Origin: Bacteroidales bacterium UBA6192 | GTDB lineage: Bacteria; Bacteroidota; Bacteroidia; Bacteroidales; F082 | Length of the DNA stretch: 64,000 nt | Assembly: GCA_002422725.1 (NCBI GenBank) | Contig: DITE01000007.1 | Span: 10,957 to 74,956 of the forward strand | Direction: 5' to 3' | Shown here: piece after piece, positions 1 to 64,000 of the stretch | How positions within the stretch are numbered: position 1 is the stretch's first letter | Layout of the letters: the number at the start of each line of letters is the position of its first letter | Notes under the pieces: generated by a model | What the model was told of the DNA's origin: nothing | Databases searched by the model: none | The model's input: the letters and a program-made list of their open reading frames with translations, nothing else | Made by a program: the position numbers and the translations under genes

Positions 1-351
1 TTTTTTTTGCACTTGCCCTCTCTCACTCACAAGTCTTATTGCTTCAGGAAGTTCTTCTGAAAGCCAGTGGTTGAATCCGGTCATCCCAATGGTTTTGGCA
101 ACAAAGGGCTGGGCATTGACTATCAGGAAACTTCCTTTTACCTGATGCAGTTCCTTGCTGATCCGGACCAGTGACCTGATTCCCGCCGAACTCAGAAAAG
201 CCATATCTCGGGCATCGATGATGAGTTGATGGTGGCCGCTGCGGATATGATCGAGCAGGGTGTCGGCGAAATAATCAGACCAGGACGCGTCAAGCCTGCC
301 ATCAACTTTAATAATTAAATAATCGCCAATATTTTCATCTGTCAGTTGCAT
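1..351 (-). CDS. STAS-domain protein (SpoIIAA/RsbV-like anti-sigma-factor antagonist), partial, open to the window edge
   Basis: Hand translation from the ATG at 349-351 (minus) gives MQLTDENIGDYLIIKVDGRLDASWSDYFADTLLDHIRSGHHQLIIDARDMAFLSSAGIRSLVRISKELHQVKGSFLIVNAQPFVAKTIGMTGFNHWL... with no stop before position 1, which is why it is absent from the ORF track. The 'DxxxxxFLSSAGIRSLV' context is STAS-like. It starts 2 nt after the stop of the upstream gene. Confidence 0.7.
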   Translation of the reverse strand, partial: MQLTDENIGDYLIIKVDGRLDASWSDYFADTLLDHIRSGHHQLIIDARDMAFLSSAGIRSLVRISKELHQVKGSFLIVNAQPFVAKTIGMTGFNHWLSEELPEAIRLVSERGQVQKK

Positions 352-353
352 AA

Positions 354-3260
354 TTACTTTTGCTTTTCGTTGGTAAAAACAATGGCTTTTTTCAGAAAAT
401 CCTCCGTAAACAATAGATTGTGTTTTTTTGACAGTTCCGGGTTATAGATCAGTTTTTCTGACTGGGTATTACTAAATGGTATATTAGCCGGGTTTTCGCC
501 CCGAAGCACACGCACAGCTTTTTCGGCCGCTTCGAGTCCGGCATCATAGTAATCCCTCGCCAAACAAACTACTCCTCCTTCGCGCATCTGATCGCTGTCG
601 AAAACATAAACAGGCAGGTTGCTTTCAGCAGCTTTTCGTGCAATAAGTGCAAATCCAGGCCGGGTCATGTTGTCTACTATCTGACAAACCAACTGGATAT
701 CCTGACGGCAAAGCTCAGAAGTTGCCTGGGTGAGATCGGCACTGGAAGTTACCGGAATACTTACCAATCCTATTCCAAGCTTTTCAAGCTCCTGCTTAAA
801 CCAGTCTCTATACAGGACACTGTTGATTTCGGCCGGTGTAAACAATGTACCAACCTTTTTAACCTGGGGAATTGTTTCTTTAATCAGCTTTGCCATTCCA
901 TCAAAAGGCGATCGTGTGGTAATCCCGGTTACATTGGGCAAATGATCTGTTTCGCTCTTGCCGGCTCCTGCCTTAACAGCATCGCCAACACCTGTGAACA
1001 CTATTTTGGTATCCTCACCAGCTTGTCGAAGAGCCGCCTGTAAACTTGGAGTTGAAATAACCATCAGTAAATCAACCCTGTCCGATTTTACTGTTGTCAT
1101 AATGCTCGACAAGGTTGTCATATCGCCCTGGGCATTGAAAACCCTCAAATCATAATCTGTTCCCTCAGTAAGTCCGGCTTTTTTAATTCCATCTATTAAG
1201 CCTTCGTGGCACCGCTCGGCAAACTCAGTATCGCTATAATGAACTATCCTGAGTTTATGTCGTTTCTTCACCGGGCTGAAAGCATTTGATTTCGGCTCAA
1301 TGCGTTGCTGAACTTCAGTTTCCGTAATAGGTAATTGCGAAGGATGTACACCGGCAATAATTTTTGCAGCCAACTTTCCCGATTGTTTGCCCCATTCAAA
1401 AAAACTATCGCCATAAGCACCTGTAGCTCCCTGAGCAACAAGTTGAGGTTCGGTTGCAAAAATCGGAATGTTGGCTGAACTGGCAACCCTTAGGATTGAT
1501 TTGAAGCCTGTTGTAACCAGATTGTCGGCCGACACAATGATGGCTTTTGCACCTCTCTGAATAATGGCCTGAGTTGCCATCGTCAGTTCGGTGACATTGG
1601 TTGCTGTAGCCTCGATTACCTTAATGTTTTTGTATTTTCCGGCGATACGTAGTTTTTCGACAGAAAGAACAGAATTCATCTGAGCAGCATCGTAAACAAT
1701 ACCTACCGCTTTAAGGTCCGGAATATAATCCATTGCCATCTGAAGCAAATCAGCCACTGGTGGATTATCGTGAACACCGCAAACGTTTGACGGGCGGCCA
1801 TGGTTAAACATTTTCAGTTTCACCGGATCGCTGGTTACGGTAAGCACGACAGGTATATCGGTAACCCTGTTTACGACTGCCATCATCACAGGTGTAGTCA
1901 CCGTTACGATTACATCGGGTTTTTCGCGCACAACAGCATCAATAATAGACGATAACTGTCCGATTTCGCCCTGAGCACTGAATTTTTTCATTATATAGTC
2001 CGTGCCTGGCTGCAGGCCACTCCATTGCAGTCCGCTTTCGACTCCCTCAGCGGCTTCTTCAAGTGAGCTGTTCTCGACAAGTGTGATCAGGGACACTTTT
2101 GCAACACCTCCTTTGTAAAGCGCAACATGATGAAATAAATCTGCTTCCCGGATCATTGCTTCTGTTGGCTCAATTCCTTGTTGTTTAAGTTCAGCAAAGT
2201 CAATCGCAACACGATCAACCTCAGTCACTGATTGTTGATCAGCCAACCGGGCCTCAGTAAGCGGGCTCATTTTCCAGCTATTTCCGAGTGACGCCAACAA
2301 TGGCCTGTTCAGGTTCAGTTCTTCGGGGACAACATTTTCGATACGGAATTCGGATGGGCTTTTCCCTTCGAGGATAGCAATAGCGAGATCGGCTGTGTAT
2401 TGTCCAACGGTGAAATAGTTTGCTCCAAGGCCAAAAAGAGCTTCCCTTTCAACATCAGCAGGATCGTTAGTAAAAACCGGTACACCTTTGCTTTTTGCCA
2501 TATTGACGATCATTCCGGATGATGCCGTAGCCACGGTGTCGCCTCCGATCCATATGGCTTCGACCCCTTTGGAAAGCAAGGACCGTGTAGCCTCCGACAC
2601 TTCAGAAGTGTTGGTTGCGATTGCCTCGACCAGCTCTATTCCAAGTTCTTTGCAAATGATGCGGGCTTCGCCCAGGCAAGCTTCGGAGCATTGTTCGCCG
2701 GGATTCCACACAACGCCCACCCTTTTGATTGACGGGTTGAGTTCACGTAGTATTCTGAATGCATTCTGAACGGGCTGAAAAGTACCGATACCAGCCATAT
2801 ACGAAGGGTGCTGGTTCTTATCGGGGCCACTGATGCCTGCCCCGGTTCCGTAAGGATCGGTAACTGCCCCAAAAACATGTAGTTTTCCTGCACTTTGATT
2901 GGCTTTGGAAAAAACCTGCAATGCCACAGTACTCGACGTAATGGCCATTTTATACGGTCCGTTGACAATTTCACGGGCAATGGTGTTTGCCGTACTGAAA
3001 TCGCCTTGTGGATTAAATTGCCGAATGTTGGATCGGTCGGGTGCCACATAATTTTTTGACTGTAAACGGTCTATCACCCCGGCAACATGTGCATCCAGAA
3101 GGGGTGTAGACGAAATCTGCATAATGGCTATTGAAGGATAATCACGCTTTGTTTCTGTTTGCTTGCTTTGTCGCTGTTTCAAATCAGAAAGCAACAATAT
3201 CGCTGAAGTACCGAGTATAAGAACAATTGCCAGCCACAGGTCTTTGATGATGCTCTTCAT
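354..3260 (-). CDS. Membrane-anchored protein with three tandem ABC-transporter substrate-binding-like domains (ABC_sub_bind type)
   Basis: 968-aa ORF. It has one N-terminal hydrophobic helix (LWLAIVLILGTSAILLL) followed by three similar ~290-aa modules, starting near residues 40, 380 and 665. Each module has the same layout: beta-strand run, 'NAQGD/SAQGE/NPQGD', then '...KRVGVVWNP / KAVGIVYD / KKVGTLFTP'. There is no permease or ATPase gene nearby. Confidence 0.6.
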   Translation of the reverse strand: MKSIIKDLWLAIVLILGTSAILLLSDLKQRQSKQTETKRDYPSIAIMQISSTPLLDAHVAGVIDRLQSKNYVAPDRSNIRQFNPQGDFSTANTIAREIVNGPYKMAITSSTVALQVFSKANQSAGKLHVFGAVTDPYGTGAGISGPDKNQHPSYMAGIGTFQPVQNAFRILRELNPSIKRVGVVWNPGEQCSEACLGEARIICKELGIELVEAIATNTSEVSEATRSLLSKGVEAIWIGGDTVATASSGMIVNMAKSKGVPVFTNDPADVEREALFGLGANYFTVGQYTADLAIAILEGKSPSEFRIENVVPEELNLNRPLLASLGNSWKMSPLTEARLADQQSVTEVDRVAIDFAELKQQGIEPTEAMIREADLFHHVALYKGGVAKVSLITLVENSSLEEAAEGVESGLQWSGLQPGTDYIMKKFSAQGEIGQLSSIIDAVVREKPDVIVTVTTPVMMAVVNRVTDIPVVLTVTSDPVKLKMFNHGRPSNVCGVHDNPPVADLLQMAMDYIPDLKAVGIVYDAAQMNSVLSVEKLRIAGKYKNIKVIEATATNVTELTMATQAIIQRGAKAIIVSADNLVTTGFKSILRVASSANIPIFATEPQLVAQGATGAYGDSFFEWGKQSGKLAAKIIAGVHPSQLPITETEVQQRIEPKSNAFSPVKKRHKLRIVHYSDTEFAERCHEGLIDGIKKAGLTEGTDYDLRVFNAQGDMTTLSSIMTTVKSDRVDLLMVISTPSLQAALRQAGEDTKIVFTGVGDAVKAGAGKSETDHLPNVTGITTRSPFDGMAKLIKETIPQVKKVGTLFTPAEINSVLYRDWFKQELEKLGIGLVSIPVTSSADLTQATSELCRQDIQLVCQIVDNMTRPGFALIARKAAESNLPVYVFDSDQMREGGVVCLARDYYDAGLEAAEKAVRVLRGENPANIPFSNTQSEKLIYNPELSKKHNLLFTEDFLKKAIVFTNEKQK

Positions 3261-3326
3261 ACTGCTTTGTTTTATAAGGATTGACTGTTTGATATTTTTT
3301 ATTCCCTGAAAACCAATGGGAAAACA

Positions 3327-3755
3327 CTATCCCTCCAAAGATTTAGTTAATTCCAACACATTCAAATTGTTGATTCGATGATAGTTCACACCATCCATCA
3401 TTTTTCTCATGAAAAAAATGCCTAGTCCTCCAATTGACCTGTCCTCAGCAGTCAGGGTAACATCGGGATCATCCTGCAAGGTTGGATCAAACTCTTTCCC
3501 ATCATCGATGATCTTAATGATCAGATGACCTCCTGCTTTTTCGAGGGTGATTTCAATCTGATGAACAAGTGAATCGTCGTAAGCGTAATTCACCACATTC
3601 GTAAAAGCCTCTTCAATCACGAGGTTCAGCGTCATGGTGACTGCAAGGGGTATTTCCAGCTCATCGCCCATTTCCTCAAGAAAAAGGCTTATTTTTTCCA
3701 ATTCCTCCAGTTTGTTTTGTAGCCTGAGTGATTTGATATTTTTGTTTTTATCCAT
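3327..3755 (-). CDS. RsbW/SpoIIAB-like anti-sigma regulatory factor (Ser/Thr kinase, HATPase_c_2 type)
   Basis: 142 aa. N-box-like 'EEAFTNVVNYAY', 'IIDDGKEFDP' and 'GGLGIFFMRKMMDGVNY' match the small GHKL anti-sigma kinase layout. Confidence 0.7.
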   Translation of the reverse strand: MDKNKNIKSLRLQNKLEELEKISLFLEEMGDELEIPLAVTMTLNLVIEEAFTNVVNYAYDDSLVHQIEITLEKAGGHLIIKIIDDGKEFDPTLQDDPDVTLTAEDRSIGGLGIFFMRKMMDGVNYHRINNLNVLELTKSLEG

Positions 3756-3844
3756 CGTTTCAGATTGTTTTCATGAGAAAAATTGAAAATTGTTTCGTTT
3801 TATCTATCTTCAATATTGATATTAACGTCTAAAATTAAGAAATT

Positions 3845-6793
3845 TTAATTTCCTAACAACTTCACCGAAAACATCCATTGTTCCAGAGGGAGAACACTCT
3901 CTTCAAATTTACGCGCATAGCCTGCTGACCAGGTAGTTTTCAGGTATGAAAACAATACCAGTTCCAGGTCGACCTGCATACCGGCATTGAAAACATTTCG
4001 CCGGCTGATCTCATCATCCGGATTAAGCAAGGCATGGGTTCCAAACAAGGATGTTTTTATGTAAGTTGGATACAGCCAGGTAGTCCCGACATTGCGCAAG
4101 CGAATGGGTTTTAAGTTGAGTTCGCCCATGGTTTTGACAAAATTATAGGCTGACAGCGCATCGATGCCAACCCCCGGAAAAGCAAGGATCTTACGGTATT
4201 GATCCGCATGTTGCCAGTCGATATAGTTGTTTCTGAATCCCCCAAAATAGAATGAGGAAAATGAAGACCCTTTTTTGCCAAAGGATTGTCCTACACTGTT
4301 TCTTATCCAAAAACTCGTATTCCTGACAACAGGAACCAAAAATCCAATATGCTGCTCCGAAACCAACGAAGGATAAAGATTTCCATTAGCCAGATAGCTA
4401 TACGCAATCAGGTTCCACAAATATCCTTTTTCATCATCAACACCCCCCAGCGTACGCCTTAATTTTGTGACACCTATATCGGCCGACAAACTCTGAAAAT
4501 TCCTTATCGCTGTGGAAACATTTTGAAACTGAGGCAACACTTCCAGATCACCATAATGGGTTAAACTGAAACCGTAGTTTGTCTTTAACGGAGATTTGAG
4601 TGTAGATGATTTCTTGTAGCCTATGCCTACCGAATAGCCGGCTCTGCTTCGTTTGGTTGGCCCAAAAAGGTCGTAAAAATCGGTCTTGTTATAATTTGCC
4701 TGAAGATTCCATAACCAATAGTCCCATTGCAATTGTCCGTGAAATTTCTGCTTATCGGGAGAGGTACTCCAAGGTGAAGTCCCCAGGAATAAACTCAGAT
4801 TCGATATACCAACCCTGTCGCGCCAATTGAGCCGATAGCCGATCGCAATCGTTTCCTTGTATCCGGTAATATCGGGATAGGCTCCGGTGAGTGACATGTT
4901 TTTAATGGGCACATAGGCGGTTTCTTCGGTTTTTAGTGAATCAATATTCACTTTTGAGGCCGGAGGAAGCGAATAGTCGCCAATATGCGGACTTTTATCA
5001 TAAGCCAGGTTACCCAGGTAATTTATGGAATTGGCTTCGGTGATAACCTTCATGGGAATCACCCCGGGCCACATGCCATTTCGATAAAATTTGAGCACAA
5101 ACAAGGAGTCTTCACCAATTTGCTGTGGCATAAAAAGTCCGCTTTCGTCGTTAGAGAGCAATTCAAACGACTTATCTTCAAAGGAAAAACGCCAGATATT
5201 GGAAACCCCGGTATAGTATGAAATCCCCATCAGGAATCGGTCGTCTTGCGAAAAACGGAATTGTGTCAAGGTGTTGTCTTCTAACTTTATAAGCGTTTCA
5301 AATTCCTTGACGCCTATTTCCAGATCGGCCAGTTTAAAAAGAATAAGCGATTGTTCGCCACGTATACCTGTGAGGGAGGCTGTTAACTTAGTACCATCAT
5401 TGGAAATGGAAAGGTCGAGCATCGATCTGCCAAAATCGGTGGTATACATTGGAATGATTTCGGTGTAAGGTTCCGGAATCTTGACCAGCGTAGCATATCC
5501 ATTGTCATGTTTCACTCCCCAAATACTCCGGTCAACCGGGTTGAAGGTAAGATTGCCGGTGCGCGAAAGCGGAATGAGGGTTTCTTTCTTCCCGGATGAA
5601 ACATCAATTTTCACCAAACTCCGATATTTTCCATTCTGTTCGGTGATGAAAATTTGTTGATTGTGAGGATCATATGCAAGGTAAGTAACCGAATACAGCA
5701 TAGGGGAATCAAGTACGGCTATTTTTTTGAGTTTGCCCGTGCGGAGGTTCAGTTCAGCAATATGTGAAATCTGCCCCGGATGATTGATCGCGGCATACAT
5801 TTTCATCTCCTTTTTATCGAATCCGACGGTTGAAAAACTGCCAAGAGGTTCTGTAGTGAGTGGCCGGAACGATGTCAAAGGAAAATCCTTTACCTTATTG
5901 AGGTTTTGTTGTTGAAAATCTGTTTCAAAATTGATCCATTCGTCCCATGCATGCTGCACATTCTTGCCGAATACTTTCCGAAACTGGGCGGCATAAAAGG
6001 CTTTACTCCCATCGGTGCGATCATAAAGTTCCTTAATCTTCTCGTCTCCATAAGCCTGAGCCAGATAGGTTACAAAGCGTGTTCCATACAGGTAGGCATT
6101 TGCACCCACCTGAAAATCAACTGTCGATCCTTCTGTTTCCAACCCGACCACTGAATACAGCGGATAACCTTCGTTTATTATACTGCGGAAGTACATTTCG
6201 TCGTATGGACCCAATGCTCTTCCCAGTCCTCCCGACGTCCAGGTTTCGAGGTAGCAGGCAATGCCTTCGTGATACCAGCGCGGGGCATACCATCGCGGTG
6301 TGGTAAGATAGCTCCAGAAAGCGGTCGTAGGTACTTTTTCGTCCCGGGCAACTTTACCGAACAAGACTTTACGCCAAAACATATCTGATTTGTTGGGCTT
6401 GTCGGCCAGGGTAATATGGGTAAGCTCGTGGGCAAACAGCCATTGAAAACGTTCACTTGACGGAGTAATGCTAAAGGCAAAATTGAAGGGTGAAACGCCA
6501 AGAATAATCATGTTGTAAGGCATTACAATGGCTCCGCCATGACCATCGTCTTCAAAATCGGTGAGCATCACATACGTCATCTTGTGCGGATAATTCCAAT
6601 GTGCCTTATGGAAATCAAGGGCATTATGGAAGGTACGCGCCACATGAGGCATGAGATAGCTATATCGTTTCCCGAAATAGATCAGTTCCATCTCATCCGT
6701 TTTGAAACGGTTAATTTTTTGGCTAAAAAGAAAGCCTGATGTCCCTATATAAAGAAACACCAGGAATACAAAACGGGTGAAAATGTATGTCAT
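3845..6793 (-). CDS. Large envelope protein: N-terminal HExxH metallopeptidase-like domain, central beta-propeller-like region, C-terminal beta-rich (possible outer-membrane barrel) region
   Basis: 982 aa with an N-terminal signal/anchor. 'LFAHELTHITL' is a HExxH motif and 'WYHEGIACYLE' lies downstream. The middle region has TolB/WD40-like strand repeats. The C-terminal ~350 aa is rich in alternating aromatic/Gly strands and ends '...MFSVKLLGN'. Confidence 0.45.
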   Translation of the reverse strand: MTYIFTRFVFLVFLYIGTSGFLFSQKINRFKTDEMELIYFGKRYSYLMPHVARTFHNALDFHKAHWNYPHKMTYVMLTDFEDDGHGGAIVMPYNMIILGVSPFNFAFSITPSSERFQWLFAHELTHITLADKPNKSDMFWRKVLFGKVARDEKVPTTAFWSYLTTPRWYAPRWYHEGIACYLETWTSGGLGRALGPYDEMYFRSIINEGYPLYSVVGLETEGSTVDFQVGANAYLYGTRFVTYLAQAYGDEKIKELYDRTDGSKAFYAAQFRKVFGKNVQHAWDEWINFETDFQQQNLNKVKDFPLTSFRPLTTEPLGSFSTVGFDKKEMKMYAAINHPGQISHIAELNLRTGKLKKIAVLDSPMLYSVTYLAYDPHNQQIFITEQNGKYRSLVKIDVSSGKKETLIPLSRTGNLTFNPVDRSIWGVKHDNGYATLVKIPEPYTEIIPMYTTDFGRSMLDLSISNDGTKLTASLTGIRGEQSLILFKLADLEIGVKEFETLIKLEDNTLTQFRFSQDDRFLMGISYYTGVSNIWRFSFEDKSFELLSNDESGLFMPQQIGEDSLFVLKFYRNGMWPGVIPMKVITEANSINYLGNLAYDKSPHIGDYSLPPASKVNIDSLKTEETAYVPIKNMSLTGAYPDITGYKETIAIGYRLNWRDRVGISNLSLFLGTSPWSTSPDKQKFHGQLQWDYWLWNLQANYNKTDFYDLFGPTKRSRAGYSVGIGYKKSSTLKSPLKTNYGFSLTHYGDLEVLPQFQNVSTAIRNFQSLSADIGVTKLRRTLGGVDDEKGYLWNLIAYSYLANGNLYPSLVSEQHIGFLVPVVRNTSFWIRNSVGQSFGKKGSSFSSFYFGGFRNNYIDWQHADQYRKILAFPGVGIDALSAYNFVKTMGELNLKPIRLRNVGTTWLYPTYIKTSLFGTHALLNPDDEISRRNVFNAGMQVDLELVLFSYLKTTWSAGYARKFEESVLPLEQWMFSVKLLGN

Positions 6794-6900
6794 CTGCTAT
6801 GTTTTTTTACCAAGAATGCATAAAAGAAATTGTATGTTACTTTAATATTTCTTTACATAAAATTCTCAAGCGAATTCACCGGAAGGGTGTTGTCGCCTGC

Positions 6901-7920
6901 TCACCAACTTCGCAATTGCTCGCTATCGGTAAAGCCTGTTCTTAAATTCTCCATGTCACCAAAATAAAGACCTAGTCTGGCTTCATTCATAAAGTCATTT
7001 AACACTTCATGATCGCTAAGGTCTGGAATATTCAATATGGTTTCTGATCCACCCATGAACTCTGATAAAAGCCGACTATTGATTGCTTGCAGTCTTTCCA
7101 CATCCAAAAATATGACTGTATTTAGCCTTTCTGAATCAACAATTATTGGAAACTCAATTCCAAGTGTTACGGTCTCTAAGGAAAGCTGATCCCTGAAGGC
7201 TGATTTTAATTGCATTTCGGCAACCAATTCTTTCATTCCTTCTTGCTCGTTCTTGAGTTTCTTTTTGTCGAGATAACTCAATACGGGTTTGTTCTGGGAC
7301 AGAATTGCAGATTGCATGATGTTTAATGCCAGGATATCATGGGCATCTTCCAGTTCGGGATACTGAACGTCAGGGTTTGCCTCAGTGAAGGTAGCAATGG
7401 CATTCATATAACTCATGAGGATGTCATCGTGGTTGCGGATTCGGGCAATGGCATTCTGAGCCTGATTGAGATAGGTAATCACCGGAACATTTTCGTTACT
7501 GTCGAGTGAAACAACCAGGTTAAGGGCATACAACACGTCCTTTCGTGCTGTTTCGAGGTAAACCTTGAAACTGTTCAATGCATTGTAATATGGATGGTAA
7601 ATCTTATCAAACTCCTCCACTTTAATGGTTCTGCTAAGCACCATATCCACATCAGAGGCGTTTTTAATCGACAGGTAGTAATAATACAGCAGATACTTTT
7701 CATACTGAGCACGCTTCACGGTGTCTTCAACAAGTTCGTTTCGCAGCAATATGTCGTCCTCCGTGATTTTTACATTCCGGAAACGGTCAACTTTACCGAT
7801 TGATCCTGCCAGATCCTCATTGCTTGTTTTCGGAATATCAACAAATAGGGCAATAAGAACACCAATGATCAGGCTAAGTACTGCTAAGAGTACCGTCTGC
7901 AATACAGTGAATTTTTTCAT
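6901..7920 (-). CDS. Membrane-anchored protein of unknown function, paralog B
   Basis: 339 aa with an N-terminal TM helix. The first ~225 residues are near-identical to the 7977-8996 product. The C-terminal third diverges and carries SERL/VERLQ/MENLR/SEQLR motifs. Confidence 0.6.
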   Translation of the reverse strand: MKKFTVLQTVLLAVLSLIIGVLIALFVDIPKTSNEDLAGSIGKVDRFRNVKITEDDILLRNELVEDTVKRAQYEKYLLYYYYLSIKNASDVDMVLSRTIKVEEFDKIYHPYYNALNSFKVYLETARKDVLYALNLVVSLDSNENVPVITYLNQAQNAIARIRNHDDILMSYMNAIATFTEANPDVQYPELEDAHDILALNIMQSAILSQNKPVLSYLDKKKLKNEQEGMKELVAEMQLKSAFRDQLSLETVTLGIEFPIIVDSERLNTVIFLDVERLQAINSRLLSEFMGGSETILNIPDLSDHEVLNDFMNEARLGLYFGDMENLRTGFTDSEQLRSW

Positions 7921-7976
7921 TGTTTAAAGGGATAAGTTTAAAACTATATAAAGTTGTTCCTTAAAGTGAAGTGGAT

Positions 7977-8996
7977 CTACCTTAGATTCTCACTACTGTT
8001 AAAAAAAGAGCCAATTTGCTCCATGTCAGATACGAAAAAACCTAGTCCTTTGGTTTCGCTCATAAATGCCTGAAGTTGTTCCTGATTGCTAAGGTTCGAC
8101 ATGTTTTGCAAGGCTTCTGATCCCAAAAATGCAATTGAATTGAATTGCTCCATATTATTTAACACAAAACCCTGCAATTGCTCCATGTTGCGCACAATTA
8201 AACTTGCCCCCAGCAATTGTTCATTATTTACCAGGGCGAGTCTTTCAGCATCAAAGGCAAACTGATCCATCATCGCATCATTCAGATTATTTTCAGAAGC
8301 AAGCTGCTTGATTTCTTCCTTCCCGTTCATCAGTTTCTTCTTGTCCAGATAATTCAATACAGGTTTGTTCTGGGACAGAATGGCTGACTGCATGATGTTC
8401 AATGCCAGGATATCGTGGGCATCTTGCAGTGCAGGATATTGAACACCCGGGTTTGCCTCAATAAAGGTGGCAATGGCATCCATATAATTCATGAGGATGT
8501 CGTCGTGGTTGCGGATTCGGGCAATGGCATTCTGGGCCTGATTGAGATAGGCAATCACCGGAACATTTTCGTTGTCGTCAATTGAAAGAATCAGGTTAAG
8601 GGCAAATAAAATATCGGTACGGGCAGTCCCGAGATACACTTTGAAATTACTCAATGCATCATAATAGGGATGGTAAGATTTATCAAACTCCTCAACGGTA
8701 ATCGTTTTGCTCAGCACAAGTTCCACATCGGAAGTTGTTTTTAAGGACTGATAATAATAATACAGCAGATACTTCTCGTATTGAGCACGTTTGACGGTGT
8801 CATCCGCAAGTTCGTTGCGCAGCAGAATGTCGTCCTCGGTAATTTTAACATTCCGGAAACGGTCAACCTTACCAATTGTTCCGGCAAGATCTTCACCCGA
8901 AGGTGGCTCACTTTTGGTGGCAAAGCCAATGATAAATCCAACCACCAATGAGGCGAAGGCAATGATAATGATTTGGGTTAAGCTTACTTTTTTCAT
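7977..8996 (-). CDS. Membrane-anchored protein of unknown function, paralog A
   Basis: 339 aa and the same architecture as paralog B. The C-terminal third contains repeated NNEQL/NMEQL/NMEQF/NQEQL/DMEQI motifs. Confidence 0.6.
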   Translation of the reverse strand: MKKVSLTQIIIIAFASLVVGFIIGFATKSEPPSGEDLAGTIGKVDRFRNVKITEDDILLRNELADDTVKRAQYEKYLLYYYYQSLKTTSDVELVLSKTITVEEFDKSYHPYYDALSNFKVYLGTARTDILFALNLILSIDDNENVPVIAYLNQAQNAIARIRNHDDILMNYMDAIATFIEANPGVQYPALQDAHDILALNIMQSAILSQNKPVLNYLDKKKLMNGKEEIKQLASENNLNDAMMDQFAFDAERLALVNNEQLLGASLIVRNMEQLQGFVLNNMEQFNSIAFLGSEALQNMSNLSNQEQLQAFMSETKGLGFFVSDMEQIGSFFNSSENLR

Positions 8997-9070
8997 GTTT
9001 GAGAGTTTTATGGGTTTTACTTTGATTTAATTTCTTTCCTTTAATTATAGTTATGCAGACAAAAAGTTGG

Positions 9071-9829
9071 CTATTTTTCCAAAAAAAGTTGTTTCATTGT
9101 CAAAACTGATTGATTTTGTGATGCTTTTATATTTATAGCCTTTTGTTGATCCTGTTTCTTCTCGAGGACAATTTGAAAAGTGGTGATTCCCGATGCAGTA
9201 AAATAAACCGATCCGGGATCAAAACTACTTGAGCGCGCCCCATCGGCAGAAATATAGTCAGCGGTTTTCAGTAAAAAGTCTGATTCATCAAAAGTCACCT
9301 CCAGCAGCACCTCATTTTTAGCATCGATCATGAAATTCAGGTAGTTCAACTGGCCAATCTGATAAGGCACCATCGTGATCATTGCCTGGTTGTTAACATA
9401 TGATAAACCCTGCTTCGGGCTGGCAACCATGCTGCCCGAAAGCAATTCGGTGTTTGGTTTGGAGCTCTCCGCAAAAAAAATCCAGGAAAAGGTAAACCCT
9501 ATTAATATTCCAACAGTCATAATGAATGCAAAGCGCACAGGAGCCGGTCGGTAAAGGCCGCCGAAGGGGTTCTGTAAAGGAGATACTGTGCTGTTGCGCT
9601 GGCTTCCGTTAACAATTTTCTGCATTACTGAACCCGACACATCAATTGACTCTTGTGTCTGCAGCTGTGAATTCAGTTTGTTTTCGATGTCGAGCAAACG
9701 CAAAAATGCTTCGCGCTCTTTGTCGGAAGCATCGAGCATCTTGTTCAGTACTTCCTCCTCATCCGGAGTAATTAATCCGGCGATTTTTGCTCTCTTAAGC
9801 TTATTTAATTTTCTGTTTCTGAACCACAT
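9071..9829 (-). CDS. Putative single-pass anti-sigma factor (non-ZAS)
   Basis: 252 aa, 28 nt downstream of the ECF sigma gene. It has a short charged N-terminal region, one TM helix (FAFIMTVGILIGFTFSWIFF) and a ~125-aa extracytoplasmic domain. No HxxxCxxC motif is present. The call rests mainly on position and topology. Confidence 0.5.
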   Translation of the reverse strand: MWFRNRKLNKLKRAKIAGLITPDEEEVLNKMLDASDKEREAFLRLLDIENKLNSQLQTQESIDVSGSVMQKIVNGSQRNSTVSPLQNPFGGLYRPAPVRFAFIMTVGILIGFTFSWIFFAESSKPNTELLSGSMVASPKQGLSYVNNQAMITMVPYQIGQLNYLNFMIDAKNEVLLEVTFDESDFLLKTADYISADGARSSSFDPGSVYFTASGITTFQIVLEKKQDQQKAINIKASQNQSVLTMKQLFLEK

Positions 9830-9857
9830 GATACAAAATATTTATCTTTAAGGGCAA

Positions 9858-10448
9858 TCAATAATAACCCGATTCCTCCAGTTTCTCCTTCAGTTGCAAA
9901 CGTGCGTCATACAGGCGCGATCTGACTTTTTTCTCCGGAATTTCCAGTGCAAATGCTATCTCTCTGTAAGATAGTTGTTGGTAATATTTCAAAACGACCA
10001 CAGCTTTATATTGATTTTTCAGTTGGTCCACGGCTTTCTTCATCAGGGCATCCGTTTCGGACTTTTGTTCATCTGTTTCAGCCGACATATTGATTAATTG
10101 TTCCATTCCAACATACTTTTTTTTCTTCTTCAGATGATTCAATGCCATATTGATTGCAATCCGGTACAACCAACTAAAAAACCTGTGGGAAAACCGGAAA
10201 GTTGGCAGCGCTTCGTAGGCCTTTACAAAAACAGCCTGAGTCATTTCTTTCGCCTCTTCCCTATCATGCAACATCCGCAGAAAAAGATTGTAAACCGGAA
10301 CCTGATACCTGTTAACCAATATTGCGTAATCATTGACAGATCCATGAATTACCATCCTGATGATGTCATAATCCTCTTCATCCATCGGTTGATTTCTGCT
10401 CTCTTTCTGCAGGGTGTTGTATATGTTATTTTCCTCCGTTTTCACCAA
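9858..10448 (-). CDS. ECF-type RNA polymerase sigma-70 family factor
   Basis: Region-2-like 'YQVPVYNLFLRMLHDREEAKEMTQAVFVKAYEAL' and region-4-like 'LSYREIAFALEIPEKKVRSRLYDARLQLKEKL'. The track start at 10448 is TTG. An in-frame ATG at 10385 would give a more typical 175 aa. Confidence 0.8.
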   Translation of the reverse strand: MVKTEENNIYNTLQKESRNQPMDEEDYDIIRMVIHGSVNDYAILVNRYQVPVYNLFLRMLHDREEAKEMTQAVFVKAYEALPTFRFSHRFFSWLYRIAINMALNHLKKKKKYVGMEQLINMSAETDEQKSETDALMKKAVDQLKNQYKAVVVLKYYQQLSYREIAFALEIPEKKVRSRLYDARLQLKEKLEESGYY

Positions 10449-10485
10449 TTACCATTTAGGTTGTTAAAAGTTGGTTTTCTTCTGA

Positions 10486-11481
10486 TTAATTTTTTAATTG
10501 ATTTAGTTTCCAGATTTCCCGATGTTTCATTCTTACCAGCGGTTGCAATGCCAGTTCTCCAATTTTTCCAATTTGCCTGCGCAGTTGTTTCAATTCTTCG
10601 AGTTTGGCACCAATATCAGGTTCAACAATCAGCGGAAACCCATTCTCCTTTAGCATCATGTTGCGCTTGGCTTTGATGCTAAGTTCCAGATAAACACTGA
10701 TATAATTGTAGAGATCGACTATTGCCTCGGAGCTAAAGTGTTTTCGTAATGACATCAAGTAATCCCCGGCTTTCGTGTGGGCAAATTTACCCTGCTGCAT
10801 CATCCTTAGCAACTCCACTTCATGGCTGAACTCAATTTCGAGCCAATCCTGCAAACTGTTGTTGCTCTTTTGAAAAACAAGCATAAATACGAGTGGTAAC
10901 ACAATAAAAATAAGCGCTGTTTGGATATATGGGTTCAAAAAGAAATGATTGAAACCACTATGCAGTATTATGGCTGTTAAAAAACCCGGGATAACTGCCA
11001 GAATTAAATGCTTATCACGCTGTATGCCATCAATAAGAATGATAGCAAATAAAGCCGTGCAGCCGCCATGCATCAAGGCAGTGCCGAAACCACGAAGTAT
11101 CCAGACTACTAACCCTGGCTGATGACCAAGAGCAAACATATAAAAAACGTTTTCGGCCAGCGCAAAACCTGCTCCTGCGGCAAAACCATAGACAGCTGCA
11201 TCCACTGCAAAGCCAATCTTTTTCCTGCTGATCAGAAAAAATACAATGAGTATTTTGCTCAGTTCTTCGGTAATCGGAGCAAGATAACGGCTGAATGTTG
11301 CAAAACCAATTGTCAGCTGACTGTTCAGCCATGTGTTGAGGTAATATGAAATCAATGCTGAAATCACTCCCCAGAATATGCATAATCCAAGCCTGCTTTT
11401 GCTCACCAGTTTAAAACTGTCGAGCAGAAACAAACCTGTTAAAAACAGTAAAACCGGCAAAATACTGAACACGATATGCAT
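10486..11481 (-). CDS. PrsW-family intramembrane metalloprotease with a C-terminal cytoplasmic extension
   Basis: Polytopic membrane protein with 'ITEELSKILIV' (EExxK), 'GFALAENVFY' and 'ALMHGGCTALFA'. I prefer the ATG at 11481 (MHIVFSILPVLL...) because the longer track ORF (to 11574) overlaps the upstream STAS gene. The last ~130 aa are soluble and of unknown function. Confidence 0.7.
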   Translation of the reverse strand: MHIVFSILPVLLFLTGLFLLDSFKLVSKSRLGLCIFWGVISALISYYLNTWLNSQLTIGFATFSRYLAPITEELSKILIVFFLISRKKIGFAVDAAVYGFAAGAGFALAENVFYMFALGHQPGLVVWILRGFGTALMHGGCTALFAIILIDGIQRDKHLILAVIPGFLTAIILHSGFNHFFLNPYIQTALIFIVLPLVFMLVFQKSNNSLQDWLEIEFSHEVELLRMMQQGKFAHTKAGDYLMSLRKHFSSEAIVDLYNYISVYLELSIKAKRNMMLKENGFPLIVEPDIGAKLEELKQLRRQIGKIGELALQPLVRMKHREIWKLNQLKN

Positions 11482-11509
11482 GATCAGGAAGGCTTTGTGA
11501 TCATGATTG

Positions 11510-11836
11510 TTACTGGGATGCTGACTGCAGGTCAGGATAAATGGCAAATATGCTTGAAAAACCCGAAATATCAAATATTTCGCGAATGGTGGGCTGCAAA
11601 TTGCACAGCCTTAGTTTGCCTGCTGTAGCGGTTAGTTTTTTCTGAGCCATTAAAAACACCCTAAGGCCCGAACTGCTGATGTAATCGAGCTGGCTGCAAT
11701 CGACCACCAAATGGGCATGTTTTTCGGTCAATGGTAAAAGACTGGCTTCAAATTCACCAGCCGTGATGGTGTCGATGCGCCCCTGAACCCCAATAATGGC
11801 CGTGTTGCCTGAAATTGTTACGTTTACTTTCATCAT
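11510..11836 (-). CDS. STAS-domain anti-sigma-factor antagonist (SpoIIAA/RsbV-like)
   Basis: 108 aa. 'VVDCSQLDYISSSGLRVFLMAQKKL' is a typical STAS phosphorylation-loop context. Confidence 0.75.
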   Translation of the reverse strand: MMKVNVTISGNTAIIGVQGRIDTITAGEFEASLLPLTEKHAHLVVDCSQLDYISSSGLRVFLMAQKKLTATAGKLRLCNLQPTIREIFDISGFSSIFAIYPDLQSASQ

Positions 11837-12397
11837 CTTTAATTTTTGTGTTGGATATAAAGGATAGATATTAATGAATGCAATGGATTTGAATCTGGGT
11901 TACTCATAAAAATATACCAACAAATTATTTGATAATCAATTATTTGATCAGAGATAGTTTGTATATTTACAATGAATAAATCTATCATTCACAGAAATTA
12001 CACAACTCCTCTAAGCTTTTAAACTGAAAATCTGTCGAAAGTTAAGGAAAAAAATCTGGTTTCCTACTAAATACACCAATTAGTTTGAAAGAAATATTTG
12101 GCAATTGGTATGTCAGTTGATTTGTTCTTACCTGCCCAAGACGTTTTACGGATTGGTTGAGTTACAATAAGGGGGGGCAAGCTGGAGTTTATGCCGGAGG
12201 ACGAGCGGGTGAACACCTGAATTTAAGCGATAGTTCCTATTCAATTTAGTCGTAATGAAATCTGCATTTCGCAATGAATATTTCATCGTCTTTCACTTTA
12301 TATCAGTCTGTGTTCAACATCAATTCTGTTTGTCTTGTGTGCAGCACTTTTGCAGCCTATCAAAATTAAACATTATTCTCACCTCCAACATATTGCT

Positions 12398-13600
12398 TTA
12401 ATTGATTAATAATTTCTGTCTAAGTTTTGATCCATTTGTGACGAATTCTATAACATACATACCCTGTTTAACCGAGGAAATATCTATCATATTTGATTGT
12501 ATTTCTTTGTGGAGAACATTTTTCCATAGACAATCATAGATGTTTAATTCTTTAAAGGATTCGATGTCTTCTGTTTTAATAAAAAGCTTATTGGTAGCCG
12601 GGTTGGGATAAAAAACAACTTCATGTTGGGCAATATTCTCATAAATTGTTACAGGTTCTAAAGTTCTGAATAAGTCTGCATAAACGAAATATGAAACGGC
12701 ATATAGTTGACCTTCCGGGTGAAAAGCTACACCCTGAAAGTACTTTCCGGTCCAATTTGGAGTTACTTCATTCCATGTCATGCCATTATCATAAGTGCTG
12801 AAAATCCCATTTTCACTTGCTGCAGCAACTTCATCATACTCATTTATCGATAATGATAAAATATAATGGTTATACAATACAATATTCCAGGTTTGGCCAT
12901 CGTCAACTGATTTGTAAATTCTACCCGTACCCATTGTCCAGTGGCCTTTTGTTCCGGCATAAATCTCATTTTCTGAGGTTGTAACAATAGAGGAAACAAA
13001 ATGGTAATTCAAACCAGCCAAATACCAAGTTGATCCACCATCGTCTGATTTATATATACCACCAGGGCTTACATCTCCGTTATAACTAATGCTACCCGCA
13101 AAAAGACTTCCTGAGGTATTTCCAGTTATGGATTCTACAGATTCAGTGTTAGACAAATCCAGAACTTCTGTCCAGCTTACTCCTCCATCAGTTGAGCGAA
13201 ATATACCACCAAAGTTTCCAAAGAAGATATAGCCATTTTCAGATTCATATATGGAAATAATATTAGATGCTTCTTCCGTGATATAGAGCAAATCCCAACT
13301 ATTGTTGCCTTCGTATTTAAATATACCTGAACCTGTACCGGCAAACAAATTGCCTGAAGTAGAAACATGAATACTCCAAATCGGATATTGTCCAAGCCCA
13401 ATGTATTCCCAGCTTGCGCAATGATCATTTGAATGATACACCCCATTGCCTGTCGCAAGATAGATATCATTGCCATAAAAACAGATTGTCCCTGCCCCAA
13501 TTGTGTCGGGTAATGTCACCTGTTCCCAGTTGTATTGCGCATATGCGGTCAATTGAGTAATTATGATAAGGCTTAGAAATATGTATTTTACAGTTTTCAT
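12398..13600 (-). CDS. BNR/sortilin-like beta-propeller protein with T9SS C-terminal sorting domain, tandem copy 1
   Basis: Repeated SxDxGxxW-type motifs (STDGGVSW, SDDGGSTW, VDDGQTW, YDNGMTW). C-terminal 'VVFYPNPATNKLFIKTED...GMYVIEF...KLLIN'. I prefer the ATG at 13600 (MKTVKYIF..., signal peptide) over the track start at 13645. Confidence 0.75.
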   Translation of the reverse strand: MKTVKYIFLSLIIITQLTAYAQYNWEQVTLPDTIGAGTICFYGNDIYLATGNGVYHSNDHCASWEYIGLGQYPIWSIHVSTSGNLFAGTGSGIFKYEGNNSWDLLYITEEASNIISIYESENGYIFFGNFGGIFRSTDGGVSWTEVLDLSNTESVESITGNTSGSLFAGSISYNGDVSPGGIYKSDDGGSTWYLAGLNYHFVSSIVTTSENEIYAGTKGHWTMGTGRIYKSVDDGQTWNIVLYNHYILSLSINEYDEVAAASENGIFSTYDNGMTWNEVTPNWTGKYFQGVAFHPEGQLYAVSYFVYADLFRTLEPVTIYENIAQHEVVFYPNPATNKLFIKTEDIESFKELNIYDCLWKNVLHKEIQSNMIDISSVKQGMYVIEFVTNGSKLRQKLLIN

Positions 13601-13642
13601 ATCAATTCTGTTTTTCTTGTGCTCAGTACTTTTACAGCCTAT

Positions 13643-13650
13643 CAAAATTA
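13643..13650 (-). promoter_or_regulatory. Bacteroidota-type -7 promoter box TAATTTTG upstream of BNR/T9SS copy 1
   Basis: It matches the TAnnTTTG consensus and lies ~43 nt upstream of the ATG at 13600. The identical box is at 14925-14932 upstream of copy 2, with orphan copies at 12361-12368 and 15898-15905. Confidence 0.4.
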
Positions 13651-13679
13651 AACATTATACTCACCTCCAACATATTGCT

Positions 13680-14882
13680 TTAATTGATTAATAATTTTTG
13701 TCTAAGTTTTGATTCATTTGTGACGAATTCTATAACATACATTCCCTCTTTAACTGTGGAAATATCTATCATATTTGATTGTATTTCTTTGTGTAGAACC
13801 TTTTTCCCCAGACAATCATAGATATTTAATTCTTTAAAGGATTCGATGTCTTCTGTTTTTATAAATAGTTCATTTGTAGCCGGGTTGGGATAAAAAACAA
13901 CTTCATGTTGGGCAATATTCTCATTAATTGTTACAGGTTCTAAGGTTCTGAATAAGTCAGCTTCTTCGAAATGTGAAATAGCATAGAGTTGACCCTCCGG
14001 GTGAAAAACTACTTCCTTATAATAACTTCCAGCCCAATAGGGTGTAATATTGTCCCAGTTTATGCCTTTATCATATGTGCTGAATATCCCATTTTCGCTT
14101 GCTGCCGCGACTTCATCATACTCATTTATCGTTAATGATAAAATATAATGGTTATACAATACAATATTCCAGGTTTGGCCATCGTCAACTGATTTGTAAA
14201 TTCTGCCCGTACCCATCGTCCAGTGGCCTTGTGTTCCGGCATAAATCTCATTTACAGAATTTGTAACAACTGATGAAACAAAATGGTTATTTAATCCAAC
14301 TAGAGACCATGATTTTCCACCGTCATCAGATTTATAAATACCCCCCGGACTAACAGCTCCGGAATAACTTGTGCTACCCGCGAAGAGTATTCCCTCATCA
14401 TTTTCCGTTATGGATTTTACAACTTCCATGTACAACAAATCGAGAACTTCTGACCAAATTGAACCTCCATCGGTTGATCGATAAATACCCCCCCAATTAC
14501 CAAAGAAAATATAACCACTGTCAGATTCATATATGGAGATAATATTAGATGCTTCTTCTGTTATATAGAGCAAATCCCAATTATTATTGCCTTCGTATTT
14601 AAATATTCCTGAACCTGTACCGGCAAACAAATTGCCTGAAGTAGAAACATGAATACTCCAAATCGGATGTTGACCTAGCCCAATATATTCCCAGCTTGTG
14701 CAAAGATCATTTGAATGATACACCCCATTGCCCGTCGCAAGGTAAATATCATTGTCATAAAAACAGATTGATCCTGCCCCAATTGAATCGGGTAATGTTA
14801 CCTGTTCCCAGTTGTATTGCGCATTTGAGGTTAACTGGGTAATTAGTATTAGAACTATAAATATGTATTTTACAGTTTTCAT
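13680..14882 (-). CDS. BNR/sortilin-like beta-propeller protein with T9SS C-terminal sorting domain, tandem copy 2
   Basis: 400 aa and mostly identical to copy 1 by eye. It has the same signal peptide, the same BNR-type motifs and 'VVFYPNPATNELFIKTED'. Confidence 0.75.
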   Translation of the reverse strand: MKTVKYIFIVLILITQLTSNAQYNWEQVTLPDSIGAGSICFYDNDIYLATGNGVYHSNDLCTSWEYIGLGQHPIWSIHVSTSGNLFAGTGSGIFKYEGNNNWDLLYITEEASNIISIYESDSGYIFFGNWGGIYRSTDGGSIWSEVLDLLYMEVVKSITENDEGILFAGSTSYSGAVSPGGIYKSDDGGKSWSLVGLNNHFVSSVVTNSVNEIYAGTQGHWTMGTGRIYKSVDDGQTWNIVLYNHYILSLTINEYDEVAAASENGIFSTYDKGINWDNITPYWAGSYYKEVVFHPEGQLYAISHFEEADLFRTLEPVTINENIAQHEVVFYPNPATNELFIKTEDIESFKELNIYDCLGKKVLHKEIQSNMIDISTVKEGMYVIEFVTNESKLRQKLLIN

Positions 14883-14924
14883 TTCAATTCTGTTTTACTT
14901 GTGTGCAGCACTTTTGCAGCCTAT

Positions 14925-15009
14925 CAAAATTAAACATTATTCTCACCTCCAATATATTGTATTCAAATTTTTCTCCAATCGCATAGAATGTAATCTTCGA
15001 AAGGTTCAA
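14925..15009. repeat. Direct repeat, left copy, flanking the HEPN/NTase cassette
   Basis: By hand alignment, this 85-nt segment matches 15898-15982 with 4 mismatches. The first 41 nt are identical. Confidence 0.85.
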
Positions 15010-15097
15010 GATGCTCAAATGGGGGTTTGTTCAGGAGGGAATTGACAGCAGGGTAGGCGAGTGGAAAACTCCTGATTCTTGTACGTTTCTGGCTTTT

Positions 15098-15409
15098 TTA
15101 TTTTATTTCTATTCCAGTTTTCACTATTTCATAAACAAAAGGATTGTCCGAAAGAAAATCTTGTCTGGATAAAGGATGCGGTTCAATCCTAGAATCGAAC
15201 TTTGCGGCTAATAACATTAATTGAACTTGTATATCAAATTTGTCAGAATCCCTGAGATTATCAATAATCAATGCAATATCAATATCACTTTCAGGTCTTT
15301 GATTGTTTTTAGCAAATGAACCAAAAAGATACGCAGTAACAAATCCTGGTGTCTGATTTGCTACGCTTGAAATATATTGCCGAATTATTGAATCAGTTCT
15401 TTTATCCAT
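15098..15409 (-). CDS. Minimal nucleotidyltransferase (MNT-type antitoxin-like)
   Basis: 103 aa. 'YLFGSFAKNNQRPESDIDIALII' matches the GSx(n)DxD nucleotidyltransferase signature. It overlaps the upstream HEPN gene by 25 nt. Confidence 0.75.
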   Translation of the reverse strand: MDKRTDSIIRQYISSVANQTPGFVTAYLFGSFAKNNQRPESDIDIALIIDNLRDSDKFDIQVQLMLLAAKFDSRIEPHPLSRQDFLSDNPFVYEIVKTGIEIK

Positions 15410-15789
15410 TGTCTGTTAATTTTAAGGTTCTCAATCCAGATTGCTGTAAACTCTGGTGTACATTTTTGTTGAAAACTCATTTTATAATCGTCATATCTTG
15501 CATTAATATTAAATGCTGTTGTGGTCACGAAAAATAATTTTTGATCGTCAGATAATTCCAAATCACATTTTTCAGCAAGTCGCAATAAATTATGAAGAAA
15601 GGGGGGATAGTCATTTTTTGTCTTTACGTACAAAGCCTTTAATAATTTTTCAATCATTAAATGGCCTATAAATAATGCCCAATTGAATTTTTTACTTTCA
15701 AACATGGCAATCATTGTATCAAAGTCATCATCTGAACTGTCTGACCAATACCTTATCAACTTATCCTTATCAAAATCCCGTTTTTCCAT
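15385..15789 (-). CDS. HEPN-domain protein (toxin-like partner of the nucleotidyltransferase)
   Basis: 134 aa, all-helical. 'IEKLLKALYV', 'FLHNLLRLAEK' and 'FNINARYDDY' resemble HEPN (PF05168-like) proteins that pair with minimal NTases. Confidence 0.65.
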   Translation of the reverse strand: MEKRDFDKDKLIRYWSDSSDDDFDTMIAMFESKKFNWALFIGHLMIEKLLKALYVKTKNDYPPFLHNLLRLAEKCDLELSDDQKLFFVTTTAFNINARYDDYKMSFQQKCTPEFTAIWIENLKINRQWIKELIQ

Positions 15790-15897
15790 TTTTCAAATGT
15801 ACTAAATTTTCATTAAGGCCTTAACATACATGGCAGTGTCTTTTTCGCCATGACGCAAAATTACTTGCTAAACACACCCCTATATCATTTAGCTTAC

Positions 15898-15982
15898 CAA
15901 AATTAAACATTATTCTCACCTCCAATATATTGTATTCATATTATTCTCCAATCACATGGAATGTAATCTTCGAAAGGTTCAA
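15898..15982. repeat. Direct repeat, right copy, flanking the HEPN/NTase cassette
   Basis: See the left copy. It contains 'caaaatta' (TAATTTTG on the minus strand) about 110 nt upstream of the HEPN start codon. Confidence 0.85.
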
Positions 15983-16201
15983 ATGGAGGTTGAATCAGTA
16001 AATAAAGATTATTTCTTTCACAAAGCATTGATGGTTTTGCCAACCCTATCAAATAGTACGGCACAATTGATCCTCCCACCTTTTAGGTTGGGCTTAAGAA
16101 AAAAGAGAGCTTGAAGAATAGCTTATTTTCTGAAGATCAGAATAGAATGAAAAACACAGACAATGTGCTTAAATGGAATTCTTTACCGGATGCACGAAAG
16201 C

Positions 16202-16657
16202 TTAATCCCTGTAAATTTTCACATTAACAGCATTCATGCCCTTCTGGCCCCTGACCACCTCATAGGTAACTTTATTGTTTTCCTTAATGGGCTCAATAAG
16301 ACCGTTAATGTGCACGAAAACATCCTGTTGGGTGGCAGAATCCCTGATGAAACCGAAACCTTTTGAACTGTCGAAAAAAGTAACTATTCCAATCTTTATC
16401 AGATCGGCAGGATCGGCAGGGGCACTCTTTCTGACTCCAATTTCAATGTCGTCAAGATTAACTTTCGTACGCTGTAACTGATCTGGCGGAATGGAACTTA
16501 TCTGGCCGAACTCGTCTACATAGGCAATCATGCTGTCCAGATCGCCACTTCCTTTGTTTTCTTTGCGATCAGAACGCTTTTGTTCTTTCTCTTTTCGTTT
16601 TTTTTCCTTTTTGATCCGGGTTTCTTTTTTTCCAAATGTTTCGCGTGGGGCTCCCAT
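16202..16657 (-). CDS. Cold-shock-domain protein with Lys-rich N-terminal extension
   Basis: The C-terminal 65 aa, 'GIVTFFDSSKGFGFIRDSATQQDVFVHINGL...YEVVRGQKGMNAVNVKI', is a CSD with RNP1-like KGFGFI and RNP2-like VFVH. The N-terminal ~85 aa include 'KKETRIKKEKKRKEKEQKRSDRKENK'. Confidence 0.85.
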   Translation of the reverse strand: MGAPRETFGKKETRIKKEKKRKEKEQKRSDRKENKGSGDLDSMIAYVDEFGQISSIPPDQLQRTKVNLDDIEIGVRKSAPADPADLIKIGIVTFFDSSKGFGFIRDSATQQDVFVHINGLIEPIKENNKVTYEVVRGQKGMNAVNVKIYRD

Positions 16658-16981
16658 AGAGTGGTTTTAATAAGTAATTGGTTTCATTCGTATTCCCGGG
16701 TGCTGCACCGAAAAGCAGCGTTTTCAAACGCACCGGAAATGTGTGCAAATGTACGATATTATTTTGATATAATCCTTAGGTGTTCATGTTCAGTAATTTC
16801 TGATAATGTGTTTGTTTAGTCTGCGAACAGCACTCATGTGGTCACTTGTCGCTAAAATGCCTATCTTTGCAGCTCAATTAATTGAAAACGGCAAGTTGTT
16901 AGCCGCAATATTATCAATACATTTTTCGCCGGTGCAGAAAATGCAACGTCTTTTCCGGCCCTATTTTACCTAAAAAATTTC

Positions 16982-18202
16982 ATGCATTTTAAAAATCTCA
17001 ACCTGATAGAACCTATCCTGAAAGCCTTGATAGCAGAAGGATACACAATTCCAACCCCCATTCAGCAACAATCTATTCCCCATATCCTTGCAGGACGCGA
17101 CCTTCAGGGCTGCGCGCAAACCGGAACAGGAAAAACCGCCGCTTTTGCGCTTCCCATCATCCAGCATCTGTTTGAACAAAAGCAACACAGACCAGGCATC
17201 AAAGTGCTTGTGCTGACACCAACCAGAGAACTGGCCATACAAATTGACGAAAGTTTTGTTTCGTATGGAAAGTATACCAATTTGAAACATACAGTGGTTT
17301 ATGGTGGTGTGTCGCAACTTCATCAAGTGAACGCTTTGAAAAAAGGCATTGAAGTGCTGATAGCAACACCAGGGCGATTGCTTGACCTGATTGATCAGGG
17401 CTTTATCAACCTGAGCCGGCTCGAAATTTTCGTGCTCGATGAGGCCGACCGCATGCTCGACATGGGTTTCATCCACGATGTGAAAAGAGTAATTGCCTTA
17501 TTGCCGCAAAAACGACAAACCCTGTTTTTTTCGGCGACCATGCCCCCAGCAATTCAAAAACTGGCCAAATCATTGCTTGTCAATCCTGCCAAAGTTGAAG
17601 TTACCCCTCCTACCTCAACAGTCGAAAAAATTGAACAAAGCTTATATCATACCAACAAAAGTGACAAACCTGAACTCTTATTTCACTTGCTGAACGAACA
17701 ATTAATCGAAACTGCACTGGTCTTTACAAGAACCAAACATGGAGCCGACAGGGTTGTTAAGTATCTTCTGCGAATGAACGTCAAAGCGGCTGCCATACAT
17801 GGTAATAAAAGCCAGAACAACCGTCAGGCCGCTTTAAGCAATTTCAAAACCGGCCAGCTGCGGGTACTCGTGGCAACAGATATTGCAGCAAGGGGTATTG
17901 ATATCGACGAACTTACCCATGTGTTTAATTACGACTTGCCCGACGTACCCGAAACCTACATTCACCGGATTGGCCGGACAGGACGGGCAGGTAAAAGCGG
18001 AAATGCAATTGCTTTTTGCGATGTTGAAGAAAAATCGGAGTTGAACGACATCGAAAAACTAATCGGCAAGAAAATTCCGGTTGTCGATGAACATCCATTC
18101 AAGCCTCTAACGGCACATTTTGTTTCAAAACAAGCTCCCGTTTCATCAAACAGACCCCAAAAACGCCAATGGAACAGTCATCGGGTTCCATCTGGTCGTT
18201 AA
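16982..18202 (+). CDS. rhlE: DEAD-box ATP-dependent RNA helicase (RhlE-like)
   Basis: Q-motif 'TPIQQQSIP', Walker A 'AQTGTGKTAAF', 'VLDEADRMLDMGF', 'SAT', 'HRIGRTGRAG'. Confidence 0.9.
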   Translation: MHFKNLNLIEPILKALIAEGYTIPTPIQQQSIPHILAGRDLQGCAQTGTGKTAAFALPIIQHLFEQKQHRPGIKVLVLTPTRELAIQIDESFVSYGKYTNLKHTVVYGGVSQLHQVNALKKGIEVLIATPGRLLDLIDQGFINLSRLEIFVLDEADRMLDMGFIHDVKRVIALLPQKRQTLFFSATMPPAIQKLAKSLLVNPAKVEVTPPTSTVEKIEQSLYHTNKSDKPELLFHLLNEQLIETALVFTRTKHGADRVVKYLLRMNVKAAAIHGNKSQNNRQAALSNFKTGQLRVLVATDIAARGIDIDELTHVFNYDLPDVPETYIHRIGRTGRAGKSGNAIAFCDVEEKSELNDIEKLIGKKIPVVDEHPFKPLTAHFVSKQAPVSSNRPQKRQWNSHRVPSGR

Positions 18203-18293
18203 CATCCTTTTGAAAAGCCCGGCGGCTTTGAATGCAGAAAAATCTGCGCATCAAGGTCTCTTATATGTATATTTGTGAAGCAATCCTGCAAAG

Positions 18294-21269
18294 ATGTCCG
18301 CTCTACGTTTTACATCAATCCTATTCCTTGTATTTGTGTCTGTAATATTGAAATCACAGACCCCGGTTTACAGGGTATATAACACAGACCATGGGCTTCC
18401 ATCCTCCGAGGTGTACGATATTATACAGGACAGCCTGGGTTATTTGTGGTTTACAACCGATCATGGGCTTTCGCGATTCGATGGGTATCAGTTTAAACTG
18501 TTTGACATCATCGACGGAATGCCTGAGAATGCAGCGTTTTATTTCAGAAAGGATTCCAATGGCCGAATCTGGTTCAATACGATGGTTGGGATGTTTGGCT
18601 TTATTGAACATAACAAGGTGTACTCCTATCAACACAATGATAAACTGTTATCATTCATTCAAAACAATCACATCAGATCTATCAAGTATCATAGCTATTT
18701 TATCGAAAGTGATGGTAGTATTTTGCTTAACATCAACAATTTAGGAGTATACAGAATTGATACAACAGGCTTAATAACCAAAACTGAAACTCAGGAACAA
18801 GGAGCAAGACAACGCATTCAGCTGACTGACAATGGTGGTACTTTTTTTGTCAATTCAATCAGCAGTTTGATTTCGGAAGTCGAAATCAGCTATGACAACC
18901 AGATATTTATTAATTTAATCAATCCGGCATTCGCTGAGAAACAGAGCCAATCATTTTATGTTGCACGACATAATAATGATGGTCTGGTGTATTTTAGTAT
19001 GCAGAAATCCCTCTTTTTGTTTGACAAAGGAAAATTGAAAGGTTCGGTTGAACTTGAAAATGTTGTTGTGAATTTTAACTTCGATCGCGACGGAAATGTC
19101 TGGGTAGGAACACTTTCGGGTGGAGTTTATATTTATGACCAGAATCTCAACTTATTGAAAAGACTTTTCACAAATGAGTCCATTACCTGCATGTTTCAGG
19201 ATCATGAAGGAGGGGTCTGGTTGGGCTCACTTAACAACGGCGTTTATTATGTTCCTGATGTGAAGCAAATGAACTTTACCAGCGCAGATGGTTTAGACGC
19301 TGAAAGGATTACCGATATTGTTGTTGATAAGCAGGGAGCACTTTGGTACGCCAGCAGACCCAATATGCTTGGAAAAATTACCCCGCAAGGCATTGAAAAA
19401 TACCCATTAAACCTGAATAGCGAGACTTTTATACAAAAACTGTTGACAGACAAGTTTAAGGATAAGCTATGGATAGCAACAAACATGGATCTTTATGCCC
19501 TCGAAAACGGCAACATTAATAAAGTTAAAAGGGTGTTTATCAACAAGGATGCCTCCGCTCCGGAAATCTTTTCGGTGAAAACCATGGAACAAAACCTGAA
19601 AACCGGTGATATATGGCTCGGCCATTTCCAAGGCGTTTCCAATCTCAGGCCCGATGGAATCACCACCCATATCAGTTATTTCGATAACTCCTTTCACAAC
19701 AGGGTAGAAAGCCTTGCACTTGATGACCATGGAAGATTGTATATTGGTTCATCACTCGGTCTTTATTCGCGCGAAGATGAACGCTACCATTATCTGGGCG
19801 ACAAATTTCCCCAACTCGGAAACAGGATAACTGCCCTGCTACACTGTAATGATACACTTTGGATTGGAACAAGAGGAAACGGATTATTCTTTATAGTAAA
19901 TGATAGCCTGAAAATATTTACCACTGCCCAGGGTCTGTTAAGCAATTCAATCAGTGCAGTGCATTTAACCGGGAACAATATATTAATTGGAACCAACAAG
20001 GGGCTCTCAGTTACGAACCGAAAATTAAACATTGATCATCCTGTTGTTTACAACTTTACTAAATCAACAGGATTACCAGGCAATGAAATTATCAGTCTGG
20101 CGAGCTACGGCAAAACGATTTATGTGGCAACAACAAAAGGAATTGCAGTTATGCAGGATAATTTTAATCTGCCTCATTTTTCCCTGCCTTTGTACTTTAC
20201 GTCAATGCAGGTTAATTACAAACAGGCTGATTTTACGAAACACCTGAATATTCCGTTAAGCGAAAACAATATCTCTATCGACTATTTTGCGATTTCTTTT
20301 CTCAAACAAGGCAAGCACACTTACAGGCATCGACTGACTGGCCTTGAAAAAGAATGGGTAGTTAACCAAAAAACCAATGCAACCTATCCCTATCTGCCAC
20401 CCGGAAATTATACTTTTGAATTGAGCGTGGCAGATCTGTCAGGTGATTGGAATCCCGATCCAGTGCGTTTAAGTTTTACCATTCTGAAACCATACTGGCA
20501 AAACTGGTGGTTCTATGTGCTTATTTTTGTGTTAATTGCAGGTATTATAATGTTCCTGATCAACCATCGTATTCAAACAATTCAATCCAGAAACAAGCTT
20601 ATCAATGAAATTAACCGCTACCGGCAGGAGATCCTCATCAGACAGATGAATCCACATTTTCTGTTTAACGCCTTAAATACCTTGCAACGCTTTATTCTGG
20701 AGAATGACCGGTTGGCATCAAGCCGCTATCTATCCAAGTTCGCCCGGTTGATGCGTAAATTTCTTGATGGATCACAAAAACAAACAATTAGTTTGAAAGA
20801 GGAGATTTCCACACTTTCACTTTATTTGGAACTGGAATCGGCCCGGTTTCGCAATAAGTTTACGTATGCCTTTTATACAAGTGCTGAAATTGATCCGGAC
20901 AAGGTGGGGCTTCCGGTTTACATGATACAGCCTTTGGTCGAAAATGCTATTTGGCATGGGTTCATGACCAGTAACAAAGACGGTATACTCGAAATTTCAT
21001 TCGTTGCAGACCATCAAAACGGGCTTGTTTGCAAAGTGAAAGACAATGGAATTGGTCGCGAACAGGCAAAAAATAACAAATCGATCAACGACAAAAAATC
21101 CTATGGCCTATCCATTATCCAAAAACGAATTTCACTGATCAATTTGCAGAAAAAATCACACATAACCCTATCTATCAGCGATCTTAAGGATACAACGGGC
21201 TTGGCATTGGGTACCGAAGTCACCATTACCTTCCCCGATTGGATTGATAAAAACGTGTATCAATTATGA
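18294..21269 (+). CDS. Sensor histidine kinase: periplasmic two-component-regulator propeller repeats, Y_Y_Y domain, TM helix, LytS-type kinase core
   Basis: 991 aa. It has repeats of the 'GLPSSEVYDIIQDSLGYLWFTTDHGLSRFDG' type, a Y_Y_Y-like 'HTYRHRLTGLEKEWV...YPYLPPGNYTFEL', the TM helix 'WWFYVLIFVLIAGIIMFLI', then 'MNPHFLFNALNTL' and a GHKL C-terminus. Confidence 0.85.
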   Translation: MSALRFTSILFLVFVSVILKSQTPVYRVYNTDHGLPSSEVYDIIQDSLGYLWFTTDHGLSRFDGYQFKLFDIIDGMPENAAFYFRKDSNGRIWFNTMVGMFGFIEHNKVYSYQHNDKLLSFIQNNHIRSIKYHSYFIESDGSILLNINNLGVYRIDTTGLITKTETQEQGARQRIQLTDNGGTFFVNSISSLISEVEISYDNQIFINLINPAFAEKQSQSFYVARHNNDGLVYFSMQKSLFLFDKGKLKGSVELENVVVNFNFDRDGNVWVGTLSGGVYIYDQNLNLLKRLFTNESITCMFQDHEGGVWLGSLNNGVYYVPDVKQMNFTSADGLDAERITDIVVDKQGALWYASRPNMLGKITPQGIEKYPLNLNSETFIQKLLTDKFKDKLWIATNMDLYALENGNINKVKRVFINKDASAPEIFSVKTMEQNLKTGDIWLGHFQGVSNLRPDGITTHISYFDNSFHNRVESLALDDHGRLYIGSSLGLYSREDERYHYLGDKFPQLGNRITALLHCNDTLWIGTRGNGLFFIVNDSLKIFTTAQGLLSNSISAVHLTGNNILIGTNKGLSVTNRKLNIDHPVVYNFTKSTGLPGNEIISLASYGKTIYVATTKGIAVMQDNFNLPHFSLPLYFTSMQVNYKQADFTKHLNIPLSENNISIDYFAISFLKQGKHTYRHRLTGLEKEWVVNQKTNATYPYLPPGNYTFELSVADLSGDWNPDPVRLSFTILKPYWQNWWFYVLIFVLIAGIIMFLINHRIQTIQSRNKLINEINRYRQEILIRQMNPHFLFNALNTLQRFILENDRLASSRYLSKFARLMRKFLDGSQKQTISLKEEISTLSLYLELESARFRNKFTYAFYTSAEIDPDKVGLPVYMIQPLVENAIWHGFMTSNKDGILEISFVADHQNGLVCKVKDNGIGREQAKNNKSINDKKSYGLSIIQKRISLINLQKKSHITLSISDLKDTTGLALGTEVTITFPDWIDKNVYQL

Positions 21270-21670
21270 AACTAAAAACTATTATTATTGATGATGAGCC
21301 CGATGCAATCATATCAATCGAGCTGTTAATTAAGGAATTCTGCCCCGATCTGACAGTCGTTGGCAAAGCTAACCTGATTGACGATGCCTGGGACCTCATC
21401 AAAAGTCTTCAGCCAGACCTGGTTTTTCTGGATATTGAGATGCCTCGTGGTGATGGATTCGACCTGCTCGAAAGATTCCCCATTCGCAAATTCGATGTGA
21501 TCTTTATTACTGCCCATTCCAACTTAAGAGATAAAGCAGCAAAATATGAATCGTTTTGCATTCTTGAGAAACCTGTTGATATTGATGTTTTTCAACAAAT
21601 CGTCAGAAATCTGGTAGAATATAGAAAAAACAATCCCGGAAAGCTTTACAAAAGATTATCTGGAGTGTAA
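21266..21670 (+). CDS. Response regulator, receiver domain only (no LytTR output domain)
   Basis: 134 aa. 'KTIIIDDEPD...LVFLDIEMPRGDGFDLL...VIFITAH'. An ATGA start/stop overlap couples it to the kinase gene. Confidence 0.8.
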   Translation: MKLKTIIIDDEPDAIISIELLIKEFCPDLTVVGKANLIDDAWDLIKSLQPDLVFLDIEMPRGDGFDLLERFPIRKFDVIFITAHSNLRDKAAKYESFCILEKPVDIDVFQQIVRNLVEYRKNNPGKLYKRLSGV

Positions 21671-21681
21671 ATTCATCATCA

Positions 21682-21963
21682 CTATTTGTAGAGGCACAAA
21701 TAAGCTGATTCCCGGGGAATTTTCAACTTGAAAGTAATGCCTTTGGGAACAATAAATGTTTCAAAAGGCAAATAGCTTTTCCAAACATTGTCTTCAGGTT
21801 GCATCACTTCCATTTTGCCTGAAACAACAGTCATATGCTCAATGCTTGATGTTCCAAACTCGTATTCACCAGCTGCCATAACGCCAACAGTTGCCGGACC
21901 ATCAGGGGTTTCAAAAGAGATAGATTTAACTTTGCCGTCGAAGTATTCGTTTGTTTTAAACAT
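21682..21963 (-). CDS. ppnP: Pyrimidine/purine nucleoside phosphorylase PpnP (YaiE/DUF1255 family)
   Basis: 93 aa. 'NEYFDGKVKSISF...GVMAAGEYEFGTS..EHMTVVSG...YLCLYK' is collinear with E. coli PpnP as I remember it. Confidence 0.8.
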   Translation of the reverse strand: MFKTNEYFDGKVKSISFETPDGPATVGVMAAGEYEFGTSSIEHMTVVSGKMEVMQPEDNVWKSYLPFETFIVPKGITFKLKIPRESAYLCLYK

Positions 21964-21992
21964 GGTATTTTTTTTAGGTTGATAATCTGCTT

Positions 21993-23417
21993 TTAGTTGG
22001 ATTCATTTTTATACCCGAACAATTTTCTTTCTTTGATACGTTGTGCGATGTATTTGGGCACAAGCTTTTCCCAATCAGGATTCTGATCCTGGATGCGATC
22101 AAGCACCATATGTGAGTATATGTTCAGAAACTTTTGATTGACATTGGGTATATCCAGTATCTTACGACTCCCGATCAGGTAACGCAATAAATGATCCGTT
22201 TGGTCTTTCAGTCTGAGTTGAGAAAGAGTGAGCATCTTATTACCATTTTCAACCCATGAAGGATAAATGTACATTTTCATGTTGGCAGGAAAAAGTTTGC
22301 CAAGTGCAAAAACCAATCCACCTTTCAGGTCAGTGTAATAGGATTCGTCCATCACCTTTTCAAAAGTCTGGATTCCAATAATCACCCTAAGTTTTATTAT
22401 TCTGAATTGCGACATATAATCCACAAGTTTATAAAACTCGCGGAAATTGGAAACCATTACATTTTGCCCTATTTCGTTAAGCAGGTCAACGCGGTCGAGA
22501 AAATCATGCTCATCAAACTCGCCCGATTCAAGCAAATTATTCAGCGTTATTTCGCATAAAGGCAATGTATTGTGCTTATCGTAATCCTCATCGTTTTTAA
22601 AAAGGGAGTAACTCGATTTCAGAATATCGATGCCAGCGTAAGTTATTGGCCTGAAGCTTCCCCTGAAAACCAGAACATTTTTCTTGTAAAACATATCATC
22701 GGGCTCCTGCACATCACCATAACGGTCGAACATAATGGCTTTTGTCATATCGTTTTTCACAAGCTGAACACCAAGCAGGCGGTTATCGACATAAGATAAA
22801 TCGGGGCCACTCATATGAATCATGGTAATTCCTACGCGGTCAATATTCAGGTTGTCGAGCAGGCTTTGCAAAAAAGCATTGGGCCGGTCCCAAAAATAAA
22901 AGCAGGCATAAAGCAAATTGACCCCAAGTATACCCAGGGTATTTTGTTGAAGCAAATTATCATTTTCATACAGCCTCACGTGCACAATCACCTGATTGGG
23001 TGCTGCATTCTCGTTCAGCTGAAATTTAACTCCCATCCAGCCATGACAGTTGTTGTCTTTACGGAAATTCAATGTTGAAACAGTGTCAGCAAAGGCAAAA
23101 AAACGTGTTCCGGAAAGTTTTGATTCATCGAGCAAAGCAATAAGCTCATTAAACTCAGTATTTAACATCATTTCAAGCCTTTCGCGCGAAACATAACGTT
23201 TCGAACTCTTGTCCTTACAATAAAGGGCATCGCTATAGCGCTTGTCGTAGGCTGATATCGACTTGGCAATCGTGCCGGATGCACCACCTGACTGGAAAAA
23301 CCTGCGTACAACCTCCTGCCCTCCGCCAATCTCTGCAAAACTTCCAAAGATGCTGTTATCGAGGTTTATGGTTAATGCCTTGCGGCTAACGGGAAGGACT
23401 TCGCGAATGGGGATCAT
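21993..23417 (-). CDS. Conserved-looking hypothetical protein (function unknown)
   Basis: 474-aa uninterrupted ORF with no signal peptide. 'FAEIGGGQEVVRRFFQSGGASGTIAKSISAYDKRYSD' sits near the N-terminus. I cannot assign a family. Confidence 0.5.
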   Translation of the reverse strand: MIPIREVLPVSRKALTINLDNSIFGSFAEIGGGQEVVRRFFQSGGASGTIAKSISAYDKRYSDALYCKDKSSKRYVSRERLEMMLNTEFNELIALLDESKLSGTRFFAFADTVSTLNFRKDNNCHGWMGVKFQLNENAAPNQVIVHVRLYENDNLLQQNTLGILGVNLLYACFYFWDRPNAFLQSLLDNLNIDRVGITMIHMSGPDLSYVDNRLLGVQLVKNDMTKAIMFDRYGDVQEPDDMFYKKNVLVFRGSFRPITYAGIDILKSSYSLFKNDEDYDKHNTLPLCEITLNNLLESGEFDEHDFLDRVDLLNEIGQNVMVSNFREFYKLVDYMSQFRIIKLRVIIGIQTFEKVMDESYYTDLKGGLVFALGKLFPANMKMYIYPSWVENGNKMLTLSQLRLKDQTDHLLRYLIGSRKILDIPNVNQKFLNIYSHMVLDRIQDQNPDWEKLVPKYIAQRIKERKLFGYKNESN

Positions 23418-23506
23418 GCAAAACCAGGTATTGCTTTGTGGGGCAAAGATACATGATTTAGGTTGTAATTTGAAGCCTGCCTGTCAGCAGCCCGAAAAAG
23501 TCATTG

Positions 23507-24760
23507 TCAGTTTATAACAACACTTTGCCTATACACACCATGCTTTGTAATCATTTCGAAAATATACACAGCAGGTGGAAAAGGCACATGAATCGTCAAT
23601 AATTCACCTTGGTGTTCAACTCTACAATTCCACAAACGGCCATCCATGCCTATCAAACGCACGGCAAGCGGCGCAGTTTTTGTATTGTAATACAGGTAAT
23701 CTCCATGCGATGGGTTGGGAAACAATCCAGTTAACGAACCGGATAAATCAACCTCAGGCAAGTTTAGAAAGATTCCACAAGCCTCCAGTTTCAACTTGCT
23801 TTGCTGGCGGTATTCCCCAAGGCTTTGAAATACTGCATCGCCCGGGCAGAGTGTGGAGCAGCCATCGCGGTGGCCGGCCAGCACACCAAGGTGCTCATTG
23901 AGTGGATGTTGGTGCGTGGCTAAAGGAGGCAATGAATCCTTGGCCATTTTCCAGACAAGAAGTTCTGTGAGCGATTGAATCGCATCCGTTGTTGGTGGCT
24001 GATCCATAAAGGTACCTAACAGACAAATTCCCATGGTTCCCGTGTTCGATGCACAAAAATGCGCCCCAAGCACCTCATCCGTTTCCATGCCAGTGCCGGG
24101 ATCACGACCTGCATAAATAGTTCCGTCGGGAGCTACCAGATAATTATAGCCGATGTCGGACCAACCATTCACCTGTGTGTGATATGTGTAGATGCTCCTG
24201 ACCAGGTTCGTGTAATCAGTGATTGTGTTTGACGTAGCTGAATGGTGCAGAATAATATTGTTTACGGTGTTGAATATCCGATCATAAACAGGTTCGGGCA
24301 ACCCGCTTCTCCAGTCTTCCTGACTGATCATTTCCGGTTGACCGCAGTCGGTACGGAGGCTAACTGCAGCTTTATGTTTTAGGGTTTCGGGCAGTGATAT
24401 CAAAAAGATTTCAACTTTTATTCCCCGCTTCAATCCATTCATCTCGATGCGGTACACCGGCTTATCAAATACGATCAAATTGCTTTGAACAACTGTACCT
24501 GTTTGCAAAACATGTTCGTCTCTACTAAGTGAATAAGACCCATTAGATGTTATAATTTCTATCTGACCCAAGCTACTCTCATCAGCTTTAATTGACATGG
24601 CATTTACAGCCAGCTCTGACCGATGGATCCAGGCGTTTCCATCCGCATCAATCGCCAGACTTTTTACATGCTGGGCAAATGTCATGGTTGGTATCAGGAG
24701 CATACCTAACAGTGAAATAAACCATTTACTCGCTTGAAAAAATTGTATATAATTCATCAT
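23507..24760 (-). CDS. N-acetylmuramoyl-L-alanine amidase (Amidase_2/PGRP type) with T9SS C-terminal sorting domain
   Basis: 'IILHHSATSN', 'GWSDIGYNYLVAPDGTIYAGRD', 'GAHFCASNTGTMGICLLGTF', 'LAGHRD...CPG'. C-terminal 'LFPNPSHGDYLYY...VYIFEM'. I prefer the ATG at 24760 (MMNYIQFF..., signal peptide). Confidence 0.75.
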   Translation of the reverse strand: MMNYIQFFQASKWFISLLGMLLIPTMTFAQHVKSLAIDADGNAWIHRSELAVNAMSIKADESSLGQIEIITSNGSYSLSRDEHVLQTGTVVQSNLIVFDKPVYRIEMNGLKRGIKVEIFLISLPETLKHKAAVSLRTDCGQPEMISQEDWRSGLPEPVYDRIFNTVNNIILHHSATSNTITDYTNLVRSIYTYHTQVNGWSDIGYNYLVAPDGTIYAGRDPGTGMETDEVLGAHFCASNTGTMGICLLGTFMDQPPTTDAIQSLTELLVWKMAKDSLPPLATHQHPLNEHLGVLAGHRDGCSTLCPGDAVFQSLGEYRQQSKLKLEACGIFLNLPEVDLSGSLTGLFPNPSHGDYLYYNTKTAPLAVRLIGMDGRLWNCRVEHQGELLTIHVPFPPAVYIFEMITKHGVYRQSVVIN

Positions 24761-25026
24761 TTGCTGCTTTTTCCGATGGTAAAAGTAGTCATAAGGCAGC
24801 TTCAACCTCAAAAAGACAATTTACCTTGACAATTAACGCTATCGGATTTGCCCCATACCGGAATTCATTCTCATGCTTATTTTTATTGTTTCATTGTTGA
24901 CAGTAAGTATAATGTCAGAAATACGTAAGATGAACGTTTGGGATAAAATCGGGAGGCGGCAAAAAGTGGTCTTCGTTGGCAATTCGATTTTTCGTTTCTT
25001 TGCAGTGTTTTTCAGTCTTTTGAATT

Positions 25027-26511
25027 ATGACAAGCCTCTACACCGACCAGAAACTGTTTGTTTATAATACGCTCAGCCGTAGCAAAGAAGTTTTTCAACC
25101 GCTTAATCCACCCCTTATCGGAATGTATGTTTGCGGTCCGACAGTTTATGGCGATGCACACCTGGGTCATGCCCGCCCGGCAATAACATTCGATCTGGTT
25201 TATCGCTACCTTGTTCATCTGGGCTATAAGGTGCGTTATGTGCGTAACATTACTGATGTTGGGCATCTGGAAAACGATTCCGATGAAGGCGAAGATAAGA
25301 TTGCACAGAAAGCAAGGCTGGAGCAAGTTGAACCAATGGAAATTGTTCAACAGTACACCGTGCGATATCACCGAAATATGGATCAGCTGAATGTGTTGCG
25401 CCCCTCTATTGAGCCGCACGCCTCCGGACATATTATCGAACAGATCGAAATGATCAAAAAAATTCTTGAATCTGGTTTCGCTTATGAGGTGAACGGTTCA
25501 GTTTATTTTGATGTGGAAAAGTATAATAGTAACCATCATTATGGTGTGCTATCGGGCCGGAAAATAGAGGATTTACTCAGCAACACACGTGTTTTGGCAG
25601 CTCAGGTTGAAAAGCGCAGCGGACTGGATTTTGCTCTCTGGAAAAAAGCGGAGGCATCACATATCATGCGCTGGCCATCGCCCTGGAGCGACGGATTCCC
25701 CGGCTGGCATATGGAATGCTCGGCAATGGGTTGCAAATATCTGGGCGATCAGTTCGACATTCACGGAGGTGGCATGGATTTGCTCTTCCCACACCACGAA
25801 TCAGAAATCGCCCAGTCGACCATTGTCAATGGAAAAGCTCCTGTGCGTTATTGGATGCACAATAACATGATAACCATCAACGGGCAAAAAATGGGCAAGT
25901 CGCTTGGTAATGCCATGTCGCTCGACGACTTGTTTACCGGCAACCATCCTCTGCTCGAAAAGGCATACAGCCCGATGACCATACGCTTTTTCATCCTTCA
26001 GGCACAATACCGAAGCACCCTCGACTTTTCGAACGAAGCCCTGCAGGCTGCCGAAAAAGGCATGAAGAAACTCCTTGTTGCCGCTGAAAGTTTGCAACAA
26101 TTAAAAGCCGTAACAGATACCCAATCGCTCGGCATAAACAGCATTTTTACAGCCTGTTACGAAGCCATGAACGACGATTTCAACAGTCCGGTTGTTATAG
26201 CCAACCTGTTCGAGGCTGTTCGCATTATCAATTCAGCAAAAGATGGCCTGGCAGCAATAAACCAGCAAGATCTGGATCAGTTACAACAATTGTTCAAGGT
26301 GTTTGTATTTGACATTCTTGGGCTGATTGCCGAAGGAAGTAGCAGCAACCATGCCATTGTCGACGGACTGATGCAAACCATTATTCAACTCAGGCAGGAT
26401 GCCCGTGCGAGAAAAGACTACGCCACCAGCGACATCATCCGCGATAAACTCAACAATCTCAGCATTGTGCTCAAAGACGGAAAAGAAGGAACAAGTTGGG
26501 AACTGAAATAA
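25027..26511 (+). CDS. cysS: Cysteine--tRNA ligase
   Basis: 494 aa. Class I signatures 'GDAHLGHAR' (HIGH) and 'KMGKSLGN' (KMSKS), plus 'GWHMECSAM'. Confidence 0.92.
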
Positions 26512-26697
26512 GATTGGGTTTAGAATTAATTTTACACCACTAATTTTTCCAATTCCCTCTACCACTTTTCGCCTGTAGTTTCGCCACTGTCATGAGCATC
26601 TTCCAATAAATTATTGTTATCTGATCATTGGCGCACCATATTGCACTCATTGTCCGAACTTTTTACATGGCCGCTTGTTTAAAACCAAAGACCGGAT

Positions 26698-27399
26698 ATG
26701 AAACAAATACTAATCGTTGGTGCTGGTTCTGGAATCGGATTCGCACTAGTTAACCACTTGCATAAAGAAAATCACAGACTTTTCGTAATCACCCGCCAAG
26801 CCGAAAAACTTAGCCACTTGAGTGGTATCAGTTTTGTTGACCCTGATTTTATGAACGAAAACTGGTTCGCCGACGGTTTGCCCGACAGGCTTGACGGGCT
26901 GGTGTATTGTCCGGGTACAATCAACCTGAAGCCGATCCGTGGTCTAAAACTGGCCGACTTCCGAAACGATTTTGAAGTAAACGTTGTAGGTGCAGTAAAA
27001 GTCGTTCAGGCTGCTTACAAAGCACTTAAAGCATCTGATTCGGCCTCTGTTGTGCTTTTTAGTACGGTCGCCGTGTCGCAGGGAATGCCATTTCACAGTT
27101 CGGTTGCAGCAGCAAAAGGGGCAGTTGAGGGTCTTGCCCGGTCGTTGGCTGCCGAACTTGCTCCCACAATCAGGGTGAATGTTGTGGCCCCCTCACTTAC
27201 CAATACACCATTGGCAGTCAGGTTGTTGTCGTCAGACGAAAAAATTGAAGCTTCTGCCAAAAAACATCCCTTACAGCGTATCGGCATGCCGGATGACATA
27301 GCAAATGCTGTTGTCTTTTTACTTGGTGACGGTTCATCATGGGTCACTGGTCAGGTTTTGGCGGTAGATGGCGGATTGTCGACTCTGAAAATTGGATGA
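26698..27399 (+). CDS. SDR-family oxidoreductase
   Basis: 233 aa. 'IVGAGSGIGFAL' is a TGxxxGxG-like motif, followed by 'SSVAAAKGAVEGLARSLA' (YxxxK position altered) and 'VNVVAPSLTNTPL'. Confidence 0.75.
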   Translation: MKQILIVGAGSGIGFALVNHLHKENHRLFVITRQAEKLSHLSGISFVDPDFMNENWFADGLPDRLDGLVYCPGTINLKPIRGLKLADFRNDFEVNVVGAVKVVQAAYKALKASDSASVVLFSTVAVSQGMPFHSSVAAAKGAVEGLARSLAAELAPTIRVNVVAPSLTNTPLAVRLLSSDEKIEASAKKHPLQRIGMPDDIANAVVFLLGDGSSWVTGQVLAVDGGLSTLKIG

Positions 27400-27644
27400 T
27401 GACATCTCTCAGACATATTGATCGTGATGCGATTGCCACCATGGAGAAGGGATACCGGACCAACTTCATCAATTCCCTTTCCGGTTTTAAAAGCCTGAAC
27501 ATGGTTGGCACGATCAATCCGGAAGGAAAAACCAATCTTGCTGTTTTTTCACAGGTTTTTCACCTGGGCGCCAATCCTGCACTCATGGGAATGATCGTAA
27601 GGCCCGACTCAGTGCCCAGGCATACACTAACCAACATGTTGTAA
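27396..27644 (+). pseudogene. N-terminal fragment of a flavin-reductase-like protein (apparently truncated)
   Basis: The ATG at 27396 overlaps the SDR stop (ATGA). The 82-aa product 'MMTSLRHIDRDAIATMEKGYRTNFINSLSGFKSLNMVGT...' resembles the start of flavin reductase family proteins, which are usually several-fold longer. It stops at 27644, just before the AT-rich block. Confidence 0.45.
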
Positions 27645-27686
27645 ACAGGGCAGATTGAAAATATGCATGCAGACATGAAATCATAA

Positions 27687-29963
27687 CTAATTTTTGTTTG
27701 AAAGTATCAGCGTTGAAGGCATGTCGGACAGCCATACACTCTTTGTTTCAATTAGCTTTTTCCAACTGTCAGTGCTAACAAACATTAAATCATTTTTAAT
27801 GAAAAAATCTTTTTCCAGATTTCGTTTATTGACAAGGTTGATATGATTTGGTGCGAACTGTTCAATTGCTCTAATGAGTTCCTTTATTTCAGAATTAGAT
27901 TTTATATGCCCGACTGCATCCAAAACAGTGATTTGTGAGCCTGAATTTTTGATCAATTTCTGGGCAAACAGAATCAGGTAAATATCCTTTTCGCTAAAAA
28001 CCGGAATAAATACACGGTCTATCTTTCCAAAACCTTTATCTATCAATACACCAACTGAAGTTTCACATTTATCAATTATCGTTCGGGTTCTATCATCAAA
28101 AGGAGCGTTTTCAAACAAATTCTCTTTTCCAGTAACTTGATTAATCAATTTTTCGGGATTTATGATTTTGGTGGTGAACCCTAAAATTTTCCCCAAGAGG
28201 CTTCCTTCATAAATAGATTGGCCTATGCCAATTAAAAGCAAGTCATATTTTCCTCTGTTCGCAACTTCGACAATATCAGCATCTATATCATTTGTTGCTT
28301 TATAAAGAGTTGTGATCTTTTGATTCAGGGTTACTGATTCCTGAATGATAGGGGCAAAGCTATTCGCTTCGTATTCAGGTGTTTTAAAACGATCCAGCTT
28401 ATTATTCGATGTTAAGTGCATTGCTGTAATGGCTGCATTATCCTTCAAGTTTTTTGTCAATCCGTTGGCTAATCGTAGCAGCGATTTTCCACTTTCAGGA
28501 TTACCAAATGACACAAGTATTTTGTACTTGCTTATTTCATTAATTTCCTGAAAGACTTCGTCAGATTTTGATTTGAACGCCCAGTTTATGAATGCCAAAG
28601 CCGGCCCTGTCATAAAGGTTGTGACCAAAGCCATAATCACCATCATAGCAAAAATTTCGGGAGTCAGCACACCCAAATCATATCCTATGTTCAAAATCAC
28701 CAATTCCATTAGGCCACGGGTATTCATCAAGGCCCCAATTGTTAAGCTATCTTTCCAGCTTTGACCAACATATTTTGCAGCCAGAGCACTTCCAATGAAT
28801 TTACCTGTAACAGCTACAACAATTATCAGACCTGTAACTTTCCAAAGATATGGATCGTCAAGTAATCCAATTTGAGTACGTAAACCTGTATATACAAAAA
28901 ACAAAGGCAATAATAGAACCAAAGCAACATCTTCAACTTTTTCAATAAAAATACTTCTGAATTTCGCATTGTCGGGCATTATAGCGCCAGCCATAAAAGC
29001 ACCAAACAGTGCATGAATACCAATGACTTCTGAAGCATAAGCCGAAAGAATTAGTGTTAGGAAAAAGATTGCGACAATTGGTTTGCTCAAGTTTTCTCTG
29101 GAAGCATGCAGATGTCCAACGCGCCACAAAAACGGCCGAACTACCTTTATCATAAAAAACACATACCCTGCTGCCAACAAAATGGTGTAAATGGAACTTA
29201 CAAAAGAACCCGCTTTAACAATAGCAATAATTACTGCCAATAACGACCAGGCTGTAATATCATCGGCAGCTGCACAAGTAATAACAATTGTTCCTATTCG
29301 GGTTTTATGGATTCCGCGCTCTTGCATAATCCGGGCAAGAACAGGAAATGCGGTTATACTCATTGAAATGCCCATAAACAATCCGAAGGAAAAGAATTGA
29401 ACACCATCAGGTGCAAATGACCGATAAATAAAATATGCCAAACCCATGCCCAGTGCAAACGGAATAATGATACTTGCATGACTGATGACTATCGCATCAT
29501 GGGCTTTATTTCTAAGCACCTTTAAATCTAACTCCATGCCGATAATAAACATAAACAAGATCAGTCCGATTTGGCTGATAAACTGTAGGTTTCCTAAGGA
29601 ATGATCTGGAAATAATGCTGTTGAAAATTCCGGAAAGTAAAAACCAATTAAAGATGGTCCAAGAATTATTCCTGCGACAATCTCTCCTATGACTATAGGT
29701 TGGCCTATTTTTTTACAAATCCAACCCAAAAGACGCGCTACAAAAATAATGGTGACAATTTGTGCCAAAAGTACGGCCAACGGATGTTCCAAATTGTAAA
29801 GCAAAGAATCAATAAACTGGTCCCAATAACTAATTTCAGATTTTGAAATTACTATGTCTCGTCCATTTTCCAATTTTGAACCCACCAAAACAATCCAATA
29901 CATTAAGGCAGAAAATCCGCCTATAATTCCTACATAGAAAATAATGTTTTTAAATTTTTTCAT
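27687..29963 (-). CDS. CPA2-family cation:proton antiporter (Kef/NapA-like) with large C-terminal soluble domain
   Basis: 758 aa with ~12 predicted TM helices. It carries '[16 protein letters not shown]' and '[17 protein letters not shown]', followed by a ~330-aa non-membrane domain with a USP-like tandem alpha/beta pattern. Confidence 0.8.
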
Positions 29964-30142
29964 TGATCTAAAAATACAAATGCATTTAATAGTACATATG
30001 ATTACTCTTGTTCAAACCACATAACAATTCAACTCTTTCGACCTTCTAAATCTGTTTATAAGCGCAAAATAACACTACATTATCATTTACTGACTAACGA
30101 TTCTCACTCATAAACCTTGGTTTTTTTCTTATAAAGACTTGG

Positions 30143-30610
30143 TTAATTAATTCTATGGGCATAAAAATATACTTTCGGGCAATAATCACATGTTGTGGCT
30201 CGCCAAGTGCCCTCTATTTTGCTTTGGTCGCTACTTTTCAGGTTGAAATAGATGCTGATTTCCGTTTGAAAATTACAGAATCTGCCAGCCACAGAAGATT
30301 TTAACAGTTGGCTGGAATAAAAGTATTTTTTGTCAGCCGGTGCTATCCAAACGTGGTGCTGCCCATTAAACTGCAATATCAGGTCCTCACCTTTTCTTTC
30401 TAAAGTAAAAGTAGCCGGTACGTCTGCGAAATTGGTTTCCACACAATGATTGACAATAGCCTGATGTGATTTTTCATCCAATTGCCACGTACTGTGTAAT
30501 TGATTCTCATTCTCCTTTTCTCCTCCGGGTCTTGCGCATGCACTTAGCAACATAGCCAGACCTGCCACACTGTTTGTAATAATCCTGAGTCTCATTTGTG
30601 AATTCTCCAT
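30143..30610 (-). CDS. Putative lipoprotein, unknown function
   Basis: 155 aa with the lipobox-like 'GLAMLLSAC'. The mature part contains four further Cys residues. Confidence 0.5.
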   Translation of the reverse strand: MENSQMRLRIITNSVAGLAMLLSACARPGGEKENENQLHSTWQLDEKSHQAIVNHCVETNFADVPATFTLERKGEDLILQFNGQHHVWIAPADKKYFYSSQLLKSSVAGRFCNFQTEISIYFNLKSSDQSKIEGTWRATTCDYCPKVYFYAHRIN

Positions 30611-30640
30611 CTATTTTCTTAACAATTGTATCCTCCAGAT

Positions 30641-31420
30641 TCAATTAAATTGATTCAAACTATTTTTCAGCTTATTGTATCCTGTCCTGTATTGTTTCAT
30701 TATTGATTTAAATAATTCACCACTTGAAGGTGGTGTAAGCACAATGGCATCGGCTCCTGAATGAATAGATGATTGGATATTCACAATGGTTTTGCCGCCG
30801 GTGGCAATTATGGGATAACAAGGTGCGGCATACTTTATATGCTCAACAATGGAAGCCGTGTTAGAGCCTCCCGTTACGTGAAAAACATCTACCCCCGCAT
30901 TAACTCTGTCACGGAAAGAGAATTCCTTAATGGATACACTTGAAATGATTGGGATATTTACTTTGCGCTTTATCGCTTCAATATCCTTATTCTTAAAGGG
31001 CTGATTAACAATGACTGCTGCTGCACCCATACTTTCAGCAGCAATTGCCATTTCTAAAGAAACTTTACCTTGTGTCAATCCTCCGCCTACACCACATATT
31101 ACAGGCTTATCTGCGAAATCAATTAAGGATTTCATTATTTTAGATGAAGGAGTGAAAGGATATACGGCTAAAACGGCATCAGAATCATTGTTTTCGATCA
31201 ACGCCATATCTGTTGAAAATATCAATGATTTAATATTGAATTTTCCGAGCAATATTCCATTACATTTTTCTGCAATAATATGGGGGGTAGCAATCTTTTT
31301 CGATTGTTTTTTCGATGTTGTAAAGAGGTTTAAAAAAAAGGGTCTTTTCACACTTTCTGATTCCCAAATAGACCCGTTAGTAATACTTGCATCCATTTTA
31401 ATGCGAATTAGCATTGACAA
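30641..31420 (-). CDS. Phosphate-binding TIM-barrel-like protein (NanE/GlpP-like fold; family uncertain)
   Basis: The alternating beta/alpha pattern includes 'PVICGVGGG', 'AAAVIVNQPF', 'DVFHVTGG' and 'PIIATGGK...GADAIVLTPP'. The start codon is uncertain. Confidence 0.4.
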   Translation of the reverse strand: MSMLIRIKMDASITNGSIWESESVKRPFFLNLFTTSKKQSKKIATPHIIAEKCNGILLGKFNIKSLIFSTDMALIENNDSDAVLAVYPFTPSSKIMKSLIDFADKPVICGVGGGLTQGKVSLEMAIAAESMGAAAVIVNQPFKNKDIEAIKRKVNIPIISSVSIKEFSFRDRVNAGVDVFHVTGGSNTASIVEHIKYAAPCYPIIATGGKTIVNIQSSIHSGADAIVLTPPSSGELFKSIMKQYRTGYNKLKNSLNQFN

Positions 31421-31505
31421 AATTGCTGATAAATTCAGGGGGGAAATTCAGAGTCGGATTGAAAGGCAGATGAAATGTAACAAGAATGAAAAAATATGTA
31501 ATGAA

Positions 31506-32231
31506 TCAGATTTTGACCTTTTGCAGAAAATCGTTTCGGTATGTATCGCTCAACGTGAGAATGATTTTTTTGCCTTTCTCTGAAATTAAATTTGTGGTGA
31601 TTTCATCAAATGAAAAGACCTGAACTGCCTTGATTGAAATAATTTCTTTTTTGTTTACTCTGCAAAAATCAGAGGATGGTAGCAATTCAGTCAATTTTTC
31701 AAAAGCTATATTTTTCAATACAAATTCTTCATCGTTAAAAAGCCGGGCAACCTTGTCTCTGCTATCGTTTTCTGATGTTTTTATGTAAGCAATTTTGTCA
31801 AAAAAAAGTATAGCTTTTCCTTTGTTGGTATTAAGTTGAATAAATGTTTTGTTGTTTTGGTATGTCGAATTGCCTATATGCTTTATAGCTTTTTCAATGG
31901 CTTGTTTAAGACGATCAATCTTGATGGGTTTTTTTATGTAGTCCAGTGCGTTTAGATCAAAGGCATCTGCTGCATATTCTTTATAAGCTGTTGTGAAAAT
32001 AACTGGTTTCCCATTTAACAAGTTTGCAACTTGTAGGCCATTCATTACTGGCATTTCAATATCGAGAATACACAGATCGAAATCAAGGTTTGGCAGTTCA
32101 GCTAAAAATAATGTAGGATTGTTAAATGCCTTTACAACCTCCAACTCAGGAAGCTGGTCACAGAGCATTTTAAGGTAAGTTAAACCCGGCAACTCGTCAT
32201 CTAGCAGCAAGCATTTTAGCCTTGTGTTCAA
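31506..32231 (-). CDS. LytTR-family DNA-binding response regulator
   Basis: REC domain ('KCLLLDDE...LCILDIEMPVMNG...VIFTTAY') plus a C-terminal LytTR-like domain ('IAYIKTSENDSRDKVARLF...CRVNKKEIISI'). It has a TTG start and overlaps the kinase gene by 35 nt. Confidence 0.85.
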   Translation of the reverse strand: MNTRLKCLLLDDELPGLTYLKMLCDQLPELEVVKAFNNPTLFLAELPNLDFDLCILDIEMPVMNGLQVANLLNGKPVIFTTAYKEYAADAFDLNALDYIKKPIKIDRLKQAIEKAIKHIGNSTYQNNKTFIQLNTNKGKAILFFDKIAYIKTSENDSRDKVARLFNDEEFVLKNIAFEKLTELLPSSDFCRVNKKEIISIKAVQVFSFDEITTNLISEKGKKIILTLSDTYRNDFLQKVKI

Positions 32232-32964
32232 GCAAATTAATTTTTAAATGTGTTGTATATACTTCACCTTCAGCATATTTATCCAGTTTGAAACTTTCTT
32301 TGTAGATAATTTGTAGACGTTGTTTCAAGGTATCGATACCTATTCCGCCTTTTTCCTTTCTCATTGGGCTTCGCCCTGAAATTTTATTAGAAACGGTCAG
32401 ACAAAATGTATTGTCTTTGAATTCGAACACTATTGAGATAAACGAATCTGCACTTTGCAAGTCTGCGTGCTTAAAAGCGTTTTCAATCAGGTCAATCGAA
32501 ATCAAAGGAGCTAATACCTTTTGCTCATATAAGGGTTCAGCTTCATTGACTAAGGATTTTACTTTTAAGTCAAAAAGCGGACTGACCTTTATTTTATTGA
32601 TTTCAATCAGATTTAAGGCAAATTCGATTTCTTCTTTTGGAGTAACATATTTGCTTCTACTATCATAAAGTATGTAATCCAATACGTTAGCTAATTTGTC
32701 AAGAGCAAAATATGTTTGGTAAGCGTGTGATTGTATTGAATTAAGAATGTTCTTGAAAAGATGAGGATTGAGTTTCGATTCAAGTGTTTGCAATTCAAGA
32801 CTATTGATTTTACTTTCCAATAATTGAAATTTGTCGTCAATTTCTTTTCTTTTTTCCTCTGATTTGGTTAGCCTAAGATACAGATAAACAATAATCAACA
32901 GAAGAATAATTCCTATTACTATTGAGATTAAAACTTGATTTGATATAACTGTTAATCCTGTCAT
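32197..32964 (-). CDS. Small LytS-type sensor histidine kinase (single TM helix)
   Basis: 255 aa. It has one TM helix, a coiled segment, 'LNPHLFKNILNSI' (His_kinase PF06580-like) and a GHKL C-terminus 'IENAFKHA...GGIGIDTLKQRL'. Confidence 0.8.
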   Translation of the reverse strand: MTGLTVISNQVLISIVIGIILLLIIVYLYLRLTKSEEKRKEIDDKFQLLESKINSLELQTLESKLNPHLFKNILNSIQSHAYQTYFALDKLANVLDYILYDSRSKYVTPKEEIEFALNLIEINKIKVSPLFDLKVKSLVNEAEPLYEQKVLAPLISIDLIENAFKHADLQSADSFISIVFEFKDNTFCLTVSNKISGRSPMRKEKGGIGIDTLKQRLQIIYKESFKLDKYAEGEVYTTHLKINLLEHKAKMLAAR

Positions 32965-33046
32965 TTAATCGCAAAGTTAAATAATTTGGCCGTCTTTCTC
33001 TTTATGCGTTGGCAAAAAAGTGTCCAGAATGGTTTAAAAATAGTCA

Positions 33047-36000
33047 TTAATTGTGACAATACTGATTGATGACCTCAAGCACTTTCTTCAATGAAAGTGG
33101 CTTAATGAGATAATCATTACAGCCGGCTTGAAGTATCCTTTTGATTTCATCCTGCTGGGCATAGGCAGTTTGTGCAATAACGGTTAATTCATGGTCGAAC
33201 TCCCTGATTTTCTTCACTGTTTCAATCCCATCCATCAATGGCATTTTGATGTCCATGAGCACAATATGATATGAATGATTTCGGATCATATCAAGGGCTT
33301 CGATTCCGTTGGTTGTCTGATCAATTTGTTTCACATAGGGTTCGAGCATGGAAACCAAAAGATCTGCATTGTCTTTTTCATCTTCAACAAGAAGTACCCT
33401 GATGTTTCTAATGGCCGAATGCTCTTTGATATCCATATCTTTCCTATCTGACAAAGGTGTACTACCTGGTAGGTCGATCGGCAGGTCAAAATAGAAAGTG
33501 CTTCCTTTATCCTCGGCGGAAAGCAGTCCAATTTTTCCTCCCATCAGGTCAATAAGACCTTTGGCAATACTTAACCCTAGTCCATTACCCCTTATGGCAT
33601 TCAACTGGGCTTTCGCGCTCCTGAAAAACCTGTTGAAAACATAAGGTTGCTCATAGGCTGGAATACCCATTCCTGTATCAGAAACATAAAAATGGAGCCA
33701 ATCGCTCCGGTCGGGCATAACAAGGCGGCTGCAACCGATACCAATTTCGCCACTTTGGGTATATTTAATTGCGTTGCCGACAAATCCGGCCAATACCTGT
33801 CTGATTTTTGCCCTGTCAGCTGTAATCAACTTTGGAACACCCGCTTCAACAACGGCTTTTTTCAGCACTAATCCAACTTTTTCGGCTTCCGGTCTAAAGG
33901 TCATGACCACATCTTCGAGCAATTGTTGAATATCGATCAGGTTCTTTTCAAGAGGTATTTTTTCCGAATCGAGACGCGAAACCACCAGCACATCATCAAT
34001 GATTCTGAGAAGCTGATCGGCATTGCTGTTGATAGTTTCAACAAATTGTTTCTTCTGTTGCCCGGTGTAGTCCTCAAACAACAAGTCAGAGAAGCCTACA
34101 ATGGCATTGAGTGGAGTGCGGATTTCATGCGAAAGATTGTTGAGAAACGAAGTTTTAAGTTTGTCACTTTCCTCAGCCCGTTCCTTGGCATCAAGCAGTT
34201 CTTTTTCCATGACTTTGCGACTGGTAATATCGATCAAAAGCCCGATCAATCCGCCTATCTGATCGTTGCTATCGGGAAAAGGCGATTTTGTGATGATGGT
34301 GTTTCGGGTATTGCCGTCGGGCAGGTTGATCACCCTTTCGATTACTTGCTGCTTATCGATGCCCTGAAGTATCCGGCGATCAGCCTCGTAATTACGTTTA
34401 GCTGTTTCGGGGGCTTCAAAATCGAAGATCGTCTTCCCCACAATATCATCTGCCATCTTTCCGTAAAACTCTCGGAACGCTCTGTTGATACCGAGATAAG
34501 TTCCGTTAACATCCATATAAAATAAAGGGTTAGGAATCGAATCAAGAAGTGTTTCGATGAACCTGTTTTTCTGAACAAGTTCAATCTCCGATTCCTTCCT
34601 TTCGGTAATGTCCCTTACCATGAGCAGCACTTCGTCGAGTCCGCTCTGTACCATTCGGGCATCAAACCACTTTAGTTTGCCATCAACTTCAATATCATAT
34701 TCAAATTGAACGAGTTGTCCTGTTTCGAATGCCTCTTTAATTTTTTGATGTGTCAGTTGCGCCAAGGATAAGGGTAAAATTTCTTCAACAGCTTTTCCCA
34801 AAAACTGGTCTGCTGGCATAAGCAGTTGTTCTGGTGATTTCGCAACACAGTCAATAAACTGGTAGTGTCGGTTAAATCTGAACAGGATATCGGGAATGGC
34901 AGAAATGATGGCTTTGTTGCGCTCTTCGGTAATGGCCAGTGATTCTTCGGTTTTCCTCTGTTCTGTAATGTCTTGCGAAATAGAAAGGACACCGGGTTTA
35001 CCGTTCTCCAGCTTGATTCTGGTTTCGATCAGATTGATGACAATGGGGGTTCCATTTTTTTGAAACCCCGTTAGAATAGTTTCCAAAGCACCATGTTCAA
35101 TAATTTTATGTATGTTATTTTTGACCAGAGAGCGGGATTCAGACGAACTGAAGATTTCAACGGATTGACCAATCAATTCATGTGTTTCATAACCATATTG
35201 TTTACACAGGGTTTTGTTGACTTCGAGTATGATTCCATTTTCGTCTTCCAGCAAAATGCCAACCGGTGATGAGTCGAAAAGAAGGCGATAGCGGGCTTCA
35301 CTTTCTTTAAGTGCGTCGTCGGCCTTGCGGCGTTCGGTGATATCCTGCGCTATGGCTATTACTGCATCCTGACCGAAGTAATTGGTTTTAAAAAGGTTGA
35401 CTTCCTTTGGAAATTCCTCACCATTTTTTCTGATTCCCCAGAATTCAAATCGTTGTGTGTACCCTTTAAATGCTTCTTCAATATGATGTTTTATTTTTGA
35501 AAGATCGTTCTTTCCCGGGGCTGAAAGGAAATCCGGAGTTTTTCCGACAAAATAATCTCTTGAATAACCATACATGGTTACAGCACCTTCATTCACTTCA
35601 AGGAATAAGCCATTAGCATCTTGAATATAAATGGCATTGGTAATACTATTGAATAACCCCTGAAAACTATCAAGACTTCTCGATAGTTCTACTCTTGATT
35701 GATACTCCAGTCGTTGATCCCTGAAAACCAAAACAACACCATTGATTTTGCCATCTTCGTCAACAATGGGAGCGCCTGAATCGGAAATGGGAATGCGGTC
35801 TCCTCTTTTTGTTATCAGTAAAGTGTGGTTTGCCAATGCAACAATCTGACCCTTTTCGAGCACCAGTTTCACCGGATTGTCTGCTTTCAAACCGGTGTTT
35901 TCATTCACAATATTGAAAATCTCGCTCAAAGGCTTATTTCGGGCTTCAGCTTCTTCAAAGCCCGTAAGATTCTCAGCCATGTGGTTCATTTGCATTACAT

Positions 36001-36667
36001 TTCCATAACTGTCCGTCGTTATTACTGCATCGCCAATACTGTAAAAGGTTGTCCGGAACAATTTCTCATTTTTTGTTGTCTGCCTGAGAAAAGCCTGATT
36101 GAGTTCCTGATCCTGCAAAATTTTGCCAATTAAGACCGTCACAATTGGATAGACCCCAATAATAGTTAATCCTAAAACACTGAATGTTTCAGACCTGTAA
36201 CCTGATGGGAGGGTAAAAATTAGGAAAAGCATAGCCGCATGAACCACGAAACCCAAAAGATAAAGCTGCAGAACATGAAGTTTACGAGCTGATTTATGGT
36301 GTTTCCATGTATAATAAAATGCTGTTCCGATTAGATAGGAAGCCCCGATGACCGATATGCCCATAACAGCCCCCGCACCACCTATCCAAAACCGGTAAAC
36401 AGCTGCCATAAACGCCGCAATCAAACCGGTAACCGGACCAAAAAACAATGCCGAAAGGCTGATGACCATCGAACGTCCATCAAAGATGATGCCCTCAGCA
36501 AAATGCATGGGATAAAGCATACCAACGATCGTGGCAAATCCAAACAACAAGCCCTGTGCGGTTTTCCCAAACCATTGGTCGCGTTTCCAGCGGTTGTCGA
36601 TAAAACCAGATAACACACTGATGGCAACCAGAACTGCTAAGTTATATACCAGATCGATCCGAATCAT
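33047..36667 (-). CDS. Hybrid sensor histidine kinase/response regulator with 5TMR-LYT-like membrane domain and five PAS domains
   Basis: N-terminal multi-TM region, then five PAS-like modules (for example 'FYSIGDAVITTDSYGNV', 'ITNAIYIQDANGLF', 'SSPVGILLEDENGII', 'AIPDILFRFNRHYQ', 'SIPNPLFYMDVNGTY'). These are followed by HisKA 'LSHEIRTPLNAI', HATPase 'GNGLGLSIAKGL' and REC 'VLLVEDEKDN...MDIKMPLMDG'. I prefer the ATG at 36667. Confidence 0.85.
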   Translation of the reverse strand: MIRIDLVYNLAVLVAISVLSGFIDNRWKRDQWFGKTAQGLLFGFATIVGMLYPMHFAEGIIFDGRSMVISLSALFFGPVTGLIAAFMAAVYRFWIGGAGAVMGISVIGASYLIGTAFYYTWKHHKSARKLHVLQLYLLGFVVHAAMLFLIFTLPSGYRSETFSVLGLTIIGVYPIVTVLIGKILQDQELNQAFLRQTTKNEKLFRTTFYSIGDAVITTDSYGNVMQMNHMAENLTGFEEAEARNKPLSEIFNIVNENTGLKADNPVKLVLEKGQIVALANHTLLITKRGDRIPISDSGAPIVDEDGKINGVVLVFRDQRLEYQSRVELSRSLDSFQGLFNSITNAIYIQDANGLFLEVNEGAVTMYGYSRDYFVGKTPDFLSAPGKNDLSKIKHHIEEAFKGYTQRFEFWGIRKNGEEFPKEVNLFKTNYFGQDAVIAIAQDITERRKADDALKESEARYRLLFDSSPVGILLEDENGIILEVNKTLCKQYGYETHELIGQSVEIFSSSESRSLVKNNIHKIIEHGALETILTGFQKNGTPIVINLIETRIKLENGKPGVLSISQDITEQRKTEESLAITEERNKAIISAIPDILFRFNRHYQFIDCVAKSPEQLLMPADQFLGKAVEEILPLSLAQLTHQKIKEAFETGQLVQFEYDIEVDGKLKWFDARMVQSGLDEVLLMVRDITERKESEIELVQKNRFIETLLDSIPNPLFYMDVNGTYLGINRAFREFYGKMADDIVGKTIFDFEAPETAKRNYEADRRILQGIDKQQVIERVINLPDGNTRNTIITKSPFPDSNDQIGGLIGLLIDITSRKVMEKELLDAKERAEESDKLKTSFLNNLSHEIRTPLNAIVGFSDLLFEDYTGQQKKQFVETINSNADQLLRIIDDVLVVSRLDSEKIPLEKNLIDIQQLLEDVVMTFRPEAEKVGLVLKKAVVEAGVPKLITADRAKIRQVLAGFVGNAIKYTQSGEIGIGCSRLVMPDRSDWLHFYVSDTGMGIPAYEQPYVFNRFFRSAKAQLNAIRGNGLGLSIAKGLIDLMGGKIGLLSAEDKGSTFYFDLPIDLPGSTPLSDRKDMDIKEHSAIRNIRVLLVEDEKDNADLLVSMLEPYVKQIDQTTNGIEALDMIRNHSYHIVLMDIKMPLMDGIETVKKIREFDHELTVIAQTAYAQQDEIKRILQAGCNDYLIKPLSLKKVLEVINQYCHN

Positions 36668-36765
36668 GCACAAATATAGTGACACGAAATGAATAATAAA
36701 CCGTTTGAAGAGAAAAAGATGCCTGAAAGATTCATCTCCGGGCTTCCGGATTAAGGATACCTGGG

Positions 36766-37446
36766 CTAAAAATAAATCTCCGACATGATATTTTCGATGC
36801 CAATGCCTCTGCTGATAAGAATATCGCGTACTTCAACAACCATCTCTGCACTGCCACACAGGTAATAACGCAAAGACGGAGGAATAAGGGATTGTCCGCG
36901 CAACCATTGTGTTAGACGGCCCGGATAAACTCCATCTTTTGTTTCCTGTGAACAACAGCGTACATAGCGGTCACCAAAAAATGGCATGAACTCGCTTTCG
37001 AAGAAAAATCCGTCTGTTGTCCGGCTGCCATGGATCAACATATTGTGTTTGCCCAGACCTGAGCGGATCATTGAGCGGTAGGGGGCAATGCCGGTTCCGG
37101 CAGCAATCCACCAGGCAGGTTGATTATCGCCCAGAAAAGAGCCAAAAGGATTCGAAACAAGCAGTTCGTCGCCCGGTTTCAACTTCGACAGGGCCGGTGT
37201 AAGCATCCCTCCCGCTTTGATGTTGAATAAAATACTCAACTGGTTTTCCTGATTACCACTGCAAATACTATAAAGTCTGGGTGAAACGGACTTGTCGGTG
37301 GTAATTGCTAATACTTGTCCGGGCAAAAAGTCATGCTTGTGCTCGATGGTCAACACAAAAGCATCATCAGCCAGTCTCTCAATATTGCTCAGACATCGTT
37401 TTTGAAGTTTCAGGTTTTTGATATATCCGGTAAGTCCGTTGTCCAT
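36766..37446 (-). CDS. Ferredoxin-NADP reductase-like FAD/NAD(P)-binding oxidoreductase
   Basis: 'PRLYSICS' (RxYS FAD motif), 'WIAAGTGIAPYRSM' and 'YYLCGSAEMV'. I prefer the ATG at 37446, because the track start at 37509 is TTG. Confidence 0.7.
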   Translation of the reverse strand: MDNGLTGYIKNLKLQKRCLSNIERLADDAFVLTIEHKHDFLPGQVLAITTDKSVSPRLYSICSGNQENQLSILFNIKAGGMLTPALSKLKPGDELLVSNPFGSFLGDNQPAWWIAAGTGIAPYRSMIRSGLGKHNMLIHGSRTTDGFFFESEFMPFFGDRYVRCCSQETKDGVYPGRLTQWLRGQSLIPPSLRYYLCGSAEMVVEVRDILISRGIGIENIMSEIYF

Positions 37447-37609
37447 AAATATTGAAGGATTACCCTCGCAAAAATAGGGTTTTTGTCTGTTAATAATTCT
37501 TTTCGACAACTTTATGAGGAGTATCTTTGCAGCAAATTCATTTGTTCTCGTTTATACGGCAAACAATTGTCCATGAATCTTGTTTAACAAGAAACCAAAT
37601 CGCAACATC

Positions 37610-38224
37610 ATGATTAACAAAACAGCTGAAACTACCTACGCGATCCATTCATTATTAAAAAAACGGTGGAGTCCACGTGCTTTTAGCAACAAAGTAGTTG
37701 AGTCCGAAAAATTACTCAGTATGCTTGAAGCCGCCCGCTGGTCACCCTCCTCTTCCAACGAACAGCCATGGGCGTTTATAGTAGGTCTGAAAGGCGATGA
37801 AACATATCAAAAGATTTTCGATACACTTGTCGAGTTTAATCAGTTGTGGGCCATCACAGCACCTGTCCTGATACTCAGCATTGGCAACAGCATGAGCGCA
37901 AAAAACCCGACCAAGCCAAATGCTTCGTACCGCTATGACCTGGGGCAGTCTGTGGCTCATCTCACATTTCAGGCCATGAGCGACGGATTGTTTGTGCACC
38001 AGATGGGTGGGTTTGACACGAATAAAGCTGCCGAACTGTTTGAGATACCCCAAGGGTTTCATGTGGTTACTGCCATAGCTGTCGGATACATCGGCGATCC
38101 GGAAGTGTTACACCCCAATCTGAAAAAAATGGAATATGCTGATCGTGAGCGGAAACCCATCGAAAGCATGGTTTTTTCAGGTCAATTTGGTGAAACTACC
38201 ACTTTATTGAAAAGCAATCAATAA
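37610..38224 (+). CDS. Nitroreductase-family protein
   Basis: 'LLKKRWSPRAF', 'AARWSPSSSNEQPW', 'GFDT..AAELFEIP'. I prefer the ATG at 37610. Confidence 0.75.
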   Translation: MINKTAETTYAIHSLLKKRWSPRAFSNKVVESEKLLSMLEAARWSPSSSNEQPWAFIVGLKGDETYQKIFDTLVEFNQLWAITAPVLILSIGNSMSAKNPTKPNASYRYDLGQSVAHLTFQAMSDGLFVHQMGGFDTNKAAELFEIPQGFHVVTAIAVGYIGDPEVLHPNLKKMEYADRERKPIESMVFSGQFGETTTLLKSNQ

Positions 38225-39504
38225 ACCTTGACGAGTTTTAACAATTCGCGTTTCCCTTTTCCATTGCTGACCTGCAGCATATAAAACCCTGATTTCAGAT
38301 TGCTCAGCGAAATTCCGACTGAATACTGGCCTTTGCCGGTTTCGGCGGGAATTTCCAGTATAGATTTTCCGGCTGCATCAAACAAATTGACTAAAACAGA
38401 TTGTGGCTCATCAGTATAAAACTTCAGCAACACATCATCTCCGGCCGGATTAGGAAATACACTGGCCTGAAATGGATTCATCTCAAAACCTTGTATATCG
38501 AGCACCTTGTCCACCTTCAGTTTAAGGGTTATGGGCAAATGATCCGACATATTATACAAAGCATTGGCTACCGACTGCGGCACATCGGTGTTGGCAGGAG
38601 AACTGTTGATGGTGCTGTTGAACCTCAAACCATCCTGCCCAACAGCCCTGTAAGATTCCTGAACATATCGAACTTTTTTCGTGCCAAACCTCACCTCATC
38701 CGAAATCAGGATAAAATCGAAGCGGTCGTCCATGCCTCCTCCGGCTTTGCAGTCGTTTGAGCTCACATTGGTGGATTGCGTGTGGATGCCGGCATAAAGA
38801 CTGTTGTTGTTCCAATCGCCGATCTGCCCGATTGGATCAATTAATCTGGTATTGGCATTGGGGTAGTTGATCATTTGCTGAAACGCCGGCTCATTGCCTG
38901 AGTAAAGGTTAAAGTCGCCCATAAACAGCACGTTGTCAAAGTTATGGTTCTGTTCAAGATATTTCATGGTATTCTCGGCCATCACTTTTCGCAAGTTTTC
39001 GTTTGAGGAACCATCACCGGCTTTAAGGTGTCCTACCGCACAAATGATGAAAGCGGTGTCGCCCAAAGGCAGATCATTTGCGTAGTAGTAAAGTTCATAT
39101 ACATCAATATCCCGTAAATAGGTCTGGGCTATACTTTGCTTCTTCAGCCGTAACTTCCGTGAATCATAATAAAGCATATTGACAATATTGCTACTGGCAA
39201 CCGGACTAAAAGCGGCTTTGCGGTAGTAATTAATTCCTGCAATATTCAGGTTTTCATCTAGCAGATGCTGATGGATAGCTTCAGAATCGGCAATTTCGTT
39301 AACCGTAAAAATGTCGGGTTTCACATGGTTGAGAACGGCACGTAAATGCGGGTCCTTCATTGCCAGGCTGTTGTTGCTGTTGTTGCAGAAGCTGGTTATC
39401 TGGCCGTAATACAACAAATTGTAATGCATCACGGTAAGTGTATCCTGCGAATATACTTTTAACGAAAATAAAAGGGAAATCAATATCAGTAAAAACAGTG
39501 GCAT
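38218..39504 (-). CDS. Endonuclease/exonuclease/phosphatase-family protein with T9SS C-terminal sorting domain
   Basis: 'LTVMHYNLLYYG', 'DIFTVNEI', 'LFMGDFNLY', 'DFILISDE', 'SDHLPI'. C-terminal 'VFPNPAGDDVLLKFY...GFYMLQV'. The ATG at 39504 gives a clean signal peptide. Confidence 0.75.
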   Translation of the reverse strand: MPLFLLILISLLFSLKVYSQDTLTVMHYNLLYYGQITSFCNNSNNSLAMKDPHLRAVLNHVKPDIFTVNEIADSEAIHQHLLDENLNIAGINYYRKAAFSPVASSNIVNMLYYDSRKLRLKKQSIAQTYLRDIDVYELYYYANDLPLGDTAFIICAVGHLKAGDGSSNENLRKVMAENTMKYLEQNHNFDNVLFMGDFNLYSGNEPAFQQMINYPNANTRLIDPIGQIGDWNNNSLYAGIHTQSTNVSSNDCKAGGGMDDRFDFILISDEVRFGTKKVRYVQESYRAVGQDGLRFNSTINSSPANTDVPQSVANALYNMSDHLPITLKLKVDKVLDIQGFEMNPFQASVFPNPAGDDVLLKFYTDEPQSVLVNLFDAAGKSILEIPAETGKGQYSVGISLSNLKSGFYMLQVSNGKGKRELLKLVKVY

Positions 39505-39565
39505 GAATAAGTAATTGGACGTCAAAAGTAACTAAAATTGGTATAGCTTACAGTTGCTGTACTCT

Positions 39566-40642
39566 TCAGGTGGCAATCGGGTCGTGTCCGATCACGCCGC
39601 TTCCAAAACAAACAGCTTCGGTAGGATGATACAACACTCCAAACTGTCCTGGTGCCACACCCGAAACAGGCTCGTCGGAAATTATGGCAACCCTATTGTC
39701 ACGTATTGAAAGTCTGCCAGAGTTAAAGTTGGGCTGGTGCCTGATCTTGAACCGTATAAATTGCCCGTCGGTAAAACCCGTTTCCGGATGAATAGACTGA
39801 AGATCGTCGAGCACAATCTTCATTTGATATTGGCTCAGGGGATCATAGCCGTTGGAAACATACACAATGTTTTCATTCGTGTCCTTTTTCACCACAAACC
39901 AGGGTCCGTGACTCAAACCCAGTCCTTTACGCTGACCAATGGTGTGAAACCAAAAACCCTTGTGTTTACCCAGAATTTTACCTGTTTCCAGTTCTATGAT
40001 GATTCCCTCTTTTTCGCCGGCATAGCGGCGTATGAAATCGTTGTAATTGATTTTACCCAGAAAACAAATTCCCTGACTGTCGGGTCGGTGCGCGCTGGGC
40101 AGACGCATATTCTCTGCAATACTGCGCACCTCGCTTTTAACGAGTCCTCCAACAGGAAACATTAGCTTGCTCAATTGTGGATAGGTAATACGCGCCAGAA
40201 AATACGTCTGATCTTTTACAGGGTCAGCAGCGGTGCCAAGAAAAAATCCTTTATCGTTTTCAATAACGCGGGCATAGTGCCCGGTGCTGACTTTATCAAA
40301 CTGTTTCCCGAAACGATCCTCAAAACTTCCAAATTTGATCAGTCGGTTGCACATCACATCCGGATTGGGTGTCAGCCCCTTTTTCACGGCATCAATGGTA
40401 TAAGCCACCACCCTGTCCCAGTATTCTTTCTGTAGATCGACAATCTCCATGCGGCAGCCATATTTCCTGGCAATGTAAGTCGTAATTTCTATGTCCTCCT
40501 CTGCAGGACAATCAACATAACCCGGTTCGTCTTCCATTCCGATACGAATATAAAAGATCACCGGATTGTAACCTTGTTCTCTGAGCAAGGGAATGGTTAC
40601 CGAACTATCAACGCCTCCCGAAACCAGGGCAGCTATTTGCAT
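39566..40642 (-). CDS. mnmA: tRNA-specific 2-thiouridylase MnmA
   Basis: 358 aa. PP-loop '[11 protein letters not shown]', '[11 protein letters not shown]', 'ATGHYAR-like STGHYAR' and 'KDQTYFL'. Confidence 0.9.
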
Positions 40643-40748
40643 GGACTATATAATTTTTTGCAAATGTCGGAAAATTCATCCAATGGCCACTTTAGCGTAA
40701 AATGATTCTAAATAGCGTTGCCCGGTGCAATCGTCTGCACAGAATTTC

Positions 40749-40756
40749 TATTTTTG
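40749..40756 (+). promoter_or_regulatory. Candidate -7 promoter box TATTTTTG upstream of the ligase-carrier-AOS operon
   Basis: It matches TAnnTTTG and lies ~70 nt upstream of the ATG at 40826, in the 183-bp divergent region shared with mnmA. Confidence 0.3.
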
Positions 40757-40825
40757 ATAACTTAAAAACATGGGGCATCTAACCCATTGAATCATCATCA
40801 AATATTTTAAAAAAAACCAAATTCT

Positions 40826-42529
40826 ATGTCGAACATTGGATCGTATGAAGAAAGGGTAAAAAATTTCGAATGGAGCATTGCCGAAAAAGAACTCGGTTAT
40901 GAACCGGGAGGAGACATCAACATTGGCTGGTATTGCACCGACCGAATCTGCCAGATGGGCAAAGCCAGTAAAATGGCTATTTTATGGGAAGGACTTGGTG
41001 GCGTTGAAAAGAAATACACTTACAACGACCTTCGGCTCAGGACCAATACCATGGCCAGTTTTCTGATTGGATTGGGTGTTAACCAGGGAGACAGGGTTTG
41101 TCTGTTCATGGACAAGGTTCCGGAATTGTACATTGGTGTGCTTTCGGTACTCAAAATGGGTGCCGTAGCTCAACCGTTGTTCTCTGCTTTTGGCGACGAA
41201 TCACTATTCATCCGACTCGAAAATGCCGGAACCAGCGCCATCATCACCCAACGTAAACATGTTGGCAAGGTGCGACAAATTCTAGATAAACTTCCCGGAC
41301 TTAAAAACATCATCATCATCGATCACGATGGAAAAAAAGAGCTGAAGGAAAGGGAAACTGTTTTTGCTATGGATTCGGCTGTTCAGGTTGAACATTTCGA
41401 CGTGGCAAAAACCAAAGCTGAATCCCCCTCTGTACTTCATTACACTTCGGGAACAACTGGCCAGCCCAAAGGCGTGAAACATGTGCATTATTCCCTCATT
41501 TCGCAATACCTGACTACAAAGTGGGTTCTCGACATGCAGGAGGATGATATTTACTGGTGCACCGCCGATCCGGGCTGGGTCACAGGCACCTCCTACGGCA
41601 TCATTGGCGGTTTTGCTACCGGTGCAACCAACTGCATACTCGACACAGGCTTCTCGGCCGAGAGCTGGTATCGTTTTATCCAAAAATATAAGGTGACGAT
41701 GTGGTATTCGGCTCCAACAGCTATCCGATCGCTGATGAAAGCCGGCGATGAACTGGTGAAACAATTCGACTTATCGTCGCTGCGTCACCTTGCCAGTGTG
41801 GGCGAACCCCTGAATGCTGAGGCTGTTATCTGGAGTGAAAAAGTATTCGGAAAAGCTTTTCACGACACTTATTGGCAAACAGAAACCGGCTCGATGATGA
41901 TTGTCAATGTACCAGGATTGAAAATAAAACCCGGATCAATGGGCAAACCATTTCCCGGAATCACGGCTACTGTGCTCGACGAAAACACCTACGAACCCGT
42001 TTCGGGTCCCAACAAGCCCGGTTTGATCGCTTTCAGGCCCGGCTGGCCTGCCATGATGCGCACCTATTGGAACAATGAAGAAACCTATCAGAAGAAATTT
42101 AAAAACGGCTGGTATCTCTCCGGTGATAAAGCCTTTCTTGATCAGGACAATTACTTCTGGTTTATCGGTCGCGACGACGATGTGATCAACACCGGTGGTC
42201 ACCTGGTGAGCCCATTTGAAGTTGAATCGGCTTTGTTGGAACACGAAGCTGTTGCCGAGTCGGCTGTGGTGGCCAAGCCCGATGAAGTAAATATGGAAGT
42301 TGTCAAAGCATTCGTTGTGCTCAACGAAGGATTTGAGCCAGGCGATATGCTCGAACTTCAAATAATGAACTTCATCCGTAAAAAACTCAGCCCACTTGCC
42401 ATGCCACAGGAAATTGAATACCTCGATAAGCTTCCCAAAACCCGCAGCGGAAAAATCATGCGTCGGCTGCTACACGCCAAGGAATGGGGCCATGATATCG
42501 GGGATGTTTCTACCCTTGAAGATGATTGA
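40826..42529 (+). CDS. Adenylate-forming ligase, Bacillus AcsA-like (acetyl/short-chain acyl-CoA synthetase type)
   Basis: 567 aa. 'LHYTSGTTGQPKGV', 'YWCTADPGWVTG', 'YWQTETG', 'GWYLSGD' and 'KLPKTRSGKIMRR'. Its overall collinearity with short AcsA-type synthetases is judged from memory. Confidence 0.8.
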   Translation: MSNIGSYEERVKNFEWSIAEKELGYEPGGDINIGWYCTDRICQMGKASKMAILWEGLGGVEKKYTYNDLRLRTNTMASFLIGLGVNQGDRVCLFMDKVPELYIGVLSVLKMGAVAQPLFSAFGDESLFIRLENAGTSAIITQRKHVGKVRQILDKLPGLKNIIIIDHDGKKELKERETVFAMDSAVQVEHFDVAKTKAESPSVLHYTSGTTGQPKGVKHVHYSLISQYLTTKWVLDMQEDDIYWCTADPGWVTGTSYGIIGGFATGATNCILDTGFSAESWYRFIQKYKVTMWYSAPTAIRSLMKAGDELVKQFDLSSLRHLASVGEPLNAEAVIWSEKVFGKAFHDTYWQTETGSMMIVNVPGLKIKPGSMGKPFPGITATVLDENTYEPVSGPNKPGLIAFRPGWPAMMRTYWNNEETYQKKFKNGWYLSGDKAFLDQDNYFWFIGRDDDVINTGGHLVSPFEVESALLEHEAVAESAVVAKPDEVNMEVVKAFVVLNEGFEPGDMLELQIMNFIRKKLSPLAMPQEIEYLDKLPKTRSGKIMRRLLHAKEWGHDIGDVSTLEDD

Positions 42530-42608
42530 TTGGCATTGCCCGCAAAGATCGATTTTAAACCACTTAAAATGAATAATCATATTAATAAACCCTAAAATTC
42601 AAATAAAC

Positions 42609-42863
42609 ATGAACAACATGAAAGACATCGTTCTAAAGTATGTAATTGACGAATATCTCGACGACCCGGATGAAGAACTAACCTACGACAGCCCGCTGAT
42701 TTCGGGTGGCATCGTTGATTCATTCTCTATGGTATCGCTGAAACGTTTCCTCGAAGCTACCTATAAAATTTCGCTTCCCGATGACAGGGCAACACCCGAG
42801 GCTTTCGATACCGTGAACAGCATTGTTACCCTGGTTGAAGAATTTATAAGTAAAAAATCATAA
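42609..42863 (+). CDS. Small acyl/peptidyl carrier protein
   Basis: 84 aa and acidic. 'GGIVDSFSMVSL' fits the phosphopantetheine attachment motif G-x-x-DS. It lies 13 nt upstream of the alpha-oxoamine synthase gene. Confidence 0.7.
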   Translation: MNNMKDIVLKYVIDEYLDDPDEELTYDSPLISGGIVDSFSMVSLKRFLEATYKISLPDDRATPEAFDTVNSIVTLVEEFISKKS

Positions 42864-42876
42864 ATACAGGGGAAAA

Positions 42877-44124
42877 ATGGGATATAGTGATAAAGTTAGG
42901 GGCGTATATCAGGAAACCCTAAAGAAAATTGAAGATGCCGGCCTGTTCAAGACCGAAAGGACAATTTTTTCGTCGCAGGCTGCCGAAATTGAGGTTGAAT
43001 TTCCTGTTGGTGCCCCGCGAAAAAGGGTTATCAATATGTGCGCCAACAATTACCTTGGCTTGTCGAGCCATCCCGATGTGGTTCAGGCTGCACACAAAGG
43101 ACTCGATACCCATGGTTACGGCATGTCGTCCGTAAGATTTATCTGCGGCACACAGGACATCCACAAGGAACTCGAAAAGAAAATCACCGAGTTTCTCGGA
43201 ACCGAGGACACCATTCTTTTCCCTTCATGCATGGATGCCAATGCCGGCGTGTTTGAGGCCATACTCACCGAAGAAGACGTGATGATCAGCGACAGGCTGG
43301 TGCATGCTTCCATCATCGATGGTATAAGGCTCTCGCCCGCCATGCGCGACACCTTCAAGCACCAGAACATGGAACACCTGGAGCAGAAATTGCAGGAGTT
43401 TGAAAACAAAAGGATCAAGGTTGTCATCACCGACGGCGTTTTCTCGATGGACGGTGATACGGCCAGATTGGACGAAATGGTTGCACTTTGCGAAAAATAC
43501 GACGCCTTGCTGTTTGTCGATGATTCTCACTCAAGTGGATTTATTGGCAAAACAGGCCGCGGAACCCATGAAAAATATGGTGTGATGGGCAAAATCGATA
43601 TCATCACCACTACCTTTGGCAAAGCCCTGGGCGGTGCTTCCGGCGGATGTGTGTCGGGCCGCAGGGAGATAGTTGAGATGTGCCGTCAAAAAGCCCGTCC
43701 TTACCTGTTTTCCAACACCATTGCCCCGGTAGTTGTTTCGGGAGTGCTCAACGTGCTCGAAACCTTGTCGAAAAGCACCGAAAGGCGCGACAAGCTCGAA
43801 ACAAACAGCGATTACTGGCGCAAAGGATTGCTCGATGCAGGCTTTGTACTCCAGCCCGGCGACACACCTATCATCCCGGTGATGCTGTTCAATGCCAAGC
43901 TGGCGCAAAACTTCTCGCGCGACCTTTATGAAGAAGGTATCTATGCTATCGGATTTTTCTTCCCGGTGGTGCCAAACGGTGCTGCCCGCATCCGTACCCA
44001 GATATCAGCTGCACACGAAATACACCATCTCGATAAAGCCCTTGCCGCTTTTATTAAGGTGGGTAAAAAATACAATATTCTTGGCAAGACCAAAAAGGAA
44101 ATTGTTGAGATGTACGGCCTTTAA
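42877..44124 (+). CDS. PLP-dependent alpha-oxoamine synthase (Kbl/BioF/Spt family), operon copy
   Basis: 415 aa. 'CANNYLGLS', 'GMSSVRFICGT', 'HASIIDG', 'DGVFSMDGD', 'DDSHSSG' and 'TTFGKALGG' (PLP lysine). It has short N- and C-terminal extensions relative to the second copy. Confidence 0.85.
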   Translation: MGYSDKVRGVYQETLKKIEDAGLFKTERTIFSSQAAEIEVEFPVGAPRKRVINMCANNYLGLSSHPDVVQAAHKGLDTHGYGMSSVRFICGTQDIHKELEKKITEFLGTEDTILFPSCMDANAGVFEAILTEEDVMISDRLVHASIIDGIRLSPAMRDTFKHQNMEHLEQKLQEFENKRIKVVITDGVFSMDGDTARLDEMVALCEKYDALLFVDDSHSSGFIGKTGRGTHEKYGVMGKIDIITTTFGKALGGASGGCVSGRREIVEMCRQKARPYLFSNTIAPVVVSGVLNVLETLSKSTERRDKLETNSDYWRKGLLDAGFVLQPGDTPIIPVMLFNAKLAQNFSRDLYEEGIYAIGFFFPVVPNGAARIRTQISAAHEIHHLDKALAAFIKVGKKYNILGKTKKEIVEMYGL

Positions 44125-44151
44125 TGGCTGAAGCAATTTAACAGCAGATTA

Positions 44152-44189
44152 CAGCCGGCACTTCAACAAAATTGCCGGCTGTTATTTTT
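44152..44189 (+). terminator. Rho-independent terminator after the ligase-carrier-AOS operon
   Basis: Stem CAGCCGGCA (44152-44160) pairs with TGCCGGCTG (44173-44181) across a 12-nt loop, followed by TTATTTTT. Confidence 0.7.
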
Positions 44190-44430
44190 GAAAAATAAGC
44201 TAAGGTTCAATATTTTCAACATTTTCCTTAATTTTCACCGAATTGAGCAAGTCTATTCGTAAAACTTTTGAATTTTGATTGTCTCGAAAAAGTGGGAAGT
44301 GTATCTTTGAACAGACAGGCATTGCACTCTGTCAGTACAATAATGTTCTTAACCAGAGCAAGACGGCTTCCGGCCTGGCATTTTTGCTATTTTTGCAACT
44401 ATATCATTGCCACCATAAATCGTAAATATC

Positions 44431-45444
44431 ATGACCAACAATTGCTTAATGAATAAATCGGCATTTCTAATCTTCATGCTGTTGCTGGCTTTGACAGCCT
44501 GCAATCCAAACCAGCCAACCAACCTGGCACAAGTGCTGCGGGCCGACACCGCTATCAATGCCCTGGTGCCACAAAAAGCTGTTCTTGAGATTCTCGACAC
44601 CAATTTTGTGTTTGTCGAAGGTCCGGTTTGGAAGTCCGATGGATCTCTGTTGTTTTCAGATATCCCGGCCGACAGAATTATTCGCTGGCATCCTGTTGAA
44701 GCTTTCAGCGATTATCTGAATCCGTCGCAGCAAACCAACGGACTTGCCTACGACAAGGATAACAACCTCATCATGTGTTCGCATGGTGCCAGAGCAGTAA
44801 TTCGACAACAGGCCGATGGAACCCTCACCTATCTGGCCCATAAGTATCAGGGCAAACGCCTCAATAGCCCCAACGACCTGGTGATTGCCTCCAGTGGTGC
44901 CCTGTATTTTACCGACCCTTCATGGGGATTGAAGGATCTGGAACAATCGGCAGACAAAGAGCTGTCGTTCAATGGGGTATATGTGCTCCTGAACGACAGT
45001 TTAATATTGATCGACAGCACACTGTGGCGTCCAAATGGCATCACCCTGTCGCCCGATCAGCGCACTTTGTATGTTTCGGATATGTTTGTGAACAATGTCG
45101 GAAATATAAAAACCCTCTATCAATACACTTTGGATGAAAACGGAATGCCCATCTCCAAAAAACTGAATACCGTTACTGGTGCATCCGACGAAATTTTGCG
45201 TCAGGAAGGTGGTTTTGATGGGATTAAGACAGATATACACGGCAATTTGTATTGCACCGGACCCCATGGTATTGTGGTGCTGAATGCCTCCGGAAATTAC
45301 CTTGGTACAATACGCACGCCCCTAAGCCCTGCGAATTGTGGCTGGGGCGACGAAGATTTTAAAACACTTTACATCACTGCACGCCGACATGTTTACCGTA
45401 TCAGACTTAATGTACAGGGGTTTATGCCACTTCGGGAAATATAA
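44431..45444 (+). CDS. SMP-30/gluconolactonase/LRE-family lipoprotein
   Basis: Lipobox 'LLLALTAC', 'VEGPVWKSDGSLLFSDIPADRIIRW', 'PNDLVIASSGALYFTDP', 'RPNGITLSPDQRTLYVSD' and 'FKTLYITA'. Confidence 0.8.
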   Translation: MTNNCLMNKSAFLIFMLLLALTACNPNQPTNLAQVLRADTAINALVPQKAVLEILDTNFVFVEGPVWKSDGSLLFSDIPADRIIRWHPVEAFSDYLNPSQQTNGLAYDKDNNLIMCSHGARAVIRQQADGTLTYLAHKYQGKRLNSPNDLVIASSGALYFTDPSWGLKDLEQSADKELSFNGVYVLLNDSLILIDSTLWRPNGITLSPDQRTLYVSDMFVNNVGNIKTLYQYTLDENGMPISKKLNTVTGASDEILRQEGGFDGIKTDIHGNLYCTGPHGIVVLNASGNYLGTIRTPLSPANCGWGDEDFKTLYITARRHVYRIRLNVQGFMPLREI

Positions 45445-45550
45445 TGTGTGTTTGGCATCCCTCCTCCGGTGAATTATTCCTGTAGCTTCACGCTTTGATC
45501 AGTGCGAAAGCAGTACTTTTGCCAAATATTTCAATCAAAGCATTTGCCCT

Positions 45551-46741
45551 ATGTACGACAGGATGAAAGAAAGTTTAAAGGCTGATCTTCTGCAGATTAA
45601 AGAAGCCGGCCTGTACAAAGAAGAACGCACACTCGTGTCGCCACAGTCGGCTGAGATAACGCTCGACAGTGGAAAGAAAGTACTGAATTTTTGTGCCAAC
45701 AATTACCTTGGTCTTTCGGATCATCCCAGATTGATCAGGGCAGCGAAAAAAGCCCTTGACACGCACGGATATGGAATGTCGTCGGTTAGGTTTATATGCG
45801 GCACTACTGATCTTCATAAGATTCTGGAAAAGAAAATTGCTGATTTTTTTGGCACAGAGGATACCATCCTATATGCTGCAGCATTTGATGCCAATGGTGG
45901 CGTTTTCGAACCCTTGCTGGGGCCAAAAGATGCCATCATATCCGATACGCTCAACCATGCTTCCATCATCGATGGGGTGAGGTTGTGTAAAGCTGAGCTT
46001 TACCGTTTTGCCAACGCCAATATGACACAGTTGGAAGAGCGGCTGATTCTGGCACAGGAGCACAACTTCCGGATTATTGTGACTGATGGTGTTTTTTCAA
46101 TGGATGGCAATGTCGCTCCTTTGAATGAAATTGTGCGTCTGGCCAATAAATATGATGCTATGGTAATGGTAGATGAATGCCATTCAGCTGGTGTTGTCGG
46201 AGAAACAGGTCGCGGTGTAACCGAGTTGTTTAATCTGCGGGGCCAGGTTGAAATAATTACCGGAACACTTGGCAAAGCTTTTGGCGGAGCTATCGGTGGC
46301 TTCACAACCGGAAAAAAAGAAATTATCGAATACCTGCGACAAAGGTCAAGGCCTTATTTGTTTTCTAATTCTTTACCTCCTGCAGTAGTCAATGCCGGAA
46401 TCGAGATGTTCGATATGATGAACGAGACACACGAACTCCAGGACAGGCTGCACGAAAACACAAGCTATTTCGTAGAAGAGATGAAGACAGCTGGCTTCGA
46501 TCTTAAACCAACAAAATCAGCTATTTGCGCGGTAATGTTGTACGATGCACCACTGGCCAAAAAATTCGCCGACACCCTGCTCGATGAAGGCATTTATGTG
46601 ATCGGCTTCTCGTTTCCAGTGGTGCCCCGTGGCGAAGCCCGCATCAGGGTGCAACTTTCGGCCGCCCACACCAGAGAACATCTGGATAAGGCCATTAAGG
46701 CATTCATCAAAGTGGGTAAACTTCTTGATGTGCTCAAATAA
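45551..46741 (+). CDS. kbl: Glycine C-acetyltransferase-like alpha-oxoamine synthase (2-amino-3-ketobutyrate CoA ligase-like)
   Basis: 396 aa and collinear with E. coli Kbl as I remember it. 'GLYKEER', 'NFCANNYLGLS', 'GMSSVRFICGT', 'LNHASIIDGVRLCKA', 'DECHSAG', 'GTLGKAFGG', 'RPYLFSNS' and 'ARIRVQLSAAHT'. Confidence 0.75.
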   Translation: MYDRMKESLKADLLQIKEAGLYKEERTLVSPQSAEITLDSGKKVLNFCANNYLGLSDHPRLIRAAKKALDTHGYGMSSVRFICGTTDLHKILEKKIADFFGTEDTILYAAAFDANGGVFEPLLGPKDAIISDTLNHASIIDGVRLCKAELYRFANANMTQLEERLILAQEHNFRIIVTDGVFSMDGNVAPLNEIVRLANKYDAMVMVDECHSAGVVGETGRGVTELFNLRGQVEIITGTLGKAFGGAIGGFTTGKKEIIEYLRQRSRPYLFSNSLPPAVVNAGIEMFDMMNETHELQDRLHENTSYFVEEMKTAGFDLKPTKSAICAVMLYDAPLAKKFADTLLDEGIYVIGFSFPVVPRGEARIRVQLSAAHTREHLDKAIKAFIKVGKLLDVLK

Positions 46742-46913
46742 TATACTTTAGACAAGGTTTAACTGATCAGCACGGCAGTGGATTAAAAGATGATTTTGTA
46801 TCATCTTGATGCAAGGCAGTTATTTGATCTGAATGCCGGATCTGTTAAAAGTTCCGGCTGATTTCACTTTTTCTATCTGAAAATCCTTTATTTTGCATCA
46901 AATTAAGCAGACT

Positions 46914-47288
46914 ATGATCATAGGAATTGGCACCGACATCATCGAAGTCATCCGCATGGAGAAACATCTGAAGAACAGCAATGGGCTCAAGGAAAAGCTA
47001 TTTACCGAAACAGAACAAGCCTATGCTGAGCCTAAAGCCTCACGATACCAGCATTATGCGGCTCGTTTTGCTGCCAAAGAAGCATTCTTTAAGGCCCTGG
47101 GAACCGGATATCGTTTTGGAATGGCTTTTCTTGAAATTGAAATCGTTAATGATGAGCTTGGCAAACCAGTGATTACTGCACACGGAAAAGTGAAAGAATA
47201 CCTCGAAAAGCTTGGAGTAAAACACATCCATTTATCCATTTCCCATGTGAAGGAAATGGCCAATGCCTTTGTAATACTGGAAAAATAG
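46914..47288 (+). CDS. acpS: Holo-[acyl-carrier-protein] synthase
   Basis: 'MIIGIGTDIIEV', 'FAAKEAFFKALG' and 'HLSISH'. I prefer the ATG at 46914 over the track start at 46893. Confidence 0.85.
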   Translation: MIIGIGTDIIEVIRMEKHLKNSNGLKEKLFTETEQAYAEPKASRYQHYAARFAAKEAFFKALGTGYRFGMAFLEIEIVNDELGKPVITAHGKVKEYLEKLGVKHIHLSISHVKEMANAFVILEK

Positions 47289-47301
47289 GATACAACAATT
47301 T

Positions 47302-47616
47302 CTACAGAATCTGCCCCCAGTATCCCTTACCCTTTTCGACCCGGATATCTCCCAAAACTTTTATCTGACACGACAAGCGCAGTCCTCTTACATGATTGTG
47401 AGGTGGCAGGCTAAGCCGTAGCCTCTCCTTTGAATGCATCGGGCTGACATCACCGGTAATTTTCATTGCACAAGTGCCACAACTACCCAATCCCCTGCAA
47501 TTAATAAAATTGGAATTACCATTATGAGGGCTAATTCCATGTTTGATTAAAACTTCGCGGAGCTGGCTGCCTATCGGGCAATGTATTTTTTTATTTTCGA
47601 ACTCAATTACAGGCAT
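47302..47616 (-). CDS. 2Fe-2S ferredoxin-like protein
   Basis: 104 aa. 'CRGLGSCGTCAMKI' (C-x5-C-x2-C) plus a distal 'LSCQ' cysteine. Confidence 0.65.
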   Translation of the reverse strand: MPVIEFENKKIHCPIGSQLREVLIKHGISPHNGNSNFINCRGLGSCGTCAMKITGDVSPMHSKERLRLSLPPHNHVRGLRLSCQIKVLGDIRVEKGKGYWGQIL

Positions 47617-47857
47617 GTTAATGAACTTAATGCCGTTAAACAGTCTTTTGTGAAAAATGTTCTTTGATAGATGCGTTTTGTATACATTTCAACCTCCGAA
47701 TCGAAATAATGAAGATTTTACAGCATCATTCTACAGCCAATTTGTCGCCGTTTACCGACTTATTTCTCCTTCTTACCTAATTTTCGTTTACAAACCTTTA
47801 GCATTGCCTTAGTTTTGCTTCATGAATAAAAAATCATTAACCCAATAATTTTATCAA

Positions 47858-48586
47858 ATGGAAACTAAACCCACTTATCCCGACCGCAGAATAGTAGCTG
47901 GATTGCTGCTTATCGTTGCCGGAGGTCTTTTATTGCTCGACCGGATGGACATGATTCCTTTCAACCTGAGCCATTATATCATTTCATGGAAAACACTCTT
48001 AATCGGAATTGGCCTGATTATTCTGGCAAGCCGCGAAAACAGAACCACAGGCTGGATCTTTGTCGGTCTTGGTGTCATATTCTGGTTACCCGAACTGTTT
48101 CAGTATCAAATTCGTCTGAGCACCATTTTTTGGCCGGCTTTGCTCATTGGCATCGGCTTAATCATTATCAGCCGTCGTTCCGACAAAACGGTTTCAGGCA
48201 ACCATGCTCACGTTTTCAGCAGTAAGAAAACAATTGATGACAATGCAGATGAATATATTGATGAAACGGCCATTTTTGGAGGAGGAAACTCTAGGGTTAT
48301 TTCATCCAATCTGAGAGGAGGCAAGATCACCGCAATTTTTGGAGGAACAGACATTGATATGAAGCATGCTGTTCCTGCCGCTGATGGCTGTTCCATCGAC
48401 ATTCTGGTAATTTTCGGTGGAACCAACCTCATCGTCCCTGAGGATTGGCAGGTGAAGTCAGAAATAGTGTCAATCTTTGGTGGTTTCTCCGACAAACGCA
48501 TTGTGCCTGCATCGGTAAACACATCGAAACTGGTCATCATAAAAGGCGTTGCCATCTTTGGTGGCGTCGAACTGAAAAGTTATTAA
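47858..48586 (+). CDS. LiaF-like (DUF2154-type) membrane protein
   Basis: Four N-terminal TM helices, then five '(A/V/S)IFGG' repeat units (AIFGGGNS, AIFGGTDI, VIFGGTNL, SIFGGFSD, AIFGGVEL), as in the LiaF C-terminal domain. Confidence 0.65.
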   Translation: METKPTYPDRRIVAGLLLIVAGGLLLLDRMDMIPFNLSHYIISWKTLLIGIGLIILASRENRTTGWIFVGLGVIFWLPELFQYQIRLSTIFWPALLIGIGLIIISRRSDKTVSGNHAHVFSSKKTIDDNADEYIDETAIFGGGNSRVISSNLRGGKITAIFGGTDIDMKHAVPAADGCSIDILVIFGGTNLIVPEDWQVKSEIVSIFGGFSDKRIVPASVNTSKLVIIKGVAIFGGVELKSY

Positions 48587-48594
48587 ACTGTAAC

Positions 48595-48632
48595 TTCCGG
48601 GCCTGGTTTATCGTCATAAACCAGGCCCGGAA
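48595..48632 (+). other. Perfect 17-bp stem-loop between the liaF-like gene and the kinase gene
   Basis: TTCCGGGCCTGGTTTAT (48595-48611), loop CGTC, ATAAACCAGGCCCGGAA (48616-48632). No U-tract follows. Confidence 0.6.
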
Positions 48633-48665
48633 ACGAACTGTTCTCAACCAACACAAGCAACATCT

Positions 48666-49730
48666 ATGATTAATCCATTTGCAAGAAATCGTTCCTATGT
48701 GTTTTTGTATGTGGCTGTCTGGATATTGATAATCCTTGTCCAGACGGCAACCCTTAATTATTATCAGGATATCGATCTGCTGGCTGCCTTTAGCGATTCC
48801 GTTGTATTCAATACCATCCTGGCCATAATCGGATTCAATATGTGGTATGTGCTCCGATTTAGTGTGAGGGAAAAACTGAGTACGCTCGATCTGATTATCA
48901 ACCACCTGCTTACTGCAGCATTTATGATTGCCATCTGGATTGCTTCAGGATATTTCATTGTTTCGGCCATTGAAAGCGAACAAGCCGAATACCTTGAATT
49001 CCTGAATTCGTCATTACCCTGGAGAGCCATCATTGGTGTGTTTTTCTATCTGCTATTTATCCTTCTTTATTATATAAGCCTTTACTACGAAGATCTTCAG
49101 CAAAAACTTAAAATTGAAGCGCGACTGAACAATTTGGTTAAGGAAGCCGAACTGAATGCTCTGAAATCGCAGATAAACCCACATTTTTTGTTCAACAGTC
49201 TGAACTCTATCAGCTCACTTACCATGACCGACTCGGAAAAAGCACAGGAAATGGTGATCAAACTTTCTGATTTTCTAAGGTATTCACTGAGTCATAACCG
49301 AAACGAAACCACCACACTACGCAGAGAACTCGAAAATACAGAACGTTATCTCGATATCGAAAAAGTGAGGTTTGGGAAGCGATTAAAGTATATTTCGCAT
49401 GTCTCAGACTTGTGTCTTGAAGCGCCTATCCCAAACATGATACTACAGCCTCTTTTTGAAAACGCCATCAAGCATGGGGTTTACAACAGCATCGATGAAG
49501 TTCAGGTTGAGCTTTCATGCGAAGCAAAAGATGGTTTTATGATTATCAGGCTTCTGAATGATTTTGATCCTGAAGCAACCCGCCCAAAAGGTGAAGGCAT
49601 CGGGTTGCAGAATATCCGCAACAGGCTGCAATTGCTTTATCAGCGAAACGATCTGTTGGAGATAAATATGGGCAAAATTGAATTCGAAGCTGTTTTACGT
49701 ATTCCAATTCATTCAATCAATGAACAATAA
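48666..49730 (+). CDS. LytS-type membrane sensor histidine kinase
   Basis: 354 aa with ~5 TM helices, then 'INPHFLFNSLNSI' and a GHKL C-terminus 'LQPLFENAIKHG...GEGIGLQNIRNRL'. Confidence 0.85.
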   Translation: MINPFARNRSYVFLYVAVWILIILVQTATLNYYQDIDLLAAFSDSVVFNTILAIIGFNMWYVLRFSVREKLSTLDLIINHLLTAAFMIAIWIASGYFIVSAIESEQAEYLEFLNSSLPWRAIIGVFFYLLFILLYYISLYYEDLQQKLKIEARLNNLVKEAELNALKSQINPHFLFNSLNSISSLTMTDSEKAQEMVIKLSDFLRYSLSHNRNETTTLRRELENTERYLDIEKVRFGKRLKYISHVSDLCLEAPIPNMILQPLFENAIKHGVYNSIDEVQVELSCEAKDGFMIIRLLNDFDPEATRPKGEGIGLQNIRNRLQLLYQRNDLLEINMGKIEFEAVLRIPIHSINEQ

Positions 49731-50475
49731 AATAAGAACCTTAATTATTGAAGATGAGGAGCCTGCCCGCCAGTTGCTCCGGTCATTCCTTTCAGGCTTC
49801 GAAGAAATTGACCTTATTGGTGAATGCTCCGATGGTTTCAGCGGACTAAAGACCATCAATGAAACCAAACCTGACTTGATTTTTTTGGATATTCAAATGC
49901 CCAAATTGACTGGATTTGAGTTGCTGGAACTCCTTGATGAACTTCCCGAAGTAATTTTCACAACAGCCTATGACCAGTTTGCGATTCAGGCTTTTGAAAT
50001 GAATGCGGTTGATTACCTGATGAAACCATTTGCCCGCAACAGGCTGCGTCAAGCTGTCGACAAAGTGATTGAGCGGTTCAGCCTTAAATCGAGTGGTAAA
50101 GAAGCATTGCAGATGCTAACAAACCATATCCATGAAAAGCCGCCACTTATTGATCGGGTGGTGGTAAAATCGGGCTCAAAGATTCAGGTGATAGCCGTTG
50201 ATGATATTGAACAACTTGAAGCACAGGACGATTATGTGATGATTTATACTACCTCGGGTCGGTTTATGAAAAAAGAAACAATGGCCTATTATGAACAAGC
50301 TTTGCCTGAGGATCGTTTTTTACGCATTCACCGCAGCCACATTATCAATATCAACCAGATCGGTCAAATTGAACAATACGGCAAAGAAAGCTATCTGATC
50401 ATGCTGAAAAACGGCAATCAGGTAAATGTGAGCAAAAGCAGGATCAAAGACCTGAAGCGTGAACTTGGTTTCTGA
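49720..50475 (+). CDS. LytTR-family DNA-binding response regulator
   Basis: 'IRTLIIEDEEPAR...LIFLDIQMPKLTGFELL...VIFTTAY', then LytTR 'IEQLEAQDDYVMIYT...FLRIHRSHIINI'. The ATG at 49720 overlaps the kinase stop. Confidence 0.85.
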   Translation: MNNKIRTLIIEDEEPARQLLRSFLSGFEEIDLIGECSDGFSGLKTINETKPDLIFLDIQMPKLTGFELLELLDELPEVIFTTAYDQFAIQAFEMNAVDYLMKPFARNRLRQAVDKVIERFSLKSSGKEALQMLTNHIHEKPPLIDRVVVKSGSKIQVIAVDDIEQLEAQDDYVMIYTTSGRFMKKETMAYYEQALPEDRFLRIHRSHIININQIGQIEQYGKESYLIMLKNGNQVNVSKSRIKDLKRELGF

Positions 50476-50481
50476 TCCGGT

Positions 50482-51819
50482 TCACAACAAATCATTTGCC
50501 AGATTGGCCAGCTCCGAACGTTCGCCTTTTTCGAGGCGTACGTGGGCATATATCCCATGATGCTTGATTTTATCAATCAAAAATGAAAGTCCGTTCGACT
50601 GTGCATCAAGATATGGTGTGTCTATCTGAAAAATATCACCTGTAAAAACAATCTTGGTGTTTTCACCAGCACGGGTAATGATGGTTTTTACCTCATGCGG
50701 GGTGAGATTTTGTGCCTCATCCACAATAAAAAACACATTCGAAATGCTTCTTCCCCTGATATAGGCCAGCGGGGTAATCACAAGTTTTTCGTGTTCAACA
50801 GCTTCTGCAATCCGTTTGTACTCTTTGTCCTCTTCACCATATTGATTCTGAATGAATTTGAGGTTGTCCCAAAGCGGTTCCATATACGGGTTTAGCTTGG
50901 ACTTTATGTCGCCGGGCAGAAAACCAATATCCTTGTTGCTCAGCGGCACAATTGGCCTGGCCAGATAAACCTGCTTGAAATTGCGCCTTTGCTCCCAGGC
51001 AGCAGCTAACGCCAGCAGGGTTTTTCCTGTTCCGGCTACTCCCTGAAGGGTAACAAGTTTTACCTCGGGATTGAGCAATGCGTGCAGGGCAAACACCTGT
51101 TCGGCATTACGCGGCATAATACGTGAAACAGCTTGTTTTTCGATACGCTCGATTCGGCTTGTTACCGGATTGTAAAATGTGAGGGCTGATGTTTTGGCGC
51201 TTTTAAGGATAAAATAATGATTGGGCAAAGCGTTGCTGACTCCAATGTCGGAAAGCTGGCAAAATCCCTCATGGTAAATCTTATCAATCACTTCTGGACT
51301 TACGTCTTCAATAGTCGATTTGCCTGTGTAAAGCGACTCAAGATCCTTCACTTTTCCGGTTTCGTAATCTTCGGCTTGCAGGCTTAATGACTTCGCTTTC
51401 AACCTCAGATTCACGTCTTTTGTAACCAGAATAACCTTTTTCTCAGGATAATCTTCCGAAAGTTTGAGTGCAGCATTTAATATACGGTGATCTGGCTTGT
51501 CACCTCCAAAAATCTGACGGGCATCAGTTTTACTCTTTTCGTTCATCAACACCTTGAAACGCCCTTTTGAAGGTCCGTTTATTTTTCGCCAGTTTTTCAT
51601 GGTATACTTTCCCGAAATCTTATCCATGAACCGGATAAACTCGCGGGCTTCGAAATTTTTGGTGTCGTTTCCTTTTTTGAAATTGTCGAGTTCTTCAAAA
51701 ACAGTAATCGGGATCGCTACATCATTTTCTTCAAAAGTATTGATCGCATTGTGATTGTAAAGAATAACAGAGGTGTCGAGTACAAATATCTTTCCTGGTT
51801 TGGGTTTCACTGTTGCCAT
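50482..51819 (-). CDS. PhoH2-type protein (N-terminal PIN domain fused to PhoH-like ATPase)
   Basis: 445 aa. PIN-like 'IFVLDTSVILYN...DVAIPITVFEELD', Walker A 'GVAGTGKTLLALA' and 'FFIVDEAQNLTPHE'. Confidence 0.85.
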   Translation of the reverse strand: MATVKPKPGKIFVLDTSVILYNHNAINTFEENDVAIPITVFEELDNFKKGNDTKNFEAREFIRFMDKISGKYTMKNWRKINGPSKGRFKVLMNEKSKTDARQIFGGDKPDHRILNAALKLSEDYPEKKVILVTKDVNLRLKAKSLSLQAEDYETGKVKDLESLYTGKSTIEDVSPEVIDKIYHEGFCQLSDIGVSNALPNHYFILKSAKTSALTFYNPVTSRIERIEKQAVSRIMPRNAEQVFALHALLNPEVKLVTLQGVAGTGKTLLALAAAWEQRRNFKQVYLARPIVPLSNKDIGFLPGDIKSKLNPYMEPLWDNLKFIQNQYGEEDKEYKRIAEAVEHEKLVITPLAYIRGRSISNVFFIVDEAQNLTPHEVKTIITRAGENTKIVFTGDIFQIDTPYLDAQSNGLSFLIDKIKHHGIYAHVRLEKGERSELANLANDLL

Positions 51820-52082
51820 AGTAGTGATGGTTATCGGCTTTTAATTGTTGCTAATTTTCGATATAAAGGTAAAACGCTAATTCGTGTGTTTTCGGCACAT
51901 GCAGAGACTGAGTTATCAACAAGCCGGTGTTGAAGGTCTGCTATCAGTTAAAAATCAGTTGTTAAGCTTTCCACAATTAAACACCCGAATTCTTGATTTT
52001 AAAATCCATGTAATAAAATCTATCGGGAAGGACCAACGATTGTCAGGAAAGCCCGATTCACAATGGCTTCAGCAAAAGCAAT

Positions 52083-54677
52083 TTATCTTGTTGCAACGAC
52101 AACTGCTTTTTTGAAGCGTTCAACATTTCCTGACAAATCAAAAACTTCGGCAAACACAAGATAGATTCCCACACCAACCCGATTGCCCGACTCATTCAAT
52201 CCGTCCCAGCTCACTGAGCCTGACTGTTCAACAAGCTTGCTTTTTACCAAATGACGGATTGCCTGACCCGAAGCATCAAAAATGGTCATATTCAGCACAT
52301 AGCCGGGCTGATCAAACCGAAAAGCAATGGATGTGAGGTCTGCCTTTCCGTCGCCATCGGGAGAGAATATTTCAGGGTCAATTGTTAATTCACCTGTGGA
52401 TTCCGCAACTTTTGTGAAAATCGAATTCACATACCCTGGGGTTCCAAAGCCGGCCGTTTCTGATGCCGAATGCCAATTGGTAGGGTCGTCAGATGGCCTA
52501 TCGAAAGCAACCCTTTCGAGCGATACCCCTTTTACAGAACTCAACAACGGGAAATGCATTTTTTCATTATAGGTCATGACATCAATAACTATCCCGGCTT
52601 TTGATTTCAGCATAGCCGTTCCTTCCGCATTTGAATAGGTTGGAAAAGAGGGAAGTTCAACAAAGCTTGCCGGGTCTGGTGTAAAATATTGCTGTTTCAC
52701 TTTTGTTGCCGAAGTTGTTAATAATCTGTACTGCTCCGGAAGCATGAACAGGCTATTCTCCGTAATCATTTTTAATGTCGTATCAGGTTGATTCGGAGGA
52801 CTGTTTCTGATGGCTGCCAGCCAGATCTGTTCAAGATCAATTATCTTGCCGGAGCGGTTATAAATCTCCACATAATCTACTCCATTGTCCAATGGATTAA
52901 AGAGTATTTCATTTATAACCAAATCATTCATGTCGGCTTGCTCAGGAATTCCAAAGGAAATTTGTGTTCCGGCGGCCACTGCTTTTCCGGCGCAGTTCAA
53001 CACAGTTGTGGCAATATTCAGCTGATAAACAATTCCCGGCTGAAAATCCTGTTCAAAAATCAACTCAATAAAACGCTGATCAGCAGGATTAACAAATGCC
53101 TGAACTGCTTTGATTGAACCGGGTTGAACCAGATAGGCATTAACATCTGACATAGAAACAACATCCATCAACTGATCGAACCACAACTGCAAAATATTGT
53201 TGCCCTGAAGCTTGATTCTTTCAGGCTTTGGGAGTTGGCTAAGTGTATCATAAACTGAATTGACTAATCCTGGCGTGCCTCCGGACATATCTTTTGATGA
53301 AGTCCAGTTGCCACTCCCACCGCATGGATTTTCAGGATTAATCTGCTCGAGCGACCAGCCCCCTTCGGCTTTTGCCTGATCACCATACCAGCTGTCGTGG
53401 TAACTCACATACGATATATTCTGACCCTGATTGCTCACCAACTTCAATTCCTGGCCACTGTTTGTAAGCTGAAACGTAGAAAACCCATAAAACAATCCAA
53501 GGTTCTCAAAAGATGATCGTGCTTCTTCATTGGCTAAAATCAGATATTGTTTGGGTGGAATAACCACCTGATTAAACAATCTCTCAGTCGTTCCGGAAAA
53601 CAAAACCCATCCACTCAGATCAACCGAAAGATCCGTTGTGTTATAAAGCTCCACATATTCCCAATCAGGCAAGCCAACAACAGGGCTTGGGTCGGCCATA
53701 ATTTCATTGATGACAATATCATTGGGCTGAGCCTCATAATAACTGAATAACATGGATTGTGACGGAAGAATATTCCCTTCAAGGTCCTCAATATCCTGAA
53801 CTGTCAATTCATACACTTTCGCCAGCTCAAATGCCAGCTCAAATGAAAGCAACACTTTGGTTGCATTTGGCCCAAAAGCAGCCAGCTGCGGAAAGCCAAC
53901 CCCCTCATTAACCTGATAATTGCCTGTGTTGGTGGCTGATGCAGATGAAATGGCCTCATTAAAAGTGAGCATCAGGTTAAATGGATCTGTTGCAGTGGTG
54001 CTCATTAATACCGGTGGTTGATTATCAACTTCTTCGATTCCAATAACTATGTTGTCAAAATACACTTTTGTGGCATTTGAAACCGTGTATTGACAAAGTA
54101 TACCGAAAAAGCCACCGGCTTGAAACGAATTGTCGAAGCCACTGGTTTCGAGCTGATAAACTCCTGAATTTGACGGATCAGCATACACTTTCCAGTTTCC
54201 ATCAGCCTTTTTTACAACCTTTACCTGTAAGGCAAATGAATTGGCAAGTAAGCCTTCGGTACCCCTGCAAATACTCGTGGAAATGCCATTTTGAATTTTA
54301 AAAAGTTCAATTGCATCAAGGCTTCCGGCTTCACCAAACCTCAAATAATATCCATTCAATTCCTCTGTCAGATTCTCTTTGTCGCTTACTAAAAATACAT
54401 TGCTATAATTACTTCCCGAAGGACTAAAAGCCAGTTTAATCCAGAATTTCCACTCAATGTCGCCCGAAATTGAATAGGGAGAGCTTAGCCATGCAGTGGA
54501 TGCTTCGGTATCGTTCAGTTGAAGCTGAAAACTGGTGTTTACAATAAATTTATTCGTTGTACCGCTCCATACAGGGTTCTGACTGAAATCACCATCATTG
54601 AAATCATCCGAAAACTGAGCTGATAAAACCACCGGAATAAGCAATAATACGATGAATAACTGCTTCATAACTGACAT
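52083..54677 (-). CDS. Secreted protein with two lamin-tail-domain (LTD)-like modules
   Basis: 864 aa with a signal peptide. LTD-like 'IVINEIMADPSP...WEYVELYNTTDLSVDLSGW' and 'LVINEILFNPLDNGVDYVEIYNRSGKIIDL'. The C-terminal beta-sandwich-like tail ends 'FKKAVVVATR'. Confidence 0.65.
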   Translation of the reverse strand: MSVMKQLFIVLLLIPVVLSAQFSDDFNDGDFSQNPVWSGTTNKFIVNTSFQLQLNDTEASTAWLSSPYSISGDIEWKFWIKLAFSPSGSNYSNVFLVSDKENLTEELNGYYLRFGEAGSLDAIELFKIQNGISTSICRGTEGLLANSFALQVKVVKKADGNWKVYADPSNSGVYQLETSGFDNSFQAGGFFGILCQYTVSNATKVYFDNIVIGIEEVDNQPPVLMSTTATDPFNLMLTFNEAISSASATNTGNYQVNEGVGFPQLAAFGPNATKVLLSFELAFELAKVYELTVQDIEDLEGNILPSQSMLFSYYEAQPNDIVINEIMADPSPVVGLPDWEYVELYNTTDLSVDLSGWVLFSGTTERLFNQVVIPPKQYLILANEEARSSFENLGLFYGFSTFQLTNSGQELKLVSNQGQNISYVSYHDSWYGDQAKAEGGWSLEQINPENPCGGSGNWTSSKDMSGGTPGLVNSVYDTLSQLPKPERIKLQGNNILQLWFDQLMDVVSMSDVNAYLVQPGSIKAVQAFVNPADQRFIELIFEQDFQPGIVYQLNIATTVLNCAGKAVAAGTQISFGIPEQADMNDLVINEILFNPLDNGVDYVEIYNRSGKIIDLEQIWLAAIRNSPPNQPDTTLKMITENSLFMLPEQYRLLTTSATKVKQQYFTPDPASFVELPSFPTYSNAEGTAMLKSKAGIVIDVMTYNEKMHFPLLSSVKGVSLERVAFDRPSDDPTNWHSASETAGFGTPGYVNSIFTKVAESTGELTIDPEIFSPDGDGKADLTSIAFRFDQPGYVLNMTIFDASGQAIRHLVKSKLVEQSGSVSWDGLNESGNRVGVGIYLVFAEVFDLSGNVERFKKAVVVATR

Positions 54678-54798
54678 CTTATTTTGTTGTAAACATACAA
54701 AAAACTTAACAGATCAAGATTACCGAATCCTGAAATTCTCGGGAATTAATCGCGATCATCCTAAACTGCTTATTTATGACGCCCTGAACCCAATTTTT

Positions 54799-54806
54799 AT
54801 AATTTT
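54799..54806 (+). promoter_or_regulatory. Candidate -7 promoter box TAATTTTG upstream of asd
   Basis: It matches TAnnTTTG and lies ~59 nt upstream of the ATG at 54865. Confidence 0.3.
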
Positions 54807-54864
54807 GCAGCACTTAAGCCATTGGCTTATGCTCAATTCAAAAAACAATCTATTCTGATACCCT

Positions 54865-55866
54865 ATGAAGGTTGCGGTAATTGGTGCTACAGGTCTTGTT
54901 GGTCAAAACATGATCGATGTTCTGAACAAGGAAAACTTCCCTGTTACAGATTTCATCCCTGTGGCTTCTTCGGCTTCGTTTGGCAAAACAATTCCTTTCA
55001 GAGGTAATGAATACACCATAATCAGCCATGAAGAGGCGCTGGCAAAAAAGCCTCATTTGGCATTATTTTCGGCCGGTGGCGATGTGTCGCGCAAATGGGC
55101 TCCGCAATATGCTGCACAGCAGTGCGTTGTGATCGACAACAGTTCTGCCTGGCGGACAAATCCCGATGTGCCTCTTGTTGTCCCCGAGATTAACATCACT
55201 TCCATAAAGGATATCCACACCATTATTGCTAATCCGAACTGCTCAACAATACAGATGGTTGTTGCCATTGCTCCCATTCACAGGCAGTATGGAATAAAAC
55301 GGCTCGTTATTTCAACCTATCAATCGGTAACAGGGAGTGGTGTAAAAGGAATGCGCCAGCTGAAAGAGGAACAGGAGGGACGCCGGGCTTCCCTGCCGGC
55401 CTACCCCCATCCGATTCATGAGAACATCATCCCACATGCAGGCGAGTTTGATATGGAAGGATACACATCAGAAGAACGAAAACTTGAATTTGAAACCAGA
55501 AAAATACTGGATGACTACGAAATTGGCATAACTGCTACTGTTGTCAGGGTTCCTGTTTTGGGTGGTCATTCTGTTTCGGTAAATATTCAAACCGAACAAG
55601 CATTTCAAACCGATGATATCCGGCGTTTGCTTAAAGCATTTCAGGGTATAATTGTGCAAGACGATCCGCAAAACAATCAATACCCCATGCCCCTCTTTGC
55701 GCAAGGCCTCGATCAGGTGCTCGTTGGTCGGATACGTCGCGATTCGAGCATGCCCAATGCGCTCAATCTGTGGATTGTTTCGGATAACCTTCGTAAAGGT
55801 GCCGCCACCAATGCAGTACAAATTGCTATGGGTATGCTGAAAATGAGATTATTACCAAAATTCTGA
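54865..55866 (+). CDS. asd: Aspartate-semialdehyde dehydrogenase
   Basis: 333 aa. 'VAVIGATGLVGQ', active-site 'IANPNCSTIQMV', 'STYQSVSG-like STYQSVTGSG' and 'DNLRKGAA'. Confidence 0.9.
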   Translation: MKVAVIGATGLVGQNMIDVLNKENFPVTDFIPVASSASFGKTIPFRGNEYTIISHEEALAKKPHLALFSAGGDVSRKWAPQYAAQQCVVIDNSSAWRTNPDVPLVVPEINITSIKDIHTIIANPNCSTIQMVVAIAPIHRQYGIKRLVISTYQSVTGSGVKGMRQLKEEQEGRRASLPAYPHPIHENIIPHAGEFDMEGYTSEERKLEFETRKILDDYEIGITATVVRVPVLGGHSVSVNIQTEQAFQTDDIRRLLKAFQGIIVQDDPQNNQYPMPLFAQGLDQVLVGRIRRDSSMPNALNLWIVSDNLRKGAATNAVQIAMGMLKMRLLPKF

Positions 55867-55868
55867 AT

Positions 55869-56807
55869 GTGAATATTTATCATCATATAGACGAATTTGT
55901 TCAGGTACCAAACCCGGTTGTTACGGTTGGAACTTTCGATGGCGTGCATCTTGGGCATCAGGCCATTTTCAGGAGAATGCTTGAAGAAGCCAGCAATATC
56001 AATGGAGAAACTGTTGTCATTACTTTTCACCCTCACCCACGTATAGTGCTTCAGATTGAAAGCAGTAATCTGAAATTTATCAATACACAGGAGGTGAAAA
56101 TTAAGCGATTGGCTAATGCCGGCATACATAATCTGATAATCATTCCCTTTACCCGCGAGTTTTCGCGAACAACTTCCGAAGCCTTTGTTAAAGATTATAT
56201 CGTGGACAAAATCAAACCGGCTCGCCTGGTTATTGGCTACGACCATCATTTTGGCAAAAACAGAATGGGTGACTTTCGCAAGCTCTACGATATGGGTCAC
56301 CGATACGGATTCAAGGTTGATCGTATCCCGGCTCAGGATGTCGAGAACATTGCCATCAGTTCGACCAAGATACGCAAAGCACTCGAATCGGGCGACGTGC
56401 AAAAAGCCAACCGTTTGCTGGGTTATCAATATTCAATCACCGGAACAGTAGTTCATGGTAACGAGCTTGGCCGTACCATTGGTTTTCCTACAGCCAATAT
56501 TCTGGTTGATGATCAGTATAAACTCATTACGGCCACCGGCGTTTATGCCTGTCTTGTTGAATGGAATGGTAAACTTTTGCCCGGCATGAGCAATATTGGT
56601 TACAGGCCAACAATCAACGAGGGCAAGCTAACGATCGAAGCACACATTTTTGATTTCGATGAAGTTATTTACGATCAAACAATTAGCATTCGCTTTATCA
56701 AACGTATCAGGGATGAACAACGTTTCGACACCATCCATGATCTTCGCGACCAATTGCAGCGCGATCAGGTAAAATGTCTTGAAATTCTGAATTTACCCAG
56801 TGAATAG
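55869..56807 (+). CDS. ribF: Bifunctional riboflavin kinase/FMN adenylyltransferase
   Basis: 312 aa with a GTG start 2 nt after the asd stop. 'VTVGTFDGVHLGHQ', 'ISSTKIR', 'GRTIGFPTANI' and 'IEAHIFDF'. Confidence 0.88.
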   Translation: MNIYHHIDEFVQVPNPVVTVGTFDGVHLGHQAIFRRMLEEASNINGETVVITFHPHPRIVLQIESSNLKFINTQEVKIKRLANAGIHNLIIIPFTREFSRTTSEAFVKDYIVDKIKPARLVIGYDHHFGKNRMGDFRKLYDMGHRYGFKVDRIPAQDVENIAISSTKIRKALESGDVQKANRLLGYQYSITGTVVHGNELGRTIGFPTANILVDDQYKLITATGVYACLVEWNGKLLPGMSNIGYRPTINEGKLTIEAHIFDFDEVIYDQTISIRFIKRIRDEQRFDTIHDLRDQLQRDQVKCLEILNLPSE

Positions 56808-56938
56808 AATCCACTCGGTGATTTGCCTCACGGCTTAGTTTCGCGGCAGAACAGGCATAGGCTAAATAGTGGCCGCATTTTGCAGAAAAGTACTATTTTT
56901 GTAAAGTAAAAATTAATTATCCACCTAACTTGCAGATT

Positions 56939-58669
56939 ATGAAGAAAAATCTAATCCTATGTGCTGCTGTCCTGCTGGTTCTTGCCACACCGGCAATCAG
57001 TTTGGCCTGCACCAATTACCTGGTTACAAAAGGCGCTTCTGTCGATGGCTCCACCATGATTACCTATGCCGCTGATTCACACGTGCTGTATGGCGAATTG
57101 TATCACTGGAATGCTGGTGAACACCCTGAAGGAACCATGATCGATGTGTATGAATGGGACACAGGAAAATATCTTGGTAAGATCAAGCAAGCTCCCCGCA
57201 CCTACAATGTTGTTGGAAACATGAATGAATATCAGGTTGCCATTGGCGAAACTACCTATGGCGGAAGAGGAGAACTTGTTGACACCACCGGTATAATTGA
57301 TTATGGAAGTCTGATTTACCTTACCCTACAACGCAGTCGCTCGGCACGTGAAGCGATCAAGGTGATGGCCGAACTCGTTTCCGAATATGGTTATTACAGT
57401 TCAGGTGAATCGTTTAGTATTGCCGACAAGGATGAAGTCTGGTTTATGGAACTCATTGGCAAAGGCGTCGGAAACAAGGGCGCAGTCTGGGTTGCCTTGC
57501 GCATTCCTGATGGATATGTTTCAGGACATGCTAACCAGGCACGTATTACAACTTTTCCGCTGGAAAACAAAAAAACATCCATTTCGTCAAAACATCTCGA
57601 CAAAATTTTTGAACCTGCCATTGAGGTTGTCTATGCTGCAGATGTTATCAGTTTTGCACGCGAAAAAGGATGGTACGAAGGAAAAGACAAAAACTTCAGT
57701 TTTTCCGACACCTATGCTCCGGTCTCTTTCGGTGGTGCCCGTTTCTGTGAAATCAGGGTTTGGACCATGTTTAACCAGGTGAGCTCAGGAATGGAAAACT
57801 ATTGGGAATATGTAAAAGGCAATATTGCACACGCCGATAAGTTTGAGGATGGAACAGAAAATCCGAACAAATACGCTACCAATAGAATGCCACTCTGGAT
57901 TAAGCCCGAGAAGAAAGTATCAAATCACGATTTAATGATGTATATGCGCGACTACCTTCAGGGAACCGAGCTGGATATGAGCAAGGATTTCGGAGCCGGC
58001 CCTCATGGCCTTCCATACCGCTGGCGTCCGCTGACCTGGAAAGTAGATGGGATAACCTATGTAAACGAAAGAGCAACAGCAACCCAGCAAACCGGTTTTT
58101 CATTTGTTACCCAGTCGCGTAACTGGTTACCCGATGCCATTGGCGGAATAATCTGGTGGGGTGTCGATGACGCCAACACATCTGTTTATATGCCAATGTA
58201 TTCAAGCATTACCAAAGTTCCGCATAACTTCGAAAGAGGGAATGGCGCCATGATGAAATGGTCAGAAACTTCCGGGTTCTGGATTTTCAATCTGGTTTCC
58301 AACCTGTCCTACACACGATACAACATGATTCAACCCGATGTTGAAAAAGTGCGGAATCAACTTGAGGCTGATTTCATCGAACGTACTGCTTCGGTTGATG
58401 CAGCAGCCCTTAAACTGTTTCAGGAAGACAAAGCGAAAGCCCTTGCTTTTTTAACCGACTACAGCTGCGATCAGGGTGCACGCACCTTTAATGCATACAA
58501 AACCCTCCATCAGGAATTATTCATGAAATACATGGATGGAAACGTGAAGACCAGGGTTGAAGGCCAGCAAAACCCCGATGTTAAACAACCCGGGTATAGC
58601 GAACAGTTTTTGAGAAAAATCGTTGAAGAAACCGGTGAAAAACTCAAGGCAGGATCGGCTGATCATTGA
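56939..58669 (+). CDS. C69-family dipeptidase
   Basis: A signal peptide ends '...AISLACTNYLVTKGASVDGSTMITYAADS', which gives the Cys nucleophile at the mature N-terminus typical of peptidase C69. I prefer the ATG at 56939. Confidence 0.8.
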   Translation: MKKNLILCAAVLLVLATPAISLACTNYLVTKGASVDGSTMITYAADSHVLYGELYHWNAGEHPEGTMIDVYEWDTGKYLGKIKQAPRTYNVVGNMNEYQVAIGETTYGGRGELVDTTGIIDYGSLIYLTLQRSRSAREAIKVMAELVSEYGYYSSGESFSIADKDEVWFMELIGKGVGNKGAVWVALRIPDGYVSGHANQARITTFPLENKKTSISSKHLDKIFEPAIEVVYAADVISFAREKGWYEGKDKNFSFSDTYAPVSFGGARFCEIRVWTMFNQVSSGMENYWEYVKGNIAHADKFEDGTENPNKYATNRMPLWIKPEKKVSNHDLMMYMRDYLQGTELDMSKDFGAGPHGLPYRWRPLTWKVDGITYVNERATATQQTGFSFVTQSRNWLPDAIGGIIWWGVDDANTSVYMPMYSSITKVPHNFERGNGAMMKWSETSGFWIFNLVSNLSYTRYNMIQPDVEKVRNQLEADFIERTASVDAAALKLFQEDKAKALAFLTDYSCDQGARTFNAYKTLHQELFMKYMDGNVKTRVEGQQNPDVKQPGYSEQFLRKIVEETGEKLKAGSADH

Positions 58670-58700
58670 TTTGCCTGTTTTTCATTTGAATAGTTTAAAT

Positions 58701-58735
58701 AAAGGCTGCCTGATTTTTGGCAGCCTTTACATTTT
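58701..58735. terminator. Bidirectional stem-loop terminator between convergent genes
   Basis: AAAGGCTGCC (58701-58710), loop TGATTTTT, GGCAGCCTTT (58719-58728). It is flanked by T/A-rich runs on both sides. Confidence 0.65.
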
Positions 58736-58745
58736 TGTGATTTCT

Positions 58746-58860
58746 CTTATTGAACTGGTCTTTCTCCGTCCAAAAGGCCTGATGAACCTCGAAATGGATA
58801 AAAATATGTTCCTCAGGCAAATCTATTCCTGACGAAGTTGTTATGCAAGCAGAGCCCGGC
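58746..58860 (-). pseudogene. Remnant of a T9SS C-terminal sorting domain (orphan 3' end of a paralog)
   Basis: It translates to '...DLPEEHIFIHFEVHQAFWTEKDQFNK'. The end of the adjacent intact gene reads 'ELPSGTYFIHFEGNQAFWTEKVVIK'. The matching DNA strings 'tccaaaaggcctgat..cctcgaaatggataaaa' occur at about 58768 and 58883. Confidence 0.6.
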
Positions 58861-58861
58861 C

Positions 58862-60034
58862 TTATTTGATTACAACCTTCTCTGTCCAAAAGGCCTGATT
58901 GCCCTCGAAATGGATAAAATATGTCCCTGAAGGCAATTCCCGGGTATCCACTATAGTAACAACATGAACCAAACCGGCTTTTTTGACCAGATTACCCCGG
59001 GTGTCGAGTATCGAATAACTGGTATAATTGCTTAAGTCGTCCAGGGAGCAGGTGAATTGAATGTAACCATCAGCAGGATTGGGATGAACTTTAATCCCAG
59101 ATTTAGTCTCGTTCTTACTGTTCGAAACACTTGTTGTCAGGCAATCAGGCAGCAGCACAAACTCAAGTTGCCCCTGGTTGTTGACCCGTCCGCGCCAGCA
59201 ATTTCCGTCGGGCGATTTCATGATGATTCCATGGTTGATGTCCTCAATATAAACATCACCATCTGCAACATGCAGTTTTGCTAAGGGTTCGGAGCTACCT
59301 ATCCCAACGTTCCCGTTCTGAAACACAAAATGCTTGCTACTTTGGGTGCTGAAAGTGAAGTTTTGGTTGTTGGCTGCCTGTATGCTGTGGTTGGGTGTAA
59401 ACAGCATGCGCGAGTAGATGTTGTCGCCTGATGTGCCGGTGGCTTCAAGCTGTAGCGTGGCCGGCTCATTGGCATCGGCCCGGATGTGCAGCTTGGCCTC
59501 ATGATCGGTGACGTTGCCGATGCCAACGCGGCCTGATTGGAAACCCAATTCCGTTCTGCTTACAAACATCGTGGGAAATGCGCTGTTGAAGCCAACCATC
59601 AGACTTTCCTGATTATTGTTAGTTAGTTTGGCATCTACATTCCCTTTACCAATTACGAAAGCACCATTACGAGAGATTAAATTATGGCCCAAAACTAGGG
59701 AAAAGTCAGATTCTGAAGTGCTATTGCCACCAAAGGCGTAGGAAAAATTGCCTAATGCGAAAGTAGTACTTCCAATCACATAGGAATGTCCGCCAGAAGC
59801 TCTTGAATCGCTACCGATTACAACTGCATTAGATTGATCTGCAATAGAATTTCGACCAGCAACAAAGCTATAATTTCCACTCGCACTGTTAGATTCTCCA
59901 AAAGCTGAAGCTTTGATCCCTGAAACAGTATTTCCTGGACAAGTTGAACAAATTTGTCCAAAACAATCGTTGTAAAGTGCTAAAATGATAAACAAAGCAA
60001 CAATAGTTCCAATAAATGTAGGTTTGATTTTCAT
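58862..60034 (-). CDS. T9SS-sorted surface protein with YadA-head-like Ser/Gly/Asn repeats
   Basis: 390 aa with a signal peptide. It has repeats 'SASGNYSFVAGRNS / SRASGGHSYVIGST / FALGNFSYAFGGNS', 'GNVGIGSSEPLAKLHV' and a C-terminal 'VHPNPADGYIQF...GTYFIHF'. Confidence 0.65.
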   Translation of the reverse strand: MKIKPTFIGTIVALFIILALYNDCFGQICSTCPGNTVSGIKASAFGESNSASGNYSFVAGRNSIADQSNAVVIGSDSRASGGHSYVIGSTTFALGNFSYAFGGNSTSESDFSLVLGHNLISRNGAFVIGKGNVDAKLTNNNQESLMVGFNSAFPTMFVSRTELGFQSGRVGIGNVTDHEAKLHIRADANEPATLQLEATGTSGDNIYSRMLFTPNHSIQAANNQNFTFSTQSSKHFVFQNGNVGIGSSEPLAKLHVADGDVYIEDINHGIIMKSPDGNCWRGRVNNQGQLEFVLLPDCLTTSVSNSKNETKSGIKVHPNPADGYIQFTCSLDDLSNYTSYSILDTRGNLVKKAGLVHVVTIVDTRELPSGTYFIHFEGNQAFWTEKVVIK

Positions 60035-60040
60035 TGTTAT

Positions 60041-61498
60041 TTAGTATTTAGTAAATTTTTGGGTTTCAATAATCTTTTTATCAATTGTAAAAGAAATCAC
60101 ATATGCTCCGGCCGGATAAAGCGATATATCAATCATGCTATTTTTATCACCTGAATACCCCTCATACAAAACCCTGTTTTGCATATCACGTAAAGCAAAG
60201 GTATATTGTGGCAGTGTGGTCTCAACATGAAGCTGTGTAGTAGCCGGGTTAGGATATATCCGAAAACTGTACAAAGGTTCTTCAGACCCAACTATGTAGA
60301 CTAGTTCGCCATCCTTATCAAGCTTTAAAAACAACACATTAAAAACCTTGGTTGTGTGGTTAAACTTGCGTGCGCTTAAAAAGCATCCACCATCGCTAGT
60401 TGCCTTTATATATCTTGTATCATAGTAGCCATCACCGCCAATATAGCGCCTGTATCGTTCCTGTAGCTGTTCATTGGTTTGGCCCATCATAATATAGTTG
60501 GTATATTGCTCCGGAGGATAACCGATATATACGTCAATGGTGCCTGCATAAAAAATACTGTCGTAATTTTGAAAGCTGATGGGAGAATCCCATGCGGGAT
60601 AATCAAACGAATCATATTCGCCAAACTGATTGAAGTGGATCGGGTTCATCAAGGTGTCGTACAAACCAATACACAGCTCATCATCCTGGAACTGAGCACC
60701 AATACGTCTGCATTCATAAGCCAGGTAAAAGCTTGTATCGTCTTTCCACCTGAGTGTCATTGTCCTCATTTCATAAGGATCAAGGGCCTCGCTGTACAAA
60801 TGGTTGAAAGTAGTATCGAACACCGCCCTTGACGCCTGGTTGATAGGATCAAGGCCCCCTTTCGAAAACAACCAAATCCTGTTTCCAGCAGGGTTAAATG
60901 TGTATTCAAAAAGATCCATAGTACCATCATGATATATATGGTACCTGACAATATTTCCCTGGTTATCTAACCTAATGAAAAAGGGGCGCAAACTACCTGA
61001 TATGGTAAAAGTGATATATCCAAATGCATAATAGCCATAATTATCAGGGTAAATGTTGCTTATGAACATATCATATATTTCAGGAAGAAAATGATGTTTT
61101 GACCACATTTTATTAAACTGGTCATCAACCTCCATGAACATTAACGAAAGTGAATCACTGTCAGGGTATCGGGAAAAACCGGCTATAAGATATCCACCAT
61201 TATTGTTTTCAGCAATGGAAGAAAATCCAAACACGGTATCCCCCATTACCGGATACAATGTACTGGTATCGCCCAATGGACTAAATTTCAAAAATCCAGC
61301 CCTATATAATTCTACACCAGGGGCATAGTCATGGCCTATATACTCGGTTACCAGTGCAACCAGATTACCATTAGCTTCCTCAACCACTTCATTTGGGTAT
61401 TTTATATACTCCGATTCCAGAAAAAAGCTAAAAGTGTTTTGTGCTAAAGTCTGGTTGCAAAAAAGAAAAAGAGCTACTATAACTGAATATCTAGTCAT
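60041..61498 (-). CDS. T9SS-sorted secreted protein, unknown function
   Basis: C-terminal 'RIYPNPATTQLHVETT...GAYVISF'. It shows recurrent 'L(K/R)(F/L)(D/S)xxG(D/N/E)' strand motifs. I prefer the ATG at 61498 (MTRYSVIVALFLF..., signal peptide) over the track start at 61600. Confidence 0.6.
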   Translation of the reverse strand: MTRYSVIVALFLFCNQTLAQNTFSFFLESEYIKYPNEVVEEANGNLVALVTEYIGHDYAPGVELYRAGFLKFSPLGDTSTLYPVMGDTVFGFSSIAENNNGGYLIAGFSRYPDSDSLSLMFMEVDDQFNKMWSKHHFLPEIYDMFISNIYPDNYGYYAFGYITFTISGSLRPFFIRLDNQGNIVRYHIYHDGTMDLFEYTFNPAGNRIWLFSKGGLDPINQASRAVFDTTFNHLYSEALDPYEMRTMTLRWKDDTSFYLAYECRRIGAQFQDDELCIGLYDTLMNPIHFNQFGEYDSFDYPAWDSPISFQNYDSIFYAGTIDVYIGYPPEQYTNYIMMGQTNEQLQERYRRYIGGDGYYDTRYIKATSDGGCFLSARKFNHTTKVFNVLFLKLDKDGELVYIVGSEEPLYSFRIYPNPATTQLHVETTLPQYTFALRDMQNRVLYEGYSGDKNSMIDISLYPAGAYVISFTIDKKIIETQKFTKY

Positions 61499-61662
61499 AA
61501 CTAATCTATTGGAGGTACTAGGCCATAAATTACTTGAAATTACTTGCGCCATTACCAACAGGTTCCTGTGGGCAATAGACACATTCCTGACTCTTGACAT
61601 TGTTAAGGCAGAGTATTGCTATTACTAAAACAAATACATGCTTTTTCATTTTGATTAGATTG

Positions 61663-63171
61663 TTAATGTATTACTATTTTTCCTTTCTCGATTAGGCCGG
61701 TTTCATTTCTGATAGCCCACATATAAATTCCTTTGGGGAAATGCCTTACTTTAATTCTGGATTCCAAAGCACTCAATGCTTGAGAAGAAACTAATGAGCC
61801 AGTTAAGTTATATAAATCAAATATTGCATGTTGATACTCAGCTGTTCGCACAATCATATCCTCGCTGGCCGGGTTTGGAAAGACTATGGCCCTTTTCAAT
61901 CCAAAATATGGATTGTTCGGGCTTGCCTCTTCATGTATCCCAACCGTAAGTTCCAGACTATCATACTTCACTATGTAAGCATCACGCTCTTTGTATTGAG
62001 TAAGATGGTCAAACCTAGTTGTACAAAAAATAAGCCCTCCATCTTTGGTAGCTGCCATATGCGAGAACCAATAATAAGCATCTCCCCCGAAGTACTTCTC
62101 GGTCAGCAGATTCAAGTCCTGATCAAATTTGCCAATGGCAACCCAGGAAGGATGGCCTACCCACAAATCCGGTTCATAGTCAAAAGTGCATATGCTGTAA
62201 ATGGCATCCGGGTAATGGTAGTCCAAATGCTTAAACCCTGTATGTTTATTAATTAGTCGGTCAGGATTGGTAAATGAGGCTGAATCAGTCACCTGGAGCA
62301 ACGTATCAAAGGAATAGAGATTAATTTGCTGTTTTCCATTAGTAAAAGGAAACCAAAACAGCCCGGATACAATGAGTCTTCCATCAGGCAAAAGACAGGA
62401 CGAAACACGATCAAAAAATCTTCGATGTGGCAGTGCCCTGATTTGTTCCAAATTAAGATCAAGTTCAATCATTTCACTCTCGGCCCAAAAAACATCATCG
62501 TATGCCCCGGATGTTTGGAGTACAAACCCGCTTGAATCATGGTTATAGGTAACATCATACACGTATCTTCCCGCACTGTCACCATGATAGGTTCTTGCGG
62601 CAAGGCTGTCTCCAAAATCCGAAAACTTAAACAACACCAGGGTTTTTTGATCATTATTAAAATTTGCTGCAAAAAGGTTCTCCTGTGCGTCAAGTTTAAG
62701 GTATTGAGGAAAATAAATCGTGTATCCCCAAACTGATAGAGGACGCAATTGGAACACCTTTTTCCAAATAATATTGAAATCCTCATCAAGTTTGGTGAAT
62801 ATCTGAAACGTTTGTGAATGATGGTTTCCGGCTAAATAGGCATTCTCAAAGAGTACATACCCCACAGGATCATTTTCTAGATTCCAAACACCCTTTTCAA
62901 CGATAATAGTGTCCTGATGTGAAGCGAGTACTTTTGCCGCTATGGAATCGCCTTGGGGATTTAGTTTAAGCAAATACCTTGTTATTATCTCTGTATTCAA
63001 GTCTTGTTTACCATATATGCCAACAAAGTTTCCCGCACCATCCTCAAAAATACTTCCTGCACCTTCATCTGCAAGCTCTGCCTTAATATAGACAAAGCTA
63101 TGTTGAGCAAACAGTACAATACATTGAAAATGAATAAATATTGTCAGTATAATTCTCATTAAAACTTTCAT
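61663..63171 (-). CDS. T9SS-sorted secreted protein, unknown function (distant paralog of the preceding gene)
   Basis: 502 aa with a signal peptide. 'LLKLNPQGDS' and 'HMAATKDGGLIFCTTRFDH' compare with 'IKATSDGGCFLSARKFNH' in its neighbour. C-terminal 'VFPNPASEDMIVRT...GIYMWAI'. Confidence 0.6.
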   Translation of the reverse strand: MKVLMRIILTIFIHFQCIVLFAQHSFVYIKAELADEGAGSIFEDGAGNFVGIYGKQDLNTEIITRYLLKLNPQGDSIAAKVLASHQDTIIVEKGVWNLENDPVGYVLFENAYLAGNHHSQTFQIFTKLDEDFNIIWKKVFQLRPLSVWGYTIYFPQYLKLDAQENLFAANFNNDQKTLVLFKFSDFGDSLAARTYHGDSAGRYVYDVTYNHDSSGFVLQTSGAYDDVFWAESEMIELDLNLEQIRALPHRRFFDRVSSCLLPDGRLIVSGLFWFPFTNGKQQINLYSFDTLLQVTDSASFTNPDRLINKHTGFKHLDYHYPDAIYSICTFDYEPDLWVGHPSWVAIGKFDQDLNLLTEKYFGGDAYYWFSHMAATKDGGLIFCTTRFDHLTQYKERDAYIVKYDSLELTVGIHEEASPNNPYFGLKRAIVFPNPASEDMIVRTAEYQHAIFDLYNLTGSLVSSQALSALESRIKVRHFPKGIYMWAIRNETGLIEKGKIVIH

Positions 63172-63297
63172 TATTAGGCCTATGTTTTTAATTGCTCATT
63201 CAAAATGTCTGTTTTATATACTGTTACTACAGATTAACTTGCACTGACCCTGCCAAGGTGCAGTGGAGTTTGCCTAATTATTTTTCATGCTTCCATT

Positions 63298-64000
63298 CTA
63301 ATGTCTTACGAACAAGGCTCCTTTATAAAACTGTTTGTTCTTTTCAATTTGAAGGTAATAAACAGCAGGGGATAGTCCTGACAAATCTAGTCGCATTGAT
63401 GCATAAAGGGCTTCCCCTTCCTTTATCGTTTTTCCATTCATGTCGGTAATCTTGTATCTGTAAGTACTATTCATATCAAACCCTGACAAATCGAAATGCA
63501 ACGATTCTGTTACTGGATTTGGATAAACCTTAAGTCTTATTTCGGAAGGTATGAAAAAATCGTGCTGATGTACGAAGAGATCGTTTCTGAGAATTTCAAC
63601 ACCCTGATATACGGGTAAATATAATAATCCTGATCGAACTTCGAAATCTCGGACAGGTAATCTGCGAGGGTAATAACCACATAATTGCGGTGAATGTAAT
63701 TCTGACATGTCATACACAGATATTCCATATGCCCAGTCAGTGAGATATAAGTAATTGTTTTCAGAGGTAATTGAACCACGAATTATTCCGCACGAGAAAT
63801 TCTTTACGAAGGAAATGTTGTTCATGTTTTCTGTATTATAAACCTCGATGCAGTAATCGGTTAATTGCCCGGAACTTCCTTTTAATACATAAAAACAGTT
63901 TGTTCCCCATGCAACAGAAATAGTGCTGAAAGTTTGTTTGTCAAACACTTTCTGAGAATTTGCCGGATCGGTGATGTCATAGATTTCAAAACCCAAAAAG
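63298..64000 (-). CDS. T9SS-sorted protein with LVIVD-like beta-propeller repeats, partial (N-terminus outside the window)
   Basis: The ORF is open to the window end. 'FEIYDITDPANSQKV' and 'GISVYDMSELHSPQL' are LVIVD-like. C-terminal 'VYPNPVTESLHFDL...AVYYLQI'. Confidence 0.6.
   Translation of the reverse strand, partial: FLGFEIYDITDPANSQKVFDKQTFSTISVAWGTNCFYVLKGSSGQLTDYCIEVYNTENMNNISFVKNFSCGIIRGSITSENNYLYLTDWAYGISVYDMSELHSPQLCGYYPRRLPVRDFEVRSGLLYLPVYQGVEILRNDLFVHQHDFFIPSEIRLKVYPNPVTESLHFDLSGFDMNSTYRYKITDMNGKTIKEGEALYASMRLDLSGLSPAVYYLQIEKNKQFYKGALFVRH

Follow-up and report, generated by a model that had tools for sequence, protein, structure and literature searches.

A HEPN–MNT gene pair between recombinase-derived repeats in a Bacteroidales genome: a candidate mobile cassette at a decayed, integron-like platform

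On Acinetobacter plasmids, pdif modules are bounded by 28-bp XerC/XerD sites that alternate in orientation and are served by host Xer proteins. As far as we know, hardly any integrons have been reported from Bacteroidetes in standard surveys. Bacteroidales carry rAID-1 clusters (Ross et al. 2019), in which a 5′ XerD-like recombinase gene precedes a co-directional array with integron-like intergenic repeats, and which were present in over half of the Bacteroidales genomes surveyed (bioRxiv 10.1101/471110). These clusters are recognised by a recombinase sharing at least 44% identity with B. fragilis BF9343_RS08045 and by at least two co-directional downstream genes with a GC content of at most 41% (bioRxiv 10.1101/471110). 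The type VII toxin–antitoxin (TA) system HepT/MntA comprises two overlapping genes, encoding a HEPN protein and a minimal nucleotidyltransferase (MNT) with the motif GSx10DxD, and is mobile and linked to defence islands (PMC7641770, PMC4621449, PMC3710099).

We examined a 64,000-nt stretch of the genome of Bacteroidales bacterium UBA6192 (hereafter, the window), in which a HEPN gene and an MNT gene lie between two direct repeats; all window features given below are on the minus strand. From the sequence comparisons that follow, we hold with moderate confidence that this pair is a mobile cassette of an integron-like, rAID-like Bacteroidales gene-capture system, situated at a decayed platform. 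The repeats, found by a repeat search at 14918–15009 (P2) and 15891–15982 (P3), are 92 nt long, 93% identical and 973 nt apart. A first-pass annotation had described them as an 85-nt match between 14925–15009 and 15898–15982 with four mismatches, in exact agreement with blastn (95.3% over 85 nt), and had rightly stated that they enclose the HEPN and MNT genes only, with no other substantial ORFs between the copies. Chance and assembly artefact as sources of the repeats are ruled out by the repeat alignment and by independent contigs: the repeat/cassette/repeat structure recurs at 99–100% identity in one NCBI MAG and in at least five metagenome contigs from independent assemblies. Several assemblies end inside the repeat, and the cassette then emerges as a separate contig of ~1 kb.

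The repeats stand within a 12.0–16.2 kb region with a GC content of 31–37%, versus 39–45% in its flanks. P2 heads copy 2 of a BNR/T9SS gene (5′ UTR and gene, 13680–14917; 400 aa, with a Por_Secre_tail domain, from ORF and domain searches), and the start of the repeat is, as had been proposed, the sequence upstream of both BNR paralogs. This shared 42-nt core, at 12354–12395 and 13636–13677, heads the copies of a 1282-nt tandem BNR/T9SS duplication, of which unit 2 (12319–13679) comprises the core, the UTR and BNR/T9SS copy 1 (ORF 12398–13645). An orphan third copy of core and UTR follows copy 1 at 12319–12397.

The repeat is, however, not just a BNR promoter; it is the 3′ end of an Xer-like recombinase gene together with the promoter behind that gene, and it belongs to a dispersed family. 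Copies of this module contain the last ~20 codons of an Xer-like tyrosine recombinase gene and an outward promoter; this genome has at least seven of them, and related genera have others. With nhmmer and a sequence-only model, R1, which scores P2 at 94.6 bits and P3 at 81.5 bits, we find full-length diverged copies at C46:23577, C22:13804, C22:14780, C53:88132 and C28:11789, and further copies in G001, G016, G046, G043 and G052. The module overlaps the 3′ end of a ~481–500-aa tyrosine recombinase gene (PF00589 and PF13495) in C53, G043, G052, G016:C83 and L070–L072, and in copies without such a gene, recombinase relics are found by tblastn. P2 consists of the last recombinase codons and the promoter, with a −7 box at 14925–14932, and is adjoined by a recombinase 3′-end vestige, CCCCCATTTGAGCATC (15010–15025; alignment with the intact recombinase), that runs on in frame as HLSILNLSKIT, compared with THVSNLNLSKIT in the intact gene. 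P3 consists of the last recombinase codons, including TTGAACCTTTCGAAGATTAC at 15963–15982, the stop region and the promoter, and is adjoined at 15983–15999 by the vestige CTGATTCAACCTCCAT, which matches ...IYTHV... with a 9-nt deletion relative to P2 (alignment with intact recombinase ends and other modules). Its −7 box (15898–15905) lies 109 nt upstream of the HEPN ATG (15789); here and in P2, the box is TAATTTTG on the minus strand, as first annotated.

The 5′ limit of the relics varies from ~5 to >40 codons among copies, a pattern that fits ordinary deletion as well as site-specific events and, to that extent, speaks against the reading we favour. In G294, a complete genome with a distant full-length homologue of the recombinase, the 3′ flank of the recombinase gene is not repeated, and spreading of the module is therefore a trait of the present sub-lineage, not of the whole recombinase family. 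A scan of the genome collection for the recombinase returned seven loci, mostly on short contigs, and a metagenome scan with TTGAAYCTTTCRAAGATTAC matched 23 stretches, among which L126 is the only true recombinase-plus-module relative.

The first-pass annotation had read the 92-nt segment as the native promoter of the BNR gene, duplicated locally, with the TA pair captured between the copies and expressed from the right one. In keeping with this, the 42-nt core precedes all BNR copies here as well as the BNR paralogue on C46, and a −7 box does stand 109 nt upstream of HEPN. Yet the segment encodes a recombinase C-terminus and precedes unrelated genes (those for a DUF4440 protein, a peptidase MA, a PD40 protein and a PD-(D/E)XK nuclease), and P3 rather than P2 is the more complete copy. 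On C22, moreover, where no BNR gene is present, 172-nt repeats with 87% identity likewise enclose a MazEF-like pair, made up of an antitoxin-like gene and a PemK/MazF gene. The HEPN–MNT cassette also carries a predicted −7 box of its own, TACATTTG at 15794–15801, 4 nt before the HEPN ATG and conserved in homologous cassettes of other organisms, so a borrowed promoter is not needed. The native-promoter account is largely refuted by the origin of the family and strikes us as very improbable. What holds of it is that the pair is a discrete unit recombined between promoter-bearing copies; the repeat as simply the BNR promoter does not.

The sole intact recombinase of this genome (contig C53; 481/499 aa, Xer-like) heads a co-directional array of three cassettes. 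Behind the recombinase gene and its tail come a PD-(D/E)XK gene, the Res and Mod genes of a type III system and a gene for a BNR-type secreted protein, each followed by an attC-like site. The tail of ~180 nt contains an outward Bacteroidetes-type predicted promoter and then a conserved terminal block. The homology of C53 with six other genomes stops at one point, after CAAAGTGGAAATATATGCCATAGGGGTGCGTTTAGCAAGTAGTTG, and in seven loci the terminal block passes abruptly from conserved to variable sequence at ...GTAGTTG, from which we infer that the block may act as attI. The order of recombinase, cassette and attC recurs in G025, G071 and L075 and in G029, whose first cassette is a HEPN–MNT pair, and this arrangement is thereby seen in five genomes. 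Of 301 Bacteroidales genomes, 133 encode homologues of the C53 recombinase, whose catalytic half is 40–47% identical to these homologues.

The attC-like sites, one of which lies at C53:89546–89690, number at least 15 in this genome, are ~140 nt each, and run from a 5′ YAAC core to a 3′ GTT core. They form a common 16-pair long-range stem, with compensatory changes in 15 of the 16 pairs across 17 sequences; the sites and their covarying stem are as much a matter of observation as are the module family and its derivation from the end of the recombinase gene. The recombinase itself is not an IntI integrase: nothing in the genome matches TIGR02249 above its cut-off, and the C53 protein aligns to that model only at positions 8–177 and 240–313, with 20 aa replacing ~62 IntI positions. 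Among PDB entries, archaeal XerA proteins are its closest relatives, and VchIntIA ranks behind them. The IntI-specific insertion, which is held to be essential for attC recombination (PMC8138268), is absent from it, and the window contains no recombinase gene; both points weigh against our preferred reading, according to which a C53-type recombinase may have catalysed the insertion of HEPN–MNT.

The intact platform on C53 thus consists of an Xer-like recombinase, a promoter tail, an attI-like block and co-directional cassettes, each closing with a ~140-nt folded attC-like site; on this preferred reading, the platform in the window would have lost its recombinase gene save for the last codons, leaving P3 as codons, promoter and terminal block. 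The terminal, attI-like block of the platform tail in P3 (ATGATATAGGGGTGTGTTTAGCAAGTAATT, 15859–15888) agrees at 26 of 30 positions with the block that closes all intact recombinase tails, a score reached by none of 2000 shuffles, and the same stretch was independently matched in G016:C76 by blastn. It is missing from P2, and P3 is the more complete copy since it alone keeps the block. The HEPN–MNT cassette begins where the block ends. Its 5′ part (15790–15858), with the conserved start GCGTCATGG at 15848–15856, shares its starting point with the homologous cassettes of L150 and L155, which there follow an attC-like ...ACG/TT core (the slash marks the boundary). The junctions read ...GCAAGTAA/TTTTG-CGTCATGG in the window, ...AAAACG/TTTGGGCGTCATGG in L150 and ...CAAACG/TTAGGGCGTCAATGG in L155, and the neighbours of the three cassettes differ both upstream and downstream; the window thus has its cassette boundary in common with two other metagenomes. 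The joining of block and cassette in the window creates a third TAATTTTG box (15856–15863). The cassette would accordingly be joined to the P3 block at the position of the ...G/TT core used by attC-like sites elsewhere; compared with an ideal attI × attC product, however, the junction has two substitutions and one missing base, which counts against this reading.

At its other end, the cassette may retain a remnant of its own recombination site. In the cassette tail (15026–15099; visual alignment and fold), the first ~22 nt (15078–15099, AAAAAAGCCAGAAACGTACAAG) are similar to the beginning of the attC-like sites found behind MNT in L150 and L155, and CAGGAG/CTCCTG can form a stem (15069–15074 with 15032–15037). 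The tail is probably a decayed or truncated attC, such that the window cassette would combine its own promoter with a decayed site. An attC HMM built from this genome and run with filters off over 11800–16300 gave no match, including at the 3′ end of the HEPN–MNT cassette, which again tells against our reading, and the tail is therefore to be taken as a vestige only. A paralogous HEPN–MNT pair on C55 lies directly behind an attC-like site. As for the repeats, single-strand folding of the modules gave z-scores of −1.4 to +0.7, and there is therefore no evidence that the 92-nt repeat is itself a folded site; in an Rfam search of window positions 12000–16700 and four other loci, no RNA family matched the repeats or the attC-like sites.

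P2 would then be a second module of recombinase stump plus promoter, travelling as the head of the BNR/T9SS gene. Such a module does so on C46 too, where a diverged P2-like copy and BNR3 come after a platform block (0/3000 shuffles). The 93% identity of P2 and P3 over 92 nt would reflect either descent from one module or homogenisation by gene conversion. Their high-identity patch sits in flanks that are far more diverged or not alignable, which also agrees with a different history, in which two platforms decayed independently in tandem, the identity of the core is due to gene conversion only, and HEPN–MNT was the first cargo of the upstream platform and never inserted between repeats. Tandem modules are seen again on C22 and C46, and relic lengths differ among copies, as this history would have it. 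It leaves unaccounted for how whole platforms came to be in tandem, and it largely overlaps with the preferred reading, from which it differs in history alone, with HEPN–MNT still having to reach the block as a cassette; we regard it as quite improbable.

The bracket could alternatively be the product of a Campbell-type insertion, in which a circle containing one module and HEPN–MNT, produced by RecA from a pair of flanking modules at another locus, integrated by homology into the module before BNR, duplicating the module with no site-specific recombinase involved. A single crossover would produce direct repeats such as those of 92 and 172 nt around the ~0.9-kb inserts in the window and on C22, the dispersed module would supply portable homology, and a recognisable attC is missing at the cassette end. 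The C22 copies fit exchange among family members as well, the two flanking copies (87% identical) being no closer to each other than C22b is to C53 (86%); C22a and C53 are 79% identical. We nevertheless consider such an insertion unlikely: it leaves unexplained the terminal block in P3 alone, the cassette start shared with homologues that follow attC-like sites in other organisms, and the block-to-module junction on C46. Among same-species metagenome contigs, no empty site was found, and these contigs, all having the cassette, do not demonstrate mobility at the window locus, a point against the mobile-cassette reading. A synteny search in genomes of the same genus and family with the CSD, BNR, DEAD-box and PrsW proteins recovered the helicase only (61–63% identity) and no synteny.

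The two genes of the cassette overlap by 25 nt. The HEPN protein (134 aa, 15385–15789) matches PF05168 with E=1.5e-13 over residues 13–111 (51.4 bits, cut-off 22), and its invariant residues are G42-H43, E47, K51, H66, N94, N96 and R98-Y99-D100. An Rx4–6H motif, raised as a possibility in the first-pass annotation, is absent, with no His 4–6 residues after any Arg (10 homologues, 41–88% identity). PF05168-type HEPN domains in which D replaces H and a conserved His sits at another position have been described (PMC3710099). PDB searches with the HEPN protein and a HEPN profile gave a marginal match to TM0613 only (E=0.25). The family has more than 2000 members, many of them on ~1-kb contigs, as repeat-flanked cassettes would be. 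The MNT (103 aa, 15098–15409) matches Polbeta (PF18765, E=4e-13) and NTP_transf_2 above their cut-offs, and the motif G30-S31-x10-D42-I-D44, or GSx10DxD, can be read from its translation. Overlap and motif are as in HepT/MntA. The HEPN gene is upstream here, whereas MNT is upstream in HepT/MntA; the first-pass annotation had noted this reversal, which is not a local oddity, the order being the same in all homologous loci examined. Unlike in HepT/MntA, the HEPN protein has R98-Y-D-D-Y in place of Rx4–6H, together with the invariant H43 and H66, and the MNT scores 45.2 bits against the NCBIfam MntA model, under its cut-off of 60. We infer that the pair may behave as a toxin–antitoxin system, with MNT neutralising HEPN, possibly by nucleotidylylation.

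Set beside the described capture systems, the platform resembles rAID-1 in its 5′ XerD-family tyrosine recombinase, in a conserved motif immediately downstream of the recombinase stop codon, in repeats "reminiscent of integrons", in being found in roughly half of Bacteroidales genomes and in downstream genes that share one direction and have a lower GC than their surroundings: the genes of the C53 array all point the same way, and the HEPN, MNT, BNR2 and BNR1 genes of the window are all on the minus strand with 31–37% GC. Unlike in rAID-1, whose cargo consists of orphan T6SS immunity genes that counter interbacterial toxins, the cargo here comprises PD-(D/E)XK, type III R-M, HEPN–MNT, MazEF and secreted BNR proteins (Pfam assignments), and the recombinase has an N-terminal extension of ~220 aa, with a stump remaining in the window. 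A second comparison is with integrons, namely sedentary chromosomal integrons, CALINs and degenerate platforms keeping Pc (PMC8618304; bioRxiv 10.1101/2022.02.28.482270). Shared with them are a recombinase beside a promoter and, here putatively, an insertion site; one- or two-ORF cassettes with folded imperfect palindromes and AAC...GTT cores at their ends, a feature present genome-wide but not at the window cassette; TA pairs, some of which have their own promoters, as frequent two-gene cassettes; and assemblies that break at the sites. In contrast to integrons, the system has a recombinase devoid of the IntI-specific domain and encoded in the same direction as the cassettes; its promoter is placed downstream of the recombinase gene and not within the 5′ part of that gene; and recombinase 3′-end stumps with the promoter are themselves repeated within arrays. 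Finally, pdif modules are likewise small, are often TA pairs, are bounded by Xer-type sites and change contexts, but they are without long folded sites, a dedicated recombinase or a promoter module.

A more speculative extension, possible though doubtful in our estimation, is that the system makes its own promoter-bearing cassettes: a pseudo-core (...CATGTAAG/CAAC TTGAA...) in the recombinase 3′ end would excise units of stump, Pc and gene, which would be reinserted at attI-like blocks. This would explain why modules recur inside arrays, bracket TA cassettes in the window and on C22, and follow the block on C46. If true, an Xer-like enzyme without the IntI domain would run a structure-specific cassette system and spread promoters genome-wide.

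For annotation, it follows that direct repeats flanking small Bacteroidales TA or defence modules call for a comparison with recombinase 3′ ends and attC-like sites before a promoter duplication is assumed. Together with C53, C22 and C46, the locus points to a working-looking Bacteroidales gene-capture platform with an Xer-like recombinase lacking the IntI domain and with folded attC-like sites, whose cassettes carry defence, TA and secreted-protein genes. The TA cassette, placed exactly at the terminal block, makes that block a concrete candidate insertion site, and recombinase stumps with their promoter, copied round the genome as gene heads, would be a route for distributing promoters.

In the window, a repeat search resolves a direct repeat of 92 nt on the minus strand (14918-15009 and 15891-15982; 93% identity, spacing 973 nt), whose left copy (P2) heads the second BNR/T9SS gene and whose right copy (P3) lies on the HEPN side of the enclosed genes. 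blastn reproduces the 4 mismatches in 85 nt reported by the first-pass annotation, and the ORFs between the copies confirm that only two genes are enclosed, both on the minus strand: a HEPN gene (134 aa, 15385-15789; PF05168, E=1.5e-13) and a minimal nucleotidyltransferase (MNT) gene (103 aa, 15098-15409; Polbeta and NTP_transf_2), which overlap by 25 nt. The start of the repeat is indeed shared with the BNR/T9SS paralogs, as its first 42 nt recur at 12354 and 13636, where they head a 1282-nt tandem duplication of the BNR/T9SS gene. Several metagenome contigs of independent assembly, as well as one NCBI MAG, carry this arrangement at 99-100% identity, which rules out an assembly artefact; some other assemblies end within the repeat, so that the cassette is recovered as a separate ~1-kb contig. 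The observation itself stands, and its earlier interpretation, that the pair was captured in a duplicated BNR promoter segment and may use a borrowed promoter, is partly supported by the analysis below.

Using nhmmer and R1, a sequence-only covariance model built from repeat copies, we observe five further full-length copies in the same genome, ~70% identical to those of the window (contig positions C46:23577, C22:13804, C22:14780, C53:88132 and C28:11789). Copies are also found in G001, a genome of the same genus, and in genomes from other genera within the family (G016, n=8; G046, G043 and G052). Every copy examined is followed, 100-250 nt downstream, by a co-oriented gene, and these genes are mutually unrelated. 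In C53, G043, G052 and G016:C83, as well as in several database contigs, the repeat overlaps the stop codon of a tyrosine recombinase gene (481-500 aa; PF00589 and PF13495) and starts with the recombinase codons for ...IYTHVSNLNLSKITSPGDLIKI and the stop. Recombinase coding relics persist in copies that lack the gene, and their lengths differ: the relic reads HLSILNLSKIT in P2 and spans 43 codons in one C22 copy (C22a). This overlap, together with the relics elsewhere, shows that the repeat is a module made of the last ~20 recombinase codons and the promoter behind the gene. The module carries the Bacteroidetes-type -7 box TAAYTTTG, which we take to be a promoter element from general knowledge of Bacteroides promoters.

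When C53 is compared with loci of six other genomes, homology spans a small divergent Zn-ribbon gene, the recombinase and ~177 nt past its stop, and it ends at the identical point in all loci compared, right after the block CAAAGTGGAAATATATGCCATAGGGGTGCGTTTAGCAAGTAGTTG, beyond which the sequences are unrelated. At P3, this attI-like block lies at 15859-15888, directly after the -7 box, with 26/30 positions matching and none of 2000 shuffles as good, while comparison of P2 with the platform block finds it absent there. In G001, a truncated recombinase with a module (C2:232032-232647; L116:6032-6648) shows 98% protein identity across residues 332-499 and 91% DNA identity across 681 nt. Divergence between the two genomes is far greater at housekeeping genes, where the best DEAD-box helicase match in G001 reaches only 40% identity, and this disparity points to a recent horizontal transfer of the platform.

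On a metagenome contig (L150/L152) with an 89% identical HEPN protein, ~135-nt elements with mutually pairing ends stand on either side of the HEPN-MNT pair. An HMM built from these elements, with one iteration on the UBA6192 genome, finds at least 15 attC-like sites of ~140 nt each in that genome, whose 5' ends carry a YAAC core and whose 3' ends carry a (C)GTT core. Folding by RNAalifold of 17 sites from 8 genomes/contigs gives a 16-pair long-range stem with compensatory changes in 15/16 pairs. Terminal cores and a covarying long stem are the architecture of integron attC sites. On contig C87 (48878-49436; L119:3883-4437), a weak module-like promoter copy precedes a 104-aa HigA-like HTH gene, directly behind which lies a fragment of an attC-like site.

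Outside the window, C53 also contains an apparently intact integron-like platform (86701-96836; locus L045 covers 85000-93000), with a 481/499-aa Xer-like recombinase, promoter tail and block. Behind these follow a PD-(D/E)XK gene, a type III Res and Mod pair and a 447-aa BNR/Asp-box secreted protein, each with a site (89546-89690, 94957-95102 and 96688-96823); the contig terminates inside the array, after the third site. The order of recombinase, cassette and site recurs in two other genomes (G025, G071) and contig L075, and in G029 a HEPN-MNT pair is the first cassette behind the recombinase. The match of the C53 recombinase to the integron-integrase profile leaves out positions 178-239, where the IntI-specific insertion lies, and the enzyme's closest solved structures are archaeal XerA proteins; a search of the whole genome with this profile finds no canonical IntI.

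The HEPN family comprises >2000 proteins at E<=1e-5, including 120 with >=69% identity and many on ~1-kb contigs, and HEPN precedes MNT with the same overlap in all loci examined. Conserved cassette DNA starts at GCGTCATGG in the window and in metagenome contigs L150 and L155, while the neighbours differ on both sides. The preceding sequence is ...AAAACG/TTTGG in L150, ...CAAACG/TTAGG in L155 and ...GCAAGTAA/TTTTG in the window; in the last of these, the part before the boundary belongs to the platform block. The left boundary of the unit is therefore identical whether it follows the attI-like block or either of two different attC-like sites. Past the MNT stop, ~22 nt resembling the start of the L150/L155 sites are followed by a CAGGAG/CTCCTG stem, and the attC HMM has no match behind the window's MNT gene; we read this sequence as a decayed or truncated attC-like site. 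The cassette's own -7 box, TACATTTG (15794-15801, 4 nt before the ATG), is conserved in L150, L155, L143/144 and L153/154. An extra TAATTTTG box arises exactly at the block/cassette junction (15856-15863); with the box at 15898-15905, there are thus three candidate -7 boxes upstream of HEPN. A paralogous pair on C55 (24164-24871; L049), with a 44% identical HEPN, lies directly behind an attC-like site; a TATATTTG box of its own precedes the ATG by 7 nt.

The MNT retains the motif G30-S31-x10-D42-x-D44 and is probably active. The invariant HEPN residues are G42-H43, E47, K51, H66, N94, N96 and R98-Y99-D100, and the Rx4-6H motif that the first-pass annotation had suggested looking for is absent from the alignment. 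Anantharaman et al. (PMC3710099) describe PF05168-type HEPN domains in which D replaces the motif His and a conserved His at another position may contribute to an alternative active site. By analogy, the pair may work like HepT/MntA, as a putative toxin and neutralising partner, although it departs from that system in three features: the Rx4-6H motif is missing, HEPN comes first, and the MNT stays below the cut-off of the NCBIfam MntA model.

Upstream of a third BNR paralogue, on C46, we observe, in this order, the 19-nt promoter core again, then a leader, a terminal block, a diverged P2 module (its score against P2 is reached by 0/3000 shuffles) and the shared 5' UTR. The stump and promoter module thus travels with the BNR gene, and on C46 its position is directly behind a block. 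Also in this region (18480-23705; L048) are a 1041-aa MmeI/Eco57I-type restriction-modification gene and a further module copy at the head of a PD40 gene. On C22 (13700-15880; L047:3199-5380), two 172-nt module copies, 87% identical and 976 nt apart, bracket a 78-aa antitoxin-like gene and a 126-aa PemK/MazF toxin gene, so that the architecture in the window has a parallel elsewhere in the genome. Of these two copies, the downstream one stands at the head of a DUF4440 gene; one gene upstream there is an attC-like site (15734-15873). In the window, the 42-nt core and BNR 5' UTR occur a third time as an orphan (12319-12397) downstream of BNR copy 1, oriented toward a STAS/PrsW/ECF sigma cluster and with unrelated sequence after it; its position implies that core copies already flanked the ancestral BNR gene. 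GC content is 31-37% across 12.0-16.2 kb, spanning the BNR duplication and the cassette, versus 39-45% in both flanks, which fits an acquired segment.

In the best-supported reading, the HEPN-MNT pair would be a self-promoted cassette that entered a platform at its attI-like block, the platform later losing its recombinase gene. P2 and BNR would form another unit, with a copy of the same module at its head, and the 92-nt identity of P2 and P3 would stem from common descent or gene conversion. The role of a C53-type enzyme, insertion at the block and promoter choice are putative. A serious rival is a RecA-dependent single crossover between module copies, which would yield the same repeat structure, and insertion at a decayed platform has to contend with an undetected attC at the cassette's 3' end, an imperfect block/cassette junction, varying relic lengths and a recombinase without the IntI domain. 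The insertion that the C53 recombinase lacks has been called essential for integrons to work (PMC8138268). IntegronFinder 2.0 reported almost no integrons in Bacteroidetes. Ross et al. (bioRxiv 10.1101/471110) described rAID-1 clusters in over half of the genomes of Bacteroidales; a XerD-like recombinase stands at the 5' end of these clusters, their arrays are co-directional and low in GC, and the repeats between their genes are 'reminiscent of integrons'. The particular value of the locus in the window is that it gives a precise block-to-cassette junction and shows the copying of recombinase-stump-plus-promoter modules within and between arrays.

Follow-up and report, generated by a model that had tools for sequence, protein, structure and literature searches.

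Threonine degradation by the Tdh-Kbl pathway, encoded in E. coli by the kbl-tdh operon (EC 2.3.1.29), uses free CoA as the thiol partner in its classical form and proceeds without a ligase. Other alpha-oxoamine synthases are supplied with the acyl group by a carrier protein. SxtA, from the saxitoxin pathway, works with a C2-C3 acyl-ACP in domains arranged in cis, and in this multidomain protein a GNAT domain loads acetyl from acetyl-CoA, the condensation partner being arginine. SulA, a cysteate acyl-ACP transferase, has acyl-ACP as its acyl donor (PMC9304779) and relies on the housekeeping ACP, long chains and cysteate. In Caulobacter, a gene annotated as an acyl-CoA synthetase acylates only a dedicated carrier, AcpR, and not CoA, and the alpha-oxoamine synthase prefers acyl-AcpR; this AasR-AcpR-SPT set, present also in other Rhodobacteria, converts a long-chain fatty acid and serine to 3-oxosphinganine (PMC9386255). 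Among the AMP-forming acetyl-CoA synthetases, Acs1 of S. aciditrophicus (SaAcs1) is run in the ATP-forming direction (PMC4992975, PMC13404658). Moreover, type II carriers are paired with stand-alone ANL adenylating enzymes in DltA-DltC, PltF-PltL and PigI-PigG, where their cargo is an amino acid (D-Ala or L-Pro) for a cell-wall or pyrrole pathway, and AcpS-type transferases are able to serve DltC-type carriers (7r49).

The trio described here, from the genome of a member of the Bacteroidales, consists of an AcsA-type ligase, a stand-alone carrier protein and a Kbl-type synthase. With the Tdh-Kbl pathway it shares the Kbl models, four catalytic-site residues and a glycine-type site, and in other phyla it is joined to either type of threonine dehydrogenase and often to a canonical Kbl; it adds to that pathway a dedicated carrier, an acetate-activating ligase and an AcpS. 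Gene architecture and logic are like those of AasR-AcpR-SPT, but in the trio the ligase pocket is of the acetate type, the synthase is Kbl-type (glycine), and host phyla and neighbours differ; by analogy, the Caulobacter system remains the best parallel for the logic of the trio, which is not a member of it. The ligase has the acetate pocket and catalytic lysine of AcsA, S. enterica Acs and SaAcs1, the acetyltransferase Pat, known as the partner of S. enterica Acs, is a neighbour in some genomes, and the hosts, like that of SaAcs1, live as fermentative anaerobes. Unlike AcsA and Acs, however, the ligase gene is always followed by a carrier gene, and its thiol acceptor is predicted to be protein-bound phosphopantetheine. 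SxtA and SulA take the acyl group from a carrier protein, as proposed for the trio, but lack a dedicated acetate ligase and a threonine dehydrogenase link. Finally, the solved proteins closest to the carrier, DltC, PltL and PigG, are loaded by stand-alone adenylating enzymes of the ANL type, whereas the trio sets its carrier between an acetate-type ligase and, downstream, a PLP-dependent Claisen enzyme.

The earlier note on this DNA knew of no described system condensing a small carrier-bound acyl group with an amino acid. This was too strong, as SxtA does so in cis; the searchable literature yielded no description of the trio or of any similar free-standing system.

Operon layout

The features identified in the window (the whole 64,000-nucleotide stretch analyzed) are as follows:

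40826..42529, plus strand: AcsA-type adenylate-forming ligase, 567 aa, matching NF003313, PF00501 and PF13193
42609..42863, plus strand: dedicated stand-alone carrier protein, 84 aa, with a predicted phosphopantetheine site at Ser38 in GGIVDSFS
42877..44124, plus strand: Kbl-paralog alpha-oxoamine synthase (clade A), 415 aa, matching TIGR01822 and NF005394
44151..44189, plus strand: intrinsic-terminator-like hairpin and T-run at the end of the three-gene unit, from sequence and fold energy
45551..46741, plus strand: canonical glycine C-acetyltransferase (Kbl), 396 aa, without tail, matching TIGR01822
46893..47288, plus strand: AcpS-type holo-carrier-protein synthase, matching TIGR00516 and PF01648

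The three co-directional genes lie exactly where the earlier note had placed them, with gaps of 79 nt between ligase and carrier and 13 nt between carrier and synthase, and all the motifs it had quoted occur in the translations (LHYTSGTTGQPKGV, YWQTETG, KLPKTRSGKIMRR, GGIVDSF, DDSHSSG and TTFGKALGG). Its reading of the unit as an operon of ligase, dedicated carrier and alpha-oxoamine synthase agrees with the family matches of all three proteins, those of ligase and synthase being far beyond chance, and the second Kbl-type synthase and the AcpS are found downstream as it had them. The terminator it had proposed corresponds to a strong hairpin, in which ACAGCCGGC (44151-44159) pairs with GCCGGCTGT (44174-44182), with TATTTTT following up to 44189. 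Its fold energy is -20.7 kcal/mol (z = -4.6), a stability reached by 0 of 200 shuffles; a simple terminator scan did not detect this hairpin because its loop is 14 nt long.

Downstream of the trio, the canonical Kbl (657 bits against TIGR01822, cut-off 493) outscores the tailed synthase, to which it is 52% identical. It is followed by AcpS, which matches TIGR00516 (100.8, cut-off 59.8) as well as PF01648, probably starts at the ATG at 46914, and is predicted to convert the carrier to its holo form.

Ligase, carrier protein and synthase

The ligase passed NF003313, the equivalog model for acetate--CoA ligase (755.2 bits, cut-off 729), failed the long Acs model TIGR02188 (514, cut-off 725), and matched the B. 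subtilis AcsA structure 9g79 with E = 2e-172, consistent with the short Bacillus AcsA type suggested earlier. Its residues were surveyed in 55 orthologs, with positions given in E. coli Acs numbering. In the acetate pocket, V310, T311, V386 and W414 vary little or not at all, the V386 position being occupied by Ala in propionate-preferring enzymes. Since Trp414 is retained, the pocket would be closed to acyl groups beyond C2-C3, and the ligase is predicted from its residues to activate acetate. The equivalent of K609, the catalytic, acetylatable lysine, is kept, as are those of R194 and R584, which contact the CoA 3'-phosphate in S. enterica Acs; given these two arginines and the NF003313 match, the ligase may still use CoA. 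In comparison with AcsA and Acs, R526 (the A8 arginine) is replaced by Leu in 55/55 orthologs, the start of the CoA loop, E188-G189, reads K-H, and the R191 equivalent is lost.

The 84-aa protein scored below the gathering cut-off of PF00550 (19.0 bits, cut-off 20.8) and below the cut-off of every NCBIfam ACP model, the best being ACP_for_OlsHI (54.9 vs 130). A phmmer search of the PDB returned carrier proteins only (Bmp1-CP at 9e-8, PigG and PltL at about 1e-5), and the same was true of Foldseek with the AlphaFold model (TM about 0.6; PigG, PltL, DltC and aminoacyl carrier proteins). The model has a pLDDT of 75 and four helices (4-16, 29-33, 41-52 and 69-83), and all 28 homologs compared share the D37-S38 attachment site, whose serine lies where helix 2 begins. 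Homologs of 81-84 aa form at least 8000 clusters. Sequence and predicted model together establish the carrier fold and the attachment serine, and identify the protein as a stand-alone type II carrier with PigG, PltL and DltC as closest solved relatives.

Among the models compared, the 415-aa synthase passed only those for Kbl (TIGR01822, 572.3, cut-off 493; NF005394, 573.4, cut-off 460), and it matched the Kbl structure 7bxp at E = 8.9e-137, bearing out its earlier description as Kbl-like. In an alignment with E. coli Kbl (from NC_000913.3), Lys244, His136, Asp210 and His213 are kept, and the motifs TTFGKALGG, VHASIIDG, VDDSH and MSSVRFICGT are present, the glycine-type SVRFICG retaining its beta-branched residue. 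Nevertheless, the tailed synthases form a clade separate from canonical Kbl, always encoded directly after the carrier gene. They differ from E. coli Kbl by a C-terminal tail of 15 residues (ILGKTKKEIVEMYGL) and by six invariant clade-specific substitutions in the active-site half (S109P, F112M, G116A, A128V, N135V and L264C); lying close to the active site, these could point to another acyl group or to another reaction. A structure prediction for the synthase had too low a pLDDT (53) for use.

None of the remaining alpha-oxoamine synthase models was passed (score/cut-off: SPT CFB 320.8/640, beta 287.4/500 and alpha 238.5/670; BioF 359/426; ALAS 261/338.6; CqsA/LqsA 194/428), and the solved cysteate-C-fatty acyltransferase 28eh was matched far more weakly than Kbl (E = 3.7e-53). 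Membership in the AasR-AcpR-SPT sphingolipid trio was rejected on these SPT scores and on the W414 pocket of the ligase, and CapB/SulA identity on the 28eh match. The Caulobacter-type ceramide, capnine/sulfonolipid and CAI-1 affiliations raised in the earlier note did not hold.

Conservation and genomic neighbours of the trio

The trio is nearly unchanged in hundreds of genomes of uncultured anaerobes, all hosts seen being metagenome-assembled genomes, and it is strictly syntenic in species genomes from about ten phyla, a wider conservation than could be known from the window. In species-representative genomes, the carrier adjoins the ligase in 64/72 loci and the synthase in 71/73, while AcpS immediately precedes the ligase in 50 of 67, a co-clustering that is suggestive of 4'-phosphopantetheine on the carrier. 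The carrier gene was also directly upstream in 5/5 contigs found through the synthase. No ligase-carrier or carrier-synthase fusion occurred among 150 representatives. Locus G+C ranges from 33% to 68%, and identity between Bacteroidota and Aminicenantes-type loci reaches 81% for the synthase, 77% for the ligase and 76% for the carrier, with 68% for the neighbouring canonical Kbl and about 50% for AcpS; these sequence comparisons support constraint, and not recent transfer, as the source of the conservation. All trio members carry the annotation of an ordinary acetyl-CoA synthetase or Kbl.

In 26 of the 80 species genomes the trio locus also contains a canonical Kbl, in most cases just ahead of AcpS; in the KSB1 locus L087 the gene of this Kbl overlaps acpS, with the paralog co-encoded. 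As both are encoded together, the paralog should differ in substrate. An L-threonine 3-dehydrogenase of the SDR type (E = 2e-125 against solved TDHs) directly precedes AcpS in Cloacimonadota, Ignavibacteria and Zixibacteria, and its counterpart in KSB1 is of the Zn-ADH type, with 40% identity to E. coli Tdh; the two types are not homologous to each other. In addition, an acetate transporter of the AceTr/SatP family (284 bits) follows the synthase in 14/65 loci, and Pat adjoins the trio in 8/80 genomes. No conserved tailoring enzymes were found in the neighbourhoods surveyed, and no ceramide synthase or reductase genes near the trio in the loci examined.

Proposed function and alternative explanations

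Based on the gene identities, the synteny, the acetate-type pocket, the glycine-type Kbl site and the linkage to two unrelated threonine dehydrogenase types, all established by sequence comparison, we favor with moderate confidence the explanation that the operon encodes a carrier-protein-dependent glycine C-acetyltransferase step (acetyl-S-carrier + glycine <-> 2-amino-3-oxobutanoate) within the threonine/glycine pathway. AcpS would turn the 84-aa protein into the holo-carrier, and the ligase would form acetyl-AMP from acetate and ATP and exchange acetyl with the carrier's phosphopantetheine thiol, either instead of CoA or preferentially over it. The paralog, with PLP and the kept Kbl catalytic residues, would interconvert acetyl-S-carrier and glycine with 2-amino-3-oxobutanoate and holo-carrier, and the threonine dehydrogenase encoded beside the cluster in other phyla would connect 2-amino-3-oxobutanoate to L-threonine. 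Canonical Kbl would represent the CoA-dependent branch, acetate would cross the membrane through the SatP channel, and the ligase would be under the control of Pat. The system could run from acetate and glycine to 2-amino-3-oxobutanoate and on to threonine or aminoacetone, or from threonine to glycine and acetyl-carrier, and then to acetate and ATP. We infer that the ligase loads the carrier, that it does so with acetyl and that the paralog works on the loaded form, and the context argues for a carrier-bound thiol over CoA as the thioester partner of the synthase. The second possibility of the earlier note, in which a carrier-borne small acyl group reacts with an amino acid in a condensation, fits best with the acetate-type pocket and the Kbl-type synthase, and is sharpened here to acetate and glycine, tied to threonine by the neighbouring dehydrogenase.

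With acetyl on the carrier, however, the net chemistry of this branch would seem to equal that of the canonical Kbl encoded nearby, with no evident advantage in a private carrier.

We regard as unlikely that both enzymes are conventional, the ligase serving the cell as acetyl-CoA synthetase and the tailed synthase as an ordinary CoA-dependent Kbl isozyme, with the carrier serving another process or regulation. Both proteins do exceed equivalog cut-offs, for acetate--CoA ligase and glycine C-acetyltransferase respectively, and all databases annotate them as ordinary, but the Caulobacter precedent suggests by analogy that such annotations can mislead. The ligase keeps the R194, R584 and K609 equivalents, and in some genomes the Acs regulator Pat is adjacent; yet it has lost the A8 arginine (R526L), and its CoA loop no longer begins with the consensus residues. 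Likewise, the carrier is fused to neither enzyme, but its gene stands between both in about 90-97% of genomes across the phyla surveyed, it is as conserved between phyla as the enzymes, and AcpS has been brought into the same operon. Moreover, a tailed paralog would be redundant beside a canonical Kbl, and it carries clade-specific changes in its active-site half.

That the same architecture makes another small product appears quite improbable. Here the ligase would load a short acid other than acetate (e.g., propionate), or the paralog would not simply make 2-amino-3-oxobutanoate, and the aminoketone would be the precursor of a signal of the pyrazine or pyrazinone type or of some other metabolite. 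The six invariant substitutions adjoin PLP-site residues, F112M and L264C giving smaller side chains and N135V and A128V a more hydrophobic site, but the ligase pocket, V386 included, is of the acetate type. Dedicated carriers normally segregate a special acyl pool, whereas conserved tailoring enzymes are absent from the neighbourhood, and the broad, vertical-looking spread and high conservation resemble primary metabolism. Aminoacetone from Tdh/Kbl is a known pyrazine source (PMC9814548); the conserved neighbours Tdh, Kbl, SatP and Pat, however, each have their place in the metabolism of threonine, glycine, acetate or acetyl-CoA.

A lipid long-chain base, made from a carrier-bound fatty acid and serine or cysteate as in Caulobacter or in Bacteroidota sulfonolipids, is highly improbable and largely refuted, since, despite the identical gene architecture and the ACP-dependent synthases of Bacteroidota sphingolipids and sulfonolipids (PMC9304779), the synthase falls far below the SPT cut-offs, matches Kbl much better than cysteate-C-fatty acyltransferase and keeps the glycine-type residue, Trp414 shuts the ligase pocket, and ceramide genes were not found nearby.

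Overall, returning to the carrier-dependent glycine C-acetyltransferase step, the recurrence of the trio, often beside threonine dehydrogenase, suggests that these anaerobes probably use it to connect threonine and glycine with acetate via a private carrier protein and not via coenzyme A.

Layout and conservation of the gene cluster

The earlier note described three plus-strand genes separated by 79 and 13 nt and closed by a terminator. The positions of the open reading frames match this layout exactly, every motif quoted there was found in the translations, and the terminator was recovered as a 9-bp G+C-rich stem (44151-44159 / 44174-44182) followed by TATTTTT, with a fold energy of -20.7 kcal/mol (z = -4.6). 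The trio and the genes that follow it are:

40826-42529, plus strand: ligase gene (AcsA-type), 567 aa
42609-42863, plus strand: carrier protein gene, 84 aa
42877-44124, plus strand: 415-aa synthase gene, a paralog of glycine C-acetyltransferase (Kbl)
44431-45444, plus strand: SMP-30/gluconolactonase/LRE-like protein (PF08450, E = 7e-40), lipoprotein-type N-terminus
45551-46741, plus strand: canonical Kbl (clade K of the synthase tree), 3' of the trio, with AcpS next
46893-47288, plus strand: holo-carrier-protein synthase (AcpS) as listed, with a TTG start seven codons 5' of an ATG (MIIGIGTD...)

The real start of AcpS is probably at 46914, since that ATG, residue 8 of the listed frame, is where the alignment to the AcpS models begins. 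The SMP-30/gluconolactonase-family gene, which sits between the trio terminator and the canonical Kbl-AcpS pair, is a lineage-specific insertion, because in the closest relative (locus L006, retrieved from another genome) Kbl follows the 415-aa synthase directly, with no intervening gene. The flanks are unrelated, and genes for threonine dehydrogenase (Tdh), the acetate channel SatP or the acetyltransferase Pat were not found in the 64-kb window. Upstream of the ligase, TATTTTTG at 40749-40756, about 70 nt 5' of the first ATG, may represent a Bacteroidota-type -7 element, judging by its sequence and position. A search for riboswitches or leader RNAs (glycine, threonine) in the window and eight related loci gave no Rfam match at gathering thresholds. 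The window also holds a 2Fe-2S ferredoxin gene (47302-47616, minus strand) and, directly downstream of it, genes for a LiaF-like membrane protein, a LytS-type histidine kinase and a LytTR response regulator (47858-50475, plus strand); these last three, and a 1212-aa multi-PAS hybrid histidine kinase on the upstream side (33047-36685, minus strand), have no evident link to the operon.

The window stems from a Bacteroidales metagenome-assembled genome (MAG). Its 415-aa synthase is 100% identical to MDP3463167.1, and the best 120 matches of this synthase in the protein search, at 81-95% identity and each exactly 415 aa long, are labelled Bacteroidales, Cloacimonadota, Delongbacteria and Verrucomicrobia. 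Moreover, scanning one genome per GTDB species for the carrier yielded at least 584 confirmed stretches, the hosts among the matches listed being Bacteroidota, Ignavibacteria (Ignavibacteriales), Zixibacteria, Delongbacteria, Cloacimonadota, KSB1, Acidobacteriota (Aminicenantes, Holophagales), Elusimicrobia, Desulfobacterota-like genomes and others. No cultured host was found, as the named relatives among the 360 matches listed and the 80 retrieved loci are all MAGs. The earlier note had left the conservation of the trio to a wider survey, and the clustering is indeed kept across phyla: the ligase lies directly 5' of the carrier in 64 of the 72 assessable among 80 loci, and the 415-aa synthase directly 3' of it in 71 of 73. 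Directly 5' of the ligase, 50 of 67 loci have AcpS, and the five contigs found by way of the synthase all (5/5) contain the carrier gene. The G+C content of the loci varies between 33% and 68%; when Bacteroidota loci are compared with those of Aminicenantes type, identity is 81% for the synthase, 77% for the ligase and 76% for the carrier, against 68% for the adjacent canonical Kbl and about 50% for AcpS. This identity pattern, together with the G+C range, points to an unusually strong constraint on the trio, while recent horizontal transfer is an unlikely cause of the roughly 80% cross-phylum identity, given the same G+C range and the far greater divergence of AcpS and canonical Kbl.

Identity of the ligase, carrier and synthase

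The ligase passed NF003313, the NCBI equivalog model for short acetate--CoA ligases (755 bits; cut-off 729), and fell below the cut-offs of the models for long Acs, propionate and MbcS and of every FadD-type model; among solved structures, B. subtilis AcsA comes closest (9g79, E = 2e-172). Residues were numbered by alignment with E. coli Acs from NC_000913.3. The equivalents of V310, T311, V386 and W414, which we take from the Gulick structures to form the acetate pocket of S. enterica Acs, are invariant or nearly so among 55 orthologs, as are those of the catalytic Lys609 and of the CoA-phosphate contacts R194 and R584; the R191 equivalent is not retained. At the A8-motif position occupied by R526 in Acs of E. 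coli and S. enterica, and by Arg in B. subtilis AcsA as well, 55/55 carrier-linked ligases have Leu (Leu460 in the window, 42203-42205). In addition, these enzymes have K-H in place of E188-G189 at the CoA-loop start, where short AcsA enzymes generally also deviate from the consensus. The Leu and the K-H loop start may, from the alignment, be markers of the carrier-linked ligase clade.

The 84-aa carrier scored just below the threshold of the PP-binding Pfam model (19.0 vs 20.8). Nevertheless, phmmer against the PDB retrieved exclusively carrier proteins (Bmp1-CP, KstB-PCP, PigG, PltL, DltC), the structural matches of its predicted four-helix fold are carrier proteins only, and the Asp-Ser attachment site is invariant. 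Its homologs form at least 8000 clusters at 90% identity. ACP_for_OlsHI, the best NCBIfam match, was rejected with a score far below cut-off, and the corresponding ornithine-lipid paper offers no functional link. A fusion (Rosetta-stone) search with the carrier as query, run against 1.84 billion representatives, revealed no fusion to a ligase or a synthase among 150 representatives; in distant carrier relatives, only carrier-hydrolase and carrier-GDSL fusions were found. In one locus (L042), two carrier genes (3616-3855 and 5732-5974) flank the ligase on both sides.

Both Kbl equivalog models were passed by the 415-aa synthase (572 vs 493; 573 vs 460), and its solved relatives rank as Kbl (E = 1e-136), serine palmitoyltransferase (SPT, 1e-70), ALAS (2e-58) and BioF (1e-54). 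The alpha-oxoamine synthases of the loci, all placed in one tree, fall into three clades. Clade A is the 415-aa enzyme, always encoded directly 3' of the carrier gene and ending in ILGKTKQEIIEMYG(M/L). Clade K is canonical Kbl (396-402 aa, TIGR01822 590-657 bits), which lacks this tail and whose gene is often directly 5' of AcpS. Clade D is specific to Delongbacteria and consists of second copies encoded immediately 3' of the clade A gene (L004, L005, L010, L012, L013, L016, L024-L027 and L088); these have 417-419 aa, the tail, a canonical N-terminal (catalytic) half and a C-terminal half of clade A type. In these Delongbacteria-type loci, genes for a conserved Ser/Thr kinase of 1254 aa, Hsp20 and Lon come after the clade D gene, and no AcpS adjoins the trio.

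Numbered on the true E. coli Kbl sequence, clades A and K differ invariantly by S109P, F112M, G116A, A128V, N135V and L264C, while the tail and additional C-terminal-domain changes are common to clades A and D. In clade A, Lys244, His136, Asp210 and His213 are unchanged, and so is the SVRFICG beta-branched residue, the counterpart of the glycine-gating Thr83 in ALAS. The predicted model of the 415-aa synthase (pLDDT 53, shallow alignment) was left out of the analysis of tail and substitutions. A conventional explanation, two CoA enzymes next to an unrelated carrier, would agree with the NF003313 and Kbl model memberships and with the retained CoA-contact arginines of the ligase; however, a purely redundant Kbl isozyme is unlikely because canonical Kbl is co-transcribed, and we consider this explanation rather improbable. 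The six clade A substitutions near the active site could instead reflect another small acyl group or another product, which appears quite unlikely. As for the sphingolipid, capnine and CAI-1 comparisons of the earlier note, such memberships are rejected by curated HMM cut-offs and PDB ranking: the synthase fell below the cut-offs for BioF, ALAS, CqsA/LqsA and bacterial serine palmitoyltransferase (three models), and cysteate-C-fatty acyltransferase (E = 4e-53) came far behind Kbl, so that a lipid long-chain base pathway is essentially excluded.

A distant enzyme of 408-474 aa, with about 33% identity to Kbl and scores under all NCBIfam cut-offs, recurs in Ignavibacteria and Zixibacteria as a third alpha-oxoamine synthase 0.5-5 kb 3' of the cluster:

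L007:10029-11264; L014; L035; L008; L086:14429-15655: third alpha-oxoamine synthase

Pathway neighbours, proposed mechanism and candidate directions

Cloacimonadota, Ignavibacteria and Zixibacteria encode, directly 5' of AcpS, an SDR-type L-threonine 3-dehydrogenase that matches solved TDHs at E = 2e-125 to 1e-98. A KSB1 genome has a Zn-ADH-type dehydrogenase with 40% identity to E. coli Tdh, followed in order by canonical Kbl, AcpS, ligase, carrier and tailed synthase; the Kbl gene overlaps acpS there. The presence of two non-homologous threonine dehydrogenases at one cluster points to 2-amino-3-oxobutanoate as the shared intermediate. Moreover, an AceTr/SatP acetate transporter (284 bits) lies 3' of the synthase in 14 of 65 loci, and a Pat-type protein acetyltransferase (894-906 aa, NDP-forming acyl-CoA synthetase domains plus GNAT) adjoins the cluster in 8 of 80 species genomes, directly after the tailed synthase in Zixibacteria:

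L086:11639-14359; L063:10184-12868; L047: Pat-type protein lysine acetyltransferase

Pat is a known regulator of Acs, and its adjoining position suggests that the ligase is regulated through acetylation of its conserved Lys543. No further gene families recur across phyla near the cluster.

Building on these protein identities, synteny, pocket residues and pathway neighbours, a carrier-dependent branch of the Tdh/Kbl pathway would operate as follows. AcpS would turn the carrier into its holo form, the ligase would make acetyl-AMP and then exchange its acetyl group with the thiol of the carrier, the tailed Kbl paralog would interconvert acetyl-S-carrier plus glycine and 2-amino-3-oxobutanoate, and Tdh would join the latter to threonine. 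Carrier acylation by the ligase and use of the acyl-carrier by the synthase are what we infer from gene order, supported by the kinship of the carrier to proteins loaded by free-standing ANL enzymes and by the precedent of Caulobacter. There, a so-called acyl-CoA synthetase (AasR) acylates its dedicated AcpR only, and SPT prefers acyl-AcpR (PMC9386255), the same ligase-carrier-synthase logic as proposed for the trio.

Two directions are candidates for this carrier-dependent branch. Acetate activation would match the way in which AMP-forming ligases and all known ligase-carrier pairs normally run; the annotation of SatP is that of an uptake transporter, and Pat classically switches off acetate activation at high acetyl-CoA. 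Threonine catabolism with ATP recovery would agree with the co-transcription of Tdh and canonical Kbl, both superfluous for synthesis, and with fermentative, amino acid-degrading hosts. It also has a precedent in Syntrophus aciditrophicus Acs1, which runs with acetyl-CoA in the reverse, ATP-forming direction (PMC4992975) and in which the CoA-loop start determines the directional bias (PMC13404658); that start is off consensus in the carrier-linked ligase too, but so it is in short AcsA enzymes generally. In a survey of Cloacimonadota, acs (K01895) was present in 15 of 19 genomes of a clade without ackA/pta and was read as ATP-forming (PMC12590816); this acs may be the carrier-linked ligase.

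It is conceivable, although doubtful, that the module is an energy-conserving threonine fermentation bypassing coenzyme A. Tdh would oxidise threonine, the tailed Kbl paralog and the phosphopantetheine thiol of the carrier would split 2-amino-3-oxobutanoate into glycine and acetyl-S-carrier, the ligase in reverse would convert acetyl-carrier, AMP and PPi into acetate and ATP, and acetate would leave via SatP. The carrier would then act as a swinging arm between both enzymes, with the flux kept apart from the acetyl-CoA pool.

Significance for uncultured anaerobes

Literature searches on the trio, on acetyl-ACP with alpha-oxoamine synthases and on Kbl with ACP returned nothing relevant. The Tdh/Kbl pathway, AcsA, type II carriers and the AasR/AcpR/SPT logic are each known, and their combination is not described in the literature searched. 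The database names of the trio enzymes are generic, plain acetyl-CoA synthetase and glycine C-acetyltransferase, so metabolic reconstructions treat them as CoA enzymes. The trio is not confined to one genome but very widespread in uncultured anaerobes, and those of the host groups dominate digesters and sediments. If carrier dependence is true, it would represent a third thiol logic for the Tdh/Kbl pathway and would carry the AasR/AcpR/SPT principle beyond lipids into C2 central metabolism. The reverse direction, if true, could reveal a new mode of ATP conservation from threonine. Should the fermentation proposed here prove right, what metabolic reconstructions count as 'acs' in Cloacimonadota, Aminicenantes, Zixibacteria, Delongbacteria and anaerobic Bacteroidales would encode something other than an acetyl-CoA enzyme.
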